A stretch of DNA of 60,280 nucleotides from Acidobacteriota bacterium (GCA_046725935.1 JBKOZO010000083.1:1-60280); one strand, 5' to 3'; counted from the first letter of the stretch, positions 1 to 60,280 are shown. The notes: generated by a model not told the origin, from the sequence alone. Made by a program: numbers and translations.

Positions 1-2
1 CT

Positions 3-2846
3 GTGCTCCTGGAGAAGCGCAAGGCCGCCTTGACGCGCGCCCGCGGCGACGCGCTGCGGGAAGCGCTCGGTGCGGCGGAGAAGCTCCGCGACGTGCGGCG
101 CAACCGCGAGGCCGAGGCCGCGGCGGCGCTGGCGCGCGCGGAGTCGGCGCTCGCCACGGCGCGAATCGAGGCGTCGGAGGCCGCCGGCCGCCGCGACGCG
201 CTGCGCGAGGAGCTGGCGGGACTGGAATCGGCGATCGCCCGGGACGACGCCCTGCTCGACGCCAACCGGCGCGCCGTCGCCGACCTGGCCGCGCGGCGGG
301 CCGCCCTCGAACGCGAGGGACGGGACTTCTCGGCCGAGCAGACCCGCGCGGCTCGAGAGCTCGCGGAGCTGGAAGAGAGGCTGACGCGCACCGTGGCCGA
401 GGCCCGCGCGCGCTCGGAGGCGCGCGAGGAGGCCGACCGCAAGGCCTCCGAGGCCGCTCTCGCCTGCGCGGCGCTCGAGAAGGGCCTCGAAGACGCGCGC
501 AATGACGCTCTGGCGCGGGCCGGCGAGCGCGTCGCCGCGCGCAATGCCCGCCACGAGGTCGATCTCTCGGCCGAACGCGTCGCGGCGTCTCTGTCGCGCC
601 TGGTCGAAGCCGCCGGCAAGGTCGCGCAGGAGCTCGGAGGCCGGGAGCGCGAAGCCGCCGAGGCGGAAGCCGAAGCCGGACGCCTCGCGGCCGCCGCGGC
701 GGAAGCCTCGCGACGCGTGGCCGACGTCGAGGCCAGGCTCGAAGCGGCTTCGGCCGCGCTCGAAGAGGCGGAGGCGGCGCGGCTCGCCGCTCACGAAGCG
801 CACGGTGCGATCGAGCACCGGATCGCCGCGCTCTCACAGACGCTTCGGGCGCGCGAGGTCAGCGTCAACGAAGTTCGGCAGGCGCTCAAGAGCGCCGGCC
901 TCTCCGAGCACGGCGCTCTCTCGGATCGCATCCGGCCCCGCGCGGGCTGGGAAGACGCCGTGGGACTCGTGCTCGGGACGGATTCGGACGCCCTGCTCGC
1001 CTCCGGCGATCCACACCGCGCCGCCGACGCCATGCGCTCCCTTCCCGCCGCGCGGATGGTGCGGTCGGAGTGGCGCCGCGAGCCCGCGTCCGAGCGCCCG
1101 GATGGCACGCTCGGCTGGGACGCGGTTCTGGAAGGCTACGGCAAGCTCTCGCCCGCCGAGAAAGCCGCGCTGCCTCCGGCGGCTTTCGTCGAGACTCTCG
1201 CAGAGGCGCTGGCCCTCGCCGAGCGCCACCCCGGTACGACCTTCGTGGCGCGTACGCGCGAGATCGTGCGCGGCCCGATCCTGCGCGTCGCGGGCCCGGC
1301 CGCGGAGGCGTCGGGGCTCTTCTCGCTGCGGCGCGAGGAGCAGGCCCTCGCCGCCCGCCGAAAGGAGACGCAGGAGACGCTGGCGGCCGCGGTCCTCCGG
1401 GTCGAAGAATCCAAGAGCGCGAGGGAGAGCGCCGAGTCGGCGCTGCCCGCGCTGCGCGAAAAGGAGCGCGAGGCGCAGGCCGTGCATCGGGCCTTCGCGG
1501 CCCGCCTCGAGGAGCGCCTGGCTGAGCGCGAGCGGCTGCGCCGCGAGCGCGACACCCTCGACCACGAGCGGCAGGCGCTGACCGCGGACGCGTCGGGATT
1601 CCAGACGCAGCGCGCCGCGCTCGAGGAGGAGGAGCGGCGGCTGGGCGAAGCCGAGGACGCCGGGCACCAGAGGATTCGCGCCCTCTCCGCCGCGCTCGCC
1701 GAGGCGCGGGCCACGGCCATGGCCGCCGCCGAAGAGCTGGCCCACCGGCGCACCGAGGCCGAGGTCGCGGCCGAGCGCCGCCGGTCCATGGAGGCCGCAC
1801 GCGCCGCGCTCCTGGAAGCGCGCACGACTCTGGAGCGCCGGATGGCGGAGGCCACCGGGGAGGAGGCGCGGATGAACGCGCGCGCCTCGGAGCTGGCCGA
1901 AGAAGAGGCGCAGGCCCGGGAGCGCCAGAAGAACAACCTCGTCGCCCGCGAGACCCGCGCCGCCGCGCACGGCGACGCCGTCGAGCTCGCCCGGCGCACC
2001 TCCGTGCGCGTCGAAGTCGACGAGGCGTCCACCCGCACCGAGCGGGCCACGCTCGACGCGGCCCGCGAGGCCCGCTTCGAAGCCGAGGTCGCGGCGACCC
2101 GGAGCGCTTCGGATCTCCAACACCTCGTCTCCCAGGCCCGCGAGGAGTTCGGCGTCGAGCCCGACGCCCTCGAGGGTCCGGAAGACGTCTCGCCCGAGGC
2201 TCTCGCCGCGCTCGAGACCGAAGTGGCGGAGCTGGCCGCTTCCATCGAGCGCCTGGGCCCGGTCAACGTGCTCGCCTTCGAAGAGCACAAGGAGATGTCG
2301 GAACGCCTGACGTTTCTGACGACGCAGCGCGACGACCTCCTGCGTTCGATCGCCGAGCTCCAGGAATCGATCCGCAAGATCAACGCGACCTCGTCCGAGC
2401 GCTTCGCCGACGCGTTCCACAACATCAACGCCAACTTCAAGGAGATGTTCACGCGGCTCTTCCAGGGCGGCACCGCCGAGATGAAGCTCCTGGACGAGAC
2501 CGACATCCTCGAATCCGGCATCGAGATCGACGCGCATCCGCCGGGCAAGCGCAACCAGTCGATCCTGCTGCTGTCCGGAGGCGAGAAGGCCCTGACGGCG
2601 ATCGCCCTGCTGATGGCGATCTTCCGATACAAGCCGTCGCCGTTCTGTATCCTCGACGAAGTCGACGCGCCGCTCGACGAGGCCAACATCGACCGCTTCA
2701 CGCGCCTGCTGCGCGACATGACCGAGGACACGCAGTTCATCGCGATCACCCACAACAAGCGCACCATGGAGACCGCCGACGTCATGTACGGCGTGACCAT
2801 GGAGGAGCCCGGCTGCTCCAAGATCGTCTCGGTCAAGTTCGATTGA
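3..2846 (+). CDS. smc: Chromosome segregation protein SMC (5'-truncated by window edge)
   Basis: Long coiled coils, a hinge region, and a C-terminal head with LSGGEKAL signature, Walker B/D-loop CILDEVDAPLD and ITHNK switch. Confidence 0.96.
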   Translation: MLLEKRKAALTRARGDALREALGAAEKLRDVRRNREAEAAAALARAESALATARIEASEAAGRRDALREELAGLESAIARDDALLDANRRAVADLAARRAALEREGRDFSAEQTRAARELAELEERLTRTVAEARARSEAREEADRKASEAALACAALEKGLEDARNDALARAGERVAARNARHEVDLSAERVAASLSRLVEAAGKVAQELGGREREAAEAEAEAGRLAAAAAEASRRVADVEARLEAASAALEEAEAARLAAHEAHGAIEHRIAALSQTLRAREVSVNEVRQALKSAGLSEHGALSDRIRPRAGWEDAVGLVLGTDSDALLASGDPHRAADAMRSLPAARMVRSEWRREPASERPDGTLGWDAVLEGYGKLSPAEKAALPPAAFVETLAEALALAERHPGTTFVARTREIVRGPILRVAGPAAEASGLFSLRREEQALAARRKETQETLAAAVLRVEESKSARESAESALPALREKEREAQAVHRAFAARLEERLAERERLRRERDTLDHERQALTADASGFQTQRAALEEEERRLGEAEDAGHQRIRALSAALAEARATAMAAAEELAHRRTEAEVAAERRRSMEAARAALLEARTTLERRMAEATGEEARMNARASELAEEEAQARERQKNNLVARETRAAAHGDAVELARRTSVRVEVDEASTRTERATLDAAREARFEAEVAATRSASDLQHLVSQAREEFGVEPDALEGPEDVSPEALAALETEVAELAASIERLGPVNVLAFEEHKEMSERLTFLTTQRDDLLRSIAELQESIRKINATSSERFADAFHNINANFKEMFTRLFQGGTAEMKLLDETDILESGIEIDAHPPGKRNQSILLLSGGEKALTAIALLMAIFRYKPSPFCILDEVDAPLDEANIDRFTRLLRDMTEDTQFIAITHNKRTMETADVMYGVTMEEPGCSKIVSVKFD

Positions 2847-2903
2847 GCCGCGCCTCCGGCGTTTGACCTGCCGCCCCGCATCCCGTAGGATTCGCCGTTC
2901 CGA

Positions 2904-2979
2904 GCCGACGTAGCTCAGTCGGTAGAGCAGCGGTTTCGTAAACCGCAGGTCACCGGTTCAAGTCCGGTCGTCGGCTCCA
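2904..2979 (+). tRNA. tRNA-Thr (anticodon CGT)
   Basis: GCCGACG acceptor stem pairs with CGTCGGC; D-arm TAGCTCAGTCGGTAGAGC; anticodon stem GCGGT/ACCGC with loop TTCGTAA; T-loop GGTTCAAGTCC; encoded CCA end. Confidence 0.97.
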
Positions 2980-2987
2980 ACCCGAAC

Positions 2988-3389
2988 ATGCGAAAACTGC
3001 TGGCATTGTTCCTCGCGGCCGCCGCGACGGCCTGCGGCAAGCCGCCCGAGGTGACGCGCGAGACCGCCCGCGCGGCGATCGAAGCGTCGGAGGCGTTCCG
3101 CGCGCCGCTCGAAGCGGGAATCGTGTTGACCGACACGACCTTCACGCCCAGCCCCAACGCACGGCGCGAGATCCTCGAGATCCAAGCCCTCACGGTCAAG
3201 AACGACGGTCCGATGGGCGGAGCCGGCCAGACCGCGACACTGACCTTCACGTACCGGTGGACCGAGGGCCCGCTCGCGGGGCACACGCTGCGGTCCAAGG
3301 CCCGCCTCCACAGCTCCGGCAGCGCCTGGAAGGCCTACGACGACTACCTCCGGAAGGAGCTGTTCCGCACCGAGCGCGGGGAGGACTGA
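2988..3389 (+). CDS. Hypothetical lipoprotein
   Basis: MRK, a hydrophobic stretch, then lipobox-like ATA-C; GC-rich codon usage. Confidence 0.75.
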   Translation: MRKLLALFLAAAATACGKPPEVTRETARAAIEASEAFRAPLEAGIVLTDTTFTPSPNARREILEIQALTVKNDGPMGGAGQTATLTFTYRWTEGPLAGHTLRSKARLHSSGSAWKAYDDYLRKELFRTERGED

Positions 3390-3462
3390 GCGGCAAACCC
3401 CGCGCCCGGGGAACTCGCCGGCGGTGTCCGGTTTCCTTCCTCATCAAGAGGGAGGAAGCTCC

Positions 3463-4212
3463 ATGTTCGACACGGCGCTGATCGAGTCCGCACATCCCAT
3501 CCGCGACAGGCGCAGGGCGCGGAGCCTTCCACTCGCGATCGGGCTTCATGCCGCAGTCCTCGCGGGCCTGATCATGTCGGCACTCCTTTCGACCGGAGCG
3601 GATCCGGAGCCGCCGATTACGATCATCTTTCCGGCCTTCTTCGGAGGTTCGCCCCCGCCGCAGGGGGACGACACACCGCCGACTCTTCCCCGGAACGAGC
3701 GGACGAATGCCGGAACCGTTCGTCGCGACCCGCAGCCCGTGCGGATTCCGGACGACATCCCGGCGGCGGTCCACGACACGGGCGCGCAGGACGTCGTCGG
3801 CGAAGACGACGTCGGCGGTGAGAGTGTTGACGGAGGCGGCTCCCCGGACAGCCCGTTCGGCGTGCCGGGAGGGACGGGTGACGCGCCGACGGTTCCCGGT
3901 AGCGGCGGAGGCGAAGAGATCCTGATCCCCGGCGTCAACGGAGTGCTTCCTCCTTTGCTGATCCGGAGGATCGAGCCCGAGTATCCCGAGCTGGCTCGCA
4001 AGCTCCACCAGGAAGGCGTCGTGATCCTCCGGGCCGTCATCACGCTCTCCGGAGCGGTGGACGAGGTCCAGGTGGTCAAGTCCGCCGGCCCGCTCCTCGA
4101 CGCGGCCGCAGTCTCCGCGGTCCGCCGGTGGAGCTACAAGCCCGCCACGCGCGACGGCCGTGCCGTCGCCGTCTATCTCGACGTGACCGTGAGCTTCTCT
4201 CTGCGCGGCTGA
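3463..4212 (+). CDS. Energy transducer TonB family protein
   Basis: GGAGG RBS before ATG 3463; N-terminal TM with His, Pro-rich linker, TonB C-domain (PEYPELAR...EGVVILRAVI...WSYKPA). Confidence 0.9.
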   Translation: MFDTALIESAHPIRDRRRARSLPLAIGLHAAVLAGLIMSALLSTGADPEPPITIIFPAFFGGSPPPQGDDTPPTLPRNERTNAGTVRRDPQPVRIPDDIPAAVHDTGAQDVVGEDDVGGESVDGGGSPDSPFGVPGGTGDAPTVPGSGGGEEILIPGVNGVLPPLLIRRIEPEYPELARKLHQEGVVILRAVITLSGAVDEVQVVKSAGPLLDAAAVSAVRRWSYKPATRDGRAVAVYLDVTVSFSLRG

Positions 4213-4274
4213 AGGATACCGCCGGCCGGCGGCCGGCGTTCCCTACTGTCGGGGGTGTGCCTTCGGTGGTCGGG

Positions 4275-5495
4275 TCACGGCATCAGCTGCGCCTGGATCA
4301 GGAACCCCTGGTCGTTTGCCGGCGAGCCGTCGATGCGCTGGCGGTGCGTCCGCGTGTAGTCCAGCACGAGCTTGAAGCTGTTGCTTCCCTTCCGGAAGTA
4401 GTACGAGGACTCGCCGGTCACGGTTGAGATTCTGCCCCGCGGCGCGTTCCGGTTGTAATCGATGTAGGAATACCGCGTCGCCATGTCCCACTTGCCGGGA
4501 ATCAGGAAGTAGCCGGCCTGCGCGTAGAAGCCGTAGGAGTAGAGCCGCACGCCGCTCGTGTCGCCTTTGGCCTGGCCCCAGAAACCTTCGCCCTGAATCG
4601 ACAGGCCCATCCACTTGAACTGCGCGTCGACGCCCCAGGACTTGATGTCTACTTTCTCTCCCTCCTCGAAGAGGCCGACGTTGCGCCCGAGCCAGCCCGT
4701 GGGACCGGCGTAGTTCAAGGCGAGCGCCTCGAAGCTGGTCGGCGAGATCTTGCGCAGCGTGTTCAGGAAGCCGTTCGTGCCGATCGAGAGCGCGGGCTTC
4801 GTGTGGCCCTGCAGGTCGGCCTCGCTGTTGCCCATCGTCCCGATCGGATTCCAGACCATGCGGAGCATCGGCATCACGTTGTTCGTGGGCCGAACCGTGT
4901 TCTGGCCGTCGCCGCCGAAGACGCCGGCCTGGTAGACGAACGTCGAGTTGCAGAAGGACCCGGCCGCCATCACGCCGATGTCGCGGCTGGGCTTGAAGGC
5001 GTCGACCGCGATCGAGCGCTCCGGAAATTGCAGGAAGCCGTCGTTGTAGAGCTCCTCGCGCGAGTACGGCGTCTTGTACTGGCCACCCTGTACGGAGAGC
5101 GCGTTGGCGAATTTCCAGTTCAACCACGCGTCGTCGAGGATTCGGTTGGCCGCGGTGCCCGCGAATTCCAGTTGCAGCCGCCAGGTCAGCCGCGGATCCA
5201 GCGCGAAACCCGAGAAGAAGAGCTTGAAGCGCCGGACCCGGAACTCGTTCGCGTCCACGCCGCCGGCCGCCGCGTCGAGATCGAAGTGCGTGAAGCGGAA
5301 CTGCAGGTTGAAGCCCATGCTTCCTTCGAACATGCCGTCCGGCGTCCGGAAGACGATTCCCCGGTATTCGACGTACTCGATGGTCTTGGGAGGAGGAGGG
5401 GGCGTCGCGGGCTCGGGCCCGTCATCCGCGAAGAGCCGCCCGGCGGCGGAAAGGAGTACCGCGAGGCACGGGAACATCCGTCGCTGTCTCGTCAT
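4275..5495 (-). CDS. OprO/OprP-family (anion-selective) porin
   Basis: Signal peptide; FRVRRFKL, LDDAWLNW, QGGQYKTPYSRE, RDIGVM motifs typical of phosphate-selective porins; amphipathic beta strands ending QAQL. Confidence 0.82.
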   Translation of the reverse strand: MTRQRRMFPCLAVLLSAAGRLFADDGPEPATPPPPPKTIEYVEYRGIVFRTPDGMFEGSMGFNLQFRFTHFDLDAAAGGVDANEFRVRRFKLFFSGFALDPRLTWRLQLEFAGTAANRILDDAWLNWKFANALSVQGGQYKTPYSREELYNDGFLQFPERSIAVDAFKPSRDIGVMAAGSFCNSTFVYQAGVFGGDGQNTVRPTNNVMPMLRMVWNPIGTMGNSEADLQGHTKPALSIGTNGFLNTLRKISPTSFEALALNYAGPTGWLGRNVGLFEEGEKVDIKSWGVDAQFKWMGLSIQGEGFWGQAKGDTSGVRLYSYGFYAQAGYFLIPGKWDMATRYSYIDYNRNAPRGRISTVTGESSYYFRKGSNSFKLVLDYTRTHRQRIDGSPANDQGFLIQAQLMP

Positions 5496-5517
5496 ACGGG
5501 CTATCCTTTCGTTAAAG

Positions 5518-5558
5518 TACGATTTAGTCCAAGAAAATCAGACTGAACCGTATAGAAT
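5518..5558. promoter_or_regulatory. Imperfect palindrome (candidate operator) abutting a -10 box between the divergent porin and mod operon
   Basis: TACGATTTAGTC-N11-GACTGAACCGTA (10/12 complementary), followed directly by TAGAAT 5553-5558, in an AT-rich intergenic gap. Confidence 0.45.
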
Positions 5559-5568
5559 CGGTGGTCTC

Positions 5569-5982
5569 ATGACGACTTCTTCACAGGGCCCCTTCACCGC
5601 GGCCGAGGCCGCCCGGCGTCTGGGGGTCAGCCACCAGACCCTCAAGCAGTGGATCTACAAGAAGCGCATCCGGTCGGTTCCGACGCCGGGAGGCCATCAC
5701 CGGATCCCGCGCTCCGAGATAGTGCGCCTTGCCGGGGTGGCCGCGGCGGCGTCGCCCGCGGAGCCGTCGGGCCTCGAAGCGATCAGCGGGCGCAACAAGC
5801 TCGCCGGCGTGGTGACGAGGCTCAAGGTCTCGGGCTTGCTCGCGGAAGTCACCCTCGAAGTCGGCGGGCAGGAGCTGACGGCGATCATCACGCGCTCTGC
5901 GGCCCGGACACTCGGCTTGAAAGTCGGCGCTCCGGCCTTCGCCCTCATCAAAGCGACGGAAGTCATGGTGATTCGCGGTTGA
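5569..5982 (+). CDS. Excisionase-like HTH + TOBE molybdate-responsive regulator
   Basis: N-terminal HTH (AEAARRLGVSHQTLKQWI...TPGGHHRIP) and C-terminal TOBE/Mop domain (ISGRNKLAG...AIITR...ALIKATEV); directly upstream of modABC. Confidence 0.9.
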   Translation: MTTSSQGPFTAAEAARRLGVSHQTLKQWIYKKRIRSVPTPGGHHRIPRSEIVRLAGVAAAASPAEPSGLEAISGRNKLAGVVTRLKVSGLLAEVTLEVGGQELTAIITRSAARTLGLKVGAPAFALIKATEVMVIRG

Positions 5983-5996
5983 AGGGAGCAAGTCTC

Positions 5997-6743
5997 GTGC
6001 CGCATTTCGGAGCCTTCGCCGCGCTCGCGGGCCTTCTGACCCTCGGGGCCGCGCCGCAGCCCGAGGTCCTGGTCTTCGCCGCCGCCAGTCTGACGGAGTC
6101 GCTCCAGGAGATCGGCAAGGCCTATGAAGCGAATTCCGGCACGAAGATCGTCTACTCCTTCGGCCCGTCGAACGACCTGCAGCGCCAGATCTCCGCGGGG
6201 GCGCCGGCCGACGTCTTCTTTTCCGCCGACACGCCGAAGATGGATGCGCTCGAGAAGGCCGGCCTGGTGCGCAAGGCCGACCGCAGGGAGTTTCTGTCCA
6301 ACGTCCTCGTCGTCGTGGTGCCCTCCGATTCGACGGCGCAGATCGCGAGCGCGAAGGACCTCGCGGCTCTGCCCAAGGTCACACTGGCGGATCCCGCCGC
6401 GGTCCCCGCCGGCGTCTATGCGAAGAAGTGGCTCGAGTCGGAGGGTGTCTGGAATCAGATGGCGCCGAAGGTCGTGCCCGCGCTCGACGTCCGCGCCGCG
6501 CTTGCGGCCGTGGCGGCCGGCGGCGTTCCCGCGGGTGTCGTTTACGCGACCGATGCCGCGACTTCGAAAGGCGTGCGCGTCGCATTCAGAGTCACGAACG
6601 ATCCCCCGATCGCCTATTCCGTAGCCGTCGTCGCGGGCTCGAAGCACGCCGCGCAAGCGCGGTCCTTCGTCCGGTTCCTCGAATCCGACGAAGCCAGAGC
6701 CGTCTTCCAGAGGCGCGGCTTTCGGATCCTGGGAACCGAGTAG
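5997..6743 (+). CDS. modA: Molybdate ABC transporter substrate-binding protein
   Basis: VFAAASL, GAPADVFFSAD, DPAAVPAGVYA, GVVYATD motifs; GTG start after GGAG. Confidence 0.95.
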   Translation: MPHFGAFAALAGLLTLGAAPQPEVLVFAAASLTESLQEIGKAYEANSGTKIVYSFGPSNDLQRQISAGAPADVFFSADTPKMDALEKAGLVRKADRREFLSNVLVVVVPSDSTAQIASAKDLAALPKVTLADPAAVPAGVYAKKWLESEGVWNQMAPKVVPALDVRAALAAVAAGGVPAGVVYATDAATSKGVRVAFRVTNDPPIAYSVAVVAGSKHAAQARSFVRFLESDEARAVFQRRGFRILGTE

Positions 6744-7421
6744 GTGTCTTCGACCGACGTTTCGATCCTCCTCCTGACGCTGCGAGTGGCGTTCTGCGCC
6801 ACGCTCATGATCCTGCCTCTGGGCATCGGCGCAGGGTGGCTTCTCGCGCGGCGCAGCGGGACCTTTCGACCCGTCGCCGAAACGCTGCTCTCTCTCCCCC
6901 TGGTGCTTCCTCCGACGGCCGTGGGCCTTCTCCTGCTCCAGGCCCTGCGCCGGACGGGCCCGATCGGCCGCTTCCTCGACTCGGCAGGCATCGAGCTCCT
7001 CTTCACTTGGAAGGCCGCTGTCGTCGCCACGGCCGTGATGTCGTTCCCGCTGCTGGTGCGGCCGGCGCGGACCGCCTTCGAAGAGATCGACCCGCGCCTT
7101 CTCGCGATGGGACGCTCGCTCGGAAGCAGTCCGCTGCGCGTCTTCGGCCGCGTCGCGCTGCCTCTGGCCTGGCGCGGCGTCCTGGCCGGCACGCTGCTCG
7201 CGTTCTGCCGGGCGCTGGGAGAGTTCGGCGCCACCATCCTCGTCGCCGGCAACATTCCGAGCAGAACCCAGACCCTCTCCCTGGCGATCTTCCAGCGCAC
7301 GCAGACCGGCCAGGACGACGCCGCCATGCGCCTCGTCGCCCTGACCGTGGTGATTGCGTTCGCCACGGTGCTCGCGTCGGAGCTGGTGGCGCGGCGGCGG
7401 AGCCAGCGGACCGCGGCGTGA
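6744..7421 (+). CDS. modB: Molybdate ABC transporter permease
   Basis: LPLVLPPTAVG, RALGEFGAT, GNIPSRTQTL motifs. Confidence 0.95.
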   Translation: MSSTDVSILLLTLRVAFCATLMILPLGIGAGWLLARRSGTFRPVAETLLSLPLVLPPTAVGLLLLQALRRTGPIGRFLDSAGIELLFTWKAAVVATAVMSFPLLVRPARTAFEEIDPRLLAMGRSLGSSPLRVFGRVALPLAWRGVLAGTLLAFCRALGEFGATILVAGNIPSRTQTLSLAIFQRTQTGQDDAAMRLVALTVVIAFATVLASELVARRRSQRTAA

Positions 7422-8479
7422 TCGAGATCGACGTCGCGCTGCCGCTGGCGCGCTTCCCTCTGCGCATCGAGACCACGCTCTCCGGCCAGGCGGTGGCCGT
7501 GCTCGGGCCTTCGGGGGCGGGCAAGACCTCGCTTCTCGAATGCATCGCGGGTCTGCGCCGGAAGGCCTCGGGCCGCATCGTCGTGTCGGGGACGACGGTC
7601 ATGCACACAGCCCGGGGAACGTATCTGCCCCCCGAGCGGCGCCGCATCGGGTACGTCCCACAAGACGCGCTTCTCTTCCCGCATTTGACCGTCGCGGACA
7701 ACGTCCGGTTCGGGATGCGCGGCGACGCGGCCGGAGAGAGCCTTTACCGCGAATCCATCGCGATCCTCGAGATCGAGGACCTCACGCCGCGTTACCCCGC
7801 CACCCTTTCCGGAGGCGAGCGCCAGCGTGTCGCGCTCGCGCGGGCGATCGCGACGGAACCGCGGCTGCTGCTGCTCGACGAGCCTCTGGCGGCGGTGGAT
7901 CAGCACCTGAAGGGACGGATCCTGCCGTACCTTCTCCGGATCCGCGACGAGCTGCGCATTCCGTTCCTCTACGTCACGCACAACGCGGGCGAGGCGCGCA
8001 CGGTGGCGAAGGAAGCGATCGTCTTGCGCGATGGTGGCGTGGCCTTCGCGGGTTCTTCCGACGAGGCCCTCCGCTCGGTTTCGGCGCTGGATCCCGAGGC
8101 GCGGTTCGACAACGTCCTGGCCGGCGATCTCGACGCCGAGACCGCGCTCGGCGAAACGGCGTCGCTTCGCGTGGGGAGCGCGGTCTTCGCCGTCCCGGCG
8201 GAAGAAGCGGAAGCGCCCGGGCGCGCCGTCTTTGCCGTGGCGCCCGAGGACGTGCTCGTCTCGACGAAGCCGCTGTCCGGCGTGTCGGCGCGCAACGTGC
8301 GGCCGGGCGCCGTGATCTCGCGCGAAGTTTCGGGCGCGACCGCCTGGATCCGCATCGGCTCGGTGGGCCTGGAGTGGACCGCGCGACTCACGCTCGCGGC
8401 CGCAGACGAGCTCGCGCTCGAGCCCGGCTCGCCCGTCTGGATCGCCGTCAAGTCCTACGCATTTCGGCGGCTTCGTTAG
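7418..8479 (+). CDS. modC: Molybdate ABC transporter ATP-binding protein
   Basis: Walker A GPSGAGKT, LSGGERQR, LLLDEP, C-terminal TOBE (SARN...IAVKS); GTGA overlap with modB. Confidence 0.93.
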   Translation: MIEIDVALPLARFPLRIETTLSGQAVAVLGPSGAGKTSLLECIAGLRRKASGRIVVSGTTVMHTARGTYLPPERRRIGYVPQDALLFPHLTVADNVRFGMRGDAAGESLYRESIAILEIEDLTPRYPATLSGGERQRVALARAIATEPRLLLLDEPLAAVDQHLKGRILPYLLRIRDELRIPFLYVTHNAGEARTVAKEAIVLRDGGVAFAGSSDEALRSVSALDPEARFDNVLAGDLDAETALGETASLRVGSAVFAVPAEEAEAPGRAVFAVAPEDVLVSTKPLSGVSARNVRPGAVISREVSGATAWIRIGSVGLEWTARLTLAAADELALEPGSPVWIAVKSYAFRRLR

Positions 8480-8503
8480 GAGTCGTCCGCGCTGCCGGGA
8501 AGG

Positions 8504-8573
8504 GCACTTCGTCCCAAGAATTGCCGTTTCCATCCCAAGAGTGTTGCCAGAAAGCGGTTTGCCCCTCTAACGT
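8504..8573 (+). promoter_or_regulatory. Sigma-70-like promoter preceded by a 21-bp-spaced direct repeat (LytTR-type box)
   Basis: TCCCAAGA at 8512 and 8533 (21 bp apart), then TTGCCA (8544)-18 bp-TAACGT (8568). Confidence 0.5.
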
Positions 8574-8598
8574 GGCCGTGTCGACGGAGGAATTCGCG

Positions 8599-9147
8599 AT
8601 GCCGGTCCCGACATTGCCGGCCGTGGCCGCCATCCTCGCCCTCACGGTGGGCGACGGCGAGATGCTGCGCCGCCCCTCCGATCTCCCGGCGAAGGCGGCG
8701 CCGGCGCCCAAGCCGTGCACCTCGCCCGAGTACCGCCAGTTCGACTTCTGGGTCGGAGACTGGGACGTCACGACGCCCAACGGAAAAGGCGCCGGGACGA
8801 ATCGCATCACGCCGATCCTGGGAGGCTGCGCCCTTCGAGAGGAGTGGAAGGGCGCGGGCGGACTCGCCGGGACGAGCCTGAACATGTGGGACGGGTCGGG
8901 CAAGCGCTGGCGTCAGACGTGGGTGGACGATCGCGGAAACGTGCTGGTCCTGACCGGCCAGTATCGCGACGCGAAGATGTCTCTCGAGGGCGAGGGCCTC
9001 GGAGGCAACGGCGTCACGGTGCGCAACCGCATCACCTGGTCGCGCCTGTCGGAAGGACGCGTCCGGCAGCTCTGGGAAACCTCCAAAGACGGCGGCAAGA
9101 CCTGGGGCGTCGAGTTCGACGGAACGTACGCTCCACGTAGTCGGTGA
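8599..9147 (+). CDS. Secreted beta-rich hypothetical protein (DUF1579-like)
   Basis: GGAGG RBS; signal-like N-terminus; QFDFWVGDWDV, WRQTWVD and SKDGGKTW motifs. Confidence 0.75.
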   Translation: MPVPTLPAVAAILALTVGDGEMLRRPSDLPAKAAPAPKPCTSPEYRQFDFWVGDWDVTTPNGKGAGTNRITPILGGCALREEWKGAGGLAGTSLNMWDGSGKRWRQTWVDDRGNVLVLTGQYRDAKMSLEGEGLGGNGVTVRNRITWSRLSEGRVRQLWETSKDGGKTWGVEFDGTYAPRSR

Positions 9148-9150
9148 TGT

Positions 9151-9270
9151 GTAGGAGCGGCCCCTGCGGCTGCCCGCGGGCGGGCGGCGACGGTCCGTCC
9201 ACCAGAGGACGACCCCCCGGCAGTAGGAGACGCCGTCCGAAGGACGGCGGCAACCCAGCCCCGCCCCTAC
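9151..9270. repeat. GTAG-family REP doublet (REPIN-like element)
   Basis: Starts GTAGGAGCGGCCCCTGCGGCTGCCC and ends GCCCCGCCCCTAC (inverted GTAGGGGCGG); internal hairpin CGCCGTCC-GAA-GGACGGCG; lies between convergent genes. Confidence 0.55.
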
Positions 9271-9653
9271 GGTGCTGGCTGCGCTGCCAACCACTTCTCC
9301 ACGGCGGCTCGATCATCGCCCTTGAGCCGCTTCAGGACTCCATCCGGATGCGTGGCGATGGTCTTCGGATTGTCGAAGGGCAGCCTCTCGTACATCTTTC
9401 CACCGGGCTCGTGGCAGGGCGCACACCGTTCCTGAAGGATCGGGCGGACCGTCGTCGCGAACGCGTCGGCCACCGGAGATGGGGTCGGCGCGATGCGCGC
9501 TTCCGGGACCATGGACCCCGCCGTATCGCGAGCGTGACCCGGGAGAAAAGGCAGCGCCAGCAGCACTCCGAAGCCCAAGAATGATCCAAGACGGCGAATG
9601 CGCCGCTCCGGCCCGCCGGATCGATGACCCGTCCCCGCAGAAGAGTTCTTCAT
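9267..9653 (-). CDS. Small exported protein with a single CxxCH (possible c-type cytochrome)
   Basis: Hydrophobic signal/TM then VRPILQERCAPCH; start position uncertain. Confidence 0.65.
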   Translation of the reverse strand: MKNSSAGTGHRSGGPERRIRRLGSFLGFGVLLALPFLPGHARDTAGSMVPEARIAPTPSPVADAFATTVRPILQERCAPCHEPGGKMYERLPFDNPKTIATHPDGVLKRLKGDDRAAVEKWLAAQPAP

Positions 9654-9817
9654 AACAAGCCCTCTTTCGCGCTCCGGCCCCTGTCTCGTCGCGTTCCGGA
9701 TTTTGAACCCTTCGTCCGGAATCTTGGTCCAAAAGGAGCCGGCATTCTTTCGTAACTCCTTCTGTTTCTTTACGTATCACGCGGGGAGGCGTTGCAAAAA
9801 GGTCGAGGGAGGCAGGG

Positions 9818-10585
9818 ATGAAAATTCGGACGCTGATCGTCGACGACGAACCTCTGGCGCGGGAGTGGACGCGCAACGGCCTCCAGGACGAGCCCGACAT
9901 CGAGATCGTGGGCGAATGCGGCGACGGCTTCGAGGCGGTCAAGGCGATCGTGGAGCTCAAGCCCGCGCTCGTGCTCCTCGACGTCCAGATGCCCGGGCTC
10001 GACGGTTTCGGCGTCCTGGCGAGCCTCGACGCCCCGGACCTTCCGGCCGTCATCTTCGTCACCGCCTTCGACCGTTACGCGCTCAAGGCCTTCGAGGCCC
10101 ACGCCGTGGACTATCTGATGAAACCGTTCTCGACCGAACGGCTGCGGGCCGCCGTCGACCGGGCCCGCGCCGAGATCGACCGCAGCTCTTCGAGGGAGCT
10201 GAGGGCGGCCCTGAACGCGCTGCTCGAGGACATCCAGCGCGAGCGCACGTTCCCCGAGTGGCTGCTCATCAAGAAGGACGACCGTAGCGTCTTCCTGCGG
10301 GTCGCCGACATCGACTGGATCGAGTCCTCGCGCAACAACGTGCGCCTCCACGTGGGCAAGGACATCTTCCTCTTCCACGAGACGACCTCGGGCATCGAGT
10401 CCAAGCTCGATCCGAAGAAGTTCTTCCGGATCCACCGCTCCACGATCGTCAACATCGAGAAGATCAAGGAGATGCACCCCTGGTTCAACGGCGACTACGC
10501 CGTGATCCTGAAGGACGGCACGAAGCTGACGCTTTCCTCGACGTACCGAGAGCGTCTGAAGGAGTTCCGGCGGCTGGCCGTTTAG
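9818..10585 (+). CDS. LytTR-family DNA-binding response regulator
   Basis: Receiver (IVDDEPLAR, LLDVQMP, FVTAFD, YLMKP) plus LytTR domain (FFRIHRSTIVN). Confidence 0.96.
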   Translation: MKIRTLIVDDEPLAREWTRNGLQDEPDIEIVGECGDGFEAVKAIVELKPALVLLDVQMPGLDGFGVLASLDAPDLPAVIFVTAFDRYALKAFEAHAVDYLMKPFSTERLRAAVDRARAEIDRSSSRELRAALNALLEDIQRERTFPEWLLIKKDDRSVFLRVADIDWIESSRNNVRLHVGKDIFLFHETTSGIESKLDPKKFFRIHRSTIVNIEKIKEMHPWFNGDYAVILKDGTKLTLSSTYRERLKEFRRLAV

Positions 10586-10605
10586 ACGCCAGCGCATCGG
10601 ATCGC

Positions 10606-11820
10606 ATGCGGACGGCGGCTCCGCGAACTCGGGTCTCGATCGTCAAGGAGGCCGGCGAGCCTCCGAGGCCCGCCGCCTCCCGGGACGCTCCGCGCACCCT
10701 CGCCGCGACCGGCCGGAATCCCTCGACGGGCCTCCATCGCGGCTTCGAGATCCTCCTGATCTGGAGCATCGTCGGACTCTTCATCGCCGCCCAGCGGTAC
10801 CTGCGCGGCCCCTCGCTCCAGCCGCGCCTGGCGCTTCCGTGGGGCGAATCGCTGGCGGCGAGCCTCGTCACGGCCTATCTGTGGGCGCTCCTGACGCCGG
10901 CCGTGATGCGCGTCGCGCGACGGCTGCGGCCGCGCGCCGCGAGCGCCTTCTGGAAGATTCCGCTGCTGGTCCTCGTCGGTGCGGCCGCCGCCCTCGTCCA
11001 CCTGACGGCGACCAACCTCTTCTGGCACGCGGTGGGCCCGCCCGACTCCTCGAGCGACTTTTCGGCGATGTTCCTGGCGACGCTCGCGTTCGGCGGCGCC
11101 GCGCGACTGGCGACGTTCTTCGGCATCGTCGGCGTGACGTGGGGCATCGACGACTACCGCACGTACCGCGAGAAGGAGCTGCAAGCCTCGGAGCTCGAGC
11201 GGGAGCTCGTGCAGACCCAGCTCGAGGCGTTGAAGCTGCGGCTGCATCCGCCGTTCCTCTTCAACACGCTCTCGACGATCCTGCCCCTGATCCACACCGA
11301 GCCGCGCGCGGCGGCGCGGACCGTCGTGCAGCTGGGCGACATCCTTCGGCTCGCGCTCCACAACGACGCGACCGGTCTGGTGCCGCTGAAGACGGAGCTC
11401 GAGTACATCCGGCTCTACCTGCAGATCGAGCAGACGCGGCTGCAGGATCGTCTCGACGTCCACTTCGAGATCTCTCCCGACGTCTTCGACGCCGCCGTGC
11501 CGAACTTGATCCTGTTGCCTCTGGTCGAGAGCGCGATCGCGAACGGCGTCTCCGTGCGCCCCGGCCGCGCCTCGATCGAGATCCGCGCCTGGCCCGAGGA
11601 GGGCATGCTGCGGCTCGAGGTCCACGAGTCCGCCGGGGATGCGGAGGTTCCGGCGGCCGTTCCGATCGACGACTCCTTCGTGCGCAAGACGAAGATGCGG
11701 CTGGAGCTGCTCTATCCCGAGCGCCACCGCGTCTCGATCTCGGATCGTCTGGAGAAGGGGCACGAGGTCTCGCTGCGCCTGCCGCTCGAGACCGCGACGG
11801 CCGCCGTGGGGGCCGCCTGA
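10606..11820 (+). CDS. LytS/YehU-family membrane histidine kinase homologue, catalytically degenerate
   Basis: 4 TM segments plus His_kinase region, but the H-box reads LHPPFLFN, the N-box LVESAIANG, and G1/G2 boxes are absent. Confidence 0.85.
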   Translation: MRTAAPRTRVSIVKEAGEPPRPAASRDAPRTLAATGRNPSTGLHRGFEILLIWSIVGLFIAAQRYLRGPSLQPRLALPWGESLAASLVTAYLWALLTPAVMRVARRLRPRAASAFWKIPLLVLVGAAAALVHLTATNLFWHAVGPPDSSSDFSAMFLATLAFGGAARLATFFGIVGVTWGIDDYRTYREKELQASELERELVQTQLEALKLRLHPPFLFNTLSTILPLIHTEPRAAARTVVQLGDILRLALHNDATGLVPLKTELEYIRLYLQIEQTRLQDRLDVHFEISPDVFDAAVPNLILLPLVESAIANGVSVRPGRASIEIRAWPEEGMLRLEVHESAGDAEVPAAVPIDDSFVRKTKMRLELLYPERHRVSISDRLEKGHEVSLRLPLETATAAVGAA

Positions 11821-14180
11821 GCGCCGCCGCGACTCCCCTTCGCGAGCTGCCGCGCCCGCGCGGGAGCGAGCGCTGGCGCGCCGCCGGCTGGGTTCTCGCC
11901 GTCTGGACGCTGGTGGGTCTCTTTCGCGCCGCGGACCGCTACTTCAGCGACCCGTTCCAGCTCCAGCGCCTCGAGTTCGGCCTCTGGGAAGCTCTGGCCC
12001 AGAACCTCCTGTCCTCGACGATCTGGGCCGCGCTGACGCCTATGGTCGTGTGGCTCGCGCGCCGATCGGTTCCGACCACGTCGAACTGGGCGAGACCAGT
12101 CGGCCGGCTGGCCGCGGGAGGCATCGTCTTCCCGGTCGTGCACGGAGTCGCCTATCAGCTGGCCTATCCGCTCCTGATGGGATTCCCGTGCGTCGTTCCG
12201 ATCCAGCTCGCCGCGCTGCCGCAACTGCTGCCCCTGACGTTCCCGACGCACTTCGTGACCTACTCGGCGATCGTCGGAGTGACGTGGGCCCTCGGGTATT
12301 CGCGGCTCTCCCGCCAGCGGGACCTCAAAGCCTCGCAGGTCAAGACGCGGCTCGCGAGCGCGCGGCTGGAAGCCCTCAAGGGCCAGCTCCACCCGCACTT
12401 TCTCTTCAACACGTTGAACAGCATCCTGCCGCTCGTCTTCCGCGACGGCGACGCCGCCTCGCGGACGGTCGTCCGGCTCGCGGATTTGCTGCGACTCTCG
12501 CTGCAGAACGAAGGCCACGACCTGATTCCGTTCCGCAAGGAGCTGGAGCTGCTGCGCGTGTACCTCGAGATCCAGCAAACACGCTTCCAGGATCGCCTGA
12601 CGGCGCGCTTCGAGCTCGAGCCCGGCATCGAGGACGCGCTGGTGCCCAACCTCATCCTGCAGCCCCTGGTCGAAAACGCCATCAAGCACGGCATCGCCGC
12701 GAGACCCGGCTCGGGACGCGTCGAGGTCCTGGCGCGCCGTGAGGGACCCGATCGGATCCGCCTCGTCGTTCGCGACGACGGGCCCGGCCCCTCGAACACG
12801 GTCCGCCGCGCGGGCGAGGGAGGCGTGGGCCTGCGCAACACGCGCGACCGCCTGGAGCTTCTCTACGGCGAGCGGCAGGAGTTCCAGTTCCAGGGAGCCG
12901 CGGGACGCGGCTGCGAGGTCTCGCTGTCGTTTCCGCTGACTCTGGCGCCGCCGGCCGAGCCGCGCCCGCGCCTGGAGGCTCGCCCGCAGCCGCTTCGCGC
13001 TCTGCCGCGCGCCGCCGGCCTCGCCGTGGGCGCCGTGGCTCTTCTCGCTGCGGCGGCGCTCGCCGAGTCCCCCGCCGGACCCTACGCGCGCGCCATCACG
13101 CAGTCGCAGGAGATGCTGGACCAGGTCCTGCAGCTCTACCCCGGCACCGCCGTCGCGGTCGCCGTCGGCGATTCGATCGTCTGGACGCAATCCTTCGGCT
13201 TCTCCGACGTCGATCGGCAGCGCCACGTGTCCCGCTCCACACAGTTCCGCATCTACGAAGCGGCGATGCCGCTGACCGCCACCGTCATGGCGCGTCTGGT
13301 CGAGCAGGGCCGCTTCGACGCCGACGCGCCGCTCCAGAAGTACCTGCCGGATCTGCCCGAGACGCAGGTTCCGGTGACGGGCCGGTCGCTCGCGAGCCAC
13401 CTCGGGGGCGTGCGCGACTTCGAGGAGAGCGAGGAGATCCCGGCGCCCTGCTCCGGCGCGCGCGACGCGGTACGGACTCTGAAGGGGCGGCTTTTTGTCC
13501 GGCCGGCCGGTCTCGGCCACACTTTCTCGCGCCAAGGCTACGTGCTCCTCTCGGCGGCGCTCGAGTCGGCGACCGGGCGGCCGTTCGGCGACCTCCTGCA
13601 GGAGATGCTGGCCGGACCCGTCGGCATGTCCTCGACGATGATCGATGACCCGCAGCGGTTCCTGCCCGGCCGGTCCAACTTCTACGAGCGCGGCTTCCTG
13701 GGCCTGCTCCGCGCCGCGCGGCCCGTCGACACGAGCTGCCTCTGGGGAGGAGGCGGCCTGGTCTCGACCACGGAGGACCTCGTCCGCTTCGCCACGGCGC
13801 TTTTGCGAGGAGAGCTCCTCCGGCACGAGACGCTCGAGGCGATGTTCACGCCGCAGAAGACGCGCAACGGCTTGACGACGGCCTACGGGCTGGGCTGGCA
13901 CGTCGAGACGGACGCCCGCGGACGCCGCTATCTCTGGCACGGCGGCCGCGGCGTCGGCGGCCGCGCCGCGATCGTCGTCATTCCGCACGCGCGGCTGGTG
14001 ACCGTCATGCTCTCCAACATCGAGGGCGAGCGCCTCGACGACCATGCGCGCCGCATCGCGTTGTTTTTCCTCGAAGTTGCCGAGGCCGGCGGCGGTCCGC
14101 CCGATCTGATTCGCGCCTCGGGTCAGACCAAGCCCTCGCCGCCCTTCGCCTACCGCGCCGCCCCCGCGCCGGGCGAGTAG
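11817..14180 (+). CDS. LytS-family histidine kinase fused to a C-terminal beta-lactamase/serine-hydrolase-fold domain
   Basis: Intact QLHPHFLFNTLN, LVENAIKHG, DDGPG, GVGL; then a hydrophobic segment and a beta-lactamase-fold region (LASHLGG, GGGLVSTTEDLVRF, YGLGW, WHGG). Start inferred at a CTG overlapping the upstream stop. Confidence 0.82.
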   Translation: MSAAATPLRELPRPRGSERWRAAGWVLAVWTLVGLFRAADRYFSDPFQLQRLEFGLWEALAQNLLSSTIWAALTPMVVWLARRSVPTTSNWARPVGRLAAGGIVFPVVHGVAYQLAYPLLMGFPCVVPIQLAALPQLLPLTFPTHFVTYSAIVGVTWALGYSRLSRQRDLKASQVKTRLASARLEALKGQLHPHFLFNTLNSILPLVFRDGDAASRTVVRLADLLRLSLQNEGHDLIPFRKELELLRVYLEIQQTRFQDRLTARFELEPGIEDALVPNLILQPLVENAIKHGIAARPGSGRVEVLARREGPDRIRLVVRDDGPGPSNTVRRAGEGGVGLRNTRDRLELLYGERQEFQFQGAAGRGCEVSLSFPLTLAPPAEPRPRLEARPQPLRALPRAAGLAVGAVALLAAAALAESPAGPYARAITQSQEMLDQVLQLYPGTAVAVAVGDSIVWTQSFGFSDVDRQRHVSRSTQFRIYEAAMPLTATVMARLVEQGRFDADAPLQKYLPDLPETQVPVTGRSLASHLGGVRDFEESEEIPAPCSGARDAVRTLKGRLFVRPAGLGHTFSRQGYVLLSAALESATGRPFGDLLQEMLAGPVGMSSTMIDDPQRFLPGRSNFYERGFLGLLRAARPVDTSCLWGGGGLVSTTEDLVRFATALLRGELLRHETLEAMFTPQKTRNGLTTAYGLGWHVETDARGRRYLWHGGRGVGGRAAIVVIPHARLVTVMLSNIEGERLDDHARRIALFFLEVAEAGGGPPDLIRASGQTKPSPPFAYRAAPAPGE

Positions 14181-14220
14181 CCCGCGGTGCGCCGCCGGGC
14201 GGCGGCGTATCATCGCGGCG

Positions 14221-14703
14221 GTGCTTTCACCGTTCGTCATCTGGTCATCCGCCCCGCGAATTCACGACTCCATCGTCCTCAGGATCACCGCCTCTGCCGT
14301 GATCGTCGCCTCCCTCGCCGCGGGGCTTGCGGCTCTCGGGCGCGATCTTCGAATCGCTTACCTGTACGCCGGCCAGAGCATCTTCTCGAGCGTTGACAGA
14401 AAGCAGATGGATGCGGTGCGTGCCTCCCTGCCCGCGAAGGCCCCGATTCTGCTCATCGCAAAGACGGCCAACGCGTGGCAGGCCTGGCTCTGGGAGCGCG
14501 GGCTTTACCCCGAGCACCTCGTGGTCGTGCGGTTCGAACCCTGGTCCGCGGACGAGATTCGCAAGGCCCGTGAGCGGTTTGGCTTCCGGCACGCCGTAAT
14601 CATCGGACCCGTCCCATTCGATCCGGGCTTTCGATGGACTCGCGACCTCGGCCCCATGGCGGGGGTTCCCGATCGCGTGGTCTTCGGCGAGCTCGCGCCT
14701 TGA
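14221..14703 (+). CDS. Hypothetical membrane-anchored protein
   Basis: Single N-terminal TM; stop overlaps the next start; start uncertain. Confidence 0.55.
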   Translation: MLSPFVIWSSAPRIHDSIVLRITASAVIVASLAAGLAALGRDLRIAYLYAGQSIFSSVDRKQMDAVRASLPAKAPILLIAKTANAWQAWLWERGLYPEHLVVVRFEPWSADEIRKARERFGFRHAVIIGPVPFDPGFRWTRDLGPMAGVPDRVVFGELAP

Positions 14704-16055
14704 GATTGCCGCTTCCGGAAATTCTCATCACGGCGCTGCTGGCCGCAGGTTTTGCGGCCGTCGGCGAGATCATCCTCCGTCGCCCTTCACGGAGCGCGGC
14801 CGCCGCCAACGAATCGATGCTCGTCGGAATGGGAGTCTGCGCTGCCGCCCTCTTTCCTTTGACCTTGATCCTTCCGCACCACGCCCTCGTGGCCGAGGCC
14901 GTGTTGCTGGCCGCGTGTCTGGGTTGGGCGGTCCTCCGTCGAATCGGGCGGCGCGAAGGAATCGACCGCACGGCACGGTTTCCGCTCGACCCGACCGCAC
15001 GCGGGATTCTCGCGGCCGTGGCCGTCGTGACGGCCGCCTTTGCCGCGCTGAACCTTCGCTACACCTACGCCTGGGACGGGTTCATGATCTGGGCGACGAA
15101 GGCACGTCTGCTTTCGCATGTGGGAAGTCTCAACCGCGAGTGGCTCTTACCCGGAGACCTCTACGGAATGCGTCACCTCGAGTACCCGCCGGTCGTTCCT
15201 CTCTACGAAGCCTTGTTGAGCCTCCTTCGCGGCTCTTTCGACTACGACAAGCTCAAACCCGTCTTCCTGGTCTTTTATCTTTCGCTGCTGATCGGGACGT
15301 ATGCCGCCGCCCGGGCTGAGCTCCCGGCTCGTCTGGCGGCCGCGGCCGACCTTCTGGTCTGCCTCCTTCCGGCCGTATCGACGCAGTATGCGACCGGAGG
15401 GTACGCGGACATGCCGCAGGCAGCCTTCGTCGCCGGCGTCGTGGCGGCGGGTATGGCGGGCCGTAGGGATTCGCTGCCCTGGTTGATCGGCGCGTTGACG
15501 ATGGTCAAGGCGGAAGGAGTGATTCTCGCCGCTCTCGCGTGCGGCGGTATTGCGCTCTTCTGGGTTCTCGAATCAGCGCACAACTTTGCTCGGCAAATAG
15601 CGGCCGCGGTCCGCGGCATTGCCTTGGTTGCGGCGTTCTTTCTGGTGCGCTTCGCATACGTGCGCTGGGTTGGCGCGCCGGAGTTCGTCTACCAGGGCGG
15701 CCTGGCCGACGCGCTGGCGCGGATTCCGCAGGCCGTACGCCTGTGCCTGATCCGGCTCGTCGACCCGCGGCAGTGGGGCCTGTTCTGGCCGGCGTTCGGC
15801 GCAGCCGCAGTGGTCCTGCTCGCCCGGGGTTCGAATCGGGAAAAAGCGGTTTCCGCGGCAACTGCGGCGGGCCTGGCTGTTTCGATTGCGCCGTTCCTCT
15901 TCACCACCTGGCCGCTCGAAGTCCATATCGAGCAGGCGTATTTCCGGCTGGCCGCGCAGCTGTCTCCCGCGGCTGCGGTCTCGATCGTTCTGGCTTATAC
16001 GCGGCTGAAGCACGCGTTCCCGGCGCGGTCGCCGCTGCCGTCATCCCCGAGCTAG
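14700..16055 (+). CDS. Polytopic GT-C-fold glycosyltransferase-like membrane protein
   Basis: ~11 TMs; AWDGFMIWATKA, HLEYPP, GYADMP and KAEG motifs typical of ArnT/PMT-like GT-C proteins. Confidence 0.72.
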   Translation: MRLPLPEILITALLAAGFAAVGEIILRRPSRSAAAANESMLVGMGVCAAALFPLTLILPHHALVAEAVLLAACLGWAVLRRIGRREGIDRTARFPLDPTARGILAAVAVVTAAFAALNLRYTYAWDGFMIWATKARLLSHVGSLNREWLLPGDLYGMRHLEYPPVVPLYEALLSLLRGSFDYDKLKPVFLVFYLSLLIGTYAAARAELPARLAAAADLLVCLLPAVSTQYATGGYADMPQAAFVAGVVAAGMAGRRDSLPWLIGALTMVKAEGVILAALACGGIALFWVLESAHNFARQIAAAVRGIALVAAFFLVRFAYVRWVGAPEFVYQGGLADALARIPQAVRLCLIRLVDPRQWGLFWPAFGAAAVVLLARGSNREKAVSAATAAGLAVSIAPFLFTTWPLEVHIEQAYFRLAAQLSPAAAVSIVLAYTRLKHAFPARSPLPSSPS

Positions 16056-16070
16056 GCTGAGGACGACACA

Positions 16071-18602
16071 TTGTTCCTTCTCTGGCCAAAGCGTATCCAG
16101 CCGCCCATCCCTCATGGGTCACAGCGTCCTCGACGTCCCGAAACTGTAGGCTCCAGCCCGGGCTCCTCCAGGAAGGCCTCGCGACCCGGGTCTCTTCCTG
16201 CGAAGACGCGCCGTGAGCTCGTCCTCGGTCTCGGCGCCCTCGGCGTCGTTCTCTGCCTGGTCTATGGAAACATCGTGTTCGGCGGCGAGACCCTCGTCGC
16301 CAGCGCCAACTATCACCCGTTCGACTACCGATTCGATCGGATACGTCCCGGAACGACGACAGGCCCGGCGTTTCTCAACTGGTACGACGTCGGAGCCGTT
16401 TGGTGGCAGTGGGAGCCGGCGGCGCAGTTCTTCCGCAAGGCCTACCGGCGGGCGACCGTTCCGCTGTGGGATCCCAGCGCGGCGGGCGGCGTCGACGCCC
16501 ACGTGAACCTGACCCAGGGACAGTACTTTCCACCGTACGCGCTGCTCCTCCTCGCGGGGAACTCTCCGGTCGCGCGCGACGCGTACACGCTTCTCTTGCT
16601 CCTCGGCAGCGGAGCGTGCTGTTTCCTTCTTCTTCGACGCAACGGCTTCCATCCCCTTTCGGGGTTCGCCATGGGCGTGATCTTCATGCTCGCCGGTCCG
16701 CTGACCCTCAACGCAAACTCCATCGTGGGGCAGGCGGTCGCCGCCATTCCCCTGCTCGTCCTGTCCGTGGACGCGCTGCTCGAACGCCCGACATGGTCCG
16801 GGGTTGCCCTGGTCGCTCTCGCCATGGCCCTCTGCGTCCTCGCTTCTTTCATGCCGGTCGTCATCTCCGCGCTCCTCCTTCTTCCGTTCCAGTGGTTCAG
16901 CCGGGTTCTCGTGCGCGACGAAGGCGACCCGAGCCTCGCGGTGCGGGCCGCCGGCTCGGGCGCCCGGCTCGCCGCCGGCGTCTTCCTTGGACTCGCGCTC
17001 GCGGCGTTCCTTCTCATTCCCGTGCGAATGGCGTCCGGCCAGGACCCCCGCTTCGCGGCGTGGTACTCGAACCTCGGCCTGCAACATTACGACGCCGACG
17101 TCGGGCTCACGCTGGTTTCGCCGCGGATCACCTATTCGGTCTCCCAGGTTGCCGATTACCGTTCCGCCCTCTTTCCCCTTCCCTACGACTGGACCTCCAC
17201 GTTCCTCTACGTGGGGCTGACCCCGCTCCTGCTGATCCCCTTCGCCTGGACCGATCCTCGCCCGGCGGCGCGCCGTCTTCGCGTTTTCTTCGCTGGCGCC
17301 GGAGCGTTCATGCTCCTCAAGATGCTCGGCGTTCCTCCGATCCAGTGGATCGGCCATCTTCCGGTGCTGAACCAGATCCATTTCATCCCGTACTTCTGCG
17401 GAGCGCTCGCCCTGTGCGTGGCCGGGTTGGCGGCGCTGGGCGTCGAAGGACTGCGTCAAGGCCGATCCTCCAGAGCGGCCGTGGTCGCGTGCGGCGCGGT
17501 CGCGGTTGCGGTCTCTCTGCTCGTCTTTCGCTTCTGGTCGACGCACGCGGCCAACCCCGCCGCGAGCCGGGAGGGGCACGTTCGGGAGATGGCGCGGCTC
17601 GCCGCCCTGGCCCTGGCTCTGCTCGTCGTCGCCTGGCTGCGACGCCGGGGCCGCCTGTCCGGCGCCTCGGCGAGCGTTCTCGCCGTCGCCGTCATATGCC
17701 TGGAGCTCGTCCCGCTCGCCCACCGCGCCCGATTCCGGCGGCACGACGTCTGGCGCGACGTGCCCGAATTCGTGCGATACCTCCAGTCCGACCCGACGCT
17801 GTTCCGCGTCCACGGAGTGAGTGATCTCGCCCTGACGGGTAACGTCTTCCAGGGGCTGGGCCTCTCCGGGATCTCCTCGCGCCACGCCTTCAATGCCTAC
17901 CGCTACGACGCATTGCTCCGGCACTATTTCGGCGACCGCGGATTGCACTTTCCCGTGGCTGCATCCCTGCTTCCCTCCCGGCGCGCGATCCTGGACCTGC
18001 TCGGCGTCAAGTACGTCGTGACGCTGTGGCAATCCGGCGCGGACGACGCCCTGCTGAAAGAGCAGGGCCTTCTGCCGGAGAAGCGCGACGGCGACTTCGT
18101 GGTTTGGCGCAACCCCACCGCCTGGCCCCGCGCCTACGTGACGAGCCGGTACGTCCTCACTCCCGATGCGGCGCACGCCCTCGAGGCCACGGGCGCGCTC
18201 ACGTCGCCGAACCAGGTCGTTCTCGAAGAGGCGCCCCCGTCGGATCCGGGGACGCCGGCTAAGGAATCCGGGGGAACGTGCCGGATCGACGCGTACGACT
18301 ACGGCTTCGTGCGCATTCTCGCCGAGAGTGCCGTCCCCTCCATGGTGGTCCTCATGGATTCGCTCGCGCCGGGTTGGGAGGCCCGGGTGGACGGCCGGCC
18401 CGTTCGGATCCTGGCCGCGAACTACGCATTCCGGGGGATTCCGATTCCCGCCGGCAAGTCGGTCGTGGAGCTGCGCTATCGGCCGCCGGGGCTCCGTCGA
18501 GGCCTCGCCGTCTCGGGCGTCGCGGCCCTGATCGTGGCCGCGATCCTCGGCGGCGCGGCGCTGCGGAAGCGCGACACGCGTCCTTCCCTCAAGTCCGGTT
18601 GA
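16071..18602 (+). CDS. YfhO-family membrane protein (GT-C glycosylation)
   Basis: PLWDP near N-terminus, many TMs, C-terminal PRAY...PGWEARVDG...ANYAFRGI...LRYRP plus final TM. Start uncertain. Confidence 0.88.
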   Translation: MFLLWPKRIQPPIPHGSQRPRRPETVGSSPGSSRKASRPGSLPAKTRRELVLGLGALGVVLCLVYGNIVFGGETLVASANYHPFDYRFDRIRPGTTTGPAFLNWYDVGAVWWQWEPAAQFFRKAYRRATVPLWDPSAAGGVDAHVNLTQGQYFPPYALLLLAGNSPVARDAYTLLLLLGSGACCFLLLRRNGFHPLSGFAMGVIFMLAGPLTLNANSIVGQAVAAIPLLVLSVDALLERPTWSGVALVALAMALCVLASFMPVVISALLLLPFQWFSRVLVRDEGDPSLAVRAAGSGARLAAGVFLGLALAAFLLIPVRMASGQDPRFAAWYSNLGLQHYDADVGLTLVSPRITYSVSQVADYRSALFPLPYDWTSTFLYVGLTPLLLIPFAWTDPRPAARRLRVFFAGAGAFMLLKMLGVPPIQWIGHLPVLNQIHFIPYFCGALALCVAGLAALGVEGLRQGRSSRAAVVACGAVAVAVSLLVFRFWSTHAANPAASREGHVREMARLAALALALLVVAWLRRRGRLSGASASVLAVAVICLELVPLAHRARFRRHDVWRDVPEFVRYLQSDPTLFRVHGVSDLALTGNVFQGLGLSGISSRHAFNAYRYDALLRHYFGDRGLHFPVAASLLPSRRAILDLLGVKYVVTLWQSGADDALLKEQGLLPEKRDGDFVVWRNPTAWPRAYVTSRYVLTPDAAHALEATGALTSPNQVVLEEAPPSDPGTPAKESGGTCRIDAYDYGFVRILAESAVPSMVVLMDSLAPGWEARVDGRPVRILAANYAFRGIPIPAGKSVVELRYRPPGLRRGLAVSGVAALIVAAILGGAALRKRDTRPSLKSG

Positions 18603-19320
18603 CGGGGCGGTCGTATCGAGGCGAGAAGACGGTCGAGTGGACGCGCCGCATGTCCCGGATCGTCGCCCAGATGTTTCTCGGAGAAGTGGACGATCCCTTT
18701 CCGAACTCGCGCGGGAATGTCTGGATCCCGACCTCGCCGACGCGGAAGCCCTTGAGCATCGTCTTGATCGTCACCTCGGCGCCGATGAAGGGGCTCGTGG
18801 ACACGAGCTCGAGCTCCTCCACGACCGACTTGCGGATCAGCTTCAGCCCGCAGCTGACGTCCCGGTACCGCGTGTCGAAGAGGCCGCGCAGCACCTTGTT
18901 GTAGACGTACGAGACGAACGTGCGCCAGCTGCTGTACGTCTTGGCGTAGCGGAACGTGATGATCAGGTCGTAGTGGTCCTGCAGGCGCAGCAGCTTTCGC
19001 AGGTCGTCCACCTCGTACTCGTCGTCGCCGTCGGTGAAGCAGATCCACTCGAAGCGCGCGGCCTGGAAGCCCGTGCGGAGCGCCTGGCCGTAGCCGAGAT
19101 TGCGCGGGTGGTGCACCACGCGGACGAGGGGGTTCTTCGCGGCCAGCTCGTCGGCGATCCGGCCGGCGGCGTCGGGCGAGCCGTCGTCCACGATGATCAC
19201 CTCGTATTCGCTGGCGAGGTCGGTCAAAACTCGGACGGCCTTCTCCGTGACGCGGGCGACGGTCTCCTCGTCGCGGTAGACGGGAAAGAAGAGGCTGACG
19301 CGGGGCCGTTGCGCGCTCAT
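18589..19320 (-). CDS. GT2 glycosyltransferase, DPM1/polyprenol-phosphate type
   Basis: FFPVYRDE, IIVDDGSPD, NLGYGQAL, FTDGD, DVSCGLKL motifs. Confidence 0.9.
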   Translation of the reverse strand: MSAQRPRVSLFFPVYRDEETVARVTEKAVRVLTDLASEYEVIIVDDGSPDAAGRIADELAAKNPLVRVVHHPRNLGYGQALRTGFQAARFEWICFTDGDDEYEVDDLRKLLRLQDHYDLIITFRYAKTYSSWRTFVSYVYNKVLRGLFDTRYRDVSCGLKLIRKSVVEELELVSTSPFIGAEVTIKTMLKGFRVGEVGIQTFPREFGKGSSTSPRNIWATIRDMRRVHSTVFSPRYDRPVNRT

Positions 19321-20051
19321 CAGAATCGCAGCCGACGGAACACGAACCACGGAAGCCGCCGCACGACGGCGGCGAGCATCCTCCACCATTTCGGCTCGTA
19401 TCGGCCCCCGCTCTCCCGTCCGAGCTCGCGGCGGACCCGCCCCGCGACTCGCGCGGGATCGGCCTTGGGAAAGAGCAGTCTCTTCCCGTAAGCCAGGCCG
19501 GTGTCGAGGTACCCGAGGGTGTAGAAGACGACTGTCAGCCCCCGCCCTTCTCCGAGGTGCCGCAGGCTCTCGAAGTAGCTCTCGAGCGCGCGCTTGGACG
19601 CCGAATAGACCACGTTCTGGCTCCGCCCGCGCACGGCCGCCACCGAGCCGAAGCCGGCGATCACTCCCTTCCCCTGACGGAGCAGCCTCGGGAGGAGACG
19701 GCCGACGACCGAGGTCGCGCAGAGAAAGTTGATCCGCACGAGGCGCTCGGCCTCCTCCGGCGGCAGGCTGCCGTCGTCGCCCGGAGCCATGGCCCCCACC
19801 GGGAACAGGAGACCCTCGACCTCCTCCTCGGGCGACAGGCTCTCCTCGATGCGGCGGGCCAGGCCGGCGTGGTCGGCCGCGTCGTGGGCCATGGCGCGAA
19901 TCCGCGCGCCCGCGACTTCGAGGTCGGCGGAAAGCGCCGAAAGGTCGCGCTCGTCGCCGGCGACGAGAAGGAGCGATCGGCCCTCCCGCCCGAGGGACTC
20001 GGCGATCGCCCGTCCCAGACCCGCGGAGGCGCCCACGACGATCCAGGTCAT
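19320..20051 (-). CDS. SDR oxidoreductase, DprE2-like
   Basis: VVGASAGLG, GSVAAVRGRSQNVVYSASK (YxxxK); coupled to a DprE1-like gene. Confidence 0.82.
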   Translation of the reverse strand: MTWIVVGASAGLGRAIAESLGREGRSLLLVAGDERDLSALSADLEVAGARIRAMAHDAADHAGLARRIEESLSPEEEVEGLLFPVGAMAPGDDGSLPPEEAERLVRINFLCATSVVGRLLPRLLRQGKGVIAGFGSVAAVRGRSQNVVYSASKRALESYFESLRHLGEGRGLTVVFYTLGYLDTGLAYGKRLLFPKADPARVAGRVRRELGRESGGRYEPKWWRMLAAVVRRLPWFVFRRLRF

Positions 20052-21427
20052 AGGCCCAGACGCTCGGACAGCTCCGAGGCAAACAACCGCTGCGGGTCGA
20101 ACCGGCGAAGCCCGTCCCGAAACGCGTCGTACTCCGGATAACACGCTTGCGCGACCTCTTTCGGAAGCCGCGAGTCCTTGATGACGTTGGGCCGTCCGCC
20201 GAGGTCCCGGACCAGGGCGTCCAGAAACACGCTCAGGCGCTCTCCGGCGGGCCCCTCGGGAACGTCCACGGCGAGACACAGGCCGTCGCCGTCGAATCGA
20301 AGGTACTTCGGAACCCCTCGGAAGAGCTTGCAGGAGGCGAGCGTGACGGGCGTCGGGCGCCGCTCGAGGTACTCGCGCAGCGAGGACGCCAGCGAGGCGA
20401 AACGGTCCCGCGGAACCAGAATCTGGTGTTCTCGGAAGCCGGGAGTCCCGAAGAGCTCGAAATAGATCACCTTCCTCGCCACGGGAAAGAGGAACGGGAA
20501 CAGGCCGAACTCCCGGCTCTCGGGCCCCCAGCCCTGTGCCCGGTAATAGGCGGCGTTGAACGCGCGCGTCGTCAAGCCGTTGAAGAACGGCAGCCGCCAG
20601 CGACCCCTGGTCTCGGAGTCGGTCTCGACGATCCGCGGCTTCGAGGTTACCTCGGCCGGGGACCCGGAAACGAACTCTCCGGCGTAGAGAAAGCCCCGGC
20701 CGAAGCCCCCGCCCGAAACAGTGAAGTCGTGCCAGGTGTAGATGAAGGTCGACCGCGGAGCATGGCTCTCGAGGAGTCCCATCGTCTCTTCGAACCGCGG
20801 CACGACGACGCGCCGAACGCGCACCCTCGCTCCCGGCAGTCGCGAGAGACGCAGACGCGCGCTCAGGATGTGGCCCGTCAGACCGAAGCCGCCGCAGGTC
20901 AAGTCGAAGACGTCGGGCTCTCGCCGGGCGTCGACGTCGAGGGTCCCGTGGCGGGGATGAAAGAGACGGAGCCCCAGAACGACGCCGTGAAAGTTCCCGT
21001 CGGCAAACTGATTCTTCCCGTGCACGTCCGCCGCGATGCAGCCTCCCACGGTGATGTGCGGGTATCCGGGCTGGACCGGCAGGTACCAGCCCCGCGGAAA
21101 CGCGACGTCGTGGATCTTGCCGAGCGTCGTCCCGGCCTCGCACTCCAGGACGCCGCTCTCCTCGTCGAAGGAAAGCACGCGATCGAAGGCGCGTCCGTCC
21201 TGGACCAGGCTCCCGGTCGCGCCGAATCCCGCCGCCGCGTAGGAATAGCCTCCGCCGCGCGTGATGCGAAGTCGACCCGGCTCCACCATCTCCAGGTGGC
21301 GGTACCGGTCGGGCCTCGCCACGGACTGTCGCATCCGCACGCGGCCGTCGAAGCTCGTGAGATCCAATTCGGCCACGGGCAGACCCGTTCCGGCCGCAGG
21401 CGATCCTTCGGCAGGGCGCGCGCTCAC
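20048..21427 (-). CDS. FAD-binding oxidoreductase, DprE1-like
   Basis: RGGGYSY, PVQPGYPHITVGGCIAADVHGKN, TCGGFGLTG, KDSR...YP...FASELSERLGL; GTGA overlap with upstream gene. Confidence 0.88.
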   Translation of the reverse strand: MSARPAEGSPAAGTGLPVAELDLTSFDGRVRMRQSVARPDRYRHLEMVEPGRLRITRGGGYSYAAAGFGATGSLVQDGRAFDRVLSFDEESGVLECEAGTTLGKIHDVAFPRGWYLPVQPGYPHITVGGCIAADVHGKNQFADGNFHGVVLGLRLFHPRHGTLDVDARREPDVFDLTCGGFGLTGHILSARLRLSRLPGARVRVRRVVVPRFEETMGLLESHAPRSTFIYTWHDFTVSGGGFGRGFLYAGEFVSGSPAEVTSKPRIVETDSETRGRWRLPFFNGLTTRAFNAAYYRAQGWGPESREFGLFPFLFPVARKVIYFELFGTPGFREHQILVPRDRFASLASSLREYLERRPTPVTLASCKLFRGVPKYLRFDGDGLCLAVDVPEGPAGERLSVFLDALVRDLGGRPNVIKDSRLPKEVAQACYPEYDAFRDGLRRFDPQRLFASELSERLGL

Positions 21428-22170
21428 GACGCCGTCGTGGGCCGAACGCCGCGAACGAAGGTCTGTTTTCCGAGCAGCCACTGCGCCGGGGGCAGGCGCA
21501 GGTAGAGCCGGACCGCCCATCCCCATTTCGGCACCCGGGATTTGCTGGTGAACGGGAGGAATCGCACCTTGAGCTCCACGATCCGGAATCCGGCGGTCTC
21601 CAGGGCCTCGACGAGGCTGGCGTCCGTCAGGACCATCTGATGATCCAGGAAATCGAAGTATCGGCGGGGCTCGAGGCGAAAATTCGGCTGGAGAACCATG
21701 ACGGATCCCCCGGGGCGAAGCTTTCGGTACACCGTCGAAAGGAGCCGGAGAATCGCGAGGTGATCGGGAAGATGCTCCAGGAAGTTGCTCAGGAACACGC
21801 AGCCCAGACTGGCGTCGGGAACGTCGCCCAGGGACAGGTCGTCCGTCACCACGGTCTCGACACCCGGGCCCGCGTGGCGGCGCACGTCGGGGTTGGCGTC
21901 CACGGCGATCCGGCGAACCGCGTCGACCTCGTTGATGAACAGACACGCGCCCGCCCCGATGTCGAGAACCGCGCCGGAACGGTCGATCCGCCTCTGAAAG
22001 AAGTCCCGGACCAGGACTCTCCAGACGGTCCGGAGCTCGCTCAGATCACTCTCGCTGAAGCGTCGCCGATATAGGCGTTCGAGGGCCTGCGCCACGTCGG
22101 CGCTCTCCTGCGCAGAGCCAGGCCGGACGGACTCTCTGCCGGTGAGAGTCGAGGTCCTCTCGGGCGCCAT
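21424..22170 (-). CDS. Class I SAM-dependent methyltransferase
   Basis: VLDIGAG, SNFLEHL, LRPGG motifs. Confidence 0.88.
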   Translation of the reverse strand: MAPERTSTLTGRESVRPGSAQESADVAQALERLYRRRFSESDLSELRTVWRVLVRDFFQRRIDRSGAVLDIGAGACLFINEVDAVRRIAVDANPDVRRHAGPGVETVVTDDLSLGDVPDASLGCVFLSNFLEHLPDHLAILRLLSTVYRKLRPGGSVMVLQPNFRLEPRRYFDFLDHQMVLTDASLVEALETAGFRIVELKVRFLPFTSKSRVPKWGWAVRLYLRLPPAQWLLGKQTFVRGVRPTTAS

Positions 22171-22263
22171 CTCCCGCGAGCATCGCCCCCGAACTAGAGC
22201 TTGTCAAGGCCGGCCGGGCGCCGGTCCGCGTCGTCCTACAATCGGCCGCGAGCGAATGGAGCC

Positions 22264-23310
22264 ATGAGCATTCTCAAGCGGCTGTTCCGATCGAATCCGG
22301 CAGCGCCCTCCCCGAGCGCCGTCTCGCCGGGAGCGGCGCCCTCCGACGCCGCGCCTGGAGAGGACCCCGCGCGCGCGGAGCCTCTCCGCCCCGAGGAGGT
22401 GCTCGATCGGCTGATCGCTCGACTCGGCTTCGACACGCAGCATCCGGGCTGGTTCCCGGAGCTCCGCGAGCTGCATCGTCATTCACGGACCAGGCGACTC
22501 CAGCTCATCCCCGATTTCTTCTACACACCCGTGTTCGCGCCGGGGGATCTGCCGCCGAGCGTCTGGGAGGGGACCTTCCCGGCGTGCGGCGAGTGGGACC
22601 TCGCGAAGCAGAAGCAGTTCTTGAAAGAGACGCCGGCGTTTCGCGAGGATCTGGCGGCTCTGCCGTTTGCGCAGAACGTCGAGGACGAGTCCGTCTACCA
22701 CTGGGGCAACGACCAGTTCAGCCACGCGGACGCGGCCCTGTACCACGCGATGATCCGTAGGTTTCGGCCCAAGCGGGTCGTGGAAGTGGGATCCGGCCAT
22801 TCGACCAAGCTCGCGGTGAAGGCGCTCCGCGAGAATGGAAGCGGGACGCTTCTCTGCATCGACCCGCACGCGCCGGCCTGGCTGCGGAAGCTGGAGGGTC
22901 CGATCGAGATCCGGCAGGAGCCGGTCCAGGCCACGAAGGAGACGGTCTTCCTGGACCTCCAACCGTCGGACATCCTCTTCATCGACGGCTCGCACATCTC
23001 GAAGACCGGATCGGACGTCAATCACCTCTTCCTGCGGATCCTGCCGCGGCTTCCGGCCGGCGTCGTCGTGCACATCCACGACATCTGCCTTCCGTACGAA
23101 TACCCGCGCAACTGGTCCGAGGACGTCCTCTGCTACTGGAACGAGCAGTACGTGCTGGCGGCGCTTCTGGCCAACAGCACGAAGTTCGAGATTCTCGTCG
23201 GCGTCTACTTCGTCCAGCACAACGACTACGAGGCGCTGAAGCCCTTCGTCCCCGAGATTCCCGGAATCTTCCCCGGAGGCGGAAGCCTCTGGATGCGGGC
23301 ACGGACCTAG
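22264..23310 (+). CDS. Class I SAM-dependent methyltransferase (Methyltransf_24-like)
   Basis: VVEVGSGHST, LFIDGSH, GSDVN, HIHDI, WNEQY motifs common in polysaccharide loci. Confidence 0.88.
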   Translation: MSILKRLFRSNPAAPSPSAVSPGAAPSDAAPGEDPARAEPLRPEEVLDRLIARLGFDTQHPGWFPELRELHRHSRTRRLQLIPDFFYTPVFAPGDLPPSVWEGTFPACGEWDLAKQKQFLKETPAFREDLAALPFAQNVEDESVYHWGNDQFSHADAALYHAMIRRFRPKRVVEVGSGHSTKLAVKALRENGSGTLLCIDPHAPAWLRKLEGPIEIRQEPVQATKETVFLDLQPSDILFIDGSHISKTGSDVNHLFLRILPRLPAGVVVHIHDICLPYEYPRNWSEDVLCYWNEQYVLAALLANSTKFEILVGVYFVQHNDYEALKPFVPEIPGIFPGGGSLWMRART

Positions 23311-23320
23311 CCTAGGTCGT

Positions 23321-24718
23321 CTAGGTCGTCGCGCCGGTCGAATCGGCGCCGGACCCCGACCGCCAGCCGCGGAACTTGCGCAGGATCCGGCGCAGGCCCG
23401 TCAACTCCGGCTCGGCGAACACCTCCTCCACGGGCGGAGGCGCGGGAGGCGCCAGCGGCGCGGGCGGGAAAAGCTCGGCGCGGATCGGGTTCATCGCCGC
23501 GGAGTGGTTCTCGAAGGAGCGATGCGTCACGCATTCGCGGCACGCCGGATGGACGCGGCCGTCCCGGATGTGCTCGCGCACCGACTGGAGCTGCGGCCCG
23601 TTCCAGACGCCCGCGATGCCGCCTTCGCCGGTGAAGGATCCCAGCCCCTCCTTGACGCCCATGTAGCAGCAGACCTTGGCGGTTCCGGACGCCGAGAGGT
23701 AGAGCGTGGTCCACGGATAGTGGCAGTACATCGACGGGAGGCCCGTTTCGGGATTTGCGGGAGGCGGCGGCGCGGCCTCCGGGATGGGCGCCGTCACGGC
23801 ATCCCCGGCGGGCGGCGGCTCGGGAGGTGGCGGCTCCGCGTGTACGTGGAGCTTGGCGGGCGTCGTGCTATCGGCGGCGGGCCACTCGAAGGCGGGATTG
23901 ACGAAGTTCTCGAAGATCATGCCGGCGCCTTCGGCGATCCCCTTCGCTTCCGCGACCAGCGCCTCCCACTCGGACCGGTCCACGTGGCTCAGGCGGTACT
24001 TGTCGTAGTAGCTGTCGTATCCGCCCGGGTTCACCGTGAAGTGATGCAGCGGATTGACGCCGAAGAAGTAGATGCCGAGCGGCGCGAGCTGGCGCGCCAG
24101 CTCCGGCAGCTCCTTGTAGTTGTCGGCCTGGGCGACGAAGTTGACGACGATGTTCGGCGCCTTCGACTGTCGGCGCTGCTTCTCCTCGTGGATGAGGCGC
24201 AGCACGTTCATGATCTTCTTGTGGCTCGCGCCGCGGAGGCGGTCCATCGTCTCCTCGGTCGCGCCGTCGATCGAGAACGCCAGGTGGTCGTAGCCGGTCG
24301 CCACCAGCCAGACCACGTCGGCGGGCCGGATCATCGTGCCGTTGGTGATCCCCGAGACCCGGCAGTGGTGGTTCTTCAGGACGGTGATGAGCGGGGCGAG
24401 CTCGGGATAGAGGAACATCTCGCCGTAGCCGAAGGTGTAGACCTCGGTCGCCGCGGCGAAGAAATCGTCCATCTTCGCGAGCACGGGCCAGGGGATGTCC
24501 TTTCCGTTCTTGGCGAGCTCCGGGTCCCACGCGAACCCGCACTTGGCGCACCGGAGGTTGCAGCGCGACGTGATCTCCAGGAAGAGCTGCGCGGGCTTGT
24601 GCGAGACCGTGAGCTCCCCGGCGGCCGCGGAGGTCTCGTAGGCCAGCCAGTTGGCGCGCTTCCCCGCCCTGGGATCAGGCGGAGGCGGGGTTTGGGGGAC
24701 TGGAACCGGAGAAGACAT
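23321..24718 (-). CDS. Radical SAM protein with SPASM/twitch domain
   Basis: CNLRCAKC (CxxxCxxC), GYGEMF, TNG, SIDG; C-terminal CHYPW...VCC...CREC cluster. Confidence 0.9.
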   Translation of the reverse strand: MSSPVPVPQTPPPPDPRAGKRANWLAYETSAAAGELTVSHKPAQLFLEITSRCNLRCAKCGFAWDPELAKNGKDIPWPVLAKMDDFFAAATEVYTFGYGEMFLYPELAPLITVLKNHHCRVSGITNGTMIRPADVVWLVATGYDHLAFSIDGATEETMDRLRGASHKKIMNVLRLIHEEKQRRQSKAPNIVVNFVAQADNYKELPELARQLAPLGIYFFGVNPLHHFTVNPGGYDSYYDKYRLSHVDRSEWEALVAEAKGIAEGAGMIFENFVNPAFEWPAADSTTPAKLHVHAEPPPPEPPPAGDAVTAPIPEAAPPPPANPETGLPSMYCHYPWTTLYLSASGTAKVCCYMGVKEGLGSFTGEGGIAGVWNGPQLQSVREHIRDGRVHPACRECVTHRSFENHSAAMNPIRAELFPPAPLAPPAPPPVEEVFAEPELTGLRRILRKFRGWRSGSGADSTGATT

Positions 24719-24845
24719 CCGCTCGAACCTTACTCCAGTCTCTGCTGCAATGCCATCGCCGGGGCGCTCCGGCGCCGCGCAAGTGCGACTGCGGCGATGC
24801 AAACATACCGGTTCGCTCTGCGAGATACCGAGACCTGCTCCCGCT

Positions 24846-27800
24846 TCAGCGCTCCACTCCAACCTTGGAGGCCACCGCCGAAACGCCCTCGCGCGGGGTG
24901 TGCTTCTTCCATGCGACGCCGAACTTCTTCTCGAAGTAGGCCTGGTTCTTCTTCCAGAGCGCGTCGTACTCCTCCGGCGAGAGTTTCCGGAAGGACCCCT
25001 GGCCGACGTGATGCACGTACGCGTCCTCGGCGCATGCGACGCGGTAGCCCTCCGCTCGGGTGCGGACCGCGAGATCGTCGTCCTCGAACATCCCGATGCC
25101 ATAGGCCTCGTCGAGCGGACCGACATCGTCGAGCACGGCCCGGCGCGCCGCCACGCAGTACATCGCCGCCACACCGATGTCGAACACGCGTCCCCGATGC
25201 TCGCGGGCCCGGCGCGCGGCGTAGGCCGGCAGGTCCGCGAGGTCGCGATAATCCGGCTCGACCCGCGCCTCGTTGCCGCAGAAGTTGGTGGTCGGGCACA
25301 GCAGGCCGATGGAGGCATCGCGCTGGAGATGCCGCACCAGGCGGCCGACGAGGCCCGGCGGGACGACCGTGTCGTTGTTGAGCAGGACGACGATGTCGCC
25401 CCGCGAGGCCGCGATCCCCTGGTTATTGGCGGCGGCGAAGCCGCGGTTCTCGGCGTTGAAGATCGTCCGGATGCGCCGGTCCTTCGCGGCCGCGTCGCGA
25501 AGGAGCTCCGGCGTCGAGTCGTTCGAGGCGTTGTCGACGACGATGATCTCGAGGCGCGGCCAGGTCTCGCGCGCGAGCGACTCGAGGCCGTCGCGGGTCA
25601 GCTCCGCGCCGCCGTACGTGACGACGACGATCGAGACCAGCGGATGCGCGGCGGCGATGCCTTCATCGATCGTCTCGTACCGATGCGCCCAGTCGTTGGC
25701 CTCGGCGACCTTGCGGCGGGCGGCCCGGCGAGGATCCGTCGGCGACTCCGCCAGCGCGCGGGAGAGCTGCCGCAGGAACTCGTCGTGCCCGCGCGCCAGG
25801 TAGGACAGCTCGTCGAAGGGAAGGAGCTCCGTCAGCGCCGGCGAAACGACAGGCTTGCCGCCGAAGAGGTATTCGTAGAACTTGACAGGGTTCGTGGCCT
25901 CGGTGATGTCGTTGACGAGGAACGGGATGATGCAGGCGTCGAAGTTCCAGAGGAGCTTCGGCATCTCGGCGTACGGCCTCTGGCCCAGCAGCCGGACGTT
26001 CTTGCGCGTCTTCAGAGGCGACAGATCCACGTCGAAGTGCCCGCCGGCGAGAACGATCGTGCCACCCGGATAGGCGTCGGCCACCTTCTCGAGCAGCGGC
26101 ACGTCCACCCACGAGGCGAGCGCGCCGTAGTAACCGATGACGGGATGGCGCGGCGACCCGAGCAGCGCGTTTTCTTCGTAGTGGGCGCGGTAGTGGTCGG
26201 CGTCGATTCCGTTCTTCGCGAGCACATACCGGGGCGCCGCGTCCTTCCATTTCTGCAGAAGCTTGTCCGCCGAGACGATCGTCAAGTCCGCCCTCCGCAC
26301 CAGTCCGTCCTCGAGCGCCAGCACGTCCGGCCCGAAGCCGGGAAAGTTGGTCCACTCGTCCATACAGTCGTAGACGACACGCCAGCCGAGACGCTCGCGG
26401 AGGCGCTCGGCGATCGGCGCCCAGTACGGGATCTGGACGAGGCACACGGTGTCGCCCATGGCGAGGTCGGCGGCCATCTCCTCGAAGGACTCGGAGAGAG
26501 CCGCGATGTCGGCTTCGTCGGCCTTCCCCTTGTAGATGTTGAGCGGGCGGCGCGACCGGATTCGGAGCTCGGCGACCCGCTCGGCCTTTCGCGCCAGATC
26601 CCAGGCCGGGCCTCCGGGCGCGAGAAACTGCGTCGTCGAAAGATAGAAGACGCGGTGACCGTGCCGGCCGAACTGCGTCCCGAGCTGCTGCGGACGCTGG
26701 AAACGGAAGTCCCAGTCGATGATCGAGAAGACGACGACGTCGTAGCGCCCGGAAGGCCTCGCCGGAACCGCATCGGTCCGCCGGGCCGAAGGCTTCAGTT
26801 GCACGAGGAGGTCCGCCTTCGGCACCGGAGCCAGCGACCGCCGGAGAAACTTCGCCAGCGGCCGCGGCAGCAGTTTCGTTCCGACGGAGTAGATCGCGGT
26901 TCCCGGGGCCGTCGCGTTTCCGAGCGCGCGCCGCGCACGGCCGGGCGCCTGCTTCGCGCGCGACAGGGCTCGCTGGAGACGTCCCAGCCGCGAGCTCTCC
27001 CATCGGGAGATCTCCGCCATGGCCGAGCGCAGATGACCGTCCCGGGCCTCCGAGATCTCTTCGGATTGCGCAAGGCTCGCCTTAAGCGCTTCAATGTGCC
27101 CGGTCAGTTCTTTTTTCTGAGCCGCGAGCTCCGCCTTCAGGAACTCGATCCCCTCCGACTGCTCCTTCACCATTCCCGACAGACGGCGGATCTCCTTGAC
27201 CCGTTTGGCGACCGCGTCGGCCCCCTCCCCAACCCTTCCCCGCGGGGCGAGGGTGTCCATTGGACGGGTCTTCGGCGCCGACTTCGGCAAAGCGTCCAGC
27301 CGCTCGCGAAGCGCTTCGTACCGGTGTCTCCACGTGTTCTCTCGGGCGATCGAGCGGCGCTGCTCTGCCGTCGGGCCGGGCGCCACGCCCTCCTTGACCG
27401 CGCGCTCGAGGCTCGAGACGAACGTTTCCGGCGTGTCGTAGAGCTCGACGACGTCGGCGAACGGCTCGAGCTCCGGGAGGCGGCGCGCCACGACGGGCTT
27501 CCCGGTAGCGAAGTACTCGTAGATCTTGACCGGGTTGGTCGCCTCCGTCAGCGGTGTGCGCCGAAACGGGATCGCGCAGACGTCGAACGCCGCGAGATAA
27601 GACGGCAGCGCCGCATACGAAACCTCGCCGACGAGGGTCACGTTCGGCAGCGACGGCAGGTCGCCGAGCTCCGCGCCGTGCGTGTTGCCCACGAGGGCGA
27701 AGGACCAGCCACGGTGCCGCTCCGCCGCCAGGCGCACCGCCTCCGCGTCGAACCACGACGAGATCGCGCCGTAGTAACCGATCACCGGGCGCGGCAGCGG

Positions 27801-28436
27801 CGCGAGCGGGCTCATCTCGCGCGGCGGCAGAGCCGTGAAGTGCTCGACGTCGGCGGCGTTCGGGAGCCGCAGAGCGTCGGCGCGCTCCGTCCGCACACGG
27901 TCGAAGAGCGTCCGCGACGTCGCCAGGACCAGATCGCTCTCGGCGAGCAGGCGTGCCTCTTCGTCCGCGGTCGTCGGACCGTGCGTTCCGAAGCCGGTGT
28001 GCTCGTCGAGGCAGTCGTAGAGAACGGGCCAGCCGAAGCGCTCCCGCAATCGCCACGCGAGCGGCTCCCAGGAAGGGTACTGGACGAGAACGACGGCGTC
28101 CTGGATCCCCGCGTCTTCGGCCAGGTTTTCGAGCGCGTCGAACGCCTGTGCGAGCGTTTCCCCCTCCAGCGTCCCCGAGTAGAGGTTGAAGTCGTGCTCC
28201 CCGGGCAGACCGACCTCGAAGACCCGATCGCCGATGCGCGCGACCTCGAAATCCCGGTCGAGACCGAGGAAACCGGTCTTCAGGTAGAAGACGCGGTGCC
28301 CGTCGGCCGCAAAGGCCGAGAGGAGCTGCTGGGGACGCTGGAAGCGGAAGCCCCAGTCGATGATCGGGAGACAAAGCAGGTCGAAGCCCCGGGCAGGCGG
28401 GAGGTTTTCGAGAGAGAGAACGGGTGCTTTACTCAG
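24846..28436 (-). CDS. Multidomain glycosyltransferase (GT4-like, coiled coil, GT4-like, GT2)
   Basis: Two homologous modules (IIDWxFRFQRPQQL...YDC[LM]DE...NPVKxYEY) and a C-terminal GT2 (VVDNAS, GFAAANN, LLNND, FEDDD). Start codon uncertain (CTG 28436 used). Confidence 0.88.
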   Translation of the reverse strand: MSKAPVLSLENLPPARGFDLLCLPIIDWGFRFQRPQQLLSAFAADGHRVFYLKTGFLGLDRDFEVARIGDRVFEVGLPGEHDFNLYSGTLEGETLAQAFDALENLAEDAGIQDAVVLVQYPSWEPLAWRLRERFGWPVLYDCLDEHTGFGTHGPTTADEEARLLAESDLVLATSRTLFDRVRTERADALRLPNAADVEHFTALPPREMSPLAPLPRPVIGYYGAISSWFDAEAVRLAAERHRGWSFALVGNTHGAELGDLPSLPNVTLVGEVSYAALPSYLAAFDVCAIPFRRTPLTEATNPVKIYEYFATGKPVVARRLPELEPFADVVELYDTPETFVSSLERAVKEGVAPGPTAEQRRSIARENTWRHRYEALRERLDALPKSAPKTRPMDTLAPRGRVGEGADAVAKRVKEIRRLSGMVKEQSEGIEFLKAELAAQKKELTGHIEALKASLAQSEEISEARDGHLRSAMAEISRWESSRLGRLQRALSRAKQAPGRARRALGNATAPGTAIYSVGTKLLPRPLAKFLRRSLAPVPKADLLVQLKPSARRTDAVPARPSGRYDVVVFSIIDWDFRFQRPQQLGTQFGRHGHRVFYLSTTQFLAPGGPAWDLARKAERVAELRIRSRRPLNIYKGKADEADIAALSESFEEMAADLAMGDTVCLVQIPYWAPIAERLRERLGWRVVYDCMDEWTNFPGFGPDVLALEDGLVRRADLTIVSADKLLQKWKDAAPRYVLAKNGIDADHYRAHYEENALLGSPRHPVIGYYGALASWVDVPLLEKVADAYPGGTIVLAGGHFDVDLSPLKTRKNVRLLGQRPYAEMPKLLWNFDACIIPFLVNDITEATNPVKFYEYLFGGKPVVSPALTELLPFDELSYLARGHDEFLRQLSRALAESPTDPRRAARRKVAEANDWAHRYETIDEGIAAAHPLVSIVVVTYGGAELTRDGLESLARETWPRLEIIVVDNASNDSTPELLRDAAAKDRRIRTIFNAENRGFAAANNQGIAASRGDIVVLLNNDTVVPPGLVGRLVRHLQRDASIGLLCPTTNFCGNEARVEPDYRDLADLPAYAARRAREHRGRVFDIGVAAMYCVAARRAVLDDVGPLDEAYGIGMFEDDDLAVRTRAEGYRVACAEDAYVHHVGQGSFRKLSPEEYDALWKKNQAYFEKKFGVAWKKHTPREGVSAVASKVGVER

Positions 28437-28454
28437 GAAACCTATCTTGCCACG

Positions 28455-28485
28455 AAAAAGCGGGCGGGCCCCGATGGCCCGCCCG
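28455..28485 (-). terminator. Rho-independent terminator of the TonB receptor gene
   Basis: CGGGCGGGCC/GGCCCGCCCG stem followed by a T5 tract on the minus strand. Confidence 0.8.
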
Positions 28486-28527
28486 GAGGACGGAGGAACC
28501 GTTGAACCGGTTCGAGGACGAGCAGGA

Positions 28528-31476
28528 CTAGAACGACACCCGCGCGCCGAGGCGCAGGATCCTCGGCGACTGGATCTCGATGATCTGGTTGTAGGACGGC
28601 GACTCGACGTTGATGTCGCCGCCGGGCGAAGTCGCCACCGCCGGCGTGTTGGAGTTTCGCTGCAGGATCGTGCCCTGGTTGAGGACGTTGAAGATGTCGG
28701 CCGAGAGCGTGATCTGGAGAGGCTTGACGTCGATCGCCTTCTCCAGGCGAAGATCCAGCTCGTACACGTCGCCGTAGCGGACGTCTCCCATCTTGCCGAT
28801 GATGTTGTCGCGCGTGCCGAGCCCGTCGCCCGGATCGAAACGCACGAAGTTGAGCTGGGGGTAGCCTTCACGGCCGAAGAAGTTGCCCGCGACCGAGAAG
28901 CCGAGTGGCAGCTGATAGAGACCGCCGACGCTGAACTGCCAGCGCGAGTTGAGAAACACCTCGTTCTTCGCACCGCTGGCCGAACCCGCGGGAAGCGCCG
29001 CGATGTCGTCGCCCGCGCACGTGCCGCCGGTCGGGATCGGATACGGCGTGCCCGGCCAGAGATTGTTGATGCCGCCGCGGTCGTTGGTCGGGTCGTAGCA
29101 GGAACCGGCGCCGCCGTGCTGCTTCCAGTCGTTCCAGGTGAAGCTCCCCCGCGCCATCCACTTGTTCGTCAGACGCTTCTGGAGATTGAGCTCGACGCCG
29201 TTGTAGACGGTGTCCCAGTCGGGTCGGTTGATGATGTCGATTCCGGCCGGAGGCTCGATGCCGTCGTTCAAAGCGTAGTACGGCTGGTGAAACGGGGTGC
29301 CGTCGGCGAGCGTGCCGTCCAGGAACCCGGCCACGTGGTAGTCGGAGGGATCGAGGCCCGCGCGCTTGGGGAAGATCGCGCCGCTGTACTTGCGGTAGGT
29401 GTAGTTCGCGCCGAGGACGAAGTCGGGAATCACCTCGCGCTCGATGCCGGCGATGACCTCGTCCGTCTTCCCGGACTTCAGGTTCGGGTCGATGACGACG
29501 GGGGAAATCGGGGATGCCGGGTGGTTCGGATCGAACCCATAGAAGGAGAACCGATTGTCGAAGTTGATCTCGTCGCGCGTAATTACATGGTCGCCGTTCA
29601 CGTCGTTCCACTGGTAGTAGACGCCGGAAAGCGCTCCCGCGTTGTCCAGGGCCACGATCGCGCTGCCGAGCTGATCCGCATAGCGCGCGTAGCTCGCCCG
29701 CAACAGCGTCCGCTTGTCGGCTCCGAGGGAATACGTCGCGCCCACGCGCGGGACGAAGTCGCTCCAATCGAACCGGTAGGGCTGGTCGGGAATGGTGACG
29801 GCCGGCAGGATGTCCGGTACCACCGGGTTGGCGGGCGACGTCGATGCGAGGTTGCGGCCGTGCTGGAAGTCGTAGCGCACGCCGGCGTTGAGCGTGAAGT
29901 TCCCGAAGGTCAGCGTGTCCGAAAGGTACCCGGAGTAGTACTGCAGGTCCGACCGGATGTTCTTCTCCCGCGTCAGGAGCGCGGCGTCGAAGGGCTGGAA
30001 GTTGGCGAGGTCGCCGACATTGCCGTTCCCGGGCCACGCCGTCAGCGAGGAGACTGTCGCGGTCCGGTAGCCGAAGCCGAACTTCAGCTCGTTACCGGTC
30101 GAGCCGGCCGAGAAGAAATAGGAGCCGTTCGCCGAGACCTGGTGCTGCGGCCGCACCGTGTCGTAGAAGAAGTAGCTGTTCTGGTACTGGCCGGAGGGAT
30201 TGATGTAGACGTCGTTGACGTCGGTGCCTCCCTGAGGCGTGAGCGAGAAGCCGCTGGACATCGAGGAGTACGACGCCGTAAGAAACAGCGACGACGAGAA
30301 GACCTGAGACACCTCTCCTTTCCAGATCCGCGTCGGGCCCGTCTGGTTCCACGAGGCCGGCGGCGGACGGAAGAACGAGACGTTGCGTCCGAACTTTTCC
30401 TTGTTTCCGTCGCTGAAGGTCCCCGTCAGCGCCGTGCCGTCGATGACCTGGGCGTTGATCTTCGCGCTGACGTCCTTCAACGTCGTGTTGTCCGGCGCGC
30501 CGGAGATGTTGAAGAGGTCGATCTGGTTGCGTCCGTACGCGCCCCAGGCCCAGACCCGGTCCTTCCAGAGCGGTCCGCCGACCTCGACGCCGTAGTCCTG
30601 GACCTCGTTGACACGGTTACCCCCGGTGACGCCCTCGTCGATCTCTTCCTGCGTCAGGTTGTTCCACTGCCAGTTCCCGTCGGCCAGGAAGAACCGCGCC
30701 GAGCCGTGCACGTCGTTGGTGCCGCGCTTGGTGACGAGGTTGAGTTGCACCCCCGGTGTGGAAGCGGTGACGTCGCTGCCGCCGGTCGAAGCCTGGATCT
30801 CCTCGAAAGAGTCGAAGTCGTAGTACGTCGGTGAGGAGCCCAGGGCGCCGAGGTCCGTGATCGTCACGCCGTCCAGGTTCCAGACGTTCTGGGCCGCGTC
30901 GGCGCCCTTGCCCGTGTAGGTGGACTGCTGGCCGCTCTCGTTGCCGCCGACGTTGACGCGATCCATCTGGACGCCCGGGACCGTCTGGATGATGACCCAG
31001 GGATCGCGCGCGGTCGGGATCGCCTGGAGCTGCTCCTGGTCCACCACGGCGCCCGTCTCGACCTTGCGCGTGTCGAGCAGCGACGGCTCGCCCTTCACGA
31101 CGACCGACGTCTCGACACTCGAGATCTTCAGCTGCGCGGTCGTGTTGGTGTTCTGGCCGACGGAGACCTGCACGTTGGGCTTCTCGACTTTGGTGAAGCC
31201 CTGCAGCTCATACGTCAGCGTGTAGTCTCCGGGACTCAGGTTCAAGAACCGGTATTCGCCGCGATCGTCCGTGACCTGCACTTTCGCGGCGCCGATCCCG
31301 GTGAGCGTGACGCTGACGCCGGGAAGACGGCCTCCCTGCTCGTCGTCGACGTATCCGTAGACGTTGCCGGTCAGTTGCTGCGCGGACGAGTGCGGCGCGA
31401 GGGCGAGCACCACGGCCGCGAGTGCCGCCCGCCATGCCGCCGCCGCGAATCGGCGCATGCGTTTCTCTCCGTTCAT
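28528..31476 (-). CDS. TonB-dependent receptor with N-terminal carboxypeptidase-regulatory-like domain (Oar type)
   Basis: GGAGAGG RBS; signal peptide; LPGVSVTL...GEYRF domain; plug (IPTARDPW, NLVTKRGTN); C-terminal PRILRLGARVSF. Confidence 0.93.
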   Translation of the reverse strand: MNGEKRMRRFAAAAWRAALAAVVLALAPHSSAQQLTGNVYGYVDDEQGGRLPGVSVTLTGIGAAKVQVTDDRGEYRFLNLSPGDYTLTYELQGFTKVEKPNVQVSVGQNTNTTAQLKISSVETSVVVKGEPSLLDTRKVETGAVVDQEQLQAIPTARDPWVIIQTVPGVQMDRVNVGGNESGQQSTYTGKGADAAQNVWNLDGVTITDLGALGSSPTYYDFDSFEEIQASTGGSDVTASTPGVQLNLVTKRGTNDVHGSARFFLADGNWQWNNLTQEEIDEGVTGGNRVNEVQDYGVEVGGPLWKDRVWAWGAYGRNQIDLFNISGAPDNTTLKDVSAKINAQVIDGTALTGTFSDGNKEKFGRNVSFFRPPPASWNQTGPTRIWKGEVSQVFSSSLFLTASYSSMSSGFSLTPQGGTDVNDVYINPSGQYQNSYFFYDTVRPQHQVSANGSYFFSAGSTGNELKFGFGYRTATVSSLTAWPGNGNVGDLANFQPFDAALLTREKNIRSDLQYYSGYLSDTLTFGNFTLNAGVRYDFQHGRNLASTSPANPVVPDILPAVTIPDQPYRFDWSDFVPRVGATYSLGADKRTLLRASYARYADQLGSAIVALDNAGALSGVYYQWNDVNGDHVITRDEINFDNRFSFYGFDPNHPASPISPVVIDPNLKSGKTDEVIAGIEREVIPDFVLGANYTYRKYSGAIFPKRAGLDPSDYHVAGFLDGTLADGTPFHQPYYALNDGIEPPAGIDIINRPDWDTVYNGVELNLQKRLTNKWMARGSFTWNDWKQHGGAGSCYDPTNDRGGINNLWPGTPYPIPTGGTCAGDDIAALPAGSASGAKNEVFLNSRWQFSVGGLYQLPLGFSVAGNFFGREGYPQLNFVRFDPGDGLGTRDNIIGKMGDVRYGDVYELDLRLEKAIDVKPLQITLSADIFNVLNQGTILQRNSNTPAVATSPGGDINVESPSYNQIIEIQSPRILRLGARVSF

Positions 31477-31528
31477 TTCCTCTCCTTTCGGCGACGCCGC
31501 CACGCGCGACGGGCCGACGTCATCGGAG

Positions 31529-31545
31529 AGCAACGCGAATGCCAC
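31529..31545 (-). promoter_or_regulatory. Sigma-54 (-24/-12) promoter of the TonB receptor
   Basis: Minus strand GTGGCATTCGCGTTGCT: TGGCA...TTGCT with exact GG-N10-GC spacing, ~50 bp upstream of the start. Confidence 0.75.
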
Positions 31546-31905
31546 GAGATTTTTTTGTCGGCGCGGGCCGTGCGAGCGAAGAACGAGGACGGAGAGGCGA
31601 CGCGCGAGGACGGCGAGATCACGCCCGCGACGAGCGCGCGGCGCGAATTCGATTCCGTGAACGCCGACTCAACGCGGCGGAGTGAGCACGCGCCGCGGAG
31701 ACGATGACGAACGCGTCGGCGCCGCCTCTCAACCGGTCCGCGACCCGGATGGGTGCATGCTCGTCCCGAGGATACGGCCCGCCGTTCGGAGAATTGAAGC
31801 GCCGCGGCGCCGCTGCGCGATCCTGGCGCGCGCGCGGGCGCTCCCGGAGGCCCGACGTGCCCTGCTTTTTTTCTTTGCGCGGGATCGGAAAGGTCTGCGG
31901 AAACC

Positions 31906-32403
31906 TCAGCGCGCTGCGGCCGCGCGCGCGGGCAGCGGTCTCTCGGATACCTCGAACCGTTTCGCGAACACCGCGTCGAGTGAAATCGGACCCGCGCCGT
32001 ACGCGCCGAGCCACAGGCACAGCACAATGTAGAGGTACTCGATGAACCCGAAGAGATCCGAGACCCCGTTCAAGTCGGCGCGCCGCGCCGTCAGGATCGC
32101 CACGATCATCGTGACGATCAGCGGGAGGCTCGCCAGACGCGTAGCCAGGCCCACGAGCAGGAGAATTCCGCAAACGAACTCGGCCGTGGCGGCCAGCGGC
32201 GCCTGGAACTGCGGCGCGGGGATTCCGAGCTCGCCAAAATAGGCGATGACCTTGGGAAGACTGTGCAGCTTTCCCCATCCCGATTCGATGAAGACCCAAC
32301 CCAGCGTCAGGCGGGTCACCGTCGGCGGAAGCCAGCGGAGCGACGACGCGACGCGCAGGATGAGGCGGCGGAGCCTCGAGAGACCGGTATTCGGCGTTGC
32401 CAT
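31906..32403 (-). CDS. DoxX family membrane protein
   Basis: RLTLGWVFIESGWGKL, GIPAP, EFVCGILLLVGLATR, GAGPISLD. Confidence 0.92.
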   Translation of the reverse strand: MATPNTGLSRLRRLILRVASSLRWLPPTVTRLTLGWVFIESGWGKLHSLPKVIAYFGELGIPAPQFQAPLAATAEFVCGILLLVGLATRLASLPLIVTMIVAILTARRADLNGVSDLFGFIEYLYIVLCLWLGAYGAGPISLDAVFAKRFEVSERPLPARAAAAR

Positions 32404-32451
32404 GCGATCTCCTTCGAAACGACGGGCGACAGACTATCCCGTCCGGTCAGC

Positions 32452-35100
32452 CTAGTCGCCGCTCTGCTGTATCAACTTCGCGACCAGGCCCGTCCAGCCG
32501 GTCTGATGGCTGGCTCCGATGCCCGCGCCGTCGTCGCCGTGGAAGTACTCGTGGAACAGGATGTAGTCCCGAAAGTGAGGATCGGCCTGGAGCTTTCGCA
32601 CGCCGCCGAAGACCGGCCGCCGGCCCTCGGAATCGCGAAGGAAGATGCGTGTCAGGCGCCGCGACAGGTCTCCGGCCACGTCCCACAGCGTGCTCATCTG
32701 GCCCGATCCGCAGGGAGACTCGACCTTGAAGGAGTCGCCCAGGTAGAAGTGGAACTTCTGGAGCGACTCGATGATCAGGAAGTTGACCGGAAACCAGACC
32801 GGACCCCGCCAGTTCGAGTTGCCGCCGAAGAGACCGGTCGAGGATTCCGCGGGCTCGTAGTCGACGCGGTGTTCCATCCCCATGAAGTTCAAGACGTACG
32901 GGTTCTCCTGGTGATGGCGCGAGAGCGCGCGAATCCCGTGCGGCGACAGGAATTCGTTCTCGTCCAGAAGATAGCGGCAGATCTGCTTGAGACGCTGCCG
33001 GTCCACGAGCGAGAAGAAGCGCTTGACCCTGCCGTCCGGAGTGATGTCGGTCTCGACGTGCTGGGCGAAGTCGGAACGGTTTTCCAGGAACCACTGCATG
33101 CGCCGCTTGAAACCCGGGAGGCGGTCGACGGTCTCCGACGAAAGCGTCTCCACGGCGAACAGCGGGATCAGTCCGACCATTGAGCGGACCTTCAGCGGGT
33201 ACTTGCGCCCGTCCGGTAGATCCAGGACGTCGTAGAAAAACCCGTCCTCGCGGTTCCAGAGCTCGATGCCGGCGCCGCCGATGTTGTTCATCGCCCGGCA
33301 GATGTAGACGAAGTGCTCGAAGAACTTGGAGGCGACGTCTTCGTAAGCGTTGTCCTCCCGCGAGAGCTCGAGGGCGATCGCGAGCATGTTCAGGCAGTAC
33401 ATGCCCATCCAGCTCGTCGCGTCGGACTGCTCGATGTGCCCGCCCGTCGGAAGCGGCGAGCTGCGATCGAAGACGCCGATGTTGTCCAGGCCGAGGAACC
33501 CTCCCTGGAAGACGTTCTTGCCCTCGGCATCCTTCCGGTTGATCCACCAAGTGAAGTTCAGCAGCAGCTTGTGGAACACGCGCTCCAGGAACTTGCGGTC
33601 TCCCCTCCGCGAGCGCTTCTTGTCGATCTTATAGACGCGCCACGCGGCCCATGCGTGGACGGGAGGGTTCACGTCGCCGAACGCCCACTCGTAGGCCGGC
33701 AACTGTCCGTTGGGATGCATGTACCACTCGCGCAAGAGGAGCACGAGCTGCTGCTTGGCGAAGTCCGGATCCACGAGCGCCAGCGGGATCGTGTGGAAGG
33801 CGAGGTCCCACGACGCGTACCAGGGGTACTCCCACTTGTCGGGCATCGAGATGACGTCGGCGTTGAAGAGGTGCCCCCACTCGCTGTTGCGGCCGTGCAG
33901 CCGCTGCTTCGGAGGATCCGGGCCCGCGGGATCTCCGCGCAGCCAGCGGTTGACATCGTAGTGGTAAAACTGCTTGCTCCAGAGCAGCCCCGCGAAGGCC
34001 TGCCGTTGTACGGAGCGGGCGTCCTCGGTGAGGTCCGGAGTCGCGAGCCCCGCGTAGAAGGCGTTGGCCTCGCGGATGCGATCCTCGAAGACCCGATCGA
34101 ACTCAGGGCCGAACGGATCCTCGGCCGTCGTCGCCCTGGAGAAGCGCAGGCGCGCCTGCCTCGACTCCCCCGCGGGAATCGCCAGGACGTAGCGGGCGGC
34201 GGCCTTGGAGCCCACGCGGTCGGGATTGACGGCCCCGGCGACGCCGTGCACGACGTAGTCGTGGAACGCGTCCTTGACGTATTGCGAGTCGTTGTCCGCG
34301 CCCCACAGCCGGCTCGCGTTGGACTCGTTTTCGGTGAAGAGAAGCTCGGGCGTGCCTTCGCACTGGAGTGCGAGGCTTCCGTAGTACTCGCTCTCCAGCT
34401 CGACGACGGCGCGACCGGCGTGCGCCTCGCCGGCGCGCAGCCTCTGGCGGCGCTGCCCGAGCCCCCATGACCAGGTGTTCCGGAACCAGATCTGCGGCAG
34501 AAGGTGGATGACGGCCTCTTCGGATCCGCGGTTGAAGACGCGGATGCGGACGAGCACGTCGTCGGGGGAAGCCTTCGCGTATTCGGTGAAGACGTCGAAA
34601 TAACGGTCGTCGTCGAAGACGCCGGTGTCCAGCAGCTCGAACTCGGTGTCGCGGCGCGTGCGTCCGCGATTCTCGTCGAGGAGCTGCTGATAGGGGAATT
34701 CGCGCTGCGGGTACTTGTACAGCGCCTTCATGTACGAATGGCTGGGAGTGGAATCGAGGTAGTAGTAGCACTCCTTGACGTCCTCGCCATGGTTGCCCTG
34801 GGAGCCGGTCAGGCCGAAGAGCCTCTCCTTCAGGATCCGGTCTTTCCCGTTCCAGAGCGCGATCGAGAAGCAGACGTACTGATGGCGGTCCGACAGCCCC
34901 ATCAGGCCGTCCTCGCCCCAGCGGTATGCGCGAGAGCGCGCGTGCTCGTGGGGAAAGTAATCCCAGGCCGCGCCGTCCGCGCTGTAGTCCTCGCGCACCG
35001 TGCCCCACTGTCGCTCGGAGAGGTAGGGACCCCAGCGCTTCCAGTTTTTCGTCCGCTTACGGTCCTCTTCGAGGCGGGCGTGTTCGGCGCCGTCGCCCAT
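32452..35100 (-). CDS. GH63/MGH1-like glycoside hydrolase
   Basis: [50 protein letters not shown]. Confidence 0.93.
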
Positions 35101-37037
35101 CACGAAGCCAGGATCCCGCGCTCGATTCGGAGCAGCTCCCCGACGGACCAGGCCTGGAACGGACATCCGCGCGGCATATGGGGCGCGTCACCGTCGGCGA
35201 TCTCCGAAACGTGTCCGAGACCGGCCTCATCCAGATGCTCCCGGAGCGGGGACAGGAACCTCGCGCGGGCTTCCTTCCGAGCCGCGTCGGTTCCACCGCG
35301 GACCTTCACCCAGGCGTCCACGAAGGCACCCGCGAGATACGGCCAGACCGTCCCCTGGTGATACGCGCCGTCGCGCTCCCTTGGGCCTCCCTCGTAACGT
35401 CCTCGGTAGCTCGGGTCGTCCGGCGAAAGGGAACGGAGACCCAGCGGCGTCCAGAGCTTCGCCTGGACGGCGTCGACGATCGAGCGAGCCCGCTCGCCTT
35501 CGACGAGGGCGAACGGCAGACCGCCGACGGCAAAGATCTGATTGGGCCGCATCGAGGCATCCACCTTGCCCGGTTCGTGATCCGCGTCGACGACGTCGTA
35601 AAGGCAGCCGGCCTCCTCGTTCCAGAAGCGGCGGGCGAAGGAGTCGATCGCCTTCTCCAGAAGATCTCGGAACTGGTCCGTAAAGCTCGAGGCGATCTTC
35701 AAGGCGTTGATCCAGAGCGCCTGGATCTCCACCGGCTTGCCGATTCGCGGCGTGACGACCCAGTCCCCGACTTTCGCGTCCATCCAGGTCAGCTGCACGC
35801 CGGGCTCTCCGGCGGCGAGCAGGCCGTCCTCGTCGGCGTGGATCCGGTATCGTGTGCCCCGCTCATAGCCGGAGAGAATCTCCCCGAACGCCTCCTGGAG
35901 CGTCACGCGCTCTTTCCCCTCGATGCGCCGGCCTTCCGCGGCGCGGGCTTGCATGTACTCGGCCACCGCGATCAGATACCAGAGCGGGGCGTCGACGGAG
36001 TTGAACTCGGGTTGAAGGTTTCCGTCGGGAAAGAAATTCGGCAGCATCCCTTCGGAGACGGCTCCGGCCCATTCGACGAGAATCGAGCCGGCCTCCTCCA
36101 GCCGTCCCGGCGCGAGGCACAGCCCGCGCAGCGCGATGAACGTGTCTCTCCCCCAGTCCGTGAACCACGGATATCCGGCCACGATCGTCTGGCCGGCGCC
36201 GCGACGCACCAGGTACGCGTCGGCGGAGCGCTCGAGACGGCTGCCGAAGCGCTCGCGGCGCGCGCGCTCGAGCGAGCGAAGCGCGTCGAGAGCGGCCGCG
36301 GCGTCCCCCGATCCGAGCGACGCCTCGTGCCCCTCGGCGGCCGCGAGCCAGACGGCCTCGCCGGCCGAGAGATCGAACCGGAAGACTCCTGGCGAAGCGA
36401 GGTCCTCGGTGAAGTCGAGGCCGCGCGCGCGCTCCTCGGAGTAGAGAAAGTTGCGGTACCACTCGGGCGCGTGTGCGTACCCTCCGTTCGCGCGCACGGC
36501 GATCGAGGGCACGTCGGGGTACGTGCGAAAGCGAAGAAGTCCCGAAGGCTCCGCGACTGCCTCGAAGCGCAGGCTCGGATTCTCGTGGTGGAGCGCGTGG
36601 TAGTCGCGGCCGGAGAGAAACGGCCGCAACTCCAGCGAGACCGGGGAGGCGCCCGAGAGAGACTTCCACGCGACCGCCACCGCCGAGGAGCCCTTCGGCG
36701 CGAAGATCTCCTGCGCGACGCGCGTCCCGTCGGGAAGCGAGAACGTCCAGACGGGCCAGGGCTCGGGATCGAACGCCTCGATGCGGGAGGCTCCGTCGGG
36801 GAAAGTCACGTCGGGGAGGTAGGCCTGCGACGAGATCGCGAAGCGGCCCGCCCGCGTCTGGACCCAGGCGTCGAACCCGTTGAGCAGGACCATGCGCCCG
36901 GTCGGAGGCGTTTTCGCCGTCAGCAGCAGCGCGTGATATCGCCGCGTGCGGATTCCCGAGACGGTTCCCGAGGCGAAGCCTCCGAGCCCGTCGGCCTCGA
37001 GCCATTCGCGCGTGAGGGGGGCGCCCACGGACGCCAA
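35100..37037 (-). CDS. Amylo-alpha-1,6-glucosidase / glycogen debranching family protein
   Basis: [55 protein letters not shown]. Confidence 0.93.
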
Positions 37038-37065
37038 GCGTATGACGGCTCCGTTGAGGAGCCGA

Positions 37066-39255
37066 TCAGAACCGAACGAAGCCCGTGAAGCTTGCCGAGA
37101 TGCCCGGGGCGAGAACGGCCCGCGGATCGGCCGTGATCAGGTAGGCCTTGTCGAGCACGTTGCGGACGTAGGCCTGCAGCTCGAAGAACTCGGCGAAACG
37201 GTACCCGGCGCCCAGGTCCAGAAGGCCGTAGCCCGGCCTGGCTCTCTCATTCGGGCCGGAGTGGTCGTCGTTCGCGTAGACGACTCCGCGCGCCTGGACG
37301 AAGGCCGGCCCGAAGGCCTTGCGGAGCTGGAGATTCAGGGACTCCGGCGGAATGTCGTCCAGCGGCACGCCGTCGTCCACCGTCTCGCCGCGCTCGATCT
37401 GCGTCGCGAGCGCCACCGCGAAGCCCGACGGAAGATCGACCTGGGCCTCGAGCTCGAGGCCCTTCAGGCGCGCCTCTCCCCGATTGCGGAAGAAGAAGTC
37501 GTCCGGGTTCTCGCCGGCGTAGCGCTCGATCAAGTCGTGGATCGTGTAGTCGTACATGTAGAACGCCGTGCGGAAGCAGGAACCCGTGTAGCGCAGGGCT
37601 ACATCCCACTGGTCGCTCGTCTCGGGAACGAGGAAGGGATTTACCGTGATGAAGCCGCGGCCCGACGGTCCCCGAAAGTAGCGGTCCGAGAGCACCGGGT
37701 CGCGGAATCCGTGCGAGAACTGGCCCGTGACCGAGAAGCCTCCGAAGGAGCCCGCGGTCAGCGCGACCGAGCCGGAGACCGCATCGTTGGACGTCGAGAG
37801 ATCGCCGAAGTAGCCGTCCTCATTCTTCGTCGTCACGCTGTCGTAGCGCACGCCTCCCGAAAGCGTGAGCTGCGGAAGAAAGGCCATCTCGGCCGTCAGG
37901 TATCCGGCCGCGTCGGTCCGATGCGCGTCGTCGACGGAGACGTTGATCCTCTCTTCGATCGGGTCCGTGTAGCGCACCGCGATGTCCAGGGCGTGCAGGT
38001 CGTAGCGCCCGTTGATGTCGACCCCGACCTCGACGCGCACGGGGCCGAAGAAGCGCTCGGCGAATCCGCGCGCCTGGAAGTCGTTCGCCGAGACATCGGC
38101 CTGCTCGAGCGAAGCGACGGACGACGATGTCGCGAAGCGATACTGGTTCGTGATCTGGTCGTAGGCGCCGAGGAAGCCCACGAACCCGACGCGGGAGAAG
38201 CCGGCGAATGGCTCGCTCTCCCAGGCGAGCGTGAATCGACTCGAGTTTTCCTCCGGATAGTAGAAGCGGACCGTGGTCGAGTTGTTCCTCGGCCGGTCGA
38301 TGTCTCGGCCGTAGTCTCCCTGCCAGCCCGCGGTCAGCGTTCCCGGCCCCAGCCGGTACGAGGCGCGAACCAGGACGCCGCTGTCGCGAAACCCGGAGTT
38401 GAAGACTTCGCCGTCCGGGCTGTCCCAGTTTCCGTAGGAGCGATAGTGACCGGCCACGAGAAGGCCGCCGCCCGCTCCGATCCCGGTCGAGACCGAGGCG
38501 CCGACGCTGCCGCCGGGGATTCCCACGCCGTAGTCACCGATCGCCTCGACGTGGAGCGGCGAGCCGGGCGCGACCGCCAGAGTCCGCGCTGCGATGACGC
38601 CTCCGAACGCGTCTGAGCCGTACGCCACCGAGCCGGGTCCGCGGGCGACCTCGACGCCGTCGAGGACGAACGGGTCCAGATACGTCGCGCTGGGACCGAC
38701 GCGCCGCTCGGAGGAGACGCGGGCGCCGTCGATCAGGATCAGGCTTCTTCCCCGCGCCAGTCCCCGGATCGCGGGAACCGCCGCCTGGCCCTCGGAGACG
38801 GAGGAGACACCGGCGACGTTCTCCACGGTCTGCGTCAGGTTGAAGGGCTGACGCGACTGGATGTCGGTCTTCGGAACGATGGTCGTGCCATTGGCGGGCG
38901 TGGCGTCGATCTGCGGCGCGGCGCCGGCGGTGACGATGACGCTCTCCTCCGCGATCGGCTCGATCTCGATCACCACCGGGCCGGCGGCAGGAATGCTCGT
39001 GACGAGGAACGGCCGCATGTAGCGGCCTCCCGGCAGCACGACCAGGACCTCGAAGGGCGGCGCGGGTGTCGGCTCCCACTCAAACGAGCCGTCGAACCCG
39101 GTGATTTGAGTGACGTTGCGGCCGAGGACCGAGACCTCGGCGCCGGCGACCGGGGTGCCGCTGCTCTTCAGGACGACGCGCCCCTCGAAGGCGAGGGCTT
39201 GTGCGGCGAGCAACAGAGCGAGAATCGAGAGGAGTGAGCGCCGCGCCGTCGTCAT
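37066..39255 (-). CDS. TonB-dependent receptor
   Basis: Signal peptide; plug with PAIRG, LILIDG, VEVARGPGSVAYGSDAFGGVI; C-terminal NVLDKAY...VRF. Confidence 0.92.
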   Translation of the reverse strand: MTTARRSLLSILALLLAAQALAFEGRVVLKSSGTPVAGAEVSVLGRNVTQITGFDGSFEWEPTPAPPFEVLVVLPGGRYMRPFLVTSIPAAGPVVIEIEPIAEESVIVTAGAAPQIDATPANGTTIVPKTDIQSRQPFNLTQTVENVAGVSSVSEGQAAVPAIRGLARGRSLILIDGARVSSERRVGPSATYLDPFVLDGVEVARGPGSVAYGSDAFGGVIAARTLAVAPGSPLHVEAIGDYGVGIPGGSVGASVSTGIGAGGGLLVAGHYRSYGNWDSPDGEVFNSGFRDSGVLVRASYRLGPGTLTAGWQGDYGRDIDRPRNNSTTVRFYYPEENSSRFTLAWESEPFAGFSRVGFVGFLGAYDQITNQYRFATSSSVASLEQADVSANDFQARGFAERFFGPVRVEVGVDINGRYDLHALDIAVRYTDPIEERINVSVDDAHRTDAAGYLTAEMAFLPQLTLSGGVRYDSVTTKNEDGYFGDLSTSNDAVSGSVALTAGSFGGFSVTGQFSHGFRDPVLSDRYFRGPSGRGFITVNPFLVPETSDQWDVALRYTGSCFRTAFYMYDYTIHDLIERYAGENPDDFFFRNRGEARLKGLELEAQVDLPSGFAVALATQIERGETVDDGVPLDDIPPESLNLQLRKAFGPAFVQARGVVYANDDHSGPNERARPGYGLLDLGAGYRFAEFFELQAYVRNVLDKAYLITADPRAVLAPGISASFTGFVRF

Positions 39256-39267
39256 CGGCGCGGGAGT

Positions 39268-40284
39268 TTAGGCGCGCGGGTGACCTACTACCAGCGCTCG
39301 TAGATGGGTCGGAGAGGGATGCTCCACGCCCTGCTCGACTAGCCGGTACACCGGGCGATGGAGCGACTCCGCGGCCAGCAGCCACGCCACCGAGAGAACG
39401 AGGAGCGCGGCGGTTCGGCGTCCGCGGCGGACGTCGGCGGTTTCCACGGACGGCCCGTCGAGCAGACGGCGGACGCGTCTCTCCAGGCACTCTCCTCGGT
39501 AGAACGCCGTCGCGGCCGCGGGAACGCGCGCCCAGCTCTCCTTCGTACCGAGACGCGCCACGGCCAGCAACGCGTCTACCAGATCCGCGGGTCGCGTTCC
39601 CGAGCGCACCGCGGCGTCGTCCGCGGCTTCCTCGGAAGCCGTCTCCCAGAGAAGAGTCATCCGCCGTCCTGCGGCCGCCAGGATCAGAGGATCCGCGCAC
39701 GCCGAGAGAAGTAGAGACTTGAGGTTGTCGGCCGCGCGATGGTGGCCGGCCTCGTGAGCGGCCATCGCCGCGAGCAGCCGCGGCGGGCAGGCGTCGAGAA
39801 CGGAACCGGAAATGTAGAGCCTCGGCCGCCTCCAGCCGCGGAGAGCGACGATGGGAACCGGAATCTCCAGGCGCCACGCGGGCATTCCGGCGCCGGCGAG
39901 CTCCACGGGCGTCGCCGATGCTGTCAGGCGTCGCGCGAGAAATCCCGCGCGCGCCGCTCTCCCGATCGCCCGCGCGAGGCCGAAAGCCAGGAGACCCGCC
40001 CCGGCCGCGGCAAGCGCCGACAGAGCGCGACCGGCCACCTCGTTGGTGTCCCGCGGCTCGAACTCCAGAAACGACGGAAGCGTCACGCTCACGCTCGCGA
40101 GCAGGGCCAGAGCCGTCGGCGAGAACCGCAGGGCGAGAATCCACCGCGCGCGCCGTACGGGAGCGAGTCTCTCCAGGCGCTTTTCGGCGGCAGGCCAGAA
40201 GAGCGCGAGAAGACCCGAAACGAGGAGACTGACCGCGCCGAATGTCGCCGCGACGGCCACGGCCACGATGATCGAGAAGTTCAT
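39268..40284 (-). CDS. M56 (BlaR1/MecR1-like) membrane metallopeptidase without a penicillin-binding sensor
   Basis: TMs, AHEAGH zinc motif, DN, EEAADD; ATGA overlap with the BlaI-family gene. Confidence 0.85.
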   Translation of the reverse strand: MNFSIIVAVAVAATFGAVSLLVSGLLALFWPAAEKRLERLAPVRRARWILALRFSPTALALLASVSVTLPSFLEFEPRDTNEVAGRALSALAAAGAGLLAFGLARAIGRAARAGFLARRLTASATPVELAGAGMPAWRLEIPVPIVALRGWRRPRLYISGSVLDACPPRLLAAMAAHEAGHHRAADNLKSLLLSACADPLILAAAGRRMTLLWETASEEAADDAAVRSGTRPADLVDALLAVARLGTKESWARVPAAATAFYRGECLERRVRRLLDGPSVETADVRRGRRTAALLVLSVAWLLAAESLHRPVYRLVEQGVEHPSPTHLRALVVGHPRA

Positions 40285-40721
40285 CGATCGGCCTCCCCGC
40301 CGTCGCGCCGGCGCCTCTCCCGCACCAGCGCCTCGAGCTCCGCGAGGAGACGCGCGTCGTGCCGGCCCACCGCATCCACGAAAAACGACAGCGCGGGCTT
40401 CAAGGACCGGGGATTTCCCTCGACCAGCGCCGACAGCGCTTCGGCCGCCAGCCGCGCCTCGAGCTCCTGCCGTCGGTAGAGAGGACGATAGAGGTACGCC
40501 CGTCCCGCGCGCCCGCGCTCGAGGAGCCCCTTTCGGAACAGGCGGTCGAGCGTCGTCATCAGCGTCGTGTAGGCGGAGTCGGGGAAGTCCTCCGACACGT
40601 CGCGCACGCTCGCATAACGCCCGCGGCGCCACAGCGACTCGAGCACGCGCCGCTCGAGAGACCCGAGGGCCGGAGCGAGACGGTTGCGCGACAGCGCGCG
40701 GAGCAGATCGGGAATCTTCAC
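40281..40721 (-). CDS. BlaI/MecI/CopY family transcriptional repressor
   Basis: LGSLERRVLESLW, AYTTLMTTLDRLFRKGLL, GRAYLY. Confidence 0.92.
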   Translation of the reverse strand: MKIPDLLRALSRNRLAPALGSLERRVLESLWRRGRYASVRDVSEDFPDSAYTTLMTTLDRLFRKGLLERGRAGRAYLYRPLYRRQELEARLAAEALSALVEGNPRSLKPALSFFVDAVGRHDARLLAELEALVRERRRRDGGEADR

Positions 40722-40758
40722 GTGGGAGGCGGCGCGGATTATAGACCGCGCGCCCGGA

Positions 40759-41604
40759 TCAGCTCGTGCGCACGCCCTGGAACATGCCTTCCGCGACCCA
40801 GTCGCGCAGCCACCGGAAGAGCTGATCGCCGGCGTTGCCCTGCAGCTTGCGCGCCGTCGCGGCGACGGCCTTCCCGAAGGGGCGCCCGCTCGAAAGCGCG
40901 CGGAGGAATTCGTAGGCGTCCCTGCCGAGGTTCAGGCGCCAGACCTCGTAGTTCTTGCGCCATACGACGACGAAGGTGGACTTCCGCCCGATGTCGGGAT
41001 GGTCGTGGTTCTCGTCCTTGACGGACTGGAAGTATGCGTTGACCGGGTACGAAAACGCGAGCGTGCGAAACGCCGCGATCGGCACGAAGACGGCGCCCGG
41101 CCAGGCGTCCTGCGGAAGGCGCTCGATCTCCTCAGCCGGCCAGTCCGGGGATCGGTCCGCGTCGAACACCTCGGTGACCGCGCGCTCCAGCCGCGCCAGA
41201 TCCGCGGCGAACGCCTTCTTCCGGATCCCGCGGGTCGCGCGGATGAACTCGGGCAGAGCTTCGCCGAGGCGGTTGAGCGTGTAGCTGCGCGAAGGATGCG
41301 CCGCGACGTAGCGCGTGACGAGATCGGCGAACCCGTCCTCGCCCAGGAAGTGGGCCAGGGCGGGATAGTCGTTCTCGAGGGCCTCGACCATGCGGAGCAG
41401 GTACATGCCCTGGTAGACGCCGACCCGCTCGACGGGCGTCAGCGTCCTGGAGGGAAGGATCACGCGATCGATCTCGCCGGGATCGAGCTGCTCGCGCGAC
41501 GCCGGCGCCCCGACCGCTTCCTGGGGCGTGCCGGGCTGCTCGATCACCGCCTGCATCCAGCGCTGCAGGCGCGCGAGCGGGAGGTCAAGAGGCGGCAGCG
41601 GCAA
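40759..41604 (-). CDS. DUF2063 / HvfC-BufC-type MNIO partner protein
   Basis: RVGVYQGMYLLRMVEALENDYP, YVAAHPSRS, DLARLE; directly downstream of DUF692. Confidence 0.85.
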   Translation of the reverse strand: MPLPPLDLPLARLQRWMQAVIEQPGTPQEAVGAPASREQLDPGEIDRVILPSRTLTPVERVGVYQGMYLLRMVEALENDYPALAHFLGEDGFADLVTRYVAAHPSRSYTLNRLGEALPEFIRATRGIRKKAFAADLARLERAVTEVFDADRSPDWPAEEIERLPQDAWPGAVFVPIAAFRTLAFSYPVNAYFQSVKDENHDHPDIGRKSTFVVVWRKNYEVWRLNLGRDAYEFLRALSSGRPFGKAVAATARKLQGNAGDQLFRWLRDWVAEGMFQGVRTS

Positions 41605-42448
41605 CGGCCTTCTCCTCTCCGCGGAATGCGCGGGCCTTCTGCGCCTCCCCGTGGACCACCTCGAACGCCGGGATGTCGGCGTCCCACTCGAGCAGCGTCG
41701 CCACGCGGCCGGTGCGCGCGACCGCGCGCCGGTACAGCTCCCAGACCGGATCGATCACGTAGTCGTTGTGCGTGTCGACGATGTGGGTGCCCTTGTTGGT
41801 GTGGCCCGCCAGGTGGTACTGCACCACGCGCGACGGATCGATCGCGTCGATGTAGCGCTTCGGATCGAAGCCGTGGTTGAACGAGCTGACGTAGACGTTG
41901 TTGACGTCGAGGAGCATCCCGCAGTCGGCCGCCTCCATGAGCCGCCCGAAGAACTCCCACTCGGGCATGCTCGACGCCGCGAACTCGGCGTACGTCGAAG
42001 CGTTCTCGAGAATGAGCGGCCGGCCGAGCGCGTCGGAAACCGCCTTGACGCGATCGGTCACGTGCGCCAGTGCGGCCTCGGTCAAAGGCATCGGGAGCAA
42101 GTCGTGTGTGTTTCGCCCCGCGACACCGGTCCAGCAGAGATGGTCCGACACCCAGCGCGCGCGCGTCGCGTCCGCCAGGGACTTCAGCTTCGCGAGGTAG
42201 CCCCGGTCCAGAGGATCGGAGCCGCCGATCGAAAGGGACACTCCGTGCAGAACGACCGGGTAGCGCTCGGCCACCTGTTCCAGGACCCAGAGGGGCCGGC
42301 CCCCCGTGTCCATGTAGTTCTCGGAGAGGATCTCGAAGAAGTCGACGTCGGGCTTTTTCTCCAGGATGTGCGGGTAGTGGACCGTGCGCAGGCCCAGGCC
42401 GACCCCGAGGTCGGGGAAGCTCCAGCGATTCCGGGTTTCGGGTATCAA
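41585..42448 (-). CDS. DUF692 multinuclear non-heme iron oxidase (MNIO, BufB/HvfB type)
   Basis: GLGLRTVHY, FEILSENY, HGVSLSIG, SDHLCW, LILEN, LLDVNNVYV, HLAGH, DTH, LLEWD. TTG start inferred. Confidence 0.95.
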   Translation of the reverse strand: MIPETRNRWSFPDLGVGLGLRTVHYPHILEKKPDVDFFEILSENYMDTGGRPLWVLEQVAERYPVVLHGVSLSIGGSDPLDRGYLAKLKSLADATRARWVSDHLCWTGVAGRNTHDLLPMPLTEAALAHVTDRVKAVSDALGRPLILENASTYAEFAASSMPEWEFFGRLMEAADCGMLLDVNNVYVSSFNHGFDPKRYIDAIDPSRVVQYHLAGHTNKGTHIVDTHNDYVIDPVWELYRRAVARTGRVATLLEWDADIPAFEVVHGEAQKARAFRGEEKAVAAAAS

Positions 42449-42467
42449 GGTTCCAGGTTCCGATAGG

Positions 42468-42500
42468 CCCGGGAGCCGCGGGATCGCCGCGGCCCCCGGG
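42468..42500. terminator. Stem-loop between precursor and MNIO genes (attenuator/mRNA stabiliser)
   Basis: CCCGGGAGCCGCGG-GATCG-CCGCGGCCCCCGGG; no U-tract. Confidence 0.5.
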
Positions 42501-42516
42501 ATTCGCGAAGACCGAG

Positions 42517-42942
42517 TTAGGCCGCCTTCTTCGGAGCCATCGGAACCGCGCAGCCGCCCTTGCCCTTGCAAGAGTTCTTGCCAGCGCAACCGGCGTCGCC
42601 GCTCTTGCAGCCGCCCTGGCCCTTGCACTCGTTCATACCCTTGCAGGAGTGCTTCATCTCGGCCGAGGCGCAGCCTCCCTTGCCCTTGCAAGAGTTCTTG
42701 CCGGCGCATCCGTTGTCGCCGCTCTTACAGCCACCTTTGCCCTTACACGCGTTCATTCCCTTGCACACGTGCTTGTCGGAAGCGGCCTGCGTCTTGTCCT
42801 TGGCCTTCTCGTCGGTCGAAGCCGGTTTCTTCTCGTCGCCCTTCGCCCCGCCGGCCGGCAGCGCCACCATCAGGCCGGAGCCCGCGAGGACGCCCGCGAC
42901 CGCGAGGCCGAGAGCTTTCACCGTCAGATCACCCTTCTTCAT
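42517..42942 (-). CDS. Cys-rich exported RiPP precursor, bufferin BufA2-like, with duplicated core
   Basis: AAAGGAG RBS; signal peptide; two 40-aa units KHxCKGMNxCKGxGGCKSGDxGCAGKNSCKGKGGC (12 Cys); first gene before DUF692/DUF2063. Confidence 0.88.
   Translation of the reverse strand: MKKGDLTVKALGLAVAGVLAGSGLMVALPAGGAKGDEKKPASTDEKAKDKTQAASDKHVCKGMNACKGKGGCKSGDNGCAGKNSCKGKGGCASAEMKHSCKGMNECKGQGGCKSGDAGCAGKNSCKGKGGCAVPMAPKKAA
42549..42775. repeat. Two tandem ~120-bp coding repeats in the Cys-rich precursor
   Basis: GCGCAGCC.CCCTTGCCCTTGCAAGAGTTCTTGCC recurs at an exact 120-bp offset. Confidence 0.85.
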
Positions 42943-43145
42943 CCAAGGTCTCCTTTCGTTGCCCCCTCGCGGGGGGCTCCCCAACGAATCGGCGGGACCG
43001 CCATGGTCCCGTCGAGTGACTCGCCAATCCGGCTCGCGCCCCGGACCGTTTGAATTCGCGAGATCTTATCCCCGCTGCCCCGGTTTCGAGCCTCCCAACG
43101 CCTCGGTGTGACCTCCTCCGAAATGACGCCTGTCCTCGGTGTAGA

Positions 43146-43171
43146 TACGGGACGGCGGCCGGGGCGGATCT
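43146..43171 (-). promoter_or_regulatory. Candidate ECF-sigma promoter for the bufferin-like operon
   Basis: Minus strand AGATCC-N16-CGTA, resembling ECF -35/-10 elements, ~200 bp upstream of the precursor. Confidence 0.35.
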
Positions 43172-43214
43172 CCCGGGGGCGCGGGAGCCACTGTCCCAAG
43201 ATTCTGAAGAGCTG

Positions 43215-43973
43215 TTAAGTCGGCGGCCCTGCCCCCGCAGCGGCCCGGTCGGCAAACCAAAGGAGCTCGCCGTCTCTGGGCTGGATCCGGCCCGCCGGGT
43301 ACTCGGCGGCGGTCTCGGGATTTCGCACCAAAGACAGGATGTCGGCCTTCTGCCCGCCCTCGACCAGAAACAAGACCGCTCTCGCCTCGGCGAACACCGG
43401 AAAGGTCATGGTGATGCGAAACGCCTCGAGCTTGTCGACCCAGGTCGCGACGACGAGCCGGTCCCGGATCTCGAGCGCGGTCGTTCCTGGAAAGAGCGAG
43501 GCCGTGTGGCCTTCGGGACCCAGTCCCAGGTAGACCAGATCGAAGCGCGGAATCTGCCCGAAGGGCGCCGCGAAAGTCTCGCGCAACTCGATTTCGTACC
43601 GGCCCGCCGCTTCGGCGGCTTCGGGAAGCTCGGAAAGGACCCGATGGACGTTGGCCTCGGGGATGGCGATGCGCGAAAGGAGGGCCTCCCGGACCATCCG
43701 ATAGTTGCTCTGCGGATCATCCGGAGGCACATGGCGCTCGTCGCCCCAGAAGAGATGCGTCCGTTCCCAGGGAACCGCCTTGCGATAGGGCTCGTCGGCC
43801 AGGAGAGTGTAGAGGCGTCGGGGCGTGCGTCCGCCGGAGAGTGCCACCGCGAACCGTCCGCGCGCGGCGACGGCCTCGGCGGCGCGGTGCGTGAAGTCCT
43901 CGGCGGCCGCGCGGGCGACCGCGTCCGGATCGGGAAACACGAGGAGGCGTCCCCTCCCCTGCGCGGCGCTCAC
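43215..43973 (-). CDS. pgl: 6-phosphogluconolactonase
   Basis: ALSGGRTP, FWGDERHVPPDDPQSN, LGLGPEGHTASLFP, RITMT. Confidence 0.95.
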   Translation of the reverse strand: MSAAQGRGRLLVFPDPDAVARAAAEDFTHRAAEAVAARGRFAVALSGGRTPRRLYTLLADEPYRKAVPWERTHLFWGDERHVPPDDPQSNYRMVREALLSRIAIPEANVHRVLSELPEAAEAAGRYEIELRETFAAPFGQIPRFDLVYLGLGPEGHTASLFPGTTALEIRDRLVVATWVDKLEAFRITMTFPVFAEARAVLFLVEGGQKADILSLVRNPETAAEYPAGRIQPRDGELLWFADRAAAGAGPPT

Positions 43974-44989
43974 GAGCGCGTCGGCGTCTTGGAACCCTGG
44001 AAGCGTCCCTTATCGACGTCGTGGAGGAACGGGATGAGGGCGTTGAAGTACGCCTCCTGGTCGTCCCACATCGCGAGATGGCTGCCGTTGTCGCAGATGA
44101 CGACGCGCGAGTTGGGAATCAGGCGTCCCATCTTCCGGATGTCCTCCGGATCCATCTCGTCGTAGTGTGCGCCGATCAAGAGCGTCGGGACCATGATCTT
44201 CGCGAGATCGTTCCAGCGGTCCCAGTCCTTGAACGTGCCGGTCACGACGAACTCGTTGGGCCCCTGCATCGTGCCGTAGACCTGAGGGTTGAAGTGCTTG
44301 AAGGCGCGGTCGACCGGGTCGGGCCACGGGTCCAGCCGGCAGACGTGCCGCTTGTAGACCTGCTCCATCATCGCTTGCTTATACTCGGGCGCGTCGTAAG
44401 AGCCGGTCGCCTCGTACTTCTCGAGCGTGGCGAGGACGTCCTTCGGCAGGGCCGCGCGCAGCTTCGCGATGTACGACATGTAGGACGGGATCGACGCCGT
44501 CATGCTCGAGAGCACCAGGCCCTTCAAGTGCTTCTGGTACTTCAGGGCGTACTCGATCGCGAGCATGCTGCCCCACGACTGGCCGTAGAGGATGAAGTTC
44601 TCCAGGGCCAGGCCCGTGCGCACCTGCTCGACCTCCTCGCGGAAGCGGTCAATCTTCCAGAGGCTCGGATCGTCGGGCTGGTCCGAATAGAAAGAGCCGA
44701 GCTGGTCGTAGTACCAGAACTCGACTCCGGCCTGCGGCAGGAAATCTTCGAAGCACTCGAAGTACTCGTGCGTGAACCCGGGGCCGCCGTGCAGGGTCAG
44801 CATCTTGATCGACCCGGATCCGAGCTTCTTCGTCCAGACCTTGTACTTCCCATCGACCGGGATCAACCGGATGCCCGCGGTCCTGACCTCTTTGGACGGG
44901 GTTCCGGGCGCCAGGGCTCGGCCCACGCGCGCATGCAGGTAAGAGGCGGCACCGAGAGCGAAGAGGGAGCGTCGATCGATCGTCGGCAT
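43970..44989 (-). CDS. Proline iminopeptidase-family alpha/beta hydrolase, probable Tat substrate
   Basis: LHGGPG, YDQLG, GQSWG nucleophile elbow, GSHL; N-terminal DRRSLF twin-arginine-like motif. Confidence 0.9.
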   Translation of the reverse strand: MPTIDRRSLFALGAASYLHARVGRALAPGTPSKEVRTAGIRLIPVDGKYKVWTKKLGSGSIKMLTLHGGPGFTHEYFECFEDFLPQAGVEFWYYDQLGSFYSDQPDDPSLWKIDRFREEVEQVRTGLALENFILYGQSWGSMLAIEYALKYQKHLKGLVLSSMTASIPSYMSYIAKLRAALPKDVLATLEKYEATGSYDAPEYKQAMMEQVYKRHVCRLDPWPDPVDRAFKHFNPQVYGTMQGPNEFVVTGTFKDWDRWNDLAKIMVPTLLIGAHYDEMDPEDIRKMGRLIPNSRVVICDNGSHLAMWDDQEAYFNALIPFLHDVDKGRFQGSKTPTRS

Positions 44990-45057
44990 GGCGGGGATCA
45001 TATCGAGGAGGCGCCGCCTCCACGCCCTCACGGCTTTTGGCATAATGCCCCGGTTCC

Positions 45058-45393
45058 ATGGAACTTCAAACTCATGAAGACGGCTCCGTCACGGTACTGA
45101 CCGTGACGGGCGACCTCGTGATCGGCGACGCGGAGGCCACGTTCAAGAAGACCGTGACGCGGCTGCTGGAGGAGGGCCACACCCGTCTGCTCGTGGATCT
45201 TTCGGGAGTCGGCTTCCTCGACAGCTCGGGGCTCGGGGCTCTGGTGCGGGCGCTGACGCAATCGCAGAAGGAGGGGGGCCAGACCAAGCTCCTTCGCGCC
45301 GGCCCTCAGATCCGCAAGCTCCTTCAGATGACCAAGCTCGACTCGGTGTTCGAGATCCACGACGACATGGAGGCCGCCGTCTCCAGCTTCTGA
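45058..45393 (+). CDS. STAS-domain anti-sigma-factor antagonist
   Basis: VDLSGVGFLDSSGLGALV (phosphorylatable Ser), LLQMTKLDSVFEI. Confidence 0.93.
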   Translation: MELQTHEDGSVTVLTVTGDLVIGDAEATFKKTVTRLLEEGHTRLLVDLSGVGFLDSSGLGALVRALTQSQKEGGQTKLLRAGPQIRKLLQMTKLDSVFEIHDDMEAAVSSF

Positions 45394-45445
45394 GGGGTAA
45401 GACTCATCCGGCATCCGGCTCAAGTCGTGTCCACCGAGGAGGCGC

Positions 45446-47905
45446 ATGACGGACGAACCTGAAGAACCGGAAGACGAAGGGGCCGAAGAGCCGGAGGAGT
45501 CCGAGGCCGCCGACGCGGGGACCCAGGACGAAGTCTCGGCTCTGGCCGAGCTGGCGCTCTGCGAAAACCTCTCGCAGACGTCGGGATGGGCGGCTCGCTG
45601 GAGCGCCACGATGTCCGGCGCGGACGCCGCGCTGCTGTGGGCTCCCGACACGGTCCATCCAATTTTTCTCTGCATCGCGGGGTCGGGTCCGGGGGTCGAC
45701 AAGCTCCTGCGGCGATCGGCGCCCCGCGAGACCGGAATCGTGCATGACCTGGTCCGAGACCGGCAGCCCATCGTCCTTGCGGGAGAAGAGCTCACGACCT
45801 CCGATCCCTTCGTGCGAGGGATTCCGCCGACGCTCCGCGCGTGTCTCGCGGTACCGCTCCACGCGGAGGGCCTGGTGGTGGGTCTTCTCGCCCTCTACTT
45901 CAGCCACATGCCCGACGCCGAAGAGGCACTGGCGCGCCTGGAACGGTTCCTCGAGCAGGCGGCGCCGGCTCTGGGCCGGGCCCTGCGGTCCGAGCGAAAG
46001 ACGGTCGGCATGCTCCACGCGATCGAGCGGCTGACCAATCTGTACGACCTTTCGAAAGCGTTCGGCTCGACGATCGACACCGTGGAGCTCTCGGACCTGA
46101 TCGTGCGCAAGGCCGCCGACTTCGTCACGGCCGAATCGGCGTCTCTGTGGATGCTCGACAGCGCCGAGGGCGAGGTCACACTCGCCGCCACGGCCGTCAA
46201 CGAGAACTACGACGTCACTCCGGCGCCCGAAGCGGTCGGCGCGGCGATCGTCGGCGACGTCATCGCCGACCAGTCCACGATGCGGCGCAACCGCATCCCG
46301 GCGGGAGACCCGGCCGCCGAGGAGGATTCGGGTTACCGGATCCAGTCGGTCCTGGCGGCCGCCCTCGTCGAAGACGAGGTGTCGGTCGGCGCGCTCGTCC
46401 TGGCCAACAAGCGCGGCCGCCATCCCGAGTTCTCGGCCGAAGACGAGGAGCTCCTGCAGGACGTCGCCCGCCAGGCCGTCCGCGCGCTGCGCACCGCCCG
46501 GCAGCACGAGGCGGAGAAGAAGGTCCAGGAGCTCGACGCGCTCCTCGCGGTCTCCCGGGAGATCACCGCCACGCTCGACCTCGACAAGGTCATGCAGACG
46601 ATCGTCAACGCGACGTCCGCGCTGATCCACTACGACCGGTGCGGGATCGCCATCCAGGAGAAGGGGAGGCTGCGCCTGGGGGCGGTCTCCGGCTCGACCG
46701 AGGTGGACCGCAAAAACCCGGACACGCGGCGGATGGAGGAGCTCCTCCAGTGGGTCTACCTCTCCGGGACCGACACCACCGTGACCCAGACCGACGACGG
46801 ACAGATCACAGCCGACCGTCCGGAGACCGAGGAGAAATTCCGCGCGATCTTCCAGGAGACGGGGCTGAGGTCTTTCCACGGCGTCCTCCTGAAGGACGAG
46901 GAAGGCAAGCTCGGGGCTCTCGGGTTCGAGAGCAAGGAACCGCTGGTGTTCGACGAGGAGACCCGCGACCTCCTCTCGATCCTGGTCAACCAGGCCACGG
47001 TCGCGGTCCGCAACGCGCAGCTCTACCAGCAGGTGCCGCTGGCCGGCTTCTGGAAGCCGTTGCTCGAGAAGCGGCGCAAGCTCTCGGCGATTCCTCTCTC
47101 GCGCCGCCGCCGCTGGGCGATCGGCGCCGCGGTGGCCGCCCTGATCCTGTTCGTCGCGCCCTGGCCCCTGCGCATCGCCGGACCCGCCCGGGTCCTGCCG
47201 GGCCGACGCGCCGCCGTCACGTCCATGGTGGACGGCGTCGTCGGCACGGTGCTGCGGCGCGAGGGCGACCGCGTCGAAGCCGGCGACGTCATCGCGACGC
47301 TGAAGGACGAGAGCTACCAGGCGGCCCTGGCGCAGGCCCGGTCGAGCCTGGCCATGGCGGAGAGCGACGTGGCGCTGGCGCGCCAGAACGCCGACGCCGG
47401 CGCGGTATTCGACGCCGAGGCCCGGCGGCGCGAGGCGCGCGCCCGCATCGCGCTCGAGGAGGACCGGCTTTCCCGCACACGGCTCACCGCTCCGGCCTCG
47501 GGCGTGATCGTGACTCCTCGAATCGAAGAGCGGGTCGGCCAGCTTCTGCCCAGGGGTATGGAGCTCTGCGTGGTGGCCGACGTGCGCACCGTCCGCGCCG
47601 AGGTGGCCGTGCCCGAGTCCGACGCCGGCCTGGTCCGGCCCGGCCAGAAGGTCGCGCTGAAGTTCAATCCCTATCCCGGCACACTCTTCCGCGGAGAGGT
47701 CGCGCGGGTCGCGCCCCGGATCCGGGAGGAAGGCGATCAGCGTTTTCTGATCGCCGAGGTCGCTGTTCCGAATACCGACGGAAGGCTGAAGACCGGCATG
47801 CTCGGCAACGGCAAGGTCTCCGTCGGGACGCGCCGTGTCGTCACCGCGCTGTTTCGCAAGCCCCTCCGGTATCTCTGGAACAAGATCTGGCCCGCGCTCC
47901 CGTGA
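45446..47905 (+). CDS. Triple-GAF domain protein fused to a HlyD-type membrane fusion domain
   Basis: GAGGAGG RBS; three GAF-like segments (CLAVPL...VVGLL; LYDLSKAF...LVLANK...FSAEDEELL; LLAVSREITATLDLDKV...NAQLY); TM; lipoyl halves (DGVV..V..REGDRVEAGD / LTAPASGVI), beta barrel, LKTGM. Confidence 0.85.
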   Translation: MTDEPEEPEDEGAEEPEESEAADAGTQDEVSALAELALCENLSQTSGWAARWSATMSGADAALLWAPDTVHPIFLCIAGSGPGVDKLLRRSAPRETGIVHDLVRDRQPIVLAGEELTTSDPFVRGIPPTLRACLAVPLHAEGLVVGLLALYFSHMPDAEEALARLERFLEQAAPALGRALRSERKTVGMLHAIERLTNLYDLSKAFGSTIDTVELSDLIVRKAADFVTAESASLWMLDSAEGEVTLAATAVNENYDVTPAPEAVGAAIVGDVIADQSTMRRNRIPAGDPAAEEDSGYRIQSVLAAALVEDEVSVGALVLANKRGRHPEFSAEDEELLQDVARQAVRALRTARQHEAEKKVQELDALLAVSREITATLDLDKVMQTIVNATSALIHYDRCGIAIQEKGRLRLGAVSGSTEVDRKNPDTRRMEELLQWVYLSGTDTTVTQTDDGQITADRPETEEKFRAIFQETGLRSFHGVLLKDEEGKLGALGFESKEPLVFDEETRDLLSILVNQATVAVRNAQLYQQVPLAGFWKPLLEKRRKLSAIPLSRRRRWAIGAAVAALILFVAPWPLRIAGPARVLPGRRAAVTSMVDGVVGTVLRREGDRVEAGDVIATLKDESYQAALAQARSSLAMAESDVALARQNADAGAVFDAEARRREARARIALEEDRLSRTRLTAPASGVIVTPRIEERVGQLLPRGMELCVVADVRTVRAEVAVPESDAGLVRPGQKVALKFNPYPGTLFRGEVARVAPRIREEGDQRFLIAEVAVPNTDGRLKTGMLGNGKVSVGTRRVVTALFRKPLRYLWNKIWPALP

Positions 47906-50094
47906 GCTCCTCCCGCCCCGGCCGTCTGCTCGCCGCCACTCGCCTCGGGGAAGGCGCCGCGGCCCTCGCGGCCCGGCACGGGGTCGCGAGCGACAAGCCG
48001 GCGATCCGCTCCGACGCCGTGATCCGGCGCGTGGTGCAGCTGGGCGAGGTCAACTGGGTCGTCAAGAATCCCGAGACGACGAAGTACTACAACTTCGACG
48101 ACGGGGAGTGGGGGCTCTGCCAGCTCTTCGACGGGACGCGCACGCTGGCGCAGATCCAGGCCGACTACCAGGCGATGTTTCCCCGCGAGAAAGTCGAGAT
48201 GTCCCTCGTGCGCGAGTACGAGGAGATGCTGCGTGAGATGGGCCTGATCGAGCAGTCGGCGGCGGAGCGGAACCTCAAGCTGCTGGCCAACGCGCGGACC
48301 GCCCGCCAGCGCGCCGCCGAGGAGAAGGCCGAAGGCTTCAACCCGTTCTTCCTGCTCTTCAACGTGCTCGACCCCAACCGATTCCTCGACCGGACGGTGA
48401 AGTACGTCCGCTGGATCTGGACGCCGCCCGTCGTCGCGGCGTCGCTGGTCTTCGCCGCCTGGGCGTTCGGCGTGATCCTCGTCCACTGGGACACGGTCTG
48501 GGGCGGCACGATGGAGCTCTACGCGCTGACGTCGAAGCCGCTCATCGACGTCCTGCAGTTCTTCTTCATCCTGACCTTCATCGGCTGCATCCACGAGTTC
48601 GCGCACGCCTACGTCGTCAAAATCTACGGCGGCGACGTGCACGACATCGGGATCGCGCTCCTCTACTTCACGCCCGCCTTCTACTGCGACACCACGGACT
48701 CCGTCCTCTTCCCGAACAAGTGGCACCGGCTCTGGGTCACGACGGCCGGGATCTACGTCGAAGCGTTCATGTGCTCGGTGGCGACGCTCGTCTGGGTCGT
48801 CTCCTACCCCGATACGCTCGTCCACGAGATCGCCTTCAAGACGATGCTCTTCACGGGTGTCTCGACGGTCTTCTTCAACATCAATCCCTTGATCAAGATC
48901 GACGGCTACTACGCGCTCTCCAGCGTGCTCGAGATCCCGGACCTGCGCGAGGAGTCGTTCCGCTACATCGGGGCGTGCTTCCAGAAGTACGTCCTGCGGC
49001 TTCCCGTCGAGGTGCCGCAGGTCTCACGCCGCAAGCGGCGGATCTACTGGATCTTCGGGTCTCTGGCTCTGGCCTGGGTCGCCGTCGTCATGCGCTTCAT
49101 CGGCGGCCTCTTCTACAACCTCTACAACCACTTCTTCCCCAACTGGGCGGTCGTGCTCCTCCTGATCACGCTGTACCGGCTGTTTCGCAAGCGCGTCCGA
49201 CTCGTCACGCGCACGACCCATCTCTTCTATCTCGACAAGAAGGAGCTGCTCATGTCTTCCCGCGTTCGCGCGGCGCTCCTCGGCGCCCTCGCCGTGGTCG
49301 TCCTGCTCGTCTTCGTCCCGTGGAGCCGGCGCACCCTTCGCTCCCCCGCCGTTCTCCGACCCATGGCCACGATTCGCCTGGAGGCGCCGGAGGACGCGGT
49401 CGTCACCCGCACGCTCGCCCAGGAGGGAGACCGCGTGAAGGCCGGAGATCCGGTCTTCCAGCTCCTCAGCGCGGCGGCATCCGAAGACACCAAGCGGCTC
49501 ACCTCCGAGCGCGAGCGCGCGGCGCGGGAAGCCAGCCTCGCCCGGCAGGCCGCCGAGCCCGCGCGCGTCTTCGCCTCCGAGGCCCGCGGCACCTCCCTCG
49601 AAGCGGCCTTGAAGAGCGGACGCGCGCGCGAGGAGCGCTTGCTGGTGAAGAGCCCGTCCTCGGGCCGTCTCCTGACCCCGTACGTGCGCGACCTCGAGGG
49701 ACGCTCGGTCCCGGCGGGAACCCTGCTGGCCGAAGTCGGCGACGACCGGCAGATGGTCGCCGACCTGACCGTCTCGGAGCGGTTGCTCGACGATCTCGTG
49801 CCGAACGCGCCGGTCACCGCTCTCTTTCGCGGGCATCCGCGGCCGGTCCATGGCACGATCGTGGCCGTCTCACCGGCCGCCCTCGCGCAGCCCAAGACTG
49901 CGGCGGCGAATGCGGATCCGTCGGCGCCCACCGAGCAGCCCGAGCGCTTCGTGGCCGTGGCCGTCTTCGACAACGCCGACGGGAGCCTCTTCGCCGGCAT
50001 GAACGGCTACGCCAAGATCTACGGGAGGCACGCGTCCTACGCGGCGCGCGTGTGGCGGGTCCTCAAGCGGTGGGTGCAGTCGGTAGCCTGGTAG
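47902..50094 (+). CDS. PqqD/RRE-like domain + M50 (site-2) intramembrane zinc protease + HlyD-type domain fusion
   Basis: N-terminal VVKNPETTKYYNF...QLFDGTRTL (RRE-like); IHEFAH, AG, FNINPLIKIDGYY (M50 motifs); C-terminal lipoyl halves (QEGDRVKAGD / VKSPSSG); GTGA overlap with upstream gene. Confidence 0.85.
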   Translation: MSSSRPGRLLAATRLGEGAAALAARHGVASDKPAIRSDAVIRRVVQLGEVNWVVKNPETTKYYNFDDGEWGLCQLFDGTRTLAQIQADYQAMFPREKVEMSLVREYEEMLREMGLIEQSAAERNLKLLANARTARQRAAEEKAEGFNPFFLLFNVLDPNRFLDRTVKYVRWIWTPPVVAASLVFAAWAFGVILVHWDTVWGGTMELYALTSKPLIDVLQFFFILTFIGCIHEFAHAYVVKIYGGDVHDIGIALLYFTPAFYCDTTDSVLFPNKWHRLWVTTAGIYVEAFMCSVATLVWVVSYPDTLVHEIAFKTMLFTGVSTVFFNINPLIKIDGYYALSSVLEIPDLREESFRYIGACFQKYVLRLPVEVPQVSRRKRRIYWIFGSLALAWVAVVMRFIGGLFYNLYNHFFPNWAVVLLLITLYRLFRKRVRLVTRTTHLFYLDKKELLMSSRVRAALLGALAVVVLLVFVPWSRRTLRSPAVLRPMATIRLEAPEDAVVTRTLAQEGDRVKAGDPVFQLLSAAASEDTKRLTSERERAAREASLARQAAEPARVFASEARGTSLEAALKSGRAREERLLVKSPSSGRLLTPYVRDLEGRSVPAGTLLAEVGDDRQMVADLTVSERLLDDLVPNAPVTALFRGHPRPVHGTIVAVSPAALAQPKTAAANADPSAPTEQPERFVAVAVFDNADGSLFAGMNGYAKIYGRHASYAARVWRVLKRWVQSVAW

Positions 50095-50100
50095 CTCCCG

Positions 50101-50134
50101 AAAAATGAAACGCCCCGCCGAAGCGGGGCGTTTC
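50101..50134. terminator. Terminator hairpin between convergent exporter and repeat-peptide genes
   Basis: GAAACGCCCCGC-CGAA-GCGGGGCGTTTC perfect 12-bp stem; A5 at 50101-50105 is a T-tract for the minus strand. Confidence 0.85.
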
Positions 50135-50155
50135 GTGGTTCCCGGTTGACTGGAC

Positions 50156-50572
50156 TCAGAGGCCGGTCGACTTGCCCGACGCGCGTCCGGCGATCGACTT
50201 GCCAGCGGCGCGACCCGCGATCGACTTGCCAGCGGCCCGACCCGCGATCGACTTGCCCGACGCGCGTCCCGCGATCGACTTGCCCGCCGCCCGACCCGCG
50301 ACCGACTTGCCCGCTGCGCGTCCCGCGATCGACTTGCCCGCCGCCCGACCCGCGACCGACTTGCCCGCCGCGCGTCCCGCGATCGACTTGCCCGCCGCCC
50401 GACCCGCGACCGACTTGCCCGCCGCGCGCGCCGAAACCGCCTTGGTGGTCGGCGAAAGCGCCGGGTTGCCGGCGAAGGTCTCGACACGAATCTCGGGCAT
50501 GTCCTTGCCCGTGGCCTCGCGGATCTTTTCCTTCTGGGCGTCCGTCAGCTTGATCTTGACTTCGTTTGCCAT
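50156..50572 (-). CDS. Leader + ten-fold 9-aa repeat basic protein (candidate exported/RiPP-like precursor)
   Basis: GAGGAGGG RBS, ATG, own sigma-54 promoter and terminator; 48-aa leader MANEVKIKLTDAQKEKIREATGK... then 10 x RA[AS]GKS[VIT]AG-type units; repeat variation is mostly synonymous in this frame. Confidence 0.85.
   Translation of the reverse strand: MANEVKIKLTDAQKEKIREATGKDMPEIRVETFAGNPALSPTTKAVSARAAGKSVAGRAAGKSIAGRAAGKSVAGRAAGKSIAGRAAGKSVAGRAAGKSIAGRASGKSIAGRAAGKSIAGRAAGKSIAGRASGKSTGL
50159..50428. repeat. Ten tandem 27-bp coding repeats
   Basis: Unit ~CGATCGACTTGCCCGCCGC[GC]CG[AT]CCCG, with a 54-bp higher-order alternation (V/I) in the first six units. Confidence 0.95.
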
Positions 50573-50604
50573 TGTTTCTTCCCTCCTCTGTCCCTCTTAG
50601 TCAA

Positions 50605-50621
50605 GGCAAGCCTCAGGCCAG
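50605..50621 (-). promoter_or_regulatory. Sigma-54 (-24/-12) promoter of the repeat-peptide gene
   Basis: Minus strand CTGGCCTGAGGCTTGCC, exact GG-N10-GC spacing, ~32 bp upstream of the ATG. Confidence 0.75.
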
Positions 50622-50705
50622 GTTTTCGAATCTCTCCGGCGAACGACAAGCGCCTCTGTCTTCAGTAATTTACGGAATCGCGTCTCGCTCGAGGCTCAAG
50701 ATTAG

Positions 50706-50743
50706 GGTGAAACTTTTCGCACCGTTGGTTGAGTTTTTCATCC
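50706..50743. promoter_or_regulatory. Tandem imperfect palindromes, candidate enhancer (UAS) for the adjacent sigma-54 activator
   Basis: GGTGAAACTTTTCGCACC and GGTTGAGTTTTTCATCC, ~85-120 bp upstream of the -24 element. Confidence 0.5.
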
Positions 50744-50748
50744 ACGGA

Positions 50749-52128
50749 TCAGAGGCCGTACTTCCGGCAGAGGTACTTGATCTGATTGGCGTCGAGGCCG
50801 AGCTTTCGCGCCGCCTCTGCCTTCTTGCCGCCCGCAACGGCGATCGCCTCGGACAGTAGCCGCCGCTCGTAGTCCTCGACGGCCTGGGCGAAGCCCTTCG
50901 CCGGGTGGACGGCCTTCGCCGGCCCCGAGCGGTCGCGCAACGCCCTCGGCAGGTCCTCCTCGCCCACTTCCTCCCCCTCGGCGAAGACGACCAGCGTCTC
51001 GATCGCGTGCTGGAGCTCGCGTACGTTGCCCCGCCACGGGTGCGCGGTCAGGCGCGCCAGCGCCGCTTCCGAGATCCGCGACGGGCCGCGGCCGTGCCGC
51101 GCGCGAAGCTCCGCGAGGAAGTGCCGGGCCAGCAGCGCGACGTCGTCGCCGCGCTCACGGAGAGGAGGCATGCGGATCGGGATCGTGTTGATCCGATAGA
51201 ACAGATCCTCGCGGAAACTTCCATCCGCGACGCGGGCCTCCAGGTCTTCGTTGGTGGCCGAGATGAGGCGAAAGTCCACCGGGATCGCCCGGCGCCCGCC
51301 CACTCTCTCGACCTGCCGGCTCTCGATCGCGCGCAGCAGCTTGGCCTGCGCCGCGGCCGAGAGCGTTCCGATCTCGTCCAGAAAGAGAGTCCCGCCGTGA
51401 GCCAGCTCGAAGCGCCCCGGCCGGGACGCGATGGCTCCCGTGAAGGCGCCCTTCTCGTGGCCGAAGAGCTCCGCCTCGACGAGAGTCTCGGGCATCGCCG
51501 CGACGTTGACGGCGACGAAAGGCCGCTCGCGCCGCGCGCTCCGCTCGTGGATGGTCCGGGCCACGAGGTCCTTTCCCGAGCCGCTCTCGCCCTGGAGCAA
51601 CACGGTCGCGTCGCTCGCGGCGACCCGGTCGATCTCGGACGTGAGCCGCCGGAACGCCGGGCTCTCGCCGATCAGGCGCTCGGAGGCCGCCGGCTCGGTG
51701 ACCGCCCGGCGCAGCTCGCGATTTTCCGCCACGAGCCGCCGGCGCTCGAGCGCGCGATTGAGGATCACGAGCAGCTCCGCCGTGTCGATCGGCTTCTGGA
51801 AGAAGTCGAAGGCGCCGAGGGCGATCGCCTTCAGCGCGTCCGACCTCTCCCCTTCCCCCGACATCATCACGACCGTGGCCTCGGGGTCCCGGCGGCGCGC
51901 GTGCCGAAGAAGGTCGAGCCCTTCCTGGACCTGGCCCGACGGCGGCAGTCGCATGTCGAAGAGGAAGAGATCCGGCTCCGACTCGCAGAGCGCCTTCCCG
52001 TGCGTGGCGTCGCGCGCCGAGGACACCGAGAACTTGCCCTTCAGGGCCCAGGTCAGCTGCTCGAGAAGGACCTCGTCGTCCTCGACGATGACGATGCGGC
52101 CGAGACTGCCTGCGGCCTGTGCGTCCAC
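50749..52128 (-). CDS. Sigma-54-dependent response regulator, PrsR (PEP-CTERM-box)-like
   Basis: Receiver IVEDD..LEQLTWAL..DMRLPP..EG..ALKAIALGAFDFFQKPID resembles PrsR; AAA+ GESGSGK, ELFGHEKGAFTGA, WRGNVREL; Fis-type HTH. Confidence 0.92.
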   Translation of the reverse strand: MDAQAAGSLGRIVIVEDDEVLLEQLTWALKGKFSVSSARDATHGKALCESEPDLFLFDMRLPPSGQVQEGLDLLRHARRRDPEATVVMMSGEGERSDALKAIALGAFDFFQKPIDTAELLVILNRALERRRLVAENRELRRAVTEPAASERLIGESPAFRRLTSEIDRVAASDATVLLQGESGSGKDLVARTIHERSARRERPFVAVNVAAMPETLVEAELFGHEKGAFTGAIASRPGRFELAHGGTLFLDEIGTLSAAAQAKLLRAIESRQVERVGGRRAIPVDFRLISATNEDLEARVADGSFREDLFYRINTIPIRMPPLRERGDDVALLARHFLAELRARHGRGPSRISEAALARLTAHPWRGNVRELQHAIETLVVFAEGEEVGEEDLPRALRDRSGPAKAVHPAKGFAQAVEDYERRLLSEAIAVAGGKKAEAARKLGLDANQIKYLCRKYGL

Positions 52129-52133
52129 GCGCC

Positions 52134-52853
52134 TCAGGCTCCGCCCGGCGCGGCGGGAATCCCCGGAAACGACAGCCGCACGAGCGTTCCGCCGCCGGGT
52201 TGGCTCAAGATCCGGATCGTTCCGCGGTGAAGCCGGGCGATCTGGTTCGCGGTCGTGAGGCCCAGTCCGACGCCCTGGGGCTTGGTCGTCTCGAAAGGCT
52301 GGAAGAGCCGGTCGCGCAGGAACTCGGGCGTCATGCCGGCCCCATTGTCGATGATTTCGATGACGGCGCGGGGCCGGCGGGAGCTGCCCGCCGAGAAGCT
52401 CCGCACGAGCACGCGGCCTTCCGGCGCGGCGGCTTCGCACGCGTTGTCGACCAGGCTCGCGACCGCGTCGGCGAGGTAGTACGGGTCCGCCCAGATTCGG
52501 GGCGCATCCCCGAGCGCCAGCGACACGCTCGGCCCGGCATCCGCGCCCCTTCGCCCCGAACGGCGGCCGGGGCGCTCGGCGACCTCCCGGAGCAGGTCGT
52601 TGACGTCGAGAGCCACCTTGATGAGAACCGCGTCCTCGCGCTCGACGAAACGTCCGGCGATTCCTTCGAGTCGCTCGACGCAGGAGGCCAGGAGGTCGCG
52701 GACGGTCTTCCGAAAGTCGGGGTCCTCCCAGTGCTCGTCGAGGTTGGACAGCAGCAGCCGGAGCCGGAACGACATGTTCTTGATGTCGTGCACCAGCACA
52801 CGGTCGCGGGCCGAGCGAAGGCGCGCGGAGGTGCGGGAAGGGGTCGGCGGCAT
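52134..52853 (-). CDS. Soluble sensor-less histidine kinase, PrsK-like catalytic core
   Basis: VHDIKN...LLLSN...DPDF (PrsK-like H-box), LVDNACEA, IDNGAGM, LFQPFETTK, GVGLGL; no TM or GAF input domain. Confidence 0.85.
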   Translation of the reverse strand: MPPTPSRTSARLRSARDRVLVHDIKNMSFRLRLLLSNLDEHWEDPDFRKTVRDLLASCVERLEGIAGRFVEREDAVLIKVALDVNDLLREVAERPGRRSGRRGADAGPSVSLALGDAPRIWADPYYLADAVASLVDNACEAAAPEGRVLVRSFSAGSSRRPRAVIEIIDNGAGMTPEFLRDRLFQPFETTKPQGVGLGLTTANQIARLHRGTIRILSQPGGGTLVRLSFPGIPAAPGGA

Positions 52854-52871
52854 ACCTGCCGTGGATTCTCT

Positions 52872-53621
52872 CTACTTCGAAGGGGATTTGGGAAACCGCA
52901 CCTGGACGGCGATGCCGGGCCGCAGCACGGTGCGCGCGGGCTCCCGCTTGACCCGGACCACGACCTGGAAGGTTCCGCTGGCCGCGTCCACCGTCGGGCT
53001 GATGAACTGAACGTCTCCGGTGGTCTTCACGTCGGGGAAGCGCTCGGCGACGATGTCCACGCGGTCGCCGACTTTGACGCGAAGCAGCTCTTCCTCGGGA
53101 AGGTAGATCCGCGCGAGCAGGGGCTCGACCGCCGTGATCTTGAAGAGGGGCTCGGGCTTGTCTTCGGTGACCTTTTGGCCGATCCGGGCGTACTTCTCCG
53201 TCACGACGCCGGCGAAGGGCGCCCGGATCACGGTGTAGTCCCGCAGCGTCTTGGCCTTCTCGAAACGGGCCGTGGCCACGGCGTACTGCGCCTTTTTCTC
53301 GTCGAGGTCGGCCGCGCTCGTGATCTTGGACGCGGCCAGCGACTCCGCGCGGGCGTATTCGGCCTTCTTCAGCTCCATGTCCTCTTTGGCCTCGCGCACG
53401 TCGGCGTCGGCCTCGCGGGGATCGAGCGCCGCGAGCTCCTGTCCCTGGGTCACCACCGCGCCGCGGTCCACGGCGATCGACGCGATGACGCCCGAGATCC
53501 TCGACGCGACCGCGACGTCCTGGTCGACCATCAGGTGGGACGCGTAGACGCGGTCCTGCGCGGCGGCCGGGCCGGAGCCGGGGCCGAGCAGCAGAAGGCC
53601 CGAAAACAGGACTCTTTTCAC
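52872..53621 (-). CDS. Periplasmic adaptor (membrane fusion protein), RND/HlyD type
   Basis: Signal-like N-terminus; SRISGVI..VDRGAVV..GQ, IRAPFAGVV, FISPTVDAASGTFQV, LRPG. GTG start inferred. Confidence 0.9.
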   Translation of the reverse strand: MKRVLFSGLLLLGPGSGPAAAQDRVYASHLMVDQDVAVASRISGVIASIAVDRGAVVTQGQELAALDPREADADVREAKEDMELKKAEYARAESLAASKITSAADLDEKKAQYAVATARFEKAKTLRDYTVIRAPFAGVVTEKYARIGQKVTEDKPEPLFKITAVEPLLARIYLPEEELLRVKVGDRVDIVAERFPDVKTTGDVQFISPTVDAASGTFQVVVRVKREPARTVLRPGIAVQVRFPKSPSK

Positions 53622-53664
53622 GGTGTCGGACGAACGCCGGAATGCTATCGTTTCCTTAGGTTCC

Positions 53665-54009
53665 ATGTCGATCTCGCTGGCCAGCGAAGCGCCCTCCGTC
53701 GAGCAGAAGGGCCTGCGCGCCAATTTCAGCTGGGCCATGTCCGAGCCCTGGGACGAGCGGCGCCTCGCCGCGTTCCTGATGACCAAGCACCGGCGCAGCG
53801 ACTCCGACTGGACGCGGCGGCCCTCGCCGTTCTTCGCCTCGCTCGGCCAGTCCACGGTGGAATGCTCCGTGCCGGTCGCGCGCCCGGACGCCCTCGCGGA
53901 GCTCGCCGCGATCCTGACCGCCGAGCTTTCCGGAATCCTGACGGGCGCGAGCCAGATCTATGACCAGATGCTCGCCGGGCAGGACTGGAAGACGGTCTCC
54001 CCTCCCTGA
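53665..54009 (+). CDS. Hypothetical protein
   Basis: ORF with host-like codon usage, divergent from the adaptor gene; no recognised motif. Confidence 0.5.
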   Translation: MSISLASEAPSVEQKGLRANFSWAMSEPWDERRLAAFLMTKHRRSDSDWTRRPSPFFASLGQSTVECSVPVARPDALAELAAILTAELSGILTGASQIYDQMLAGQDWKTVSPP

Positions 54010-54126
54010 CGGGGCCTCCAGACGCCTCATTTCTCTAGGCTCAAAACCCGCTTGGGGCGGTATACGCTTTGCGCCGCCCTACCGGCGACCCCCGTCCGGA
54101 GGGCGACCACGGGCTAGGAGGTGGCC

Positions 54127-55251
54127 ATGATCTCGGTTCCCTCGCTTCGCCTGAACCAGTTCGGGGTTCGCTTTTACGAAGCCCTGTTGTCGGGCGCCGA
54201 CCTCCAGTCCCTCGTCGGATTCGAGGTCCTCTCCTTCGGCCCCCACAGCGAGACCACCCGCGGCAAGCACAAGCCGGCGGGACGGGTGAACTGGGACCTC
54301 CTGGAAAAGAAGATCGCGGCATCCGAGCACGCCTTTCAGCGGCCGATCATTAAGAAGAAGATCGACGAGCTGGTGGCCTACTACCTGCAGCAGGCCGACG
54401 CCGGTTCGCTGCCCGCGATCCCCGGCAGCGTGCTCCTGGTCTCGGAAAAGAGGCTGGAGTTCGCCCCCTCCGGGGGGCGCGCCGACGCGGGCTCGTTGAA
54501 GCTCCCCGAGGAGTCCGGCATCCTCCGCGCCCTCGACGGCCAGCACCGGCTCCTGGCCTTGCACCAAATCGCCGAGAAGCACAATCTTCGCGACTTCCAG
54601 GTCCCGGCCGTGGTGTTCGACAACCTGACACCGGACCAGGTCGTCGAGCTCTTCGTCACGATCAACAGCAAGCACACGAAGCTGAACCCCTCGCACCTGA
54701 TCTCGCTGGCGGGCCGCCGCCTCTACCGCGACGATAACCTCGCCGCGGCCCACGACGTCATCCGCACGCTCAACGAAGACGAGAGCTCTCCGCTGAAGGG
54801 CTCGATCAAGGTGCTCGGCATCGGCAAGGGTTCGGTCACGCAGGCGTCGCTCGCCGACGAGCTGCGCGACGTCTTCGCGGCCATCGACACGGCCGGGGGC
54901 CGTGTCGCCAAGGAATTCCGCGAAAATGCGCGCCGCTTCTTCCTCAACTACTTCAAGGCGGCGGCGCGGGCCTTCCCGACGGCGTTCGCCGGCCGCAAGT
55001 ACTCGATCAAGAGCTCGACCTCGCTGCGGGCGTTCATCCGCATCGTGCCGTACGTCATCGCGATGGTCCGCAAGCGGGGCGGCGACGTCTGGTCGGCGGG
55101 AGAGCTCGACGCCGCGCTGCGGCCCTGGGCGGAGGCGATCGGCGACCGCCGCTTCGAGACCGAGACGGTCTGGAAGGAAAAGCTCACGGGCGGGACCCGT
55201 TCCGCCGTCGAGATTCTGGCGCGGGAGCTGCGCCAGGGCCTCAACGCCTGA
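54127..55251 (+). CDS. DGQHR-domain protein (DndB/ParB-like)
   Basis: AGGAGG RBS; FQRP, LDGQHRL and LFVTINSK motifs. Confidence 0.9.
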   Translation: MISVPSLRLNQFGVRFYEALLSGADLQSLVGFEVLSFGPHSETTRGKHKPAGRVNWDLLEKKIAASEHAFQRPIIKKKIDELVAYYLQQADAGSLPAIPGSVLLVSEKRLEFAPSGGRADAGSLKLPEESGILRALDGQHRLLALHQIAEKHNLRDFQVPAVVFDNLTPDQVVELFVTINSKHTKLNPSHLISLAGRRLYRDDNLAAAHDVIRTLNEDESSPLKGSIKVLGIGKGSVTQASLADELRDVFAAIDTAGGRVAKEFRENARRFFLNYFKAAARAFPTAFAGRKYSIKSSTSLRAFIRIVPYVIAMVRKRGGDVWSAGELDAALRPWAEAIGDRRFETETVWKEKLTGGTRSAVEILARELRQGLNA

Positions 55252-55310
55252 GCATCGCGTTAAACTCGGCCCCGGAATTTTCGTAATTCCAGCGGAGGAA
55301 TCCGGAAAAG

Positions 55311-55901
55311 ATGGGAGCTCTCGGTGGCTGCCTGCTGATCCTCGTGATCGGCGCGATCTTCTGCGCGATCTGGGCGATCTGGCGCTACAACGGCCTGATC
55401 GGCCTCCGCAACCAGGTCGCCAACGCGTGGAAGCAGATCGACGTGCAGCTGAAGCGCCGGCACGACCTCATCCCCAACCTCGTGTCGGCGGTCAAGGGCG
55501 AGATGCAGTTCGAGCAGGACACGCTCGAGAAGGTCATCCAGGCGCGCAACTCGGCCGTGGCCGCGCGCGGAGTGGCCGACGCGGCGGAGAAGGAGAACGC
55601 CCTGACCCAGACGCTCTCCCGCCTCTTCGCCCTGGCCGAGAACTACCCGCAGCTGAAGGCCAACGAGAGCGTCCGGGCGCTGATGGAAGAGCTGTCCTCG
55701 ACCGAGAATCGGATCGGGTTCGCGCGGCAGTTCTACAACGACATCGCAACGCGCTTCAACACGGCGCAGCAGATGTTCCCCGACAAATTCATCGCGCAGA
55801 CCTTCAAGTTCCAGACCGTCGAGCTCTTCGAGATCAAGGACGCGGCTGAGAGGGCGGTGCCGAAGGTGGATTTGAGCATCCGGCCGCAGCCGGGGGCGTG
55901 A
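55311..55901 (+). CDS. lemA: LemA family protein
   Basis: N-terminal TM, YNGL, IDVQLKRRHDLIPNLV, ENYPQLKAN, ENRIGFARQFYN. Confidence 0.96.
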   Translation: MGALGGCLLILVIGAIFCAIWAIWRYNGLIGLRNQVANAWKQIDVQLKRRHDLIPNLVSAVKGEMQFEQDTLEKVIQARNSAVAARGVADAAEKENALTQTLSRLFALAENYPQLKANESVRALMEELSSTENRIGFARQFYNDIATRFNTAQQMFPDKFIAQTFKFQTVELFEIKDAAERAVPKVDLSIRPQPGA

Positions 55902-56860
55902 CCAACCTCTACGAGCAGCAGAAGCGCAACATCACCAACACGCGCCTCTTCATCGCCGGCTTCATCCTGCTGCTCGTTTTCCTGGGTCTCGGCGCCGACG
56001 GCATGCTCTACGCGGGCGGCTTCTCGCCCGGTCTTCCGATCGCAACACTCGGGGCCCTCTGCGTGGGGGGGATGTCGGCATGGTGGTCCCTCCACGGCGG
56101 TGACCGAGCGGTCCTAGAGTCCACGCGCGCCGCGCCGCTGGACCCCTCGGACCCGCCGCAGCGTGTCCTCGACAACGTCGTCGAGGAAATGGCGATCGCG
56201 TCGGGGCTGCCGAAGCCCGCGGTCTATGTGATCCCGGACTCGGACCCCAACGCCTTCGCCACCGGCACCGGACCGGAGAAGTCCTCGATCGCCGTGACCC
56301 GCGGCCTCCTCGACAAGCTCGACCGCGAGGAGCTCCAGGCCGTGGTATCGCACGAGATGTCGCACGTCCGGAATTTCGACGTGCGGTTGATGACGGTGGT
56401 CGCCGCTCTCGCCGGCGCGATCCTGCTGCTCTCCGACTGGGGCCGCCGTGGGTTCGGCTGGGGTCTGGGCCGGCGCCGCGACTCGAAAGGCGGGGGCGCC
56501 GCCGGGCTCCTCTTCGCCTTCGTCTGGATCGTGTCGATCCTGCTCGCCCCGTTCGTGGCGCAGCTGGTCGCCATGGCGGTCTCGCGTCAGCGCGAGTACC
56601 TGGCGGACGCCTCGGGCGCCGAGCTGACGCGCAACCCGCTCGCCCTCGCCTCGGCCCTCGAGAAGATCGCGGCCGAGAAGGGCCCCACGCCTTCGATCAA
56701 GCAGGGCGTGGCGCACCTCTGCATCGAGGACCCGCGCGGAGGATCGCTCGAGCAGAAGGAAGGCTGGTTCGCGAACCTGTTCGCGACGCACCCGCCCATC
56801 GCCAAGCGCATCGCGCTCCTGCGCGAGATGGCCTATCAGCCGGCCGCCCGGCCCGGCTAG
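55898..56860 (+). CDS. htpX: M48 zinc metalloprotease, HtpX family
   Basis: PNAFATG, VTRGLL, HEMSH, SRQREYLADA, THPP; follows lemA. Confidence 0.9.
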   Translation: MTNLYEQQKRNITNTRLFIAGFILLLVFLGLGADGMLYAGGFSPGLPIATLGALCVGGMSAWWSLHGGDRAVLESTRAAPLDPSDPPQRVLDNVVEEMAIASGLPKPAVYVIPDSDPNAFATGTGPEKSSIAVTRGLLDKLDREELQAVVSHEMSHVRNFDVRLMTVVAALAGAILLLSDWGRRGFGWGLGRRRDSKGGGAAGLLFAFVWIVSILLAPFVAQLVAMAVSRQREYLADASGAELTRNPLALASALEKIAAEKGPTPSIKQGVAHLCIEDPRGGSLEQKEGWFANLFATHPPIAKRIALLREMAYQPAARPG

Positions 56861-58722
56861 AAGTAGCGGCGGCCGTCGAAAAAGATCCGCAGATAGACGA
56901 GATAGCGATTCTGCAGGGGCGGAGCGGGAACTTCCGGCTGGTCCACGATCACGGCCGAGACGGGGTGATCGAAGCCGAGCCCCAGTTGCAGGAACGTCGC
57001 GAACGTATAGCGGGTCCCGTACTCCCGGAACGGCCGGTACTCCAAAACCGGGAAATCCCACTGCAGCGACTTGACGGCGAGGGGAATGACGTCCGGATCC
57101 TCGGGGTTGCCGACCACGGCGAGGAAGGCGTCCTTCGTGCCATAGCCGAAGAGCGTCACCCCGACCTCTCGGCCCGCCACGAGCTGGACGTCGCCGATGG
57201 GTGTGGAGATCCGCCGCTGCCACGGGATGAGTCCGCCGTCGGCGGCGGTGATCGCCATCTTCTCGAGCGCCTTCGGATCCGTGAACGCGAGCACCGGGGC
57301 CGCGAGCACGAGATCTCCGGGGATGAGCCAGAACGGGAGGCGCAGCCGGAACTGCAGGCCCGAGCGCGCCGGAGAGCCCGGCACGAACTGCTCGACGAGC
57401 GGATCCTTCTCGCACGGAGGGCACCCTCCGGAGGAGCGGGATTGGTTGACGAAGGCGGCCTCCACGAACACGAGGCCGTCGCCGTTGTTCCCGAGAAGCG
57501 CGTCGAGACCCAGTCCCAGGCGCACACCCACGTCGAGCTGACCCTGGACTCCCCCTTCCGAGTTGTTCGTGAATCCCGAGCTCGACCACAGCGCCGCTCC
57601 GCCGCTGGCGATACCGAGAAACGGGCCGATCTCGGCGCGGAACCTGGGAAGGGACGCGTACCCCGGCCCGCGGTACGGGACCGGCGTCCTCCCGACCACG
57701 TCCTGGAGGAGCGGCTTCACGCTCTCCGTCACCGTCCACGGAGGCATCGCCGTCGACTTGCAGACGTCGAACTTTCCCCCAAGGACCTCGGCCTGCAGCG
57801 TGACGGCCGCGACGCGACGCGCCTCTTCCGAGTCGGTGCGGCGCGCGGCGAGAAACTCGACCAGGCTGAGCCTCACCGCCTCGCCGCCTCTCTGAATGTC
57901 GGCGTCCTGCGCGTAGCCGTCGCCGAAGAGGATCATGTAGGCCCCGTTCCAACTCTCGGCATCGAGGCCGTTCTGGTTGTAGTAGTCGTGCGTCCCCTTC
58001 CGCTCGGCGGCGTTGCCCCAGGATCCCGCGATATGGCCCGCGGCGAAGGAATCCTCCAGAAAGTGCAGCGCGAAGAGCTCGAGGGCGAGGGCCATCCGCG
58101 CGTCGGCGCCTTCGGGCGCGTCGCCGCCGTGGGACATGCGCTGGAGCGCCGCGACGTGAAAGAGGACGTAGAGCGCCATCGCGTTCAACTCGCTGCCGGG
58201 CGCGAGCGACCGCACCGCGTACTCGGTGGGGTCGTCGACGTTGCGCGGAAGCAGGAAGTGCGCGTTGTTCGCGCCCGCGCGGGTGCTGTACTCGGGATCG
58301 CTGCGCTCGAGCCCGAGGTCCCCGACGACCCGCACGTTCGTCCTCTCGGCTTCGTTCTTCGCCTTCGTCAGGCCCGACTCCATGTGGGCCGTGACGGCGG
58401 CGACCTTCAGGATCCAGTCGCTTTGCAGGACCACCACGAGCAAGTCCTCGGGAGAGCAGGAGTGATCCCCCGCGATCGCCGCCCACGCCGCCAGGTCGAT
58501 GCATTGTGGTTTGGGCCCCTGATCGCCGGCCGCGGGCACTTCGCAAAGACGCGCCTCCCCCGCCCTGGCGGATGCCCACAGCGCGTCGAGCGCGGCGCGG
58601 TCTCGCGGCTCGAGCGTCTGGATCCCTTTGGCCGTGATCTCGCGGTGCTCGGGGTAGGTCCAACCCGTCATCGCTTTCGCCGACAGCAGAGCGAGGACGA
58701 ACAGGCCGATCCGGACTCTCAT
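56857..58722 (-). CDS. Exported protein: phospholipase C/P1-nuclease-like N-domain plus probable C-terminal beta barrel
   Basis: Signal peptide then W-x4-H; LHFLEDSFAAGH; HD; C-terminal amphipathic strands ending in F. Confidence 0.6.
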   Translation of the reverse strand: MRVRIGLFVLALLSAKAMTGWTYPEHREITAKGIQTLEPRDRAALDALWASARAGEARLCEVPAAGDQGPKPQCIDLAAWAAIAGDHSCSPEDLLVVVLQSDWILKVAAVTAHMESGLTKAKNEAERTNVRVVGDLGLERSDPEYSTRAGANNAHFLLPRNVDDPTEYAVRSLAPGSELNAMALYVLFHVAALQRMSHGGDAPEGADARMALALELFALHFLEDSFAAGHIAGSWGNAAERKGTHDYYNQNGLDAESWNGAYMILFGDGYAQDADIQRGGEAVRLSLVEFLAARRTDSEEARRVAAVTLQAEVLGGKFDVCKSTAMPPWTVTESVKPLLQDVVGRTPVPYRGPGYASLPRFRAEIGPFLGIASGGAALWSSSGFTNNSEGGVQGQLDVGVRLGLGLDALLGNNGDGLVFVEAAFVNQSRSSGGCPPCEKDPLVEQFVPGSPARSGLQFRLRLPFWLIPGDLVLAAPVLAFTDPKALEKMAITAADGGLIPWQRRISTPIGDVQLVAGREVGVTLFGYGTKDAFLAVVGNPEDPDVIPLAVKSLQWDFPVLEYRPFREYGTRYTFATFLQLGLGFDHPVSAVIVDQPEVPAPPLQNRYLVYLRIFFDGRRYF

Positions 58723-58733
58723 TTCCCGCCTCC

Positions 58734-59270
58734 TCATGCCGACCCTAGAGCCGCGGCGACGGTCTCCGGCACCGTCGTCGTGAAACGCACGGCGCCCCGG
58801 AGGGTCGCGGCTCCGCCGGCGTTCGAAGCCTCGGCCAGCGCCGTCTCCATCTGCGATCGCCAGAACTCCCCCATGAGCACGAACGGGCGCGGCCGGGTGA
58901 GCGCCTTGACCACCGACTCGGCCATCCAGAGCAACTCGAGCATCGTGCTGAGGCCGTGCGGAAGGAAGACCCAGGAGTCGGAGGAATCACGAAGGATCCG
59001 GAGGCGGTCGCCGAGGTCCTTCGCGACGGTGCGCTCCTTCACCCAGGCGTTCGGCTCGCTGCCGCCGGAAAGGATCACGCCGCGCGTCGTGCCGCCGGCC
59101 TCCGCGGCGCCGCGGCAGACCGCTTCCATCGTGCCGCCGTAGCCGCCGCAGACGACGCCCGCGCCGCGGCGCGCGATCTCGCCGCCCAGATCGAAGGCGA
59201 GGGTGTAGGCGTCGCTTCCGGGACGAGGCAGGCTCGAGCCGAAGACCCCGACGTGAACCGCCGGACTCAC
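58734..59270 (-). CDS. LOG-family (Rossmann-fold nucleotide-binding) protein
   Basis: VGVFGSS, VCGGYGGTMEA..RGA; the PGGxGT motif reads PHGLST. Confidence 0.82.
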   Translation of the reverse strand: MSPAVHVGVFGSSLPRPGSDAYTLAFDLGGEIARRGAGVVCGGYGGTMEAVCRGAAEAGGTTRGVILSGGSEPNAWVKERTVAKDLGDRLRILRDSSDSWVFLPHGLSTMLELLWMAESVVKALTRPRPFVLMGEFWRSQMETALAEASNAGGAATLRGAVRFTTTVPETVAAALGSA

Positions 59271-59788
59271 AGGTACCGGCGTCCTTCGAAGACCAGTCGC
59301 ACGTAGCCGAAGTATCGCGTCTGAAGGGATGGAACCGTGGCGCCTGGCGGGTCGATCACTATCGCTTCCAGCGGCTTGTCGAAGCCGGCCCCGAACTGGA
59401 AACGCAGCCCCAGCGCCTGCTCGATCGCGTTCTTGCGCAAGATCAGGTCGCCCTCGAGCACGGCGTCGAGCAAATCCGCGGGCGAGCAGGAGTGGTCGCC
59501 GCCGATCGCCGACCACGCGGCGAAGTCGACGCAAGGCCTCTCGAGTCCTTCGGCGCCGGTCCACGGCTTGGCGCAGAGGCGGACGTCGTGGCCATCCCGC
59601 GCAAGCCCCCAGAGCCGGGCCAGCGTCGCGGCACGCTCCGGCGTCAGCACCGCGATCGCGGCGCCTGCGATCGACCGGTGCTCCGAATAGACGAAGCCGC
59701 GCACCGGAGCATCGGCGAAGAGCCAGACCGCGAGGGCGAACGAAAGGAGCGGGGCACCGAGGCGGCGGCGACGATCAGTCGAGGTCAA
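59267..59788 (-). pseudogene. Internally deleted in-frame paralogue of the 56857-58722 gene
   Basis: N-terminal part aligns with that protein's start (EHR..LW..AR...C.D.AAW.AI.GDHSCSP.DLL) and joins directly to its last ~48 aa (GFD.P...RY..Y.R..F.GRRY). Confidence 0.65.
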
Positions 59789-60062
59789 TGTCCCGGACGG
59801 GCTTGGACGTGTCGCCTTTGGTCTTCTCGAACAGCTCCTGGAACTTGCGGTTGAGGACGTCCTTCTTGGACTTCTCGGCCTCGATGGACGCCGCGAATTT
59901 CTTCTCGCGCTCCTCGTCGGCGCCCTTCAGCGCCCCGAGGGCGTCGTCCACAGAGCCGTACTTGCGCGGCGTCTTCGGAGCCTCGTGATCGATGACGGCC
60001 TTCAGCTCCGGATCGACCTTGAGCCGGGCGTGGCAGCACGGGCAGAGGAGCTCGAAGTCCAT
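59775..60062 (-). CDS. Small hypothetical protein with N-terminal CPCC zinc-ribbon-like motif and coiled coil
   Basis: CPCCHARLKVD then a charged helical tail ending RDIDLD; host-like codon usage. Confidence 0.8.
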   Translation of the reverse strand: MDFELLCPCCHARLKVDPELKAVIDHEAPKTPRKYGSVDDALGALKGADEEREKKFAASIEAEKSKKDVLNRKFQELFEKTKGDTSKPVRDIDLD

Positions 60063-60087
60063 GACCGAAGTCTAGAACAGAAGCCGG

Positions 60088-60280
60088 CTAAGAGCGCTTG
60101 AAGCGGATGCGTTCCCTCCGATCCCGCTTGTCCGGCCGGCCCGCGTCGCCCCGCGGCGCGAGCATCCGGTCGAGGCGCCGCGCTTCTAGCACCTCGGGGT
60201 CGGGCGCCGGAGTGACATCCTCGTACAGCTTGCGCGCCTGTGCCTTCGGGACCGAGCGCTCGGCGAGGCCGCGCACGATC
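60088..60280 (-). CDS. hslR: Ribosome-associated heat shock protein Hsp15 (S4 domain), C-terminal part
   Basis: A..LYED...GRPDKRDRR C-terminal signature; truncated by window edge. Confidence 0.75.
   Translation of the reverse strand, partial: IVRGLAERSVPKAQARKLYEDVTPAPDPEVLEARRLDRMLAPRGDAGRPDKRDRRERIRFKRS

What the first reader, a model, noticed from the sequence alone, without database searches (positions are those of the whole stretch)
45058..54009. Candidate undescribed peptide-export system: GAF3-HlyD and RRE-M50-HlyD converging on a sigma-54-driven repeat peptide, with a PrsK/PrsR-like pair and a third adaptor
Seen: a plus-strand run STAS > triple-GAF-TM-HlyD > RRE-like-M50-HlyD meets, at one hairpin, a minus-strand run adaptor > kinase > sigma-54 activator > leader+repeat protein. 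The locus has three membrane-fusion domains but no ABC/RND pump, TolC or tailoring enzyme in the window. Established: RRE/PqqD folds bind RiPP leaders, M50 proteases cleave peptide substrates, HlyD proteins bridge the periplasm, and PrsK/PrsR activate sigma-54 promoters of exported surface proteins. Inference: this is a self-contained module that induces, recognises, cleaves and exports the repeat peptide, possibly with the M50 protein as the inner-membrane component.
Basis: partly seen in the sequence, partly recalled or inferred. Interest (0 to 1): 0.88.

Follow-up and report, generated by a model that had tools for sequence, protein, structure and literature searches.

The report
Leader-and-repeat peptide with protease-fused exporter
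A soil acidobacterium carries a conserved gene set in which a switch-controlled small protein, made of a conserved leader and species-specific tandem repeats, sits beside three envelope-bridging proteins, one fused to a leader-binding domain and a membrane protease, which looks like an undescribed way to cut and export proteins without the usual ATP-driven pump.

Summary
At 45058-53855 lie STAS, a triple-GAF-TM-HlyD adaptor, an RRE-M50-HlyD fusion, a shared hairpin, a 138-aa leader+repeat gene behind a sigma-54 promoter, an NtrC-type activator, a short kinase and a third adaptor.

The module is conserved. Of 39 usable loci around M50-HlyD homologues in Acidobacteriota, 31 have the GAF-HlyD partner and 30 a convergent sigma-54 activator. 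25 of 29 peptide genes carry a -24/-12 element 29-67 nt upstream.

The leader defines a family of at least 538 clusters. 73 of 139 examined members carry three or more tandem repeats, whose unit differs between genomes.

The fusion's N-domain folds like lasso-peptide RREs. Its HExxH and NPLxxxDGY motifs are invariant, and its C-terminus matches MexA/MacA adaptors.

In Proteobacteria the same adaptor trio sits with TolC, giant surface proteins and sometimes a SecA-like ATPase.

Best reading (0.55): a leader-dependent cut-and-export apparatus without an ABC or RND pump. Export and cleavage are inferred, not shown. The "PrsK/PrsR" label fails its cut-offs. I found no description in print.

The parts
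45058..45393 (+). STAS-domain protein (anti-sigma-antagonist type), 111 aa. It is the likely partner-switching input to the module.
   Evidence: PF01740 72.1 bits and TIGR00377 73.9 bits. A tblastn relative lies in 23 of 39 usable loci. Some relatives add an FHA-GAF-SpoIIE phosphatase.
45446..47905 (+). Adaptor 1: acidic N-terminus, three GAF domains (cytoplasmic), one hydrophobic span, and a periplasmic HlyD/MFP domain; 819 aa.
   Evidence: GAF 107 bits in 3 stretches, HlyD_D23 78 bits, TIGR01730 107.8 bits above its 94.9 cut-off. Sequence. Present beside the fusion in 31 of 39 loci. GAF-HlyD also sits beside the fusion in Pseudosulfitobacter and in L072.
47902..50094 (+). Adaptor 2: an RRE-M50-HlyD fusion of 730 aa. 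RRE-like domain about residues 30-125 (47989-48276), M50 membrane core about 150-470, HExxH at residues 231-235 (48592-48606), HlyD domain about 475-730.
   Evidence: NF041824 daptide metalloprotease 174.3 bits over residues 50-428 (below its 300 cut-off), PF02163 21.6 bits, HlyD_3 47 bits. H231/E232/H235 and N328-P-L..D334-G-Y are invariant in 62 sequences. AF2 pLDDT 81.9. The C-terminus matches MexA/MacA/AcrA at E about 1e-14. For the N-domain model the top PDB hits are TbiB1/TfuB1.
50107..50134 (.). G+C-rich hairpin between the convergent fusion gene and the peptide gene. On the minus strand it is followed by a T run.
   Evidence: 12-pair stem, 9 G-C pairs, loop of 4, tail ATTTTT; sequence.
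50156..50572 (-). Pre-protein gene, 138 aa. Conserved leader (residues 1 to about 45, 50438-50572), then about 10 tandem 9-aa units AGRAAGKS[IV] (DNA repeat at 50167-50428).
   Evidence: Translation. TRF period 27, 9.7 copies. Leader homologues in 19 related loci. Family of 538 clusters at E<=1e-3. No Pfam or NCBIfam hit.
50606..50620 (-). Sigma-54 type -24/-12 promoter element TGGCCTGAGGCTTGC, 33 nt upstream of the peptide's ATG. A GGAGG-like ribosome site lies between them.
   Evidence: Sequence. The same element (at least 8 of 10 positions, GG and GC fixed) lies 29-67 nt upstream in 25 of 29 peptide genes, against 0.037 per 200 nt in the background. The consensus itself is recalled from knowledge.
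50749..52128 (-). NtrC-family response regulator and sigma-54 activator (receiver, AAA+, HTH_8). Probable GTG start at 52128.
   Evidence: Sigma54_activat 232.7 bits, Response_reg 65.8 bits, HTH_8 28.6 bits. TIGR02915 scores 440.7 bits, below its 502.6 cut-off. Start read. Convergent on the fusion in 30 of 39 loci.
52134..52853 (-). Short histidine kinase, 239 aa: H-box (HDIKN) plus HATPase_c. I saw no sensor or membrane segment.
   Evidence: HATPase_c 72.2 bits. TIGR02916 scores 136.2 bits (cut-off 300) and matches only profile positions 482-679. Sequence. A tblastn relative lies in 18 of 39 loci.
52872..53855 (-). Adaptor 3: a small HlyD/MFP protein with a signal-peptide-like N-terminal hydrophobic stretch. 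The start is uncertain (53666, 53738 or 53855).
   Evidence: TIGR01730 152.8 bits above its 94.9 cut-off, HlyD_D23 77.5 bits. Sequence. Present in 30 of 39 loci, either after the kinase or between adaptors 1 and 2.

Best explanation
This is a conserved leader-dependent processing-and-export module. It is built from three membrane-fusion (HlyD-type) proteins and has no ABC, RND or MFS pump.

Proposed sequence of events:
1. The short kinase phosphorylates the NtrC-type regulator. The regulator activates the sigma-54 promoter of the small gene.
2. The 138-aa pre-protein docks by its conserved N-terminal leader on the RRE domain of the RRE-M50-HlyD fusion.
3. The site-2-type zinc protease removes the leader at the inner membrane.
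4. The repeat polypeptide leaves through a periplasmic conduit made by the three adaptors, which dock on a TolC-type channel encoded elsewhere in the genome.
5. The cytoplasmic GAF domains of adaptor 1 and the STAS protein gate the machine.

Shown by the data: the gene content, its conservation, the sigma-54 elements, the RRE and MFP folds, and the intact catalytic motifs. Inferred: binding, cleavage, export, the energy source, and what the repeat product does outside the cell.
For: Synteny
- GAF-HlyD, the M50-HlyD fusion and the small HlyD recur together in loci whose fusion is only 27-76% identical to the window's.
- Of 39 loci with at least 1.5 kb downstream, 31 have GAF-HlyD, 30 a convergent sigma-54 regulator and 30 the small adaptor.

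Substrate link
- In 22 of 39 loci a tandem DNA repeat with a period divisible by 3 (15-36 nt units; some TRF calls are multiples, up to 90 nt) lies within 600 nt past the fusion's stop. This holds for 21 of the 30 loci that have both partners, against 1 of the other 9.
- 20 leader-bearing ORFs were found in 19 loci.
- A second leader type with repeats occupies the same position in a deeper clade.

Induction
- 25 of 29 peptide genes have a -24/-12 element.

Recognition and cleavage parts
- The N-domain model (pLDDT 85.9) best matches the leader-bound lasso RREs TbiB1 and TfuB1 (TM 0.67-0.74 on the target), then CteB. A weak profile hit to TbiB1 and PqqD agrees.
- Residues 50-428 match the daptide leader metalloprotease model at E = 4e-51.
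- HExxH and NPLxxxDGY are invariant in 62 sequences.

Export parts
- The C-terminus matches MexA, MacA and AcrA with a two-helix hairpin.
- A TolC-family gene follows the fusion directly in L082.
- TolC sits in 4 of the 5 proteobacterial operons examined.

Precedent
- The M50 protease EpeP is thought both to cleave and to export an epipeptide (passages of PMC10885120).
Against: - No experiment or expression data. No RNA run holds the stretch.
- No energy source is encoded. The genome has a single SecA and no ABC gene nearby, whereas some relatives carry a dedicated SecA-like ATPase. The acidobacterial module may therefore be incomplete, or may work differently.
- No TolC gene lies on this contig.
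- I could define no conserved cleavage site.
- The fusion scores below the curated cut-offs of both PF02163 and NF041824.
- 9 to 10 of the 30 syntenic loci had no leader or repeat by the automatic tests. Some of these carry short non-repeat ORFs.
- The kinase has no visible sensor, so the inducing signal is unknown.
Confidence: 0.55

Rival explanations
1. Multi-core precursor. The machine is the same, but the protease cuts at every repeat. One transcript would then yield about ten copies of an 8-9-residue peptide, a species-specific signal or a cationic antimicrobial, much as repeated pro-hormones or multi-core RiPP precursors do.
For: - Units are short (4-20 aa), near-identical within a gene and different between genomes.
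- 73 of 139 family members have three or more copies, against 2 of 139 shuffled tails.
- Some members repeat a short motif with variable spacers (RKAPF..., ERANP...), and single-core members have one short tail after the same kind of motif.
- The two-component system could close an autoinduction loop (inference).
Against: - No cleavage motif is shared across the family. [RK]A occurs in only 41 of 73 units.
- The kinase has no extracellular sensor.
- Homologous machines sit beside giant proteins that cannot be multi-core precursors.
- The M50 RiPP proteases in the review passages I read make a single cut: TglG/TmoG remove a C-terminal residue and EpeP cleaves its precursor.
Confidence: 0.2
2. 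A signalling device rather than an exporter. The small protein would be a cytoplasmic substrate or decoy of regulated intramembrane proteolysis. GAF, STAS, kinase and regulator would form a circuit whose output is something other than secretion of the peptide.
For: - Site-2 proteases classically act in signalling (established knowledge, recalled).
- The locus is rich in signalling domains: 3 GAF, STAS, a kinase and a regulator, with an FHA-GAF-SpoIIE phosphatase in relatives.
- No energy source for export is encoded.
Against: - Three periplasmic adaptors with TolC-docking-type hairpins are hard to explain without a conduit.
- TolC is adjacent in relatives.
- The peptide has no membrane segment.
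- The tail evolves very fast while the leader is conserved, which fits a cargo better than a regulator.
Confidence: 0.12
3. A PEP-CTERM/exosortase-type surface-protein system run by PrsK/PrsR.
For: The best NCBIfam names for the regulator and the kinase are PrsR and PrsK.
Against: - Both score below their cut-offs: 440.7 against 502.6, and 136.2 against 300.
- The kinase matches only the last 200 positions of the PrsK model.
- The peptide ends ...GRASGKSTGL, with no PEP motif, membrane helix or basic tail.
- No exosortase is among the conserved neighbours.
Confidence: 0.02
4. Chance neighbours plus a spurious ORF laid over a non-coding DNA tandem repeat.
For: High-GC DNA is open in many frames. 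Repeats read open in several frames.
Against: - The leader is conserved at protein level across loci (jackhmmer E from 1e-25 to 1e-6).
- All repeat periods are multiples of 3.
- A promoter and a ribosome site sit at a fixed distance.
- 538 database clusters have the leader at residue 1.
Confidence: 0.01

Closest known systems
Type I secretion and peptidase-containing ABC transporters (PCAT, double-glycine leader export)
   Same: An N-terminal leader on a small secreted peptide, a protease physically joined to the export machine, HlyD-type adaptors, and (in relatives) a TolC partner.
   Different: There is no ABC transporter, no C39 cysteine peptidase and no ATPase. The protease is a site-2-type M50 zinc enzyme fused to an adaptor. 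Three different adaptors are present instead of one. The leader is recognised (by inference) by an RRE domain.
RiPP leader peptidases of family M50: daptide protease (NF041824), EpeP/YydH, TglG/TmoG
   Same: A membrane M50 protease encoded beside its small precursor. The match to the daptide model runs over residues 50-428, including the N-terminal domain. EpeP is thought to cleave and export (PMC10885120 passages).
   Different: The score is below the family cut-off. No modifying enzyme is in the conserved core. A fused HlyD domain and two extra adaptors are present. The cores are tandem repeats almost free of Cys (0.3%).
Proteobacterial operons with a giant LEPR-XLL / Ig-like / LamG surface protein, GAF-HlyD, PqqD-M50-HlyD, a small HlyD and TolC (± SecA-like, ± DUF3467). 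Annotated in RefSeq; I found no study of them.
   Same: The same three-adaptor set with the same fusion: 25-28% identity over about 80% of the protein, E down to 2e-43. GAF is on the large adaptor in Pseudosulfitobacter.
   Different: The cargo is a 4,000-13,000-aa protein rather than a 60-200-aa peptide. TolC, and sometimes a SecA-like ATPase, are encoded in the operon. No sigma-54 pair was seen in the five contexts I read. The leader profile shows no similarity to the giants' N-termini.
Tripartite efflux pumps with paired adaptors (MexAB-OprM, MacAB-TolC, AcrAB-TolC)
   Same: The adaptor fold: the C-terminus of the fusion matches MexA, MacA and AcrA.
   Different: There is no inner-membrane pump. 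The cargo is a ribosomal peptide.

Membership tests
Type I secretion system | ABC transporter encoded with the adaptor | tested here: not met
   No ABC_tran match within 38 kb; the only one on the contig is at 7481-7891. None is among the conserved neighbours.
Type I secretion system | Membrane fusion protein (HlyD family) | tested here: met
   Three are present: TIGR01730 at 107.8 and 152.8 bits, both above the cut-off. The fusion's C-terminus matches MexA/MacA at E about 1e-14.
Type I secretion system | TolC-family outer-membrane factor | tested here: inconclusive
   There are 15 OEP matches in the genome and none on this contig. TolC is adjacent in L082 and in 4 of 5 proteobacterial operons.
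Type I secretion system | Uncleaved C-terminal secretion signal on the cargo | tested here: not met
   The conserved part is N-terminal and the C-terminus varies.
RiPP biosynthetic cluster | Precursor with a conserved leader and a variable core | tested here: met
   Leader alignment of 18 sequences with 7 invariant columns, and non-alignable cores.
RiPP biosynthetic cluster | RiPP recognition element (PqqD-like fold) | tested here: met
   The model has three strands followed by helices (four called). The top six PDB hits are TbiB1 and TfuB1 with bound leaders, followed by CteB. The profile hit to TbiB1 has E = 0.01.
RiPP biosynthetic cluster | A post-translational modification enzyme | tested here: not met
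   None is in the conserved core. The alpha/beta hydrolase at 43970-45043 was found in only 3 of the 43 loci compared, all among the close relatives.
Daptide intramembrane metalloprotease (NF041824) | Score above the curated cut-off of 300 bits | tested here: not met
   174.3 bits, E = 4e-51, residues 50-428.
Peptidase M50 (site-2 protease) | HExxH and NxxPxxxxDG zinc and catalytic motifs in membrane helices | tested here: met
   H231, E232, H235, N328, P329, L330, D334, G335 and Y336 are invariant in 62 sequences and lie in helical segments of the model. Pfam PF02163 itself scores 21.6 bits, below its 27.2 cut-off. The motif definition is recalled.
PrsK/PrsR (PEP-CTERM regulators) | Scores above the TIGR02916 and TIGR02915 cut-offs; a membrane-embedded PrsK N-terminus | tested here: not met
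   136.2 bits against 300, matching only model positions 482-679, and 440.7 bits against 502.6.
LEPR-XLL N-terminal domain (NF012209) | A match to the 24-position model | tested here: not met
   No hit for six family peptides at E<=10, while the Pseudosulfitobacter giant scores 32.4 bits. The leader HMM against five giant N-termini does no better than shuffles.
Sigma-54-dependent gene | A -24 GG / -12 GC element at fixed spacing upstream, with an enhancer-binding protein nearby | tested here: met
   TGGCCTGAGGCTTGC at 50606-50620. The element is present in 25 of 29 family genes. The activator lies 177 nt away.

The most novel reading that the evidence does not exclude
The trio of GAF-HlyD, RRE-M50-HlyD and a small HlyD is the core of a distinct and widespread envelope-spanning secretion system. 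It recognises a cleavable N-terminal leader with an RRE domain, uses a site-2 protease instead of an ABC transporter as its inner-membrane component, and docks on TolC. Its cargo ranges from 50-aa peptides to 13,000-aa adhesin-like giants. The acidobacterial leader-plus-repeat proteins would be a large, fast-evolving family of secreted products of this system.
Probability: 0.35. Interest if true: 0.9.

Novelty: new variant of a known kind. Interest (0 to 1): 0.8.

Why it matters
- If the model holds, it adds an export route that needs no ABC, RND or MFS pump. It also gives a function to a membrane protease-adaptor fusion found in Acidobacteriota, Planctomycetota and Pseudomonadota, including on E. 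coli and Citrobacter plasmids.
- It defines a large unannotated family of sigma-54-controlled small proteins in soil bacteria. Their tandem-repeat tails change unit sequence between genera while the leader stays constant. That pattern suggests species-specific extracellular products, whether signals, coats or antimicrobials.
- It links RiPP-style leader recognition (RRE) to protein secretion in general.
- It flags a SecA-like ATPase that RefSeq names "prepilin peptidase" in the two records where I checked it.
- The system is directly testable, because cultured Alphaproteobacteria carry the homologous operon.

Tried and rejected
- Co-fold of the RRE domain (residues 25-135, 62-row alignment) with the leader (residues 1-48, 137 rows). 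Score 0.01, controls not run, verdict 'no answer'. It is not evidence either way.
- Expression. No RNA holder is listed for 49800-51000.
- Laying four soil and rhizosphere DNA runs gave only short, low-depth contig pieces. No piece spanned the repeat, so I can say nothing on copy-number variation.
- LEPR-XLL link. By eye, a peptide subfamily ('EALEGRDAP', 'VEDRANP', 'LEPRKAP') resembles the giants' 'EALEPRFLL'. NF012209 does not hit the peptides, and the leader HMM scores no better on five giant N-termini than on 400 shuffles each. I keep it only as a lead.
- Protein atlas for the peptide: no usable hit.
- A shared cleavage motif. [RK]A occurs in 41 of 73 repeat units, which is not convincing.
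- My first sigma-54 scan used a wrong offset and found nothing. One search corrected it.
- The crude longest-ORF clustering is noisy in this high-GC DNA. I used it only to look for further conserved genes.
- The tblastn threshold for 'GAF-HlyD present' missed L072, which has one by Pfam. The counts are therefore lower bounds.
- EHEC O-island 28 (PMC12758282, passages) is a canonical ABC type I system and is unrelated.
- PMC8277102: the single 'M50' match was the residue M507.
- Paper searches that found no description of this system. The library lacks most subscription journals. I read no supplements, and they could hold relevant cluster lists.

Full report
**What is there**

The window is high-GC DNA (0.64-0.77) from contig C83 of a 4.5-Mb, 90%-complete genome. 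Its closest named relatives are uncultured Acidobacteriota / Thermoanaerobaculia MAGs.

The plus strand carries three genes:
- A STAS protein at 45058-45393.
- An 819-aa protein at 45446-47905 with three GAF stretches, one hydrophobic span and an HlyD/MFP domain.
- A 730-aa protein at 47902-50094, overlapping the previous stop by 4 nt. Residues 50-428 match the daptide intramembrane metalloprotease model (174 bits, E = 4e-51, below the 300-bit cut-off). Its C-terminus is an HlyD domain.

A 12-pair hairpin at 50107-50134 separates these from the minus-strand genes:
- A 138-aa ORF at 50156-50572.
- An NtrC-type sigma-54 activator at 50749-52128.
- A 239-aa kinase with only an H-box and an ATPase domain, at 52134-52853.
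- A third, small HlyD adaptor at 52872-53855.

The small ORF reads MANEVKIKLTDAQKEKIREATGKDMPEIRVETFAGNPALSP..., followed by about ten AGRAAGKS[IV] units. The DNA repeat has a period of 27 nt and 9.7 copies. Upstream lie a GGAGG-like ribosome site and TGGCCTGAGGCTTGC, a -24/-12 element, 33 nt before the ATG.

One ABC ATPase domain exists 38 kb away at 7481-7891. The end coordinate 54009 is not justified. The PrsK/PrsR names are only best hits below their cut-offs.

**Is it a unit?**

Three named relatives keep the whole arrangement. A search of 401 Acidobacteriota genomes found a homologue of the fusion in 55 (E<=1e-20), spread over 41 of 227 genera. These tallies include the window's own genome and the unpublished genomes G024 and G152.

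I fetched up to about 20 kb around 40 of these homologues and compared them, together with the three named loci (43 in all), to the window's proteins. Four loci were dropped because under 1.5 kb remained downstream of the fusion (L048, L074, L076, L080). Of the remaining 39:

| Feature | Loci |
|---|---|
| GAF-HlyD partner | 31 |
| Sigma-54 regulator convergent within 2.5 kb | 30 |
| Small adaptor | 30 |
| Kinase | 18 |
| STAS | 23 |

The fusion in these loci is only 27-76% identical to the window's. In a deeper clade the small adaptor sits between the two large ones. Clustering all long ORFs found no further widely shared gene, and in particular no ABC, RND, TolC or modifying enzyme (a noisy method).

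**The small gene is real and is the variable part**

A jackhmmer search seeded with the window's leader found 20 ORFs in 19 loci, always between the fusion and the regulator. They share V.I.LT..Q...I...TG.....I.VE, with 7 invariant columns in 18 sequences.

Their tails are tandem repeats of unrelated units, for example GARASGKSI, KAP[LM]RAGT, AMRAQK, GKKGL, GGRTP, PAKRVS, ASKSAL and ERANPLSVGIEA. A same-genus genome keeps the window's unit with more copies (L044). Another same-genus genome has AMRAQK instead (L047).

A deeper clade has a second leader type (M.IQKKSLI...KK.) with repeats such as SNSPL, AARPA and GGGMA in the same position. A few loci have short ORFs without repeats.

At the DNA level, the strongest tandem repeat of most syntenic loci lies 60-450 nt past the fusion's stop. 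Every such period is a multiple of three. By the automatic criteria, 21 of the 30 loci with both partners have such a repeat, against 1 of the other 9.

A -24/-12 element matching at least 8 of 10 positions lies 29-67 nt upstream of 25 of 29 peptide genes of both leader types. The background is 312 sites in 1.70 Mb scanned, or 0.037 per 200 nt.

A profile of the leader, searched against 1.84 billion representative proteins, found 538 clusters at E<=1e-3 and 113 at E<=1e-10. Nearly all are 45-260 aa long with the leader at residue 1. I dropped 11 long or multi-stretch proteins from the 150 listed. Of the remaining 139:
- 73 have three or more tandem copies in the tail, against 2 of 139 shuffled tails.
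- The tails are rich in Ala, Arg, Ser and Lys.
- 109 are net positive and 22 net negative.
- Cys makes up 0.3%.

Neither Pfam nor NCBIfam has a model for the peptide.

**What the fusion looks like**

In a 62-sequence alignment H231, E232 and H235 (HExxH) and N328-P-L...D334-G-Y are invariant. The AlphaFold model (pLDDT 81.9) shows a three-strand, multi-helix N-domain, a helical membrane core, and a C-terminal lipoyl/beta-barrel adaptor with a two-helix hairpin. The whole model matches MexA, MacA, AcrA and ZneB at E about 1e-14.

The N-domain was modelled alone (pLDDT 85.9). Its six best PDB matches are TbiB1 and TfuB1, the lasso-peptide RREs solved with their leaders (TM 0.67-0.74 on the target, rmsd 2.8-3.7 Å, E from 2e-3 to 2e-2). 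The RRE of the sactipeptide enzyme CteB comes next. A sequence profile gives the same families weakly (TbiB1 E = 0.01, PqqD E = 0.12).

**A wider family of machines**

The protein atlas places the fusion among clusters of about 700-aa M50 (±PqqD) ±adaptor proteins whose commonest phyla are Acidobacteriota, Planctomycetota and Pseudomonadota.

tblastn against plasmids found 79 records. I read five contexts: Pseudosulfitobacter, Methylosinus, Thalassospira, Azospirillum and an E. coli IncF plasmid. In all five the fusion sits with a large and a small HlyD adaptor behind a 13-39-kb gene for a giant surface protein (LEPR-XLL, LamG-like, Ig-like or autotransporter-repeat). The other components vary:
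- TolC is in the operon in four of the five.
- DUF3467 is present in two.
- A 638-674-aa protein annotated 'prepilin peptidase' is present in two. By Pfam it is a SecA-like ATPase.
- The large adaptor of Pseudosulfitobacter has a GAF domain.

Within Acidobacteriota, L072 has the same layout with a SecA-like gene. In L082 a TolC-family gene directly follows the fusion.

The window's genome has 15 TolC-domain matches on other contigs and a single SecA.

**Interpretation**

The parts argue for a machine that recognises a leader (RRE), removes it (M50) and passes the rest across the envelope (three adaptors plus TolC). In this lineage it is under a dedicated sigma-54 switch and is modulated by cytoplasmic GAF and STAS inputs.

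The M50 protease EpeP, thought to cleave and export an epipeptide, is a partial precedent (review PMC10885120, passages only).

The following are not shown: binding (the co-fold gave no verdict), cleavage, export, the energy source, and the role of the product. The repeat tail could leave whole or be cut into units, and I cannot decide which. A purely regulatory role for the protease is less likely given three periplasmic adaptors.

The PEP-CTERM reading fails its membership tests. The eye-catching likeness between some peptide subfamilies and the LEPR-XLL motif did not survive a control.

**Novelty**

Eight full-text searches found no description of an M50-HlyD fusion, of this leader family, or of the LEPR-XLL / DUF3467 operons. 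LEPR-XLL appears in only two papers that I saw in the search listing alone, and DUF3467 in one. The library omits most subscription journals, and supplements were closed, so prior description cannot be excluded.

I rate the finding a new variant of a known kind (leader-cleaving tripartite export). There is a 0.35 chance that it deserves to be called a secretion system of its own.

Noticed in passing
window 54121-55251 (+): A DndB/GmrSD_N-like protein (PF14072, 53 bits) next to the module is 98% identical to its counterpart in L001 and 85-95% identical in the other relatives compared. The flanking genes are only 53-80% identical. It is unusually conserved for its neighbourhood.
   Followed up: no
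L084 10026-12050; L088 10174-12090; L072 11006-12997: Proteins of 638-674 aa in M50-HlyD operons are truncated SecA-like ATPases by Pfam (SecA_DEAD 331-347 bits). RefSeq names the two plasmid copies 'prepilin peptidase'.
   Followed up: partly
L082 7306-13690: An acidobacterial variant in which a methyltransferase-TauD dioxygenase fusion and a 317-aa ORF precede the M50-HlyD gene, and a TolC-family gene follows it directly. This may be a version with a modifying enzyme.
   Followed up: no
L049 13669-15321 (clustered with ORFs in five further loci): An FHA-GAF-SpoIIE (PP2C) phosphatase lies between the kinase and the small adaptor. It is the natural partner of the STAS protein in a partner-switching pair.
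   Followed up: partly
L003 12994-13275 and 13531-13932: Two precursor genes lie in tandem, each with its own sigma-54 element and different acidic repeat units (TAKDL/GAQDMSI and AEDLSAKDTSIQ).
   Followed up: partly
L085 / L087 (E. coli IncFIA/FIB plasmid NZ_CP081687.1, record 44829-64580): A 13.4-kb Ig-like giant gene is followed by TolC, two HlyD adaptors and an M50-HlyD fusion, with no ABC transporter annotated between them. The tblastn search matched 18 Escherichia and 8 Citrobacter plasmid records.
   Followed up: partly
window 7481-7891 (+): The only ABC ATPase domain on the contig (111 bits), inside a 783-aa open frame. It is 38 kb from the module, and I did not examine it for a link.
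   Followed up: no
window 1-2000: The G+C fraction is 0.766, well above the rest of the window (0.64-0.71).
   Followed up: no
L001 13750-15110; L002 14315-16020: The regulator, kinase and small adaptor appear as several out-of-frame tblastn pieces in these two MAGs. This looks like assembly frameshifts rather than decay, because the sister genomes are intact.
   Followed up: no
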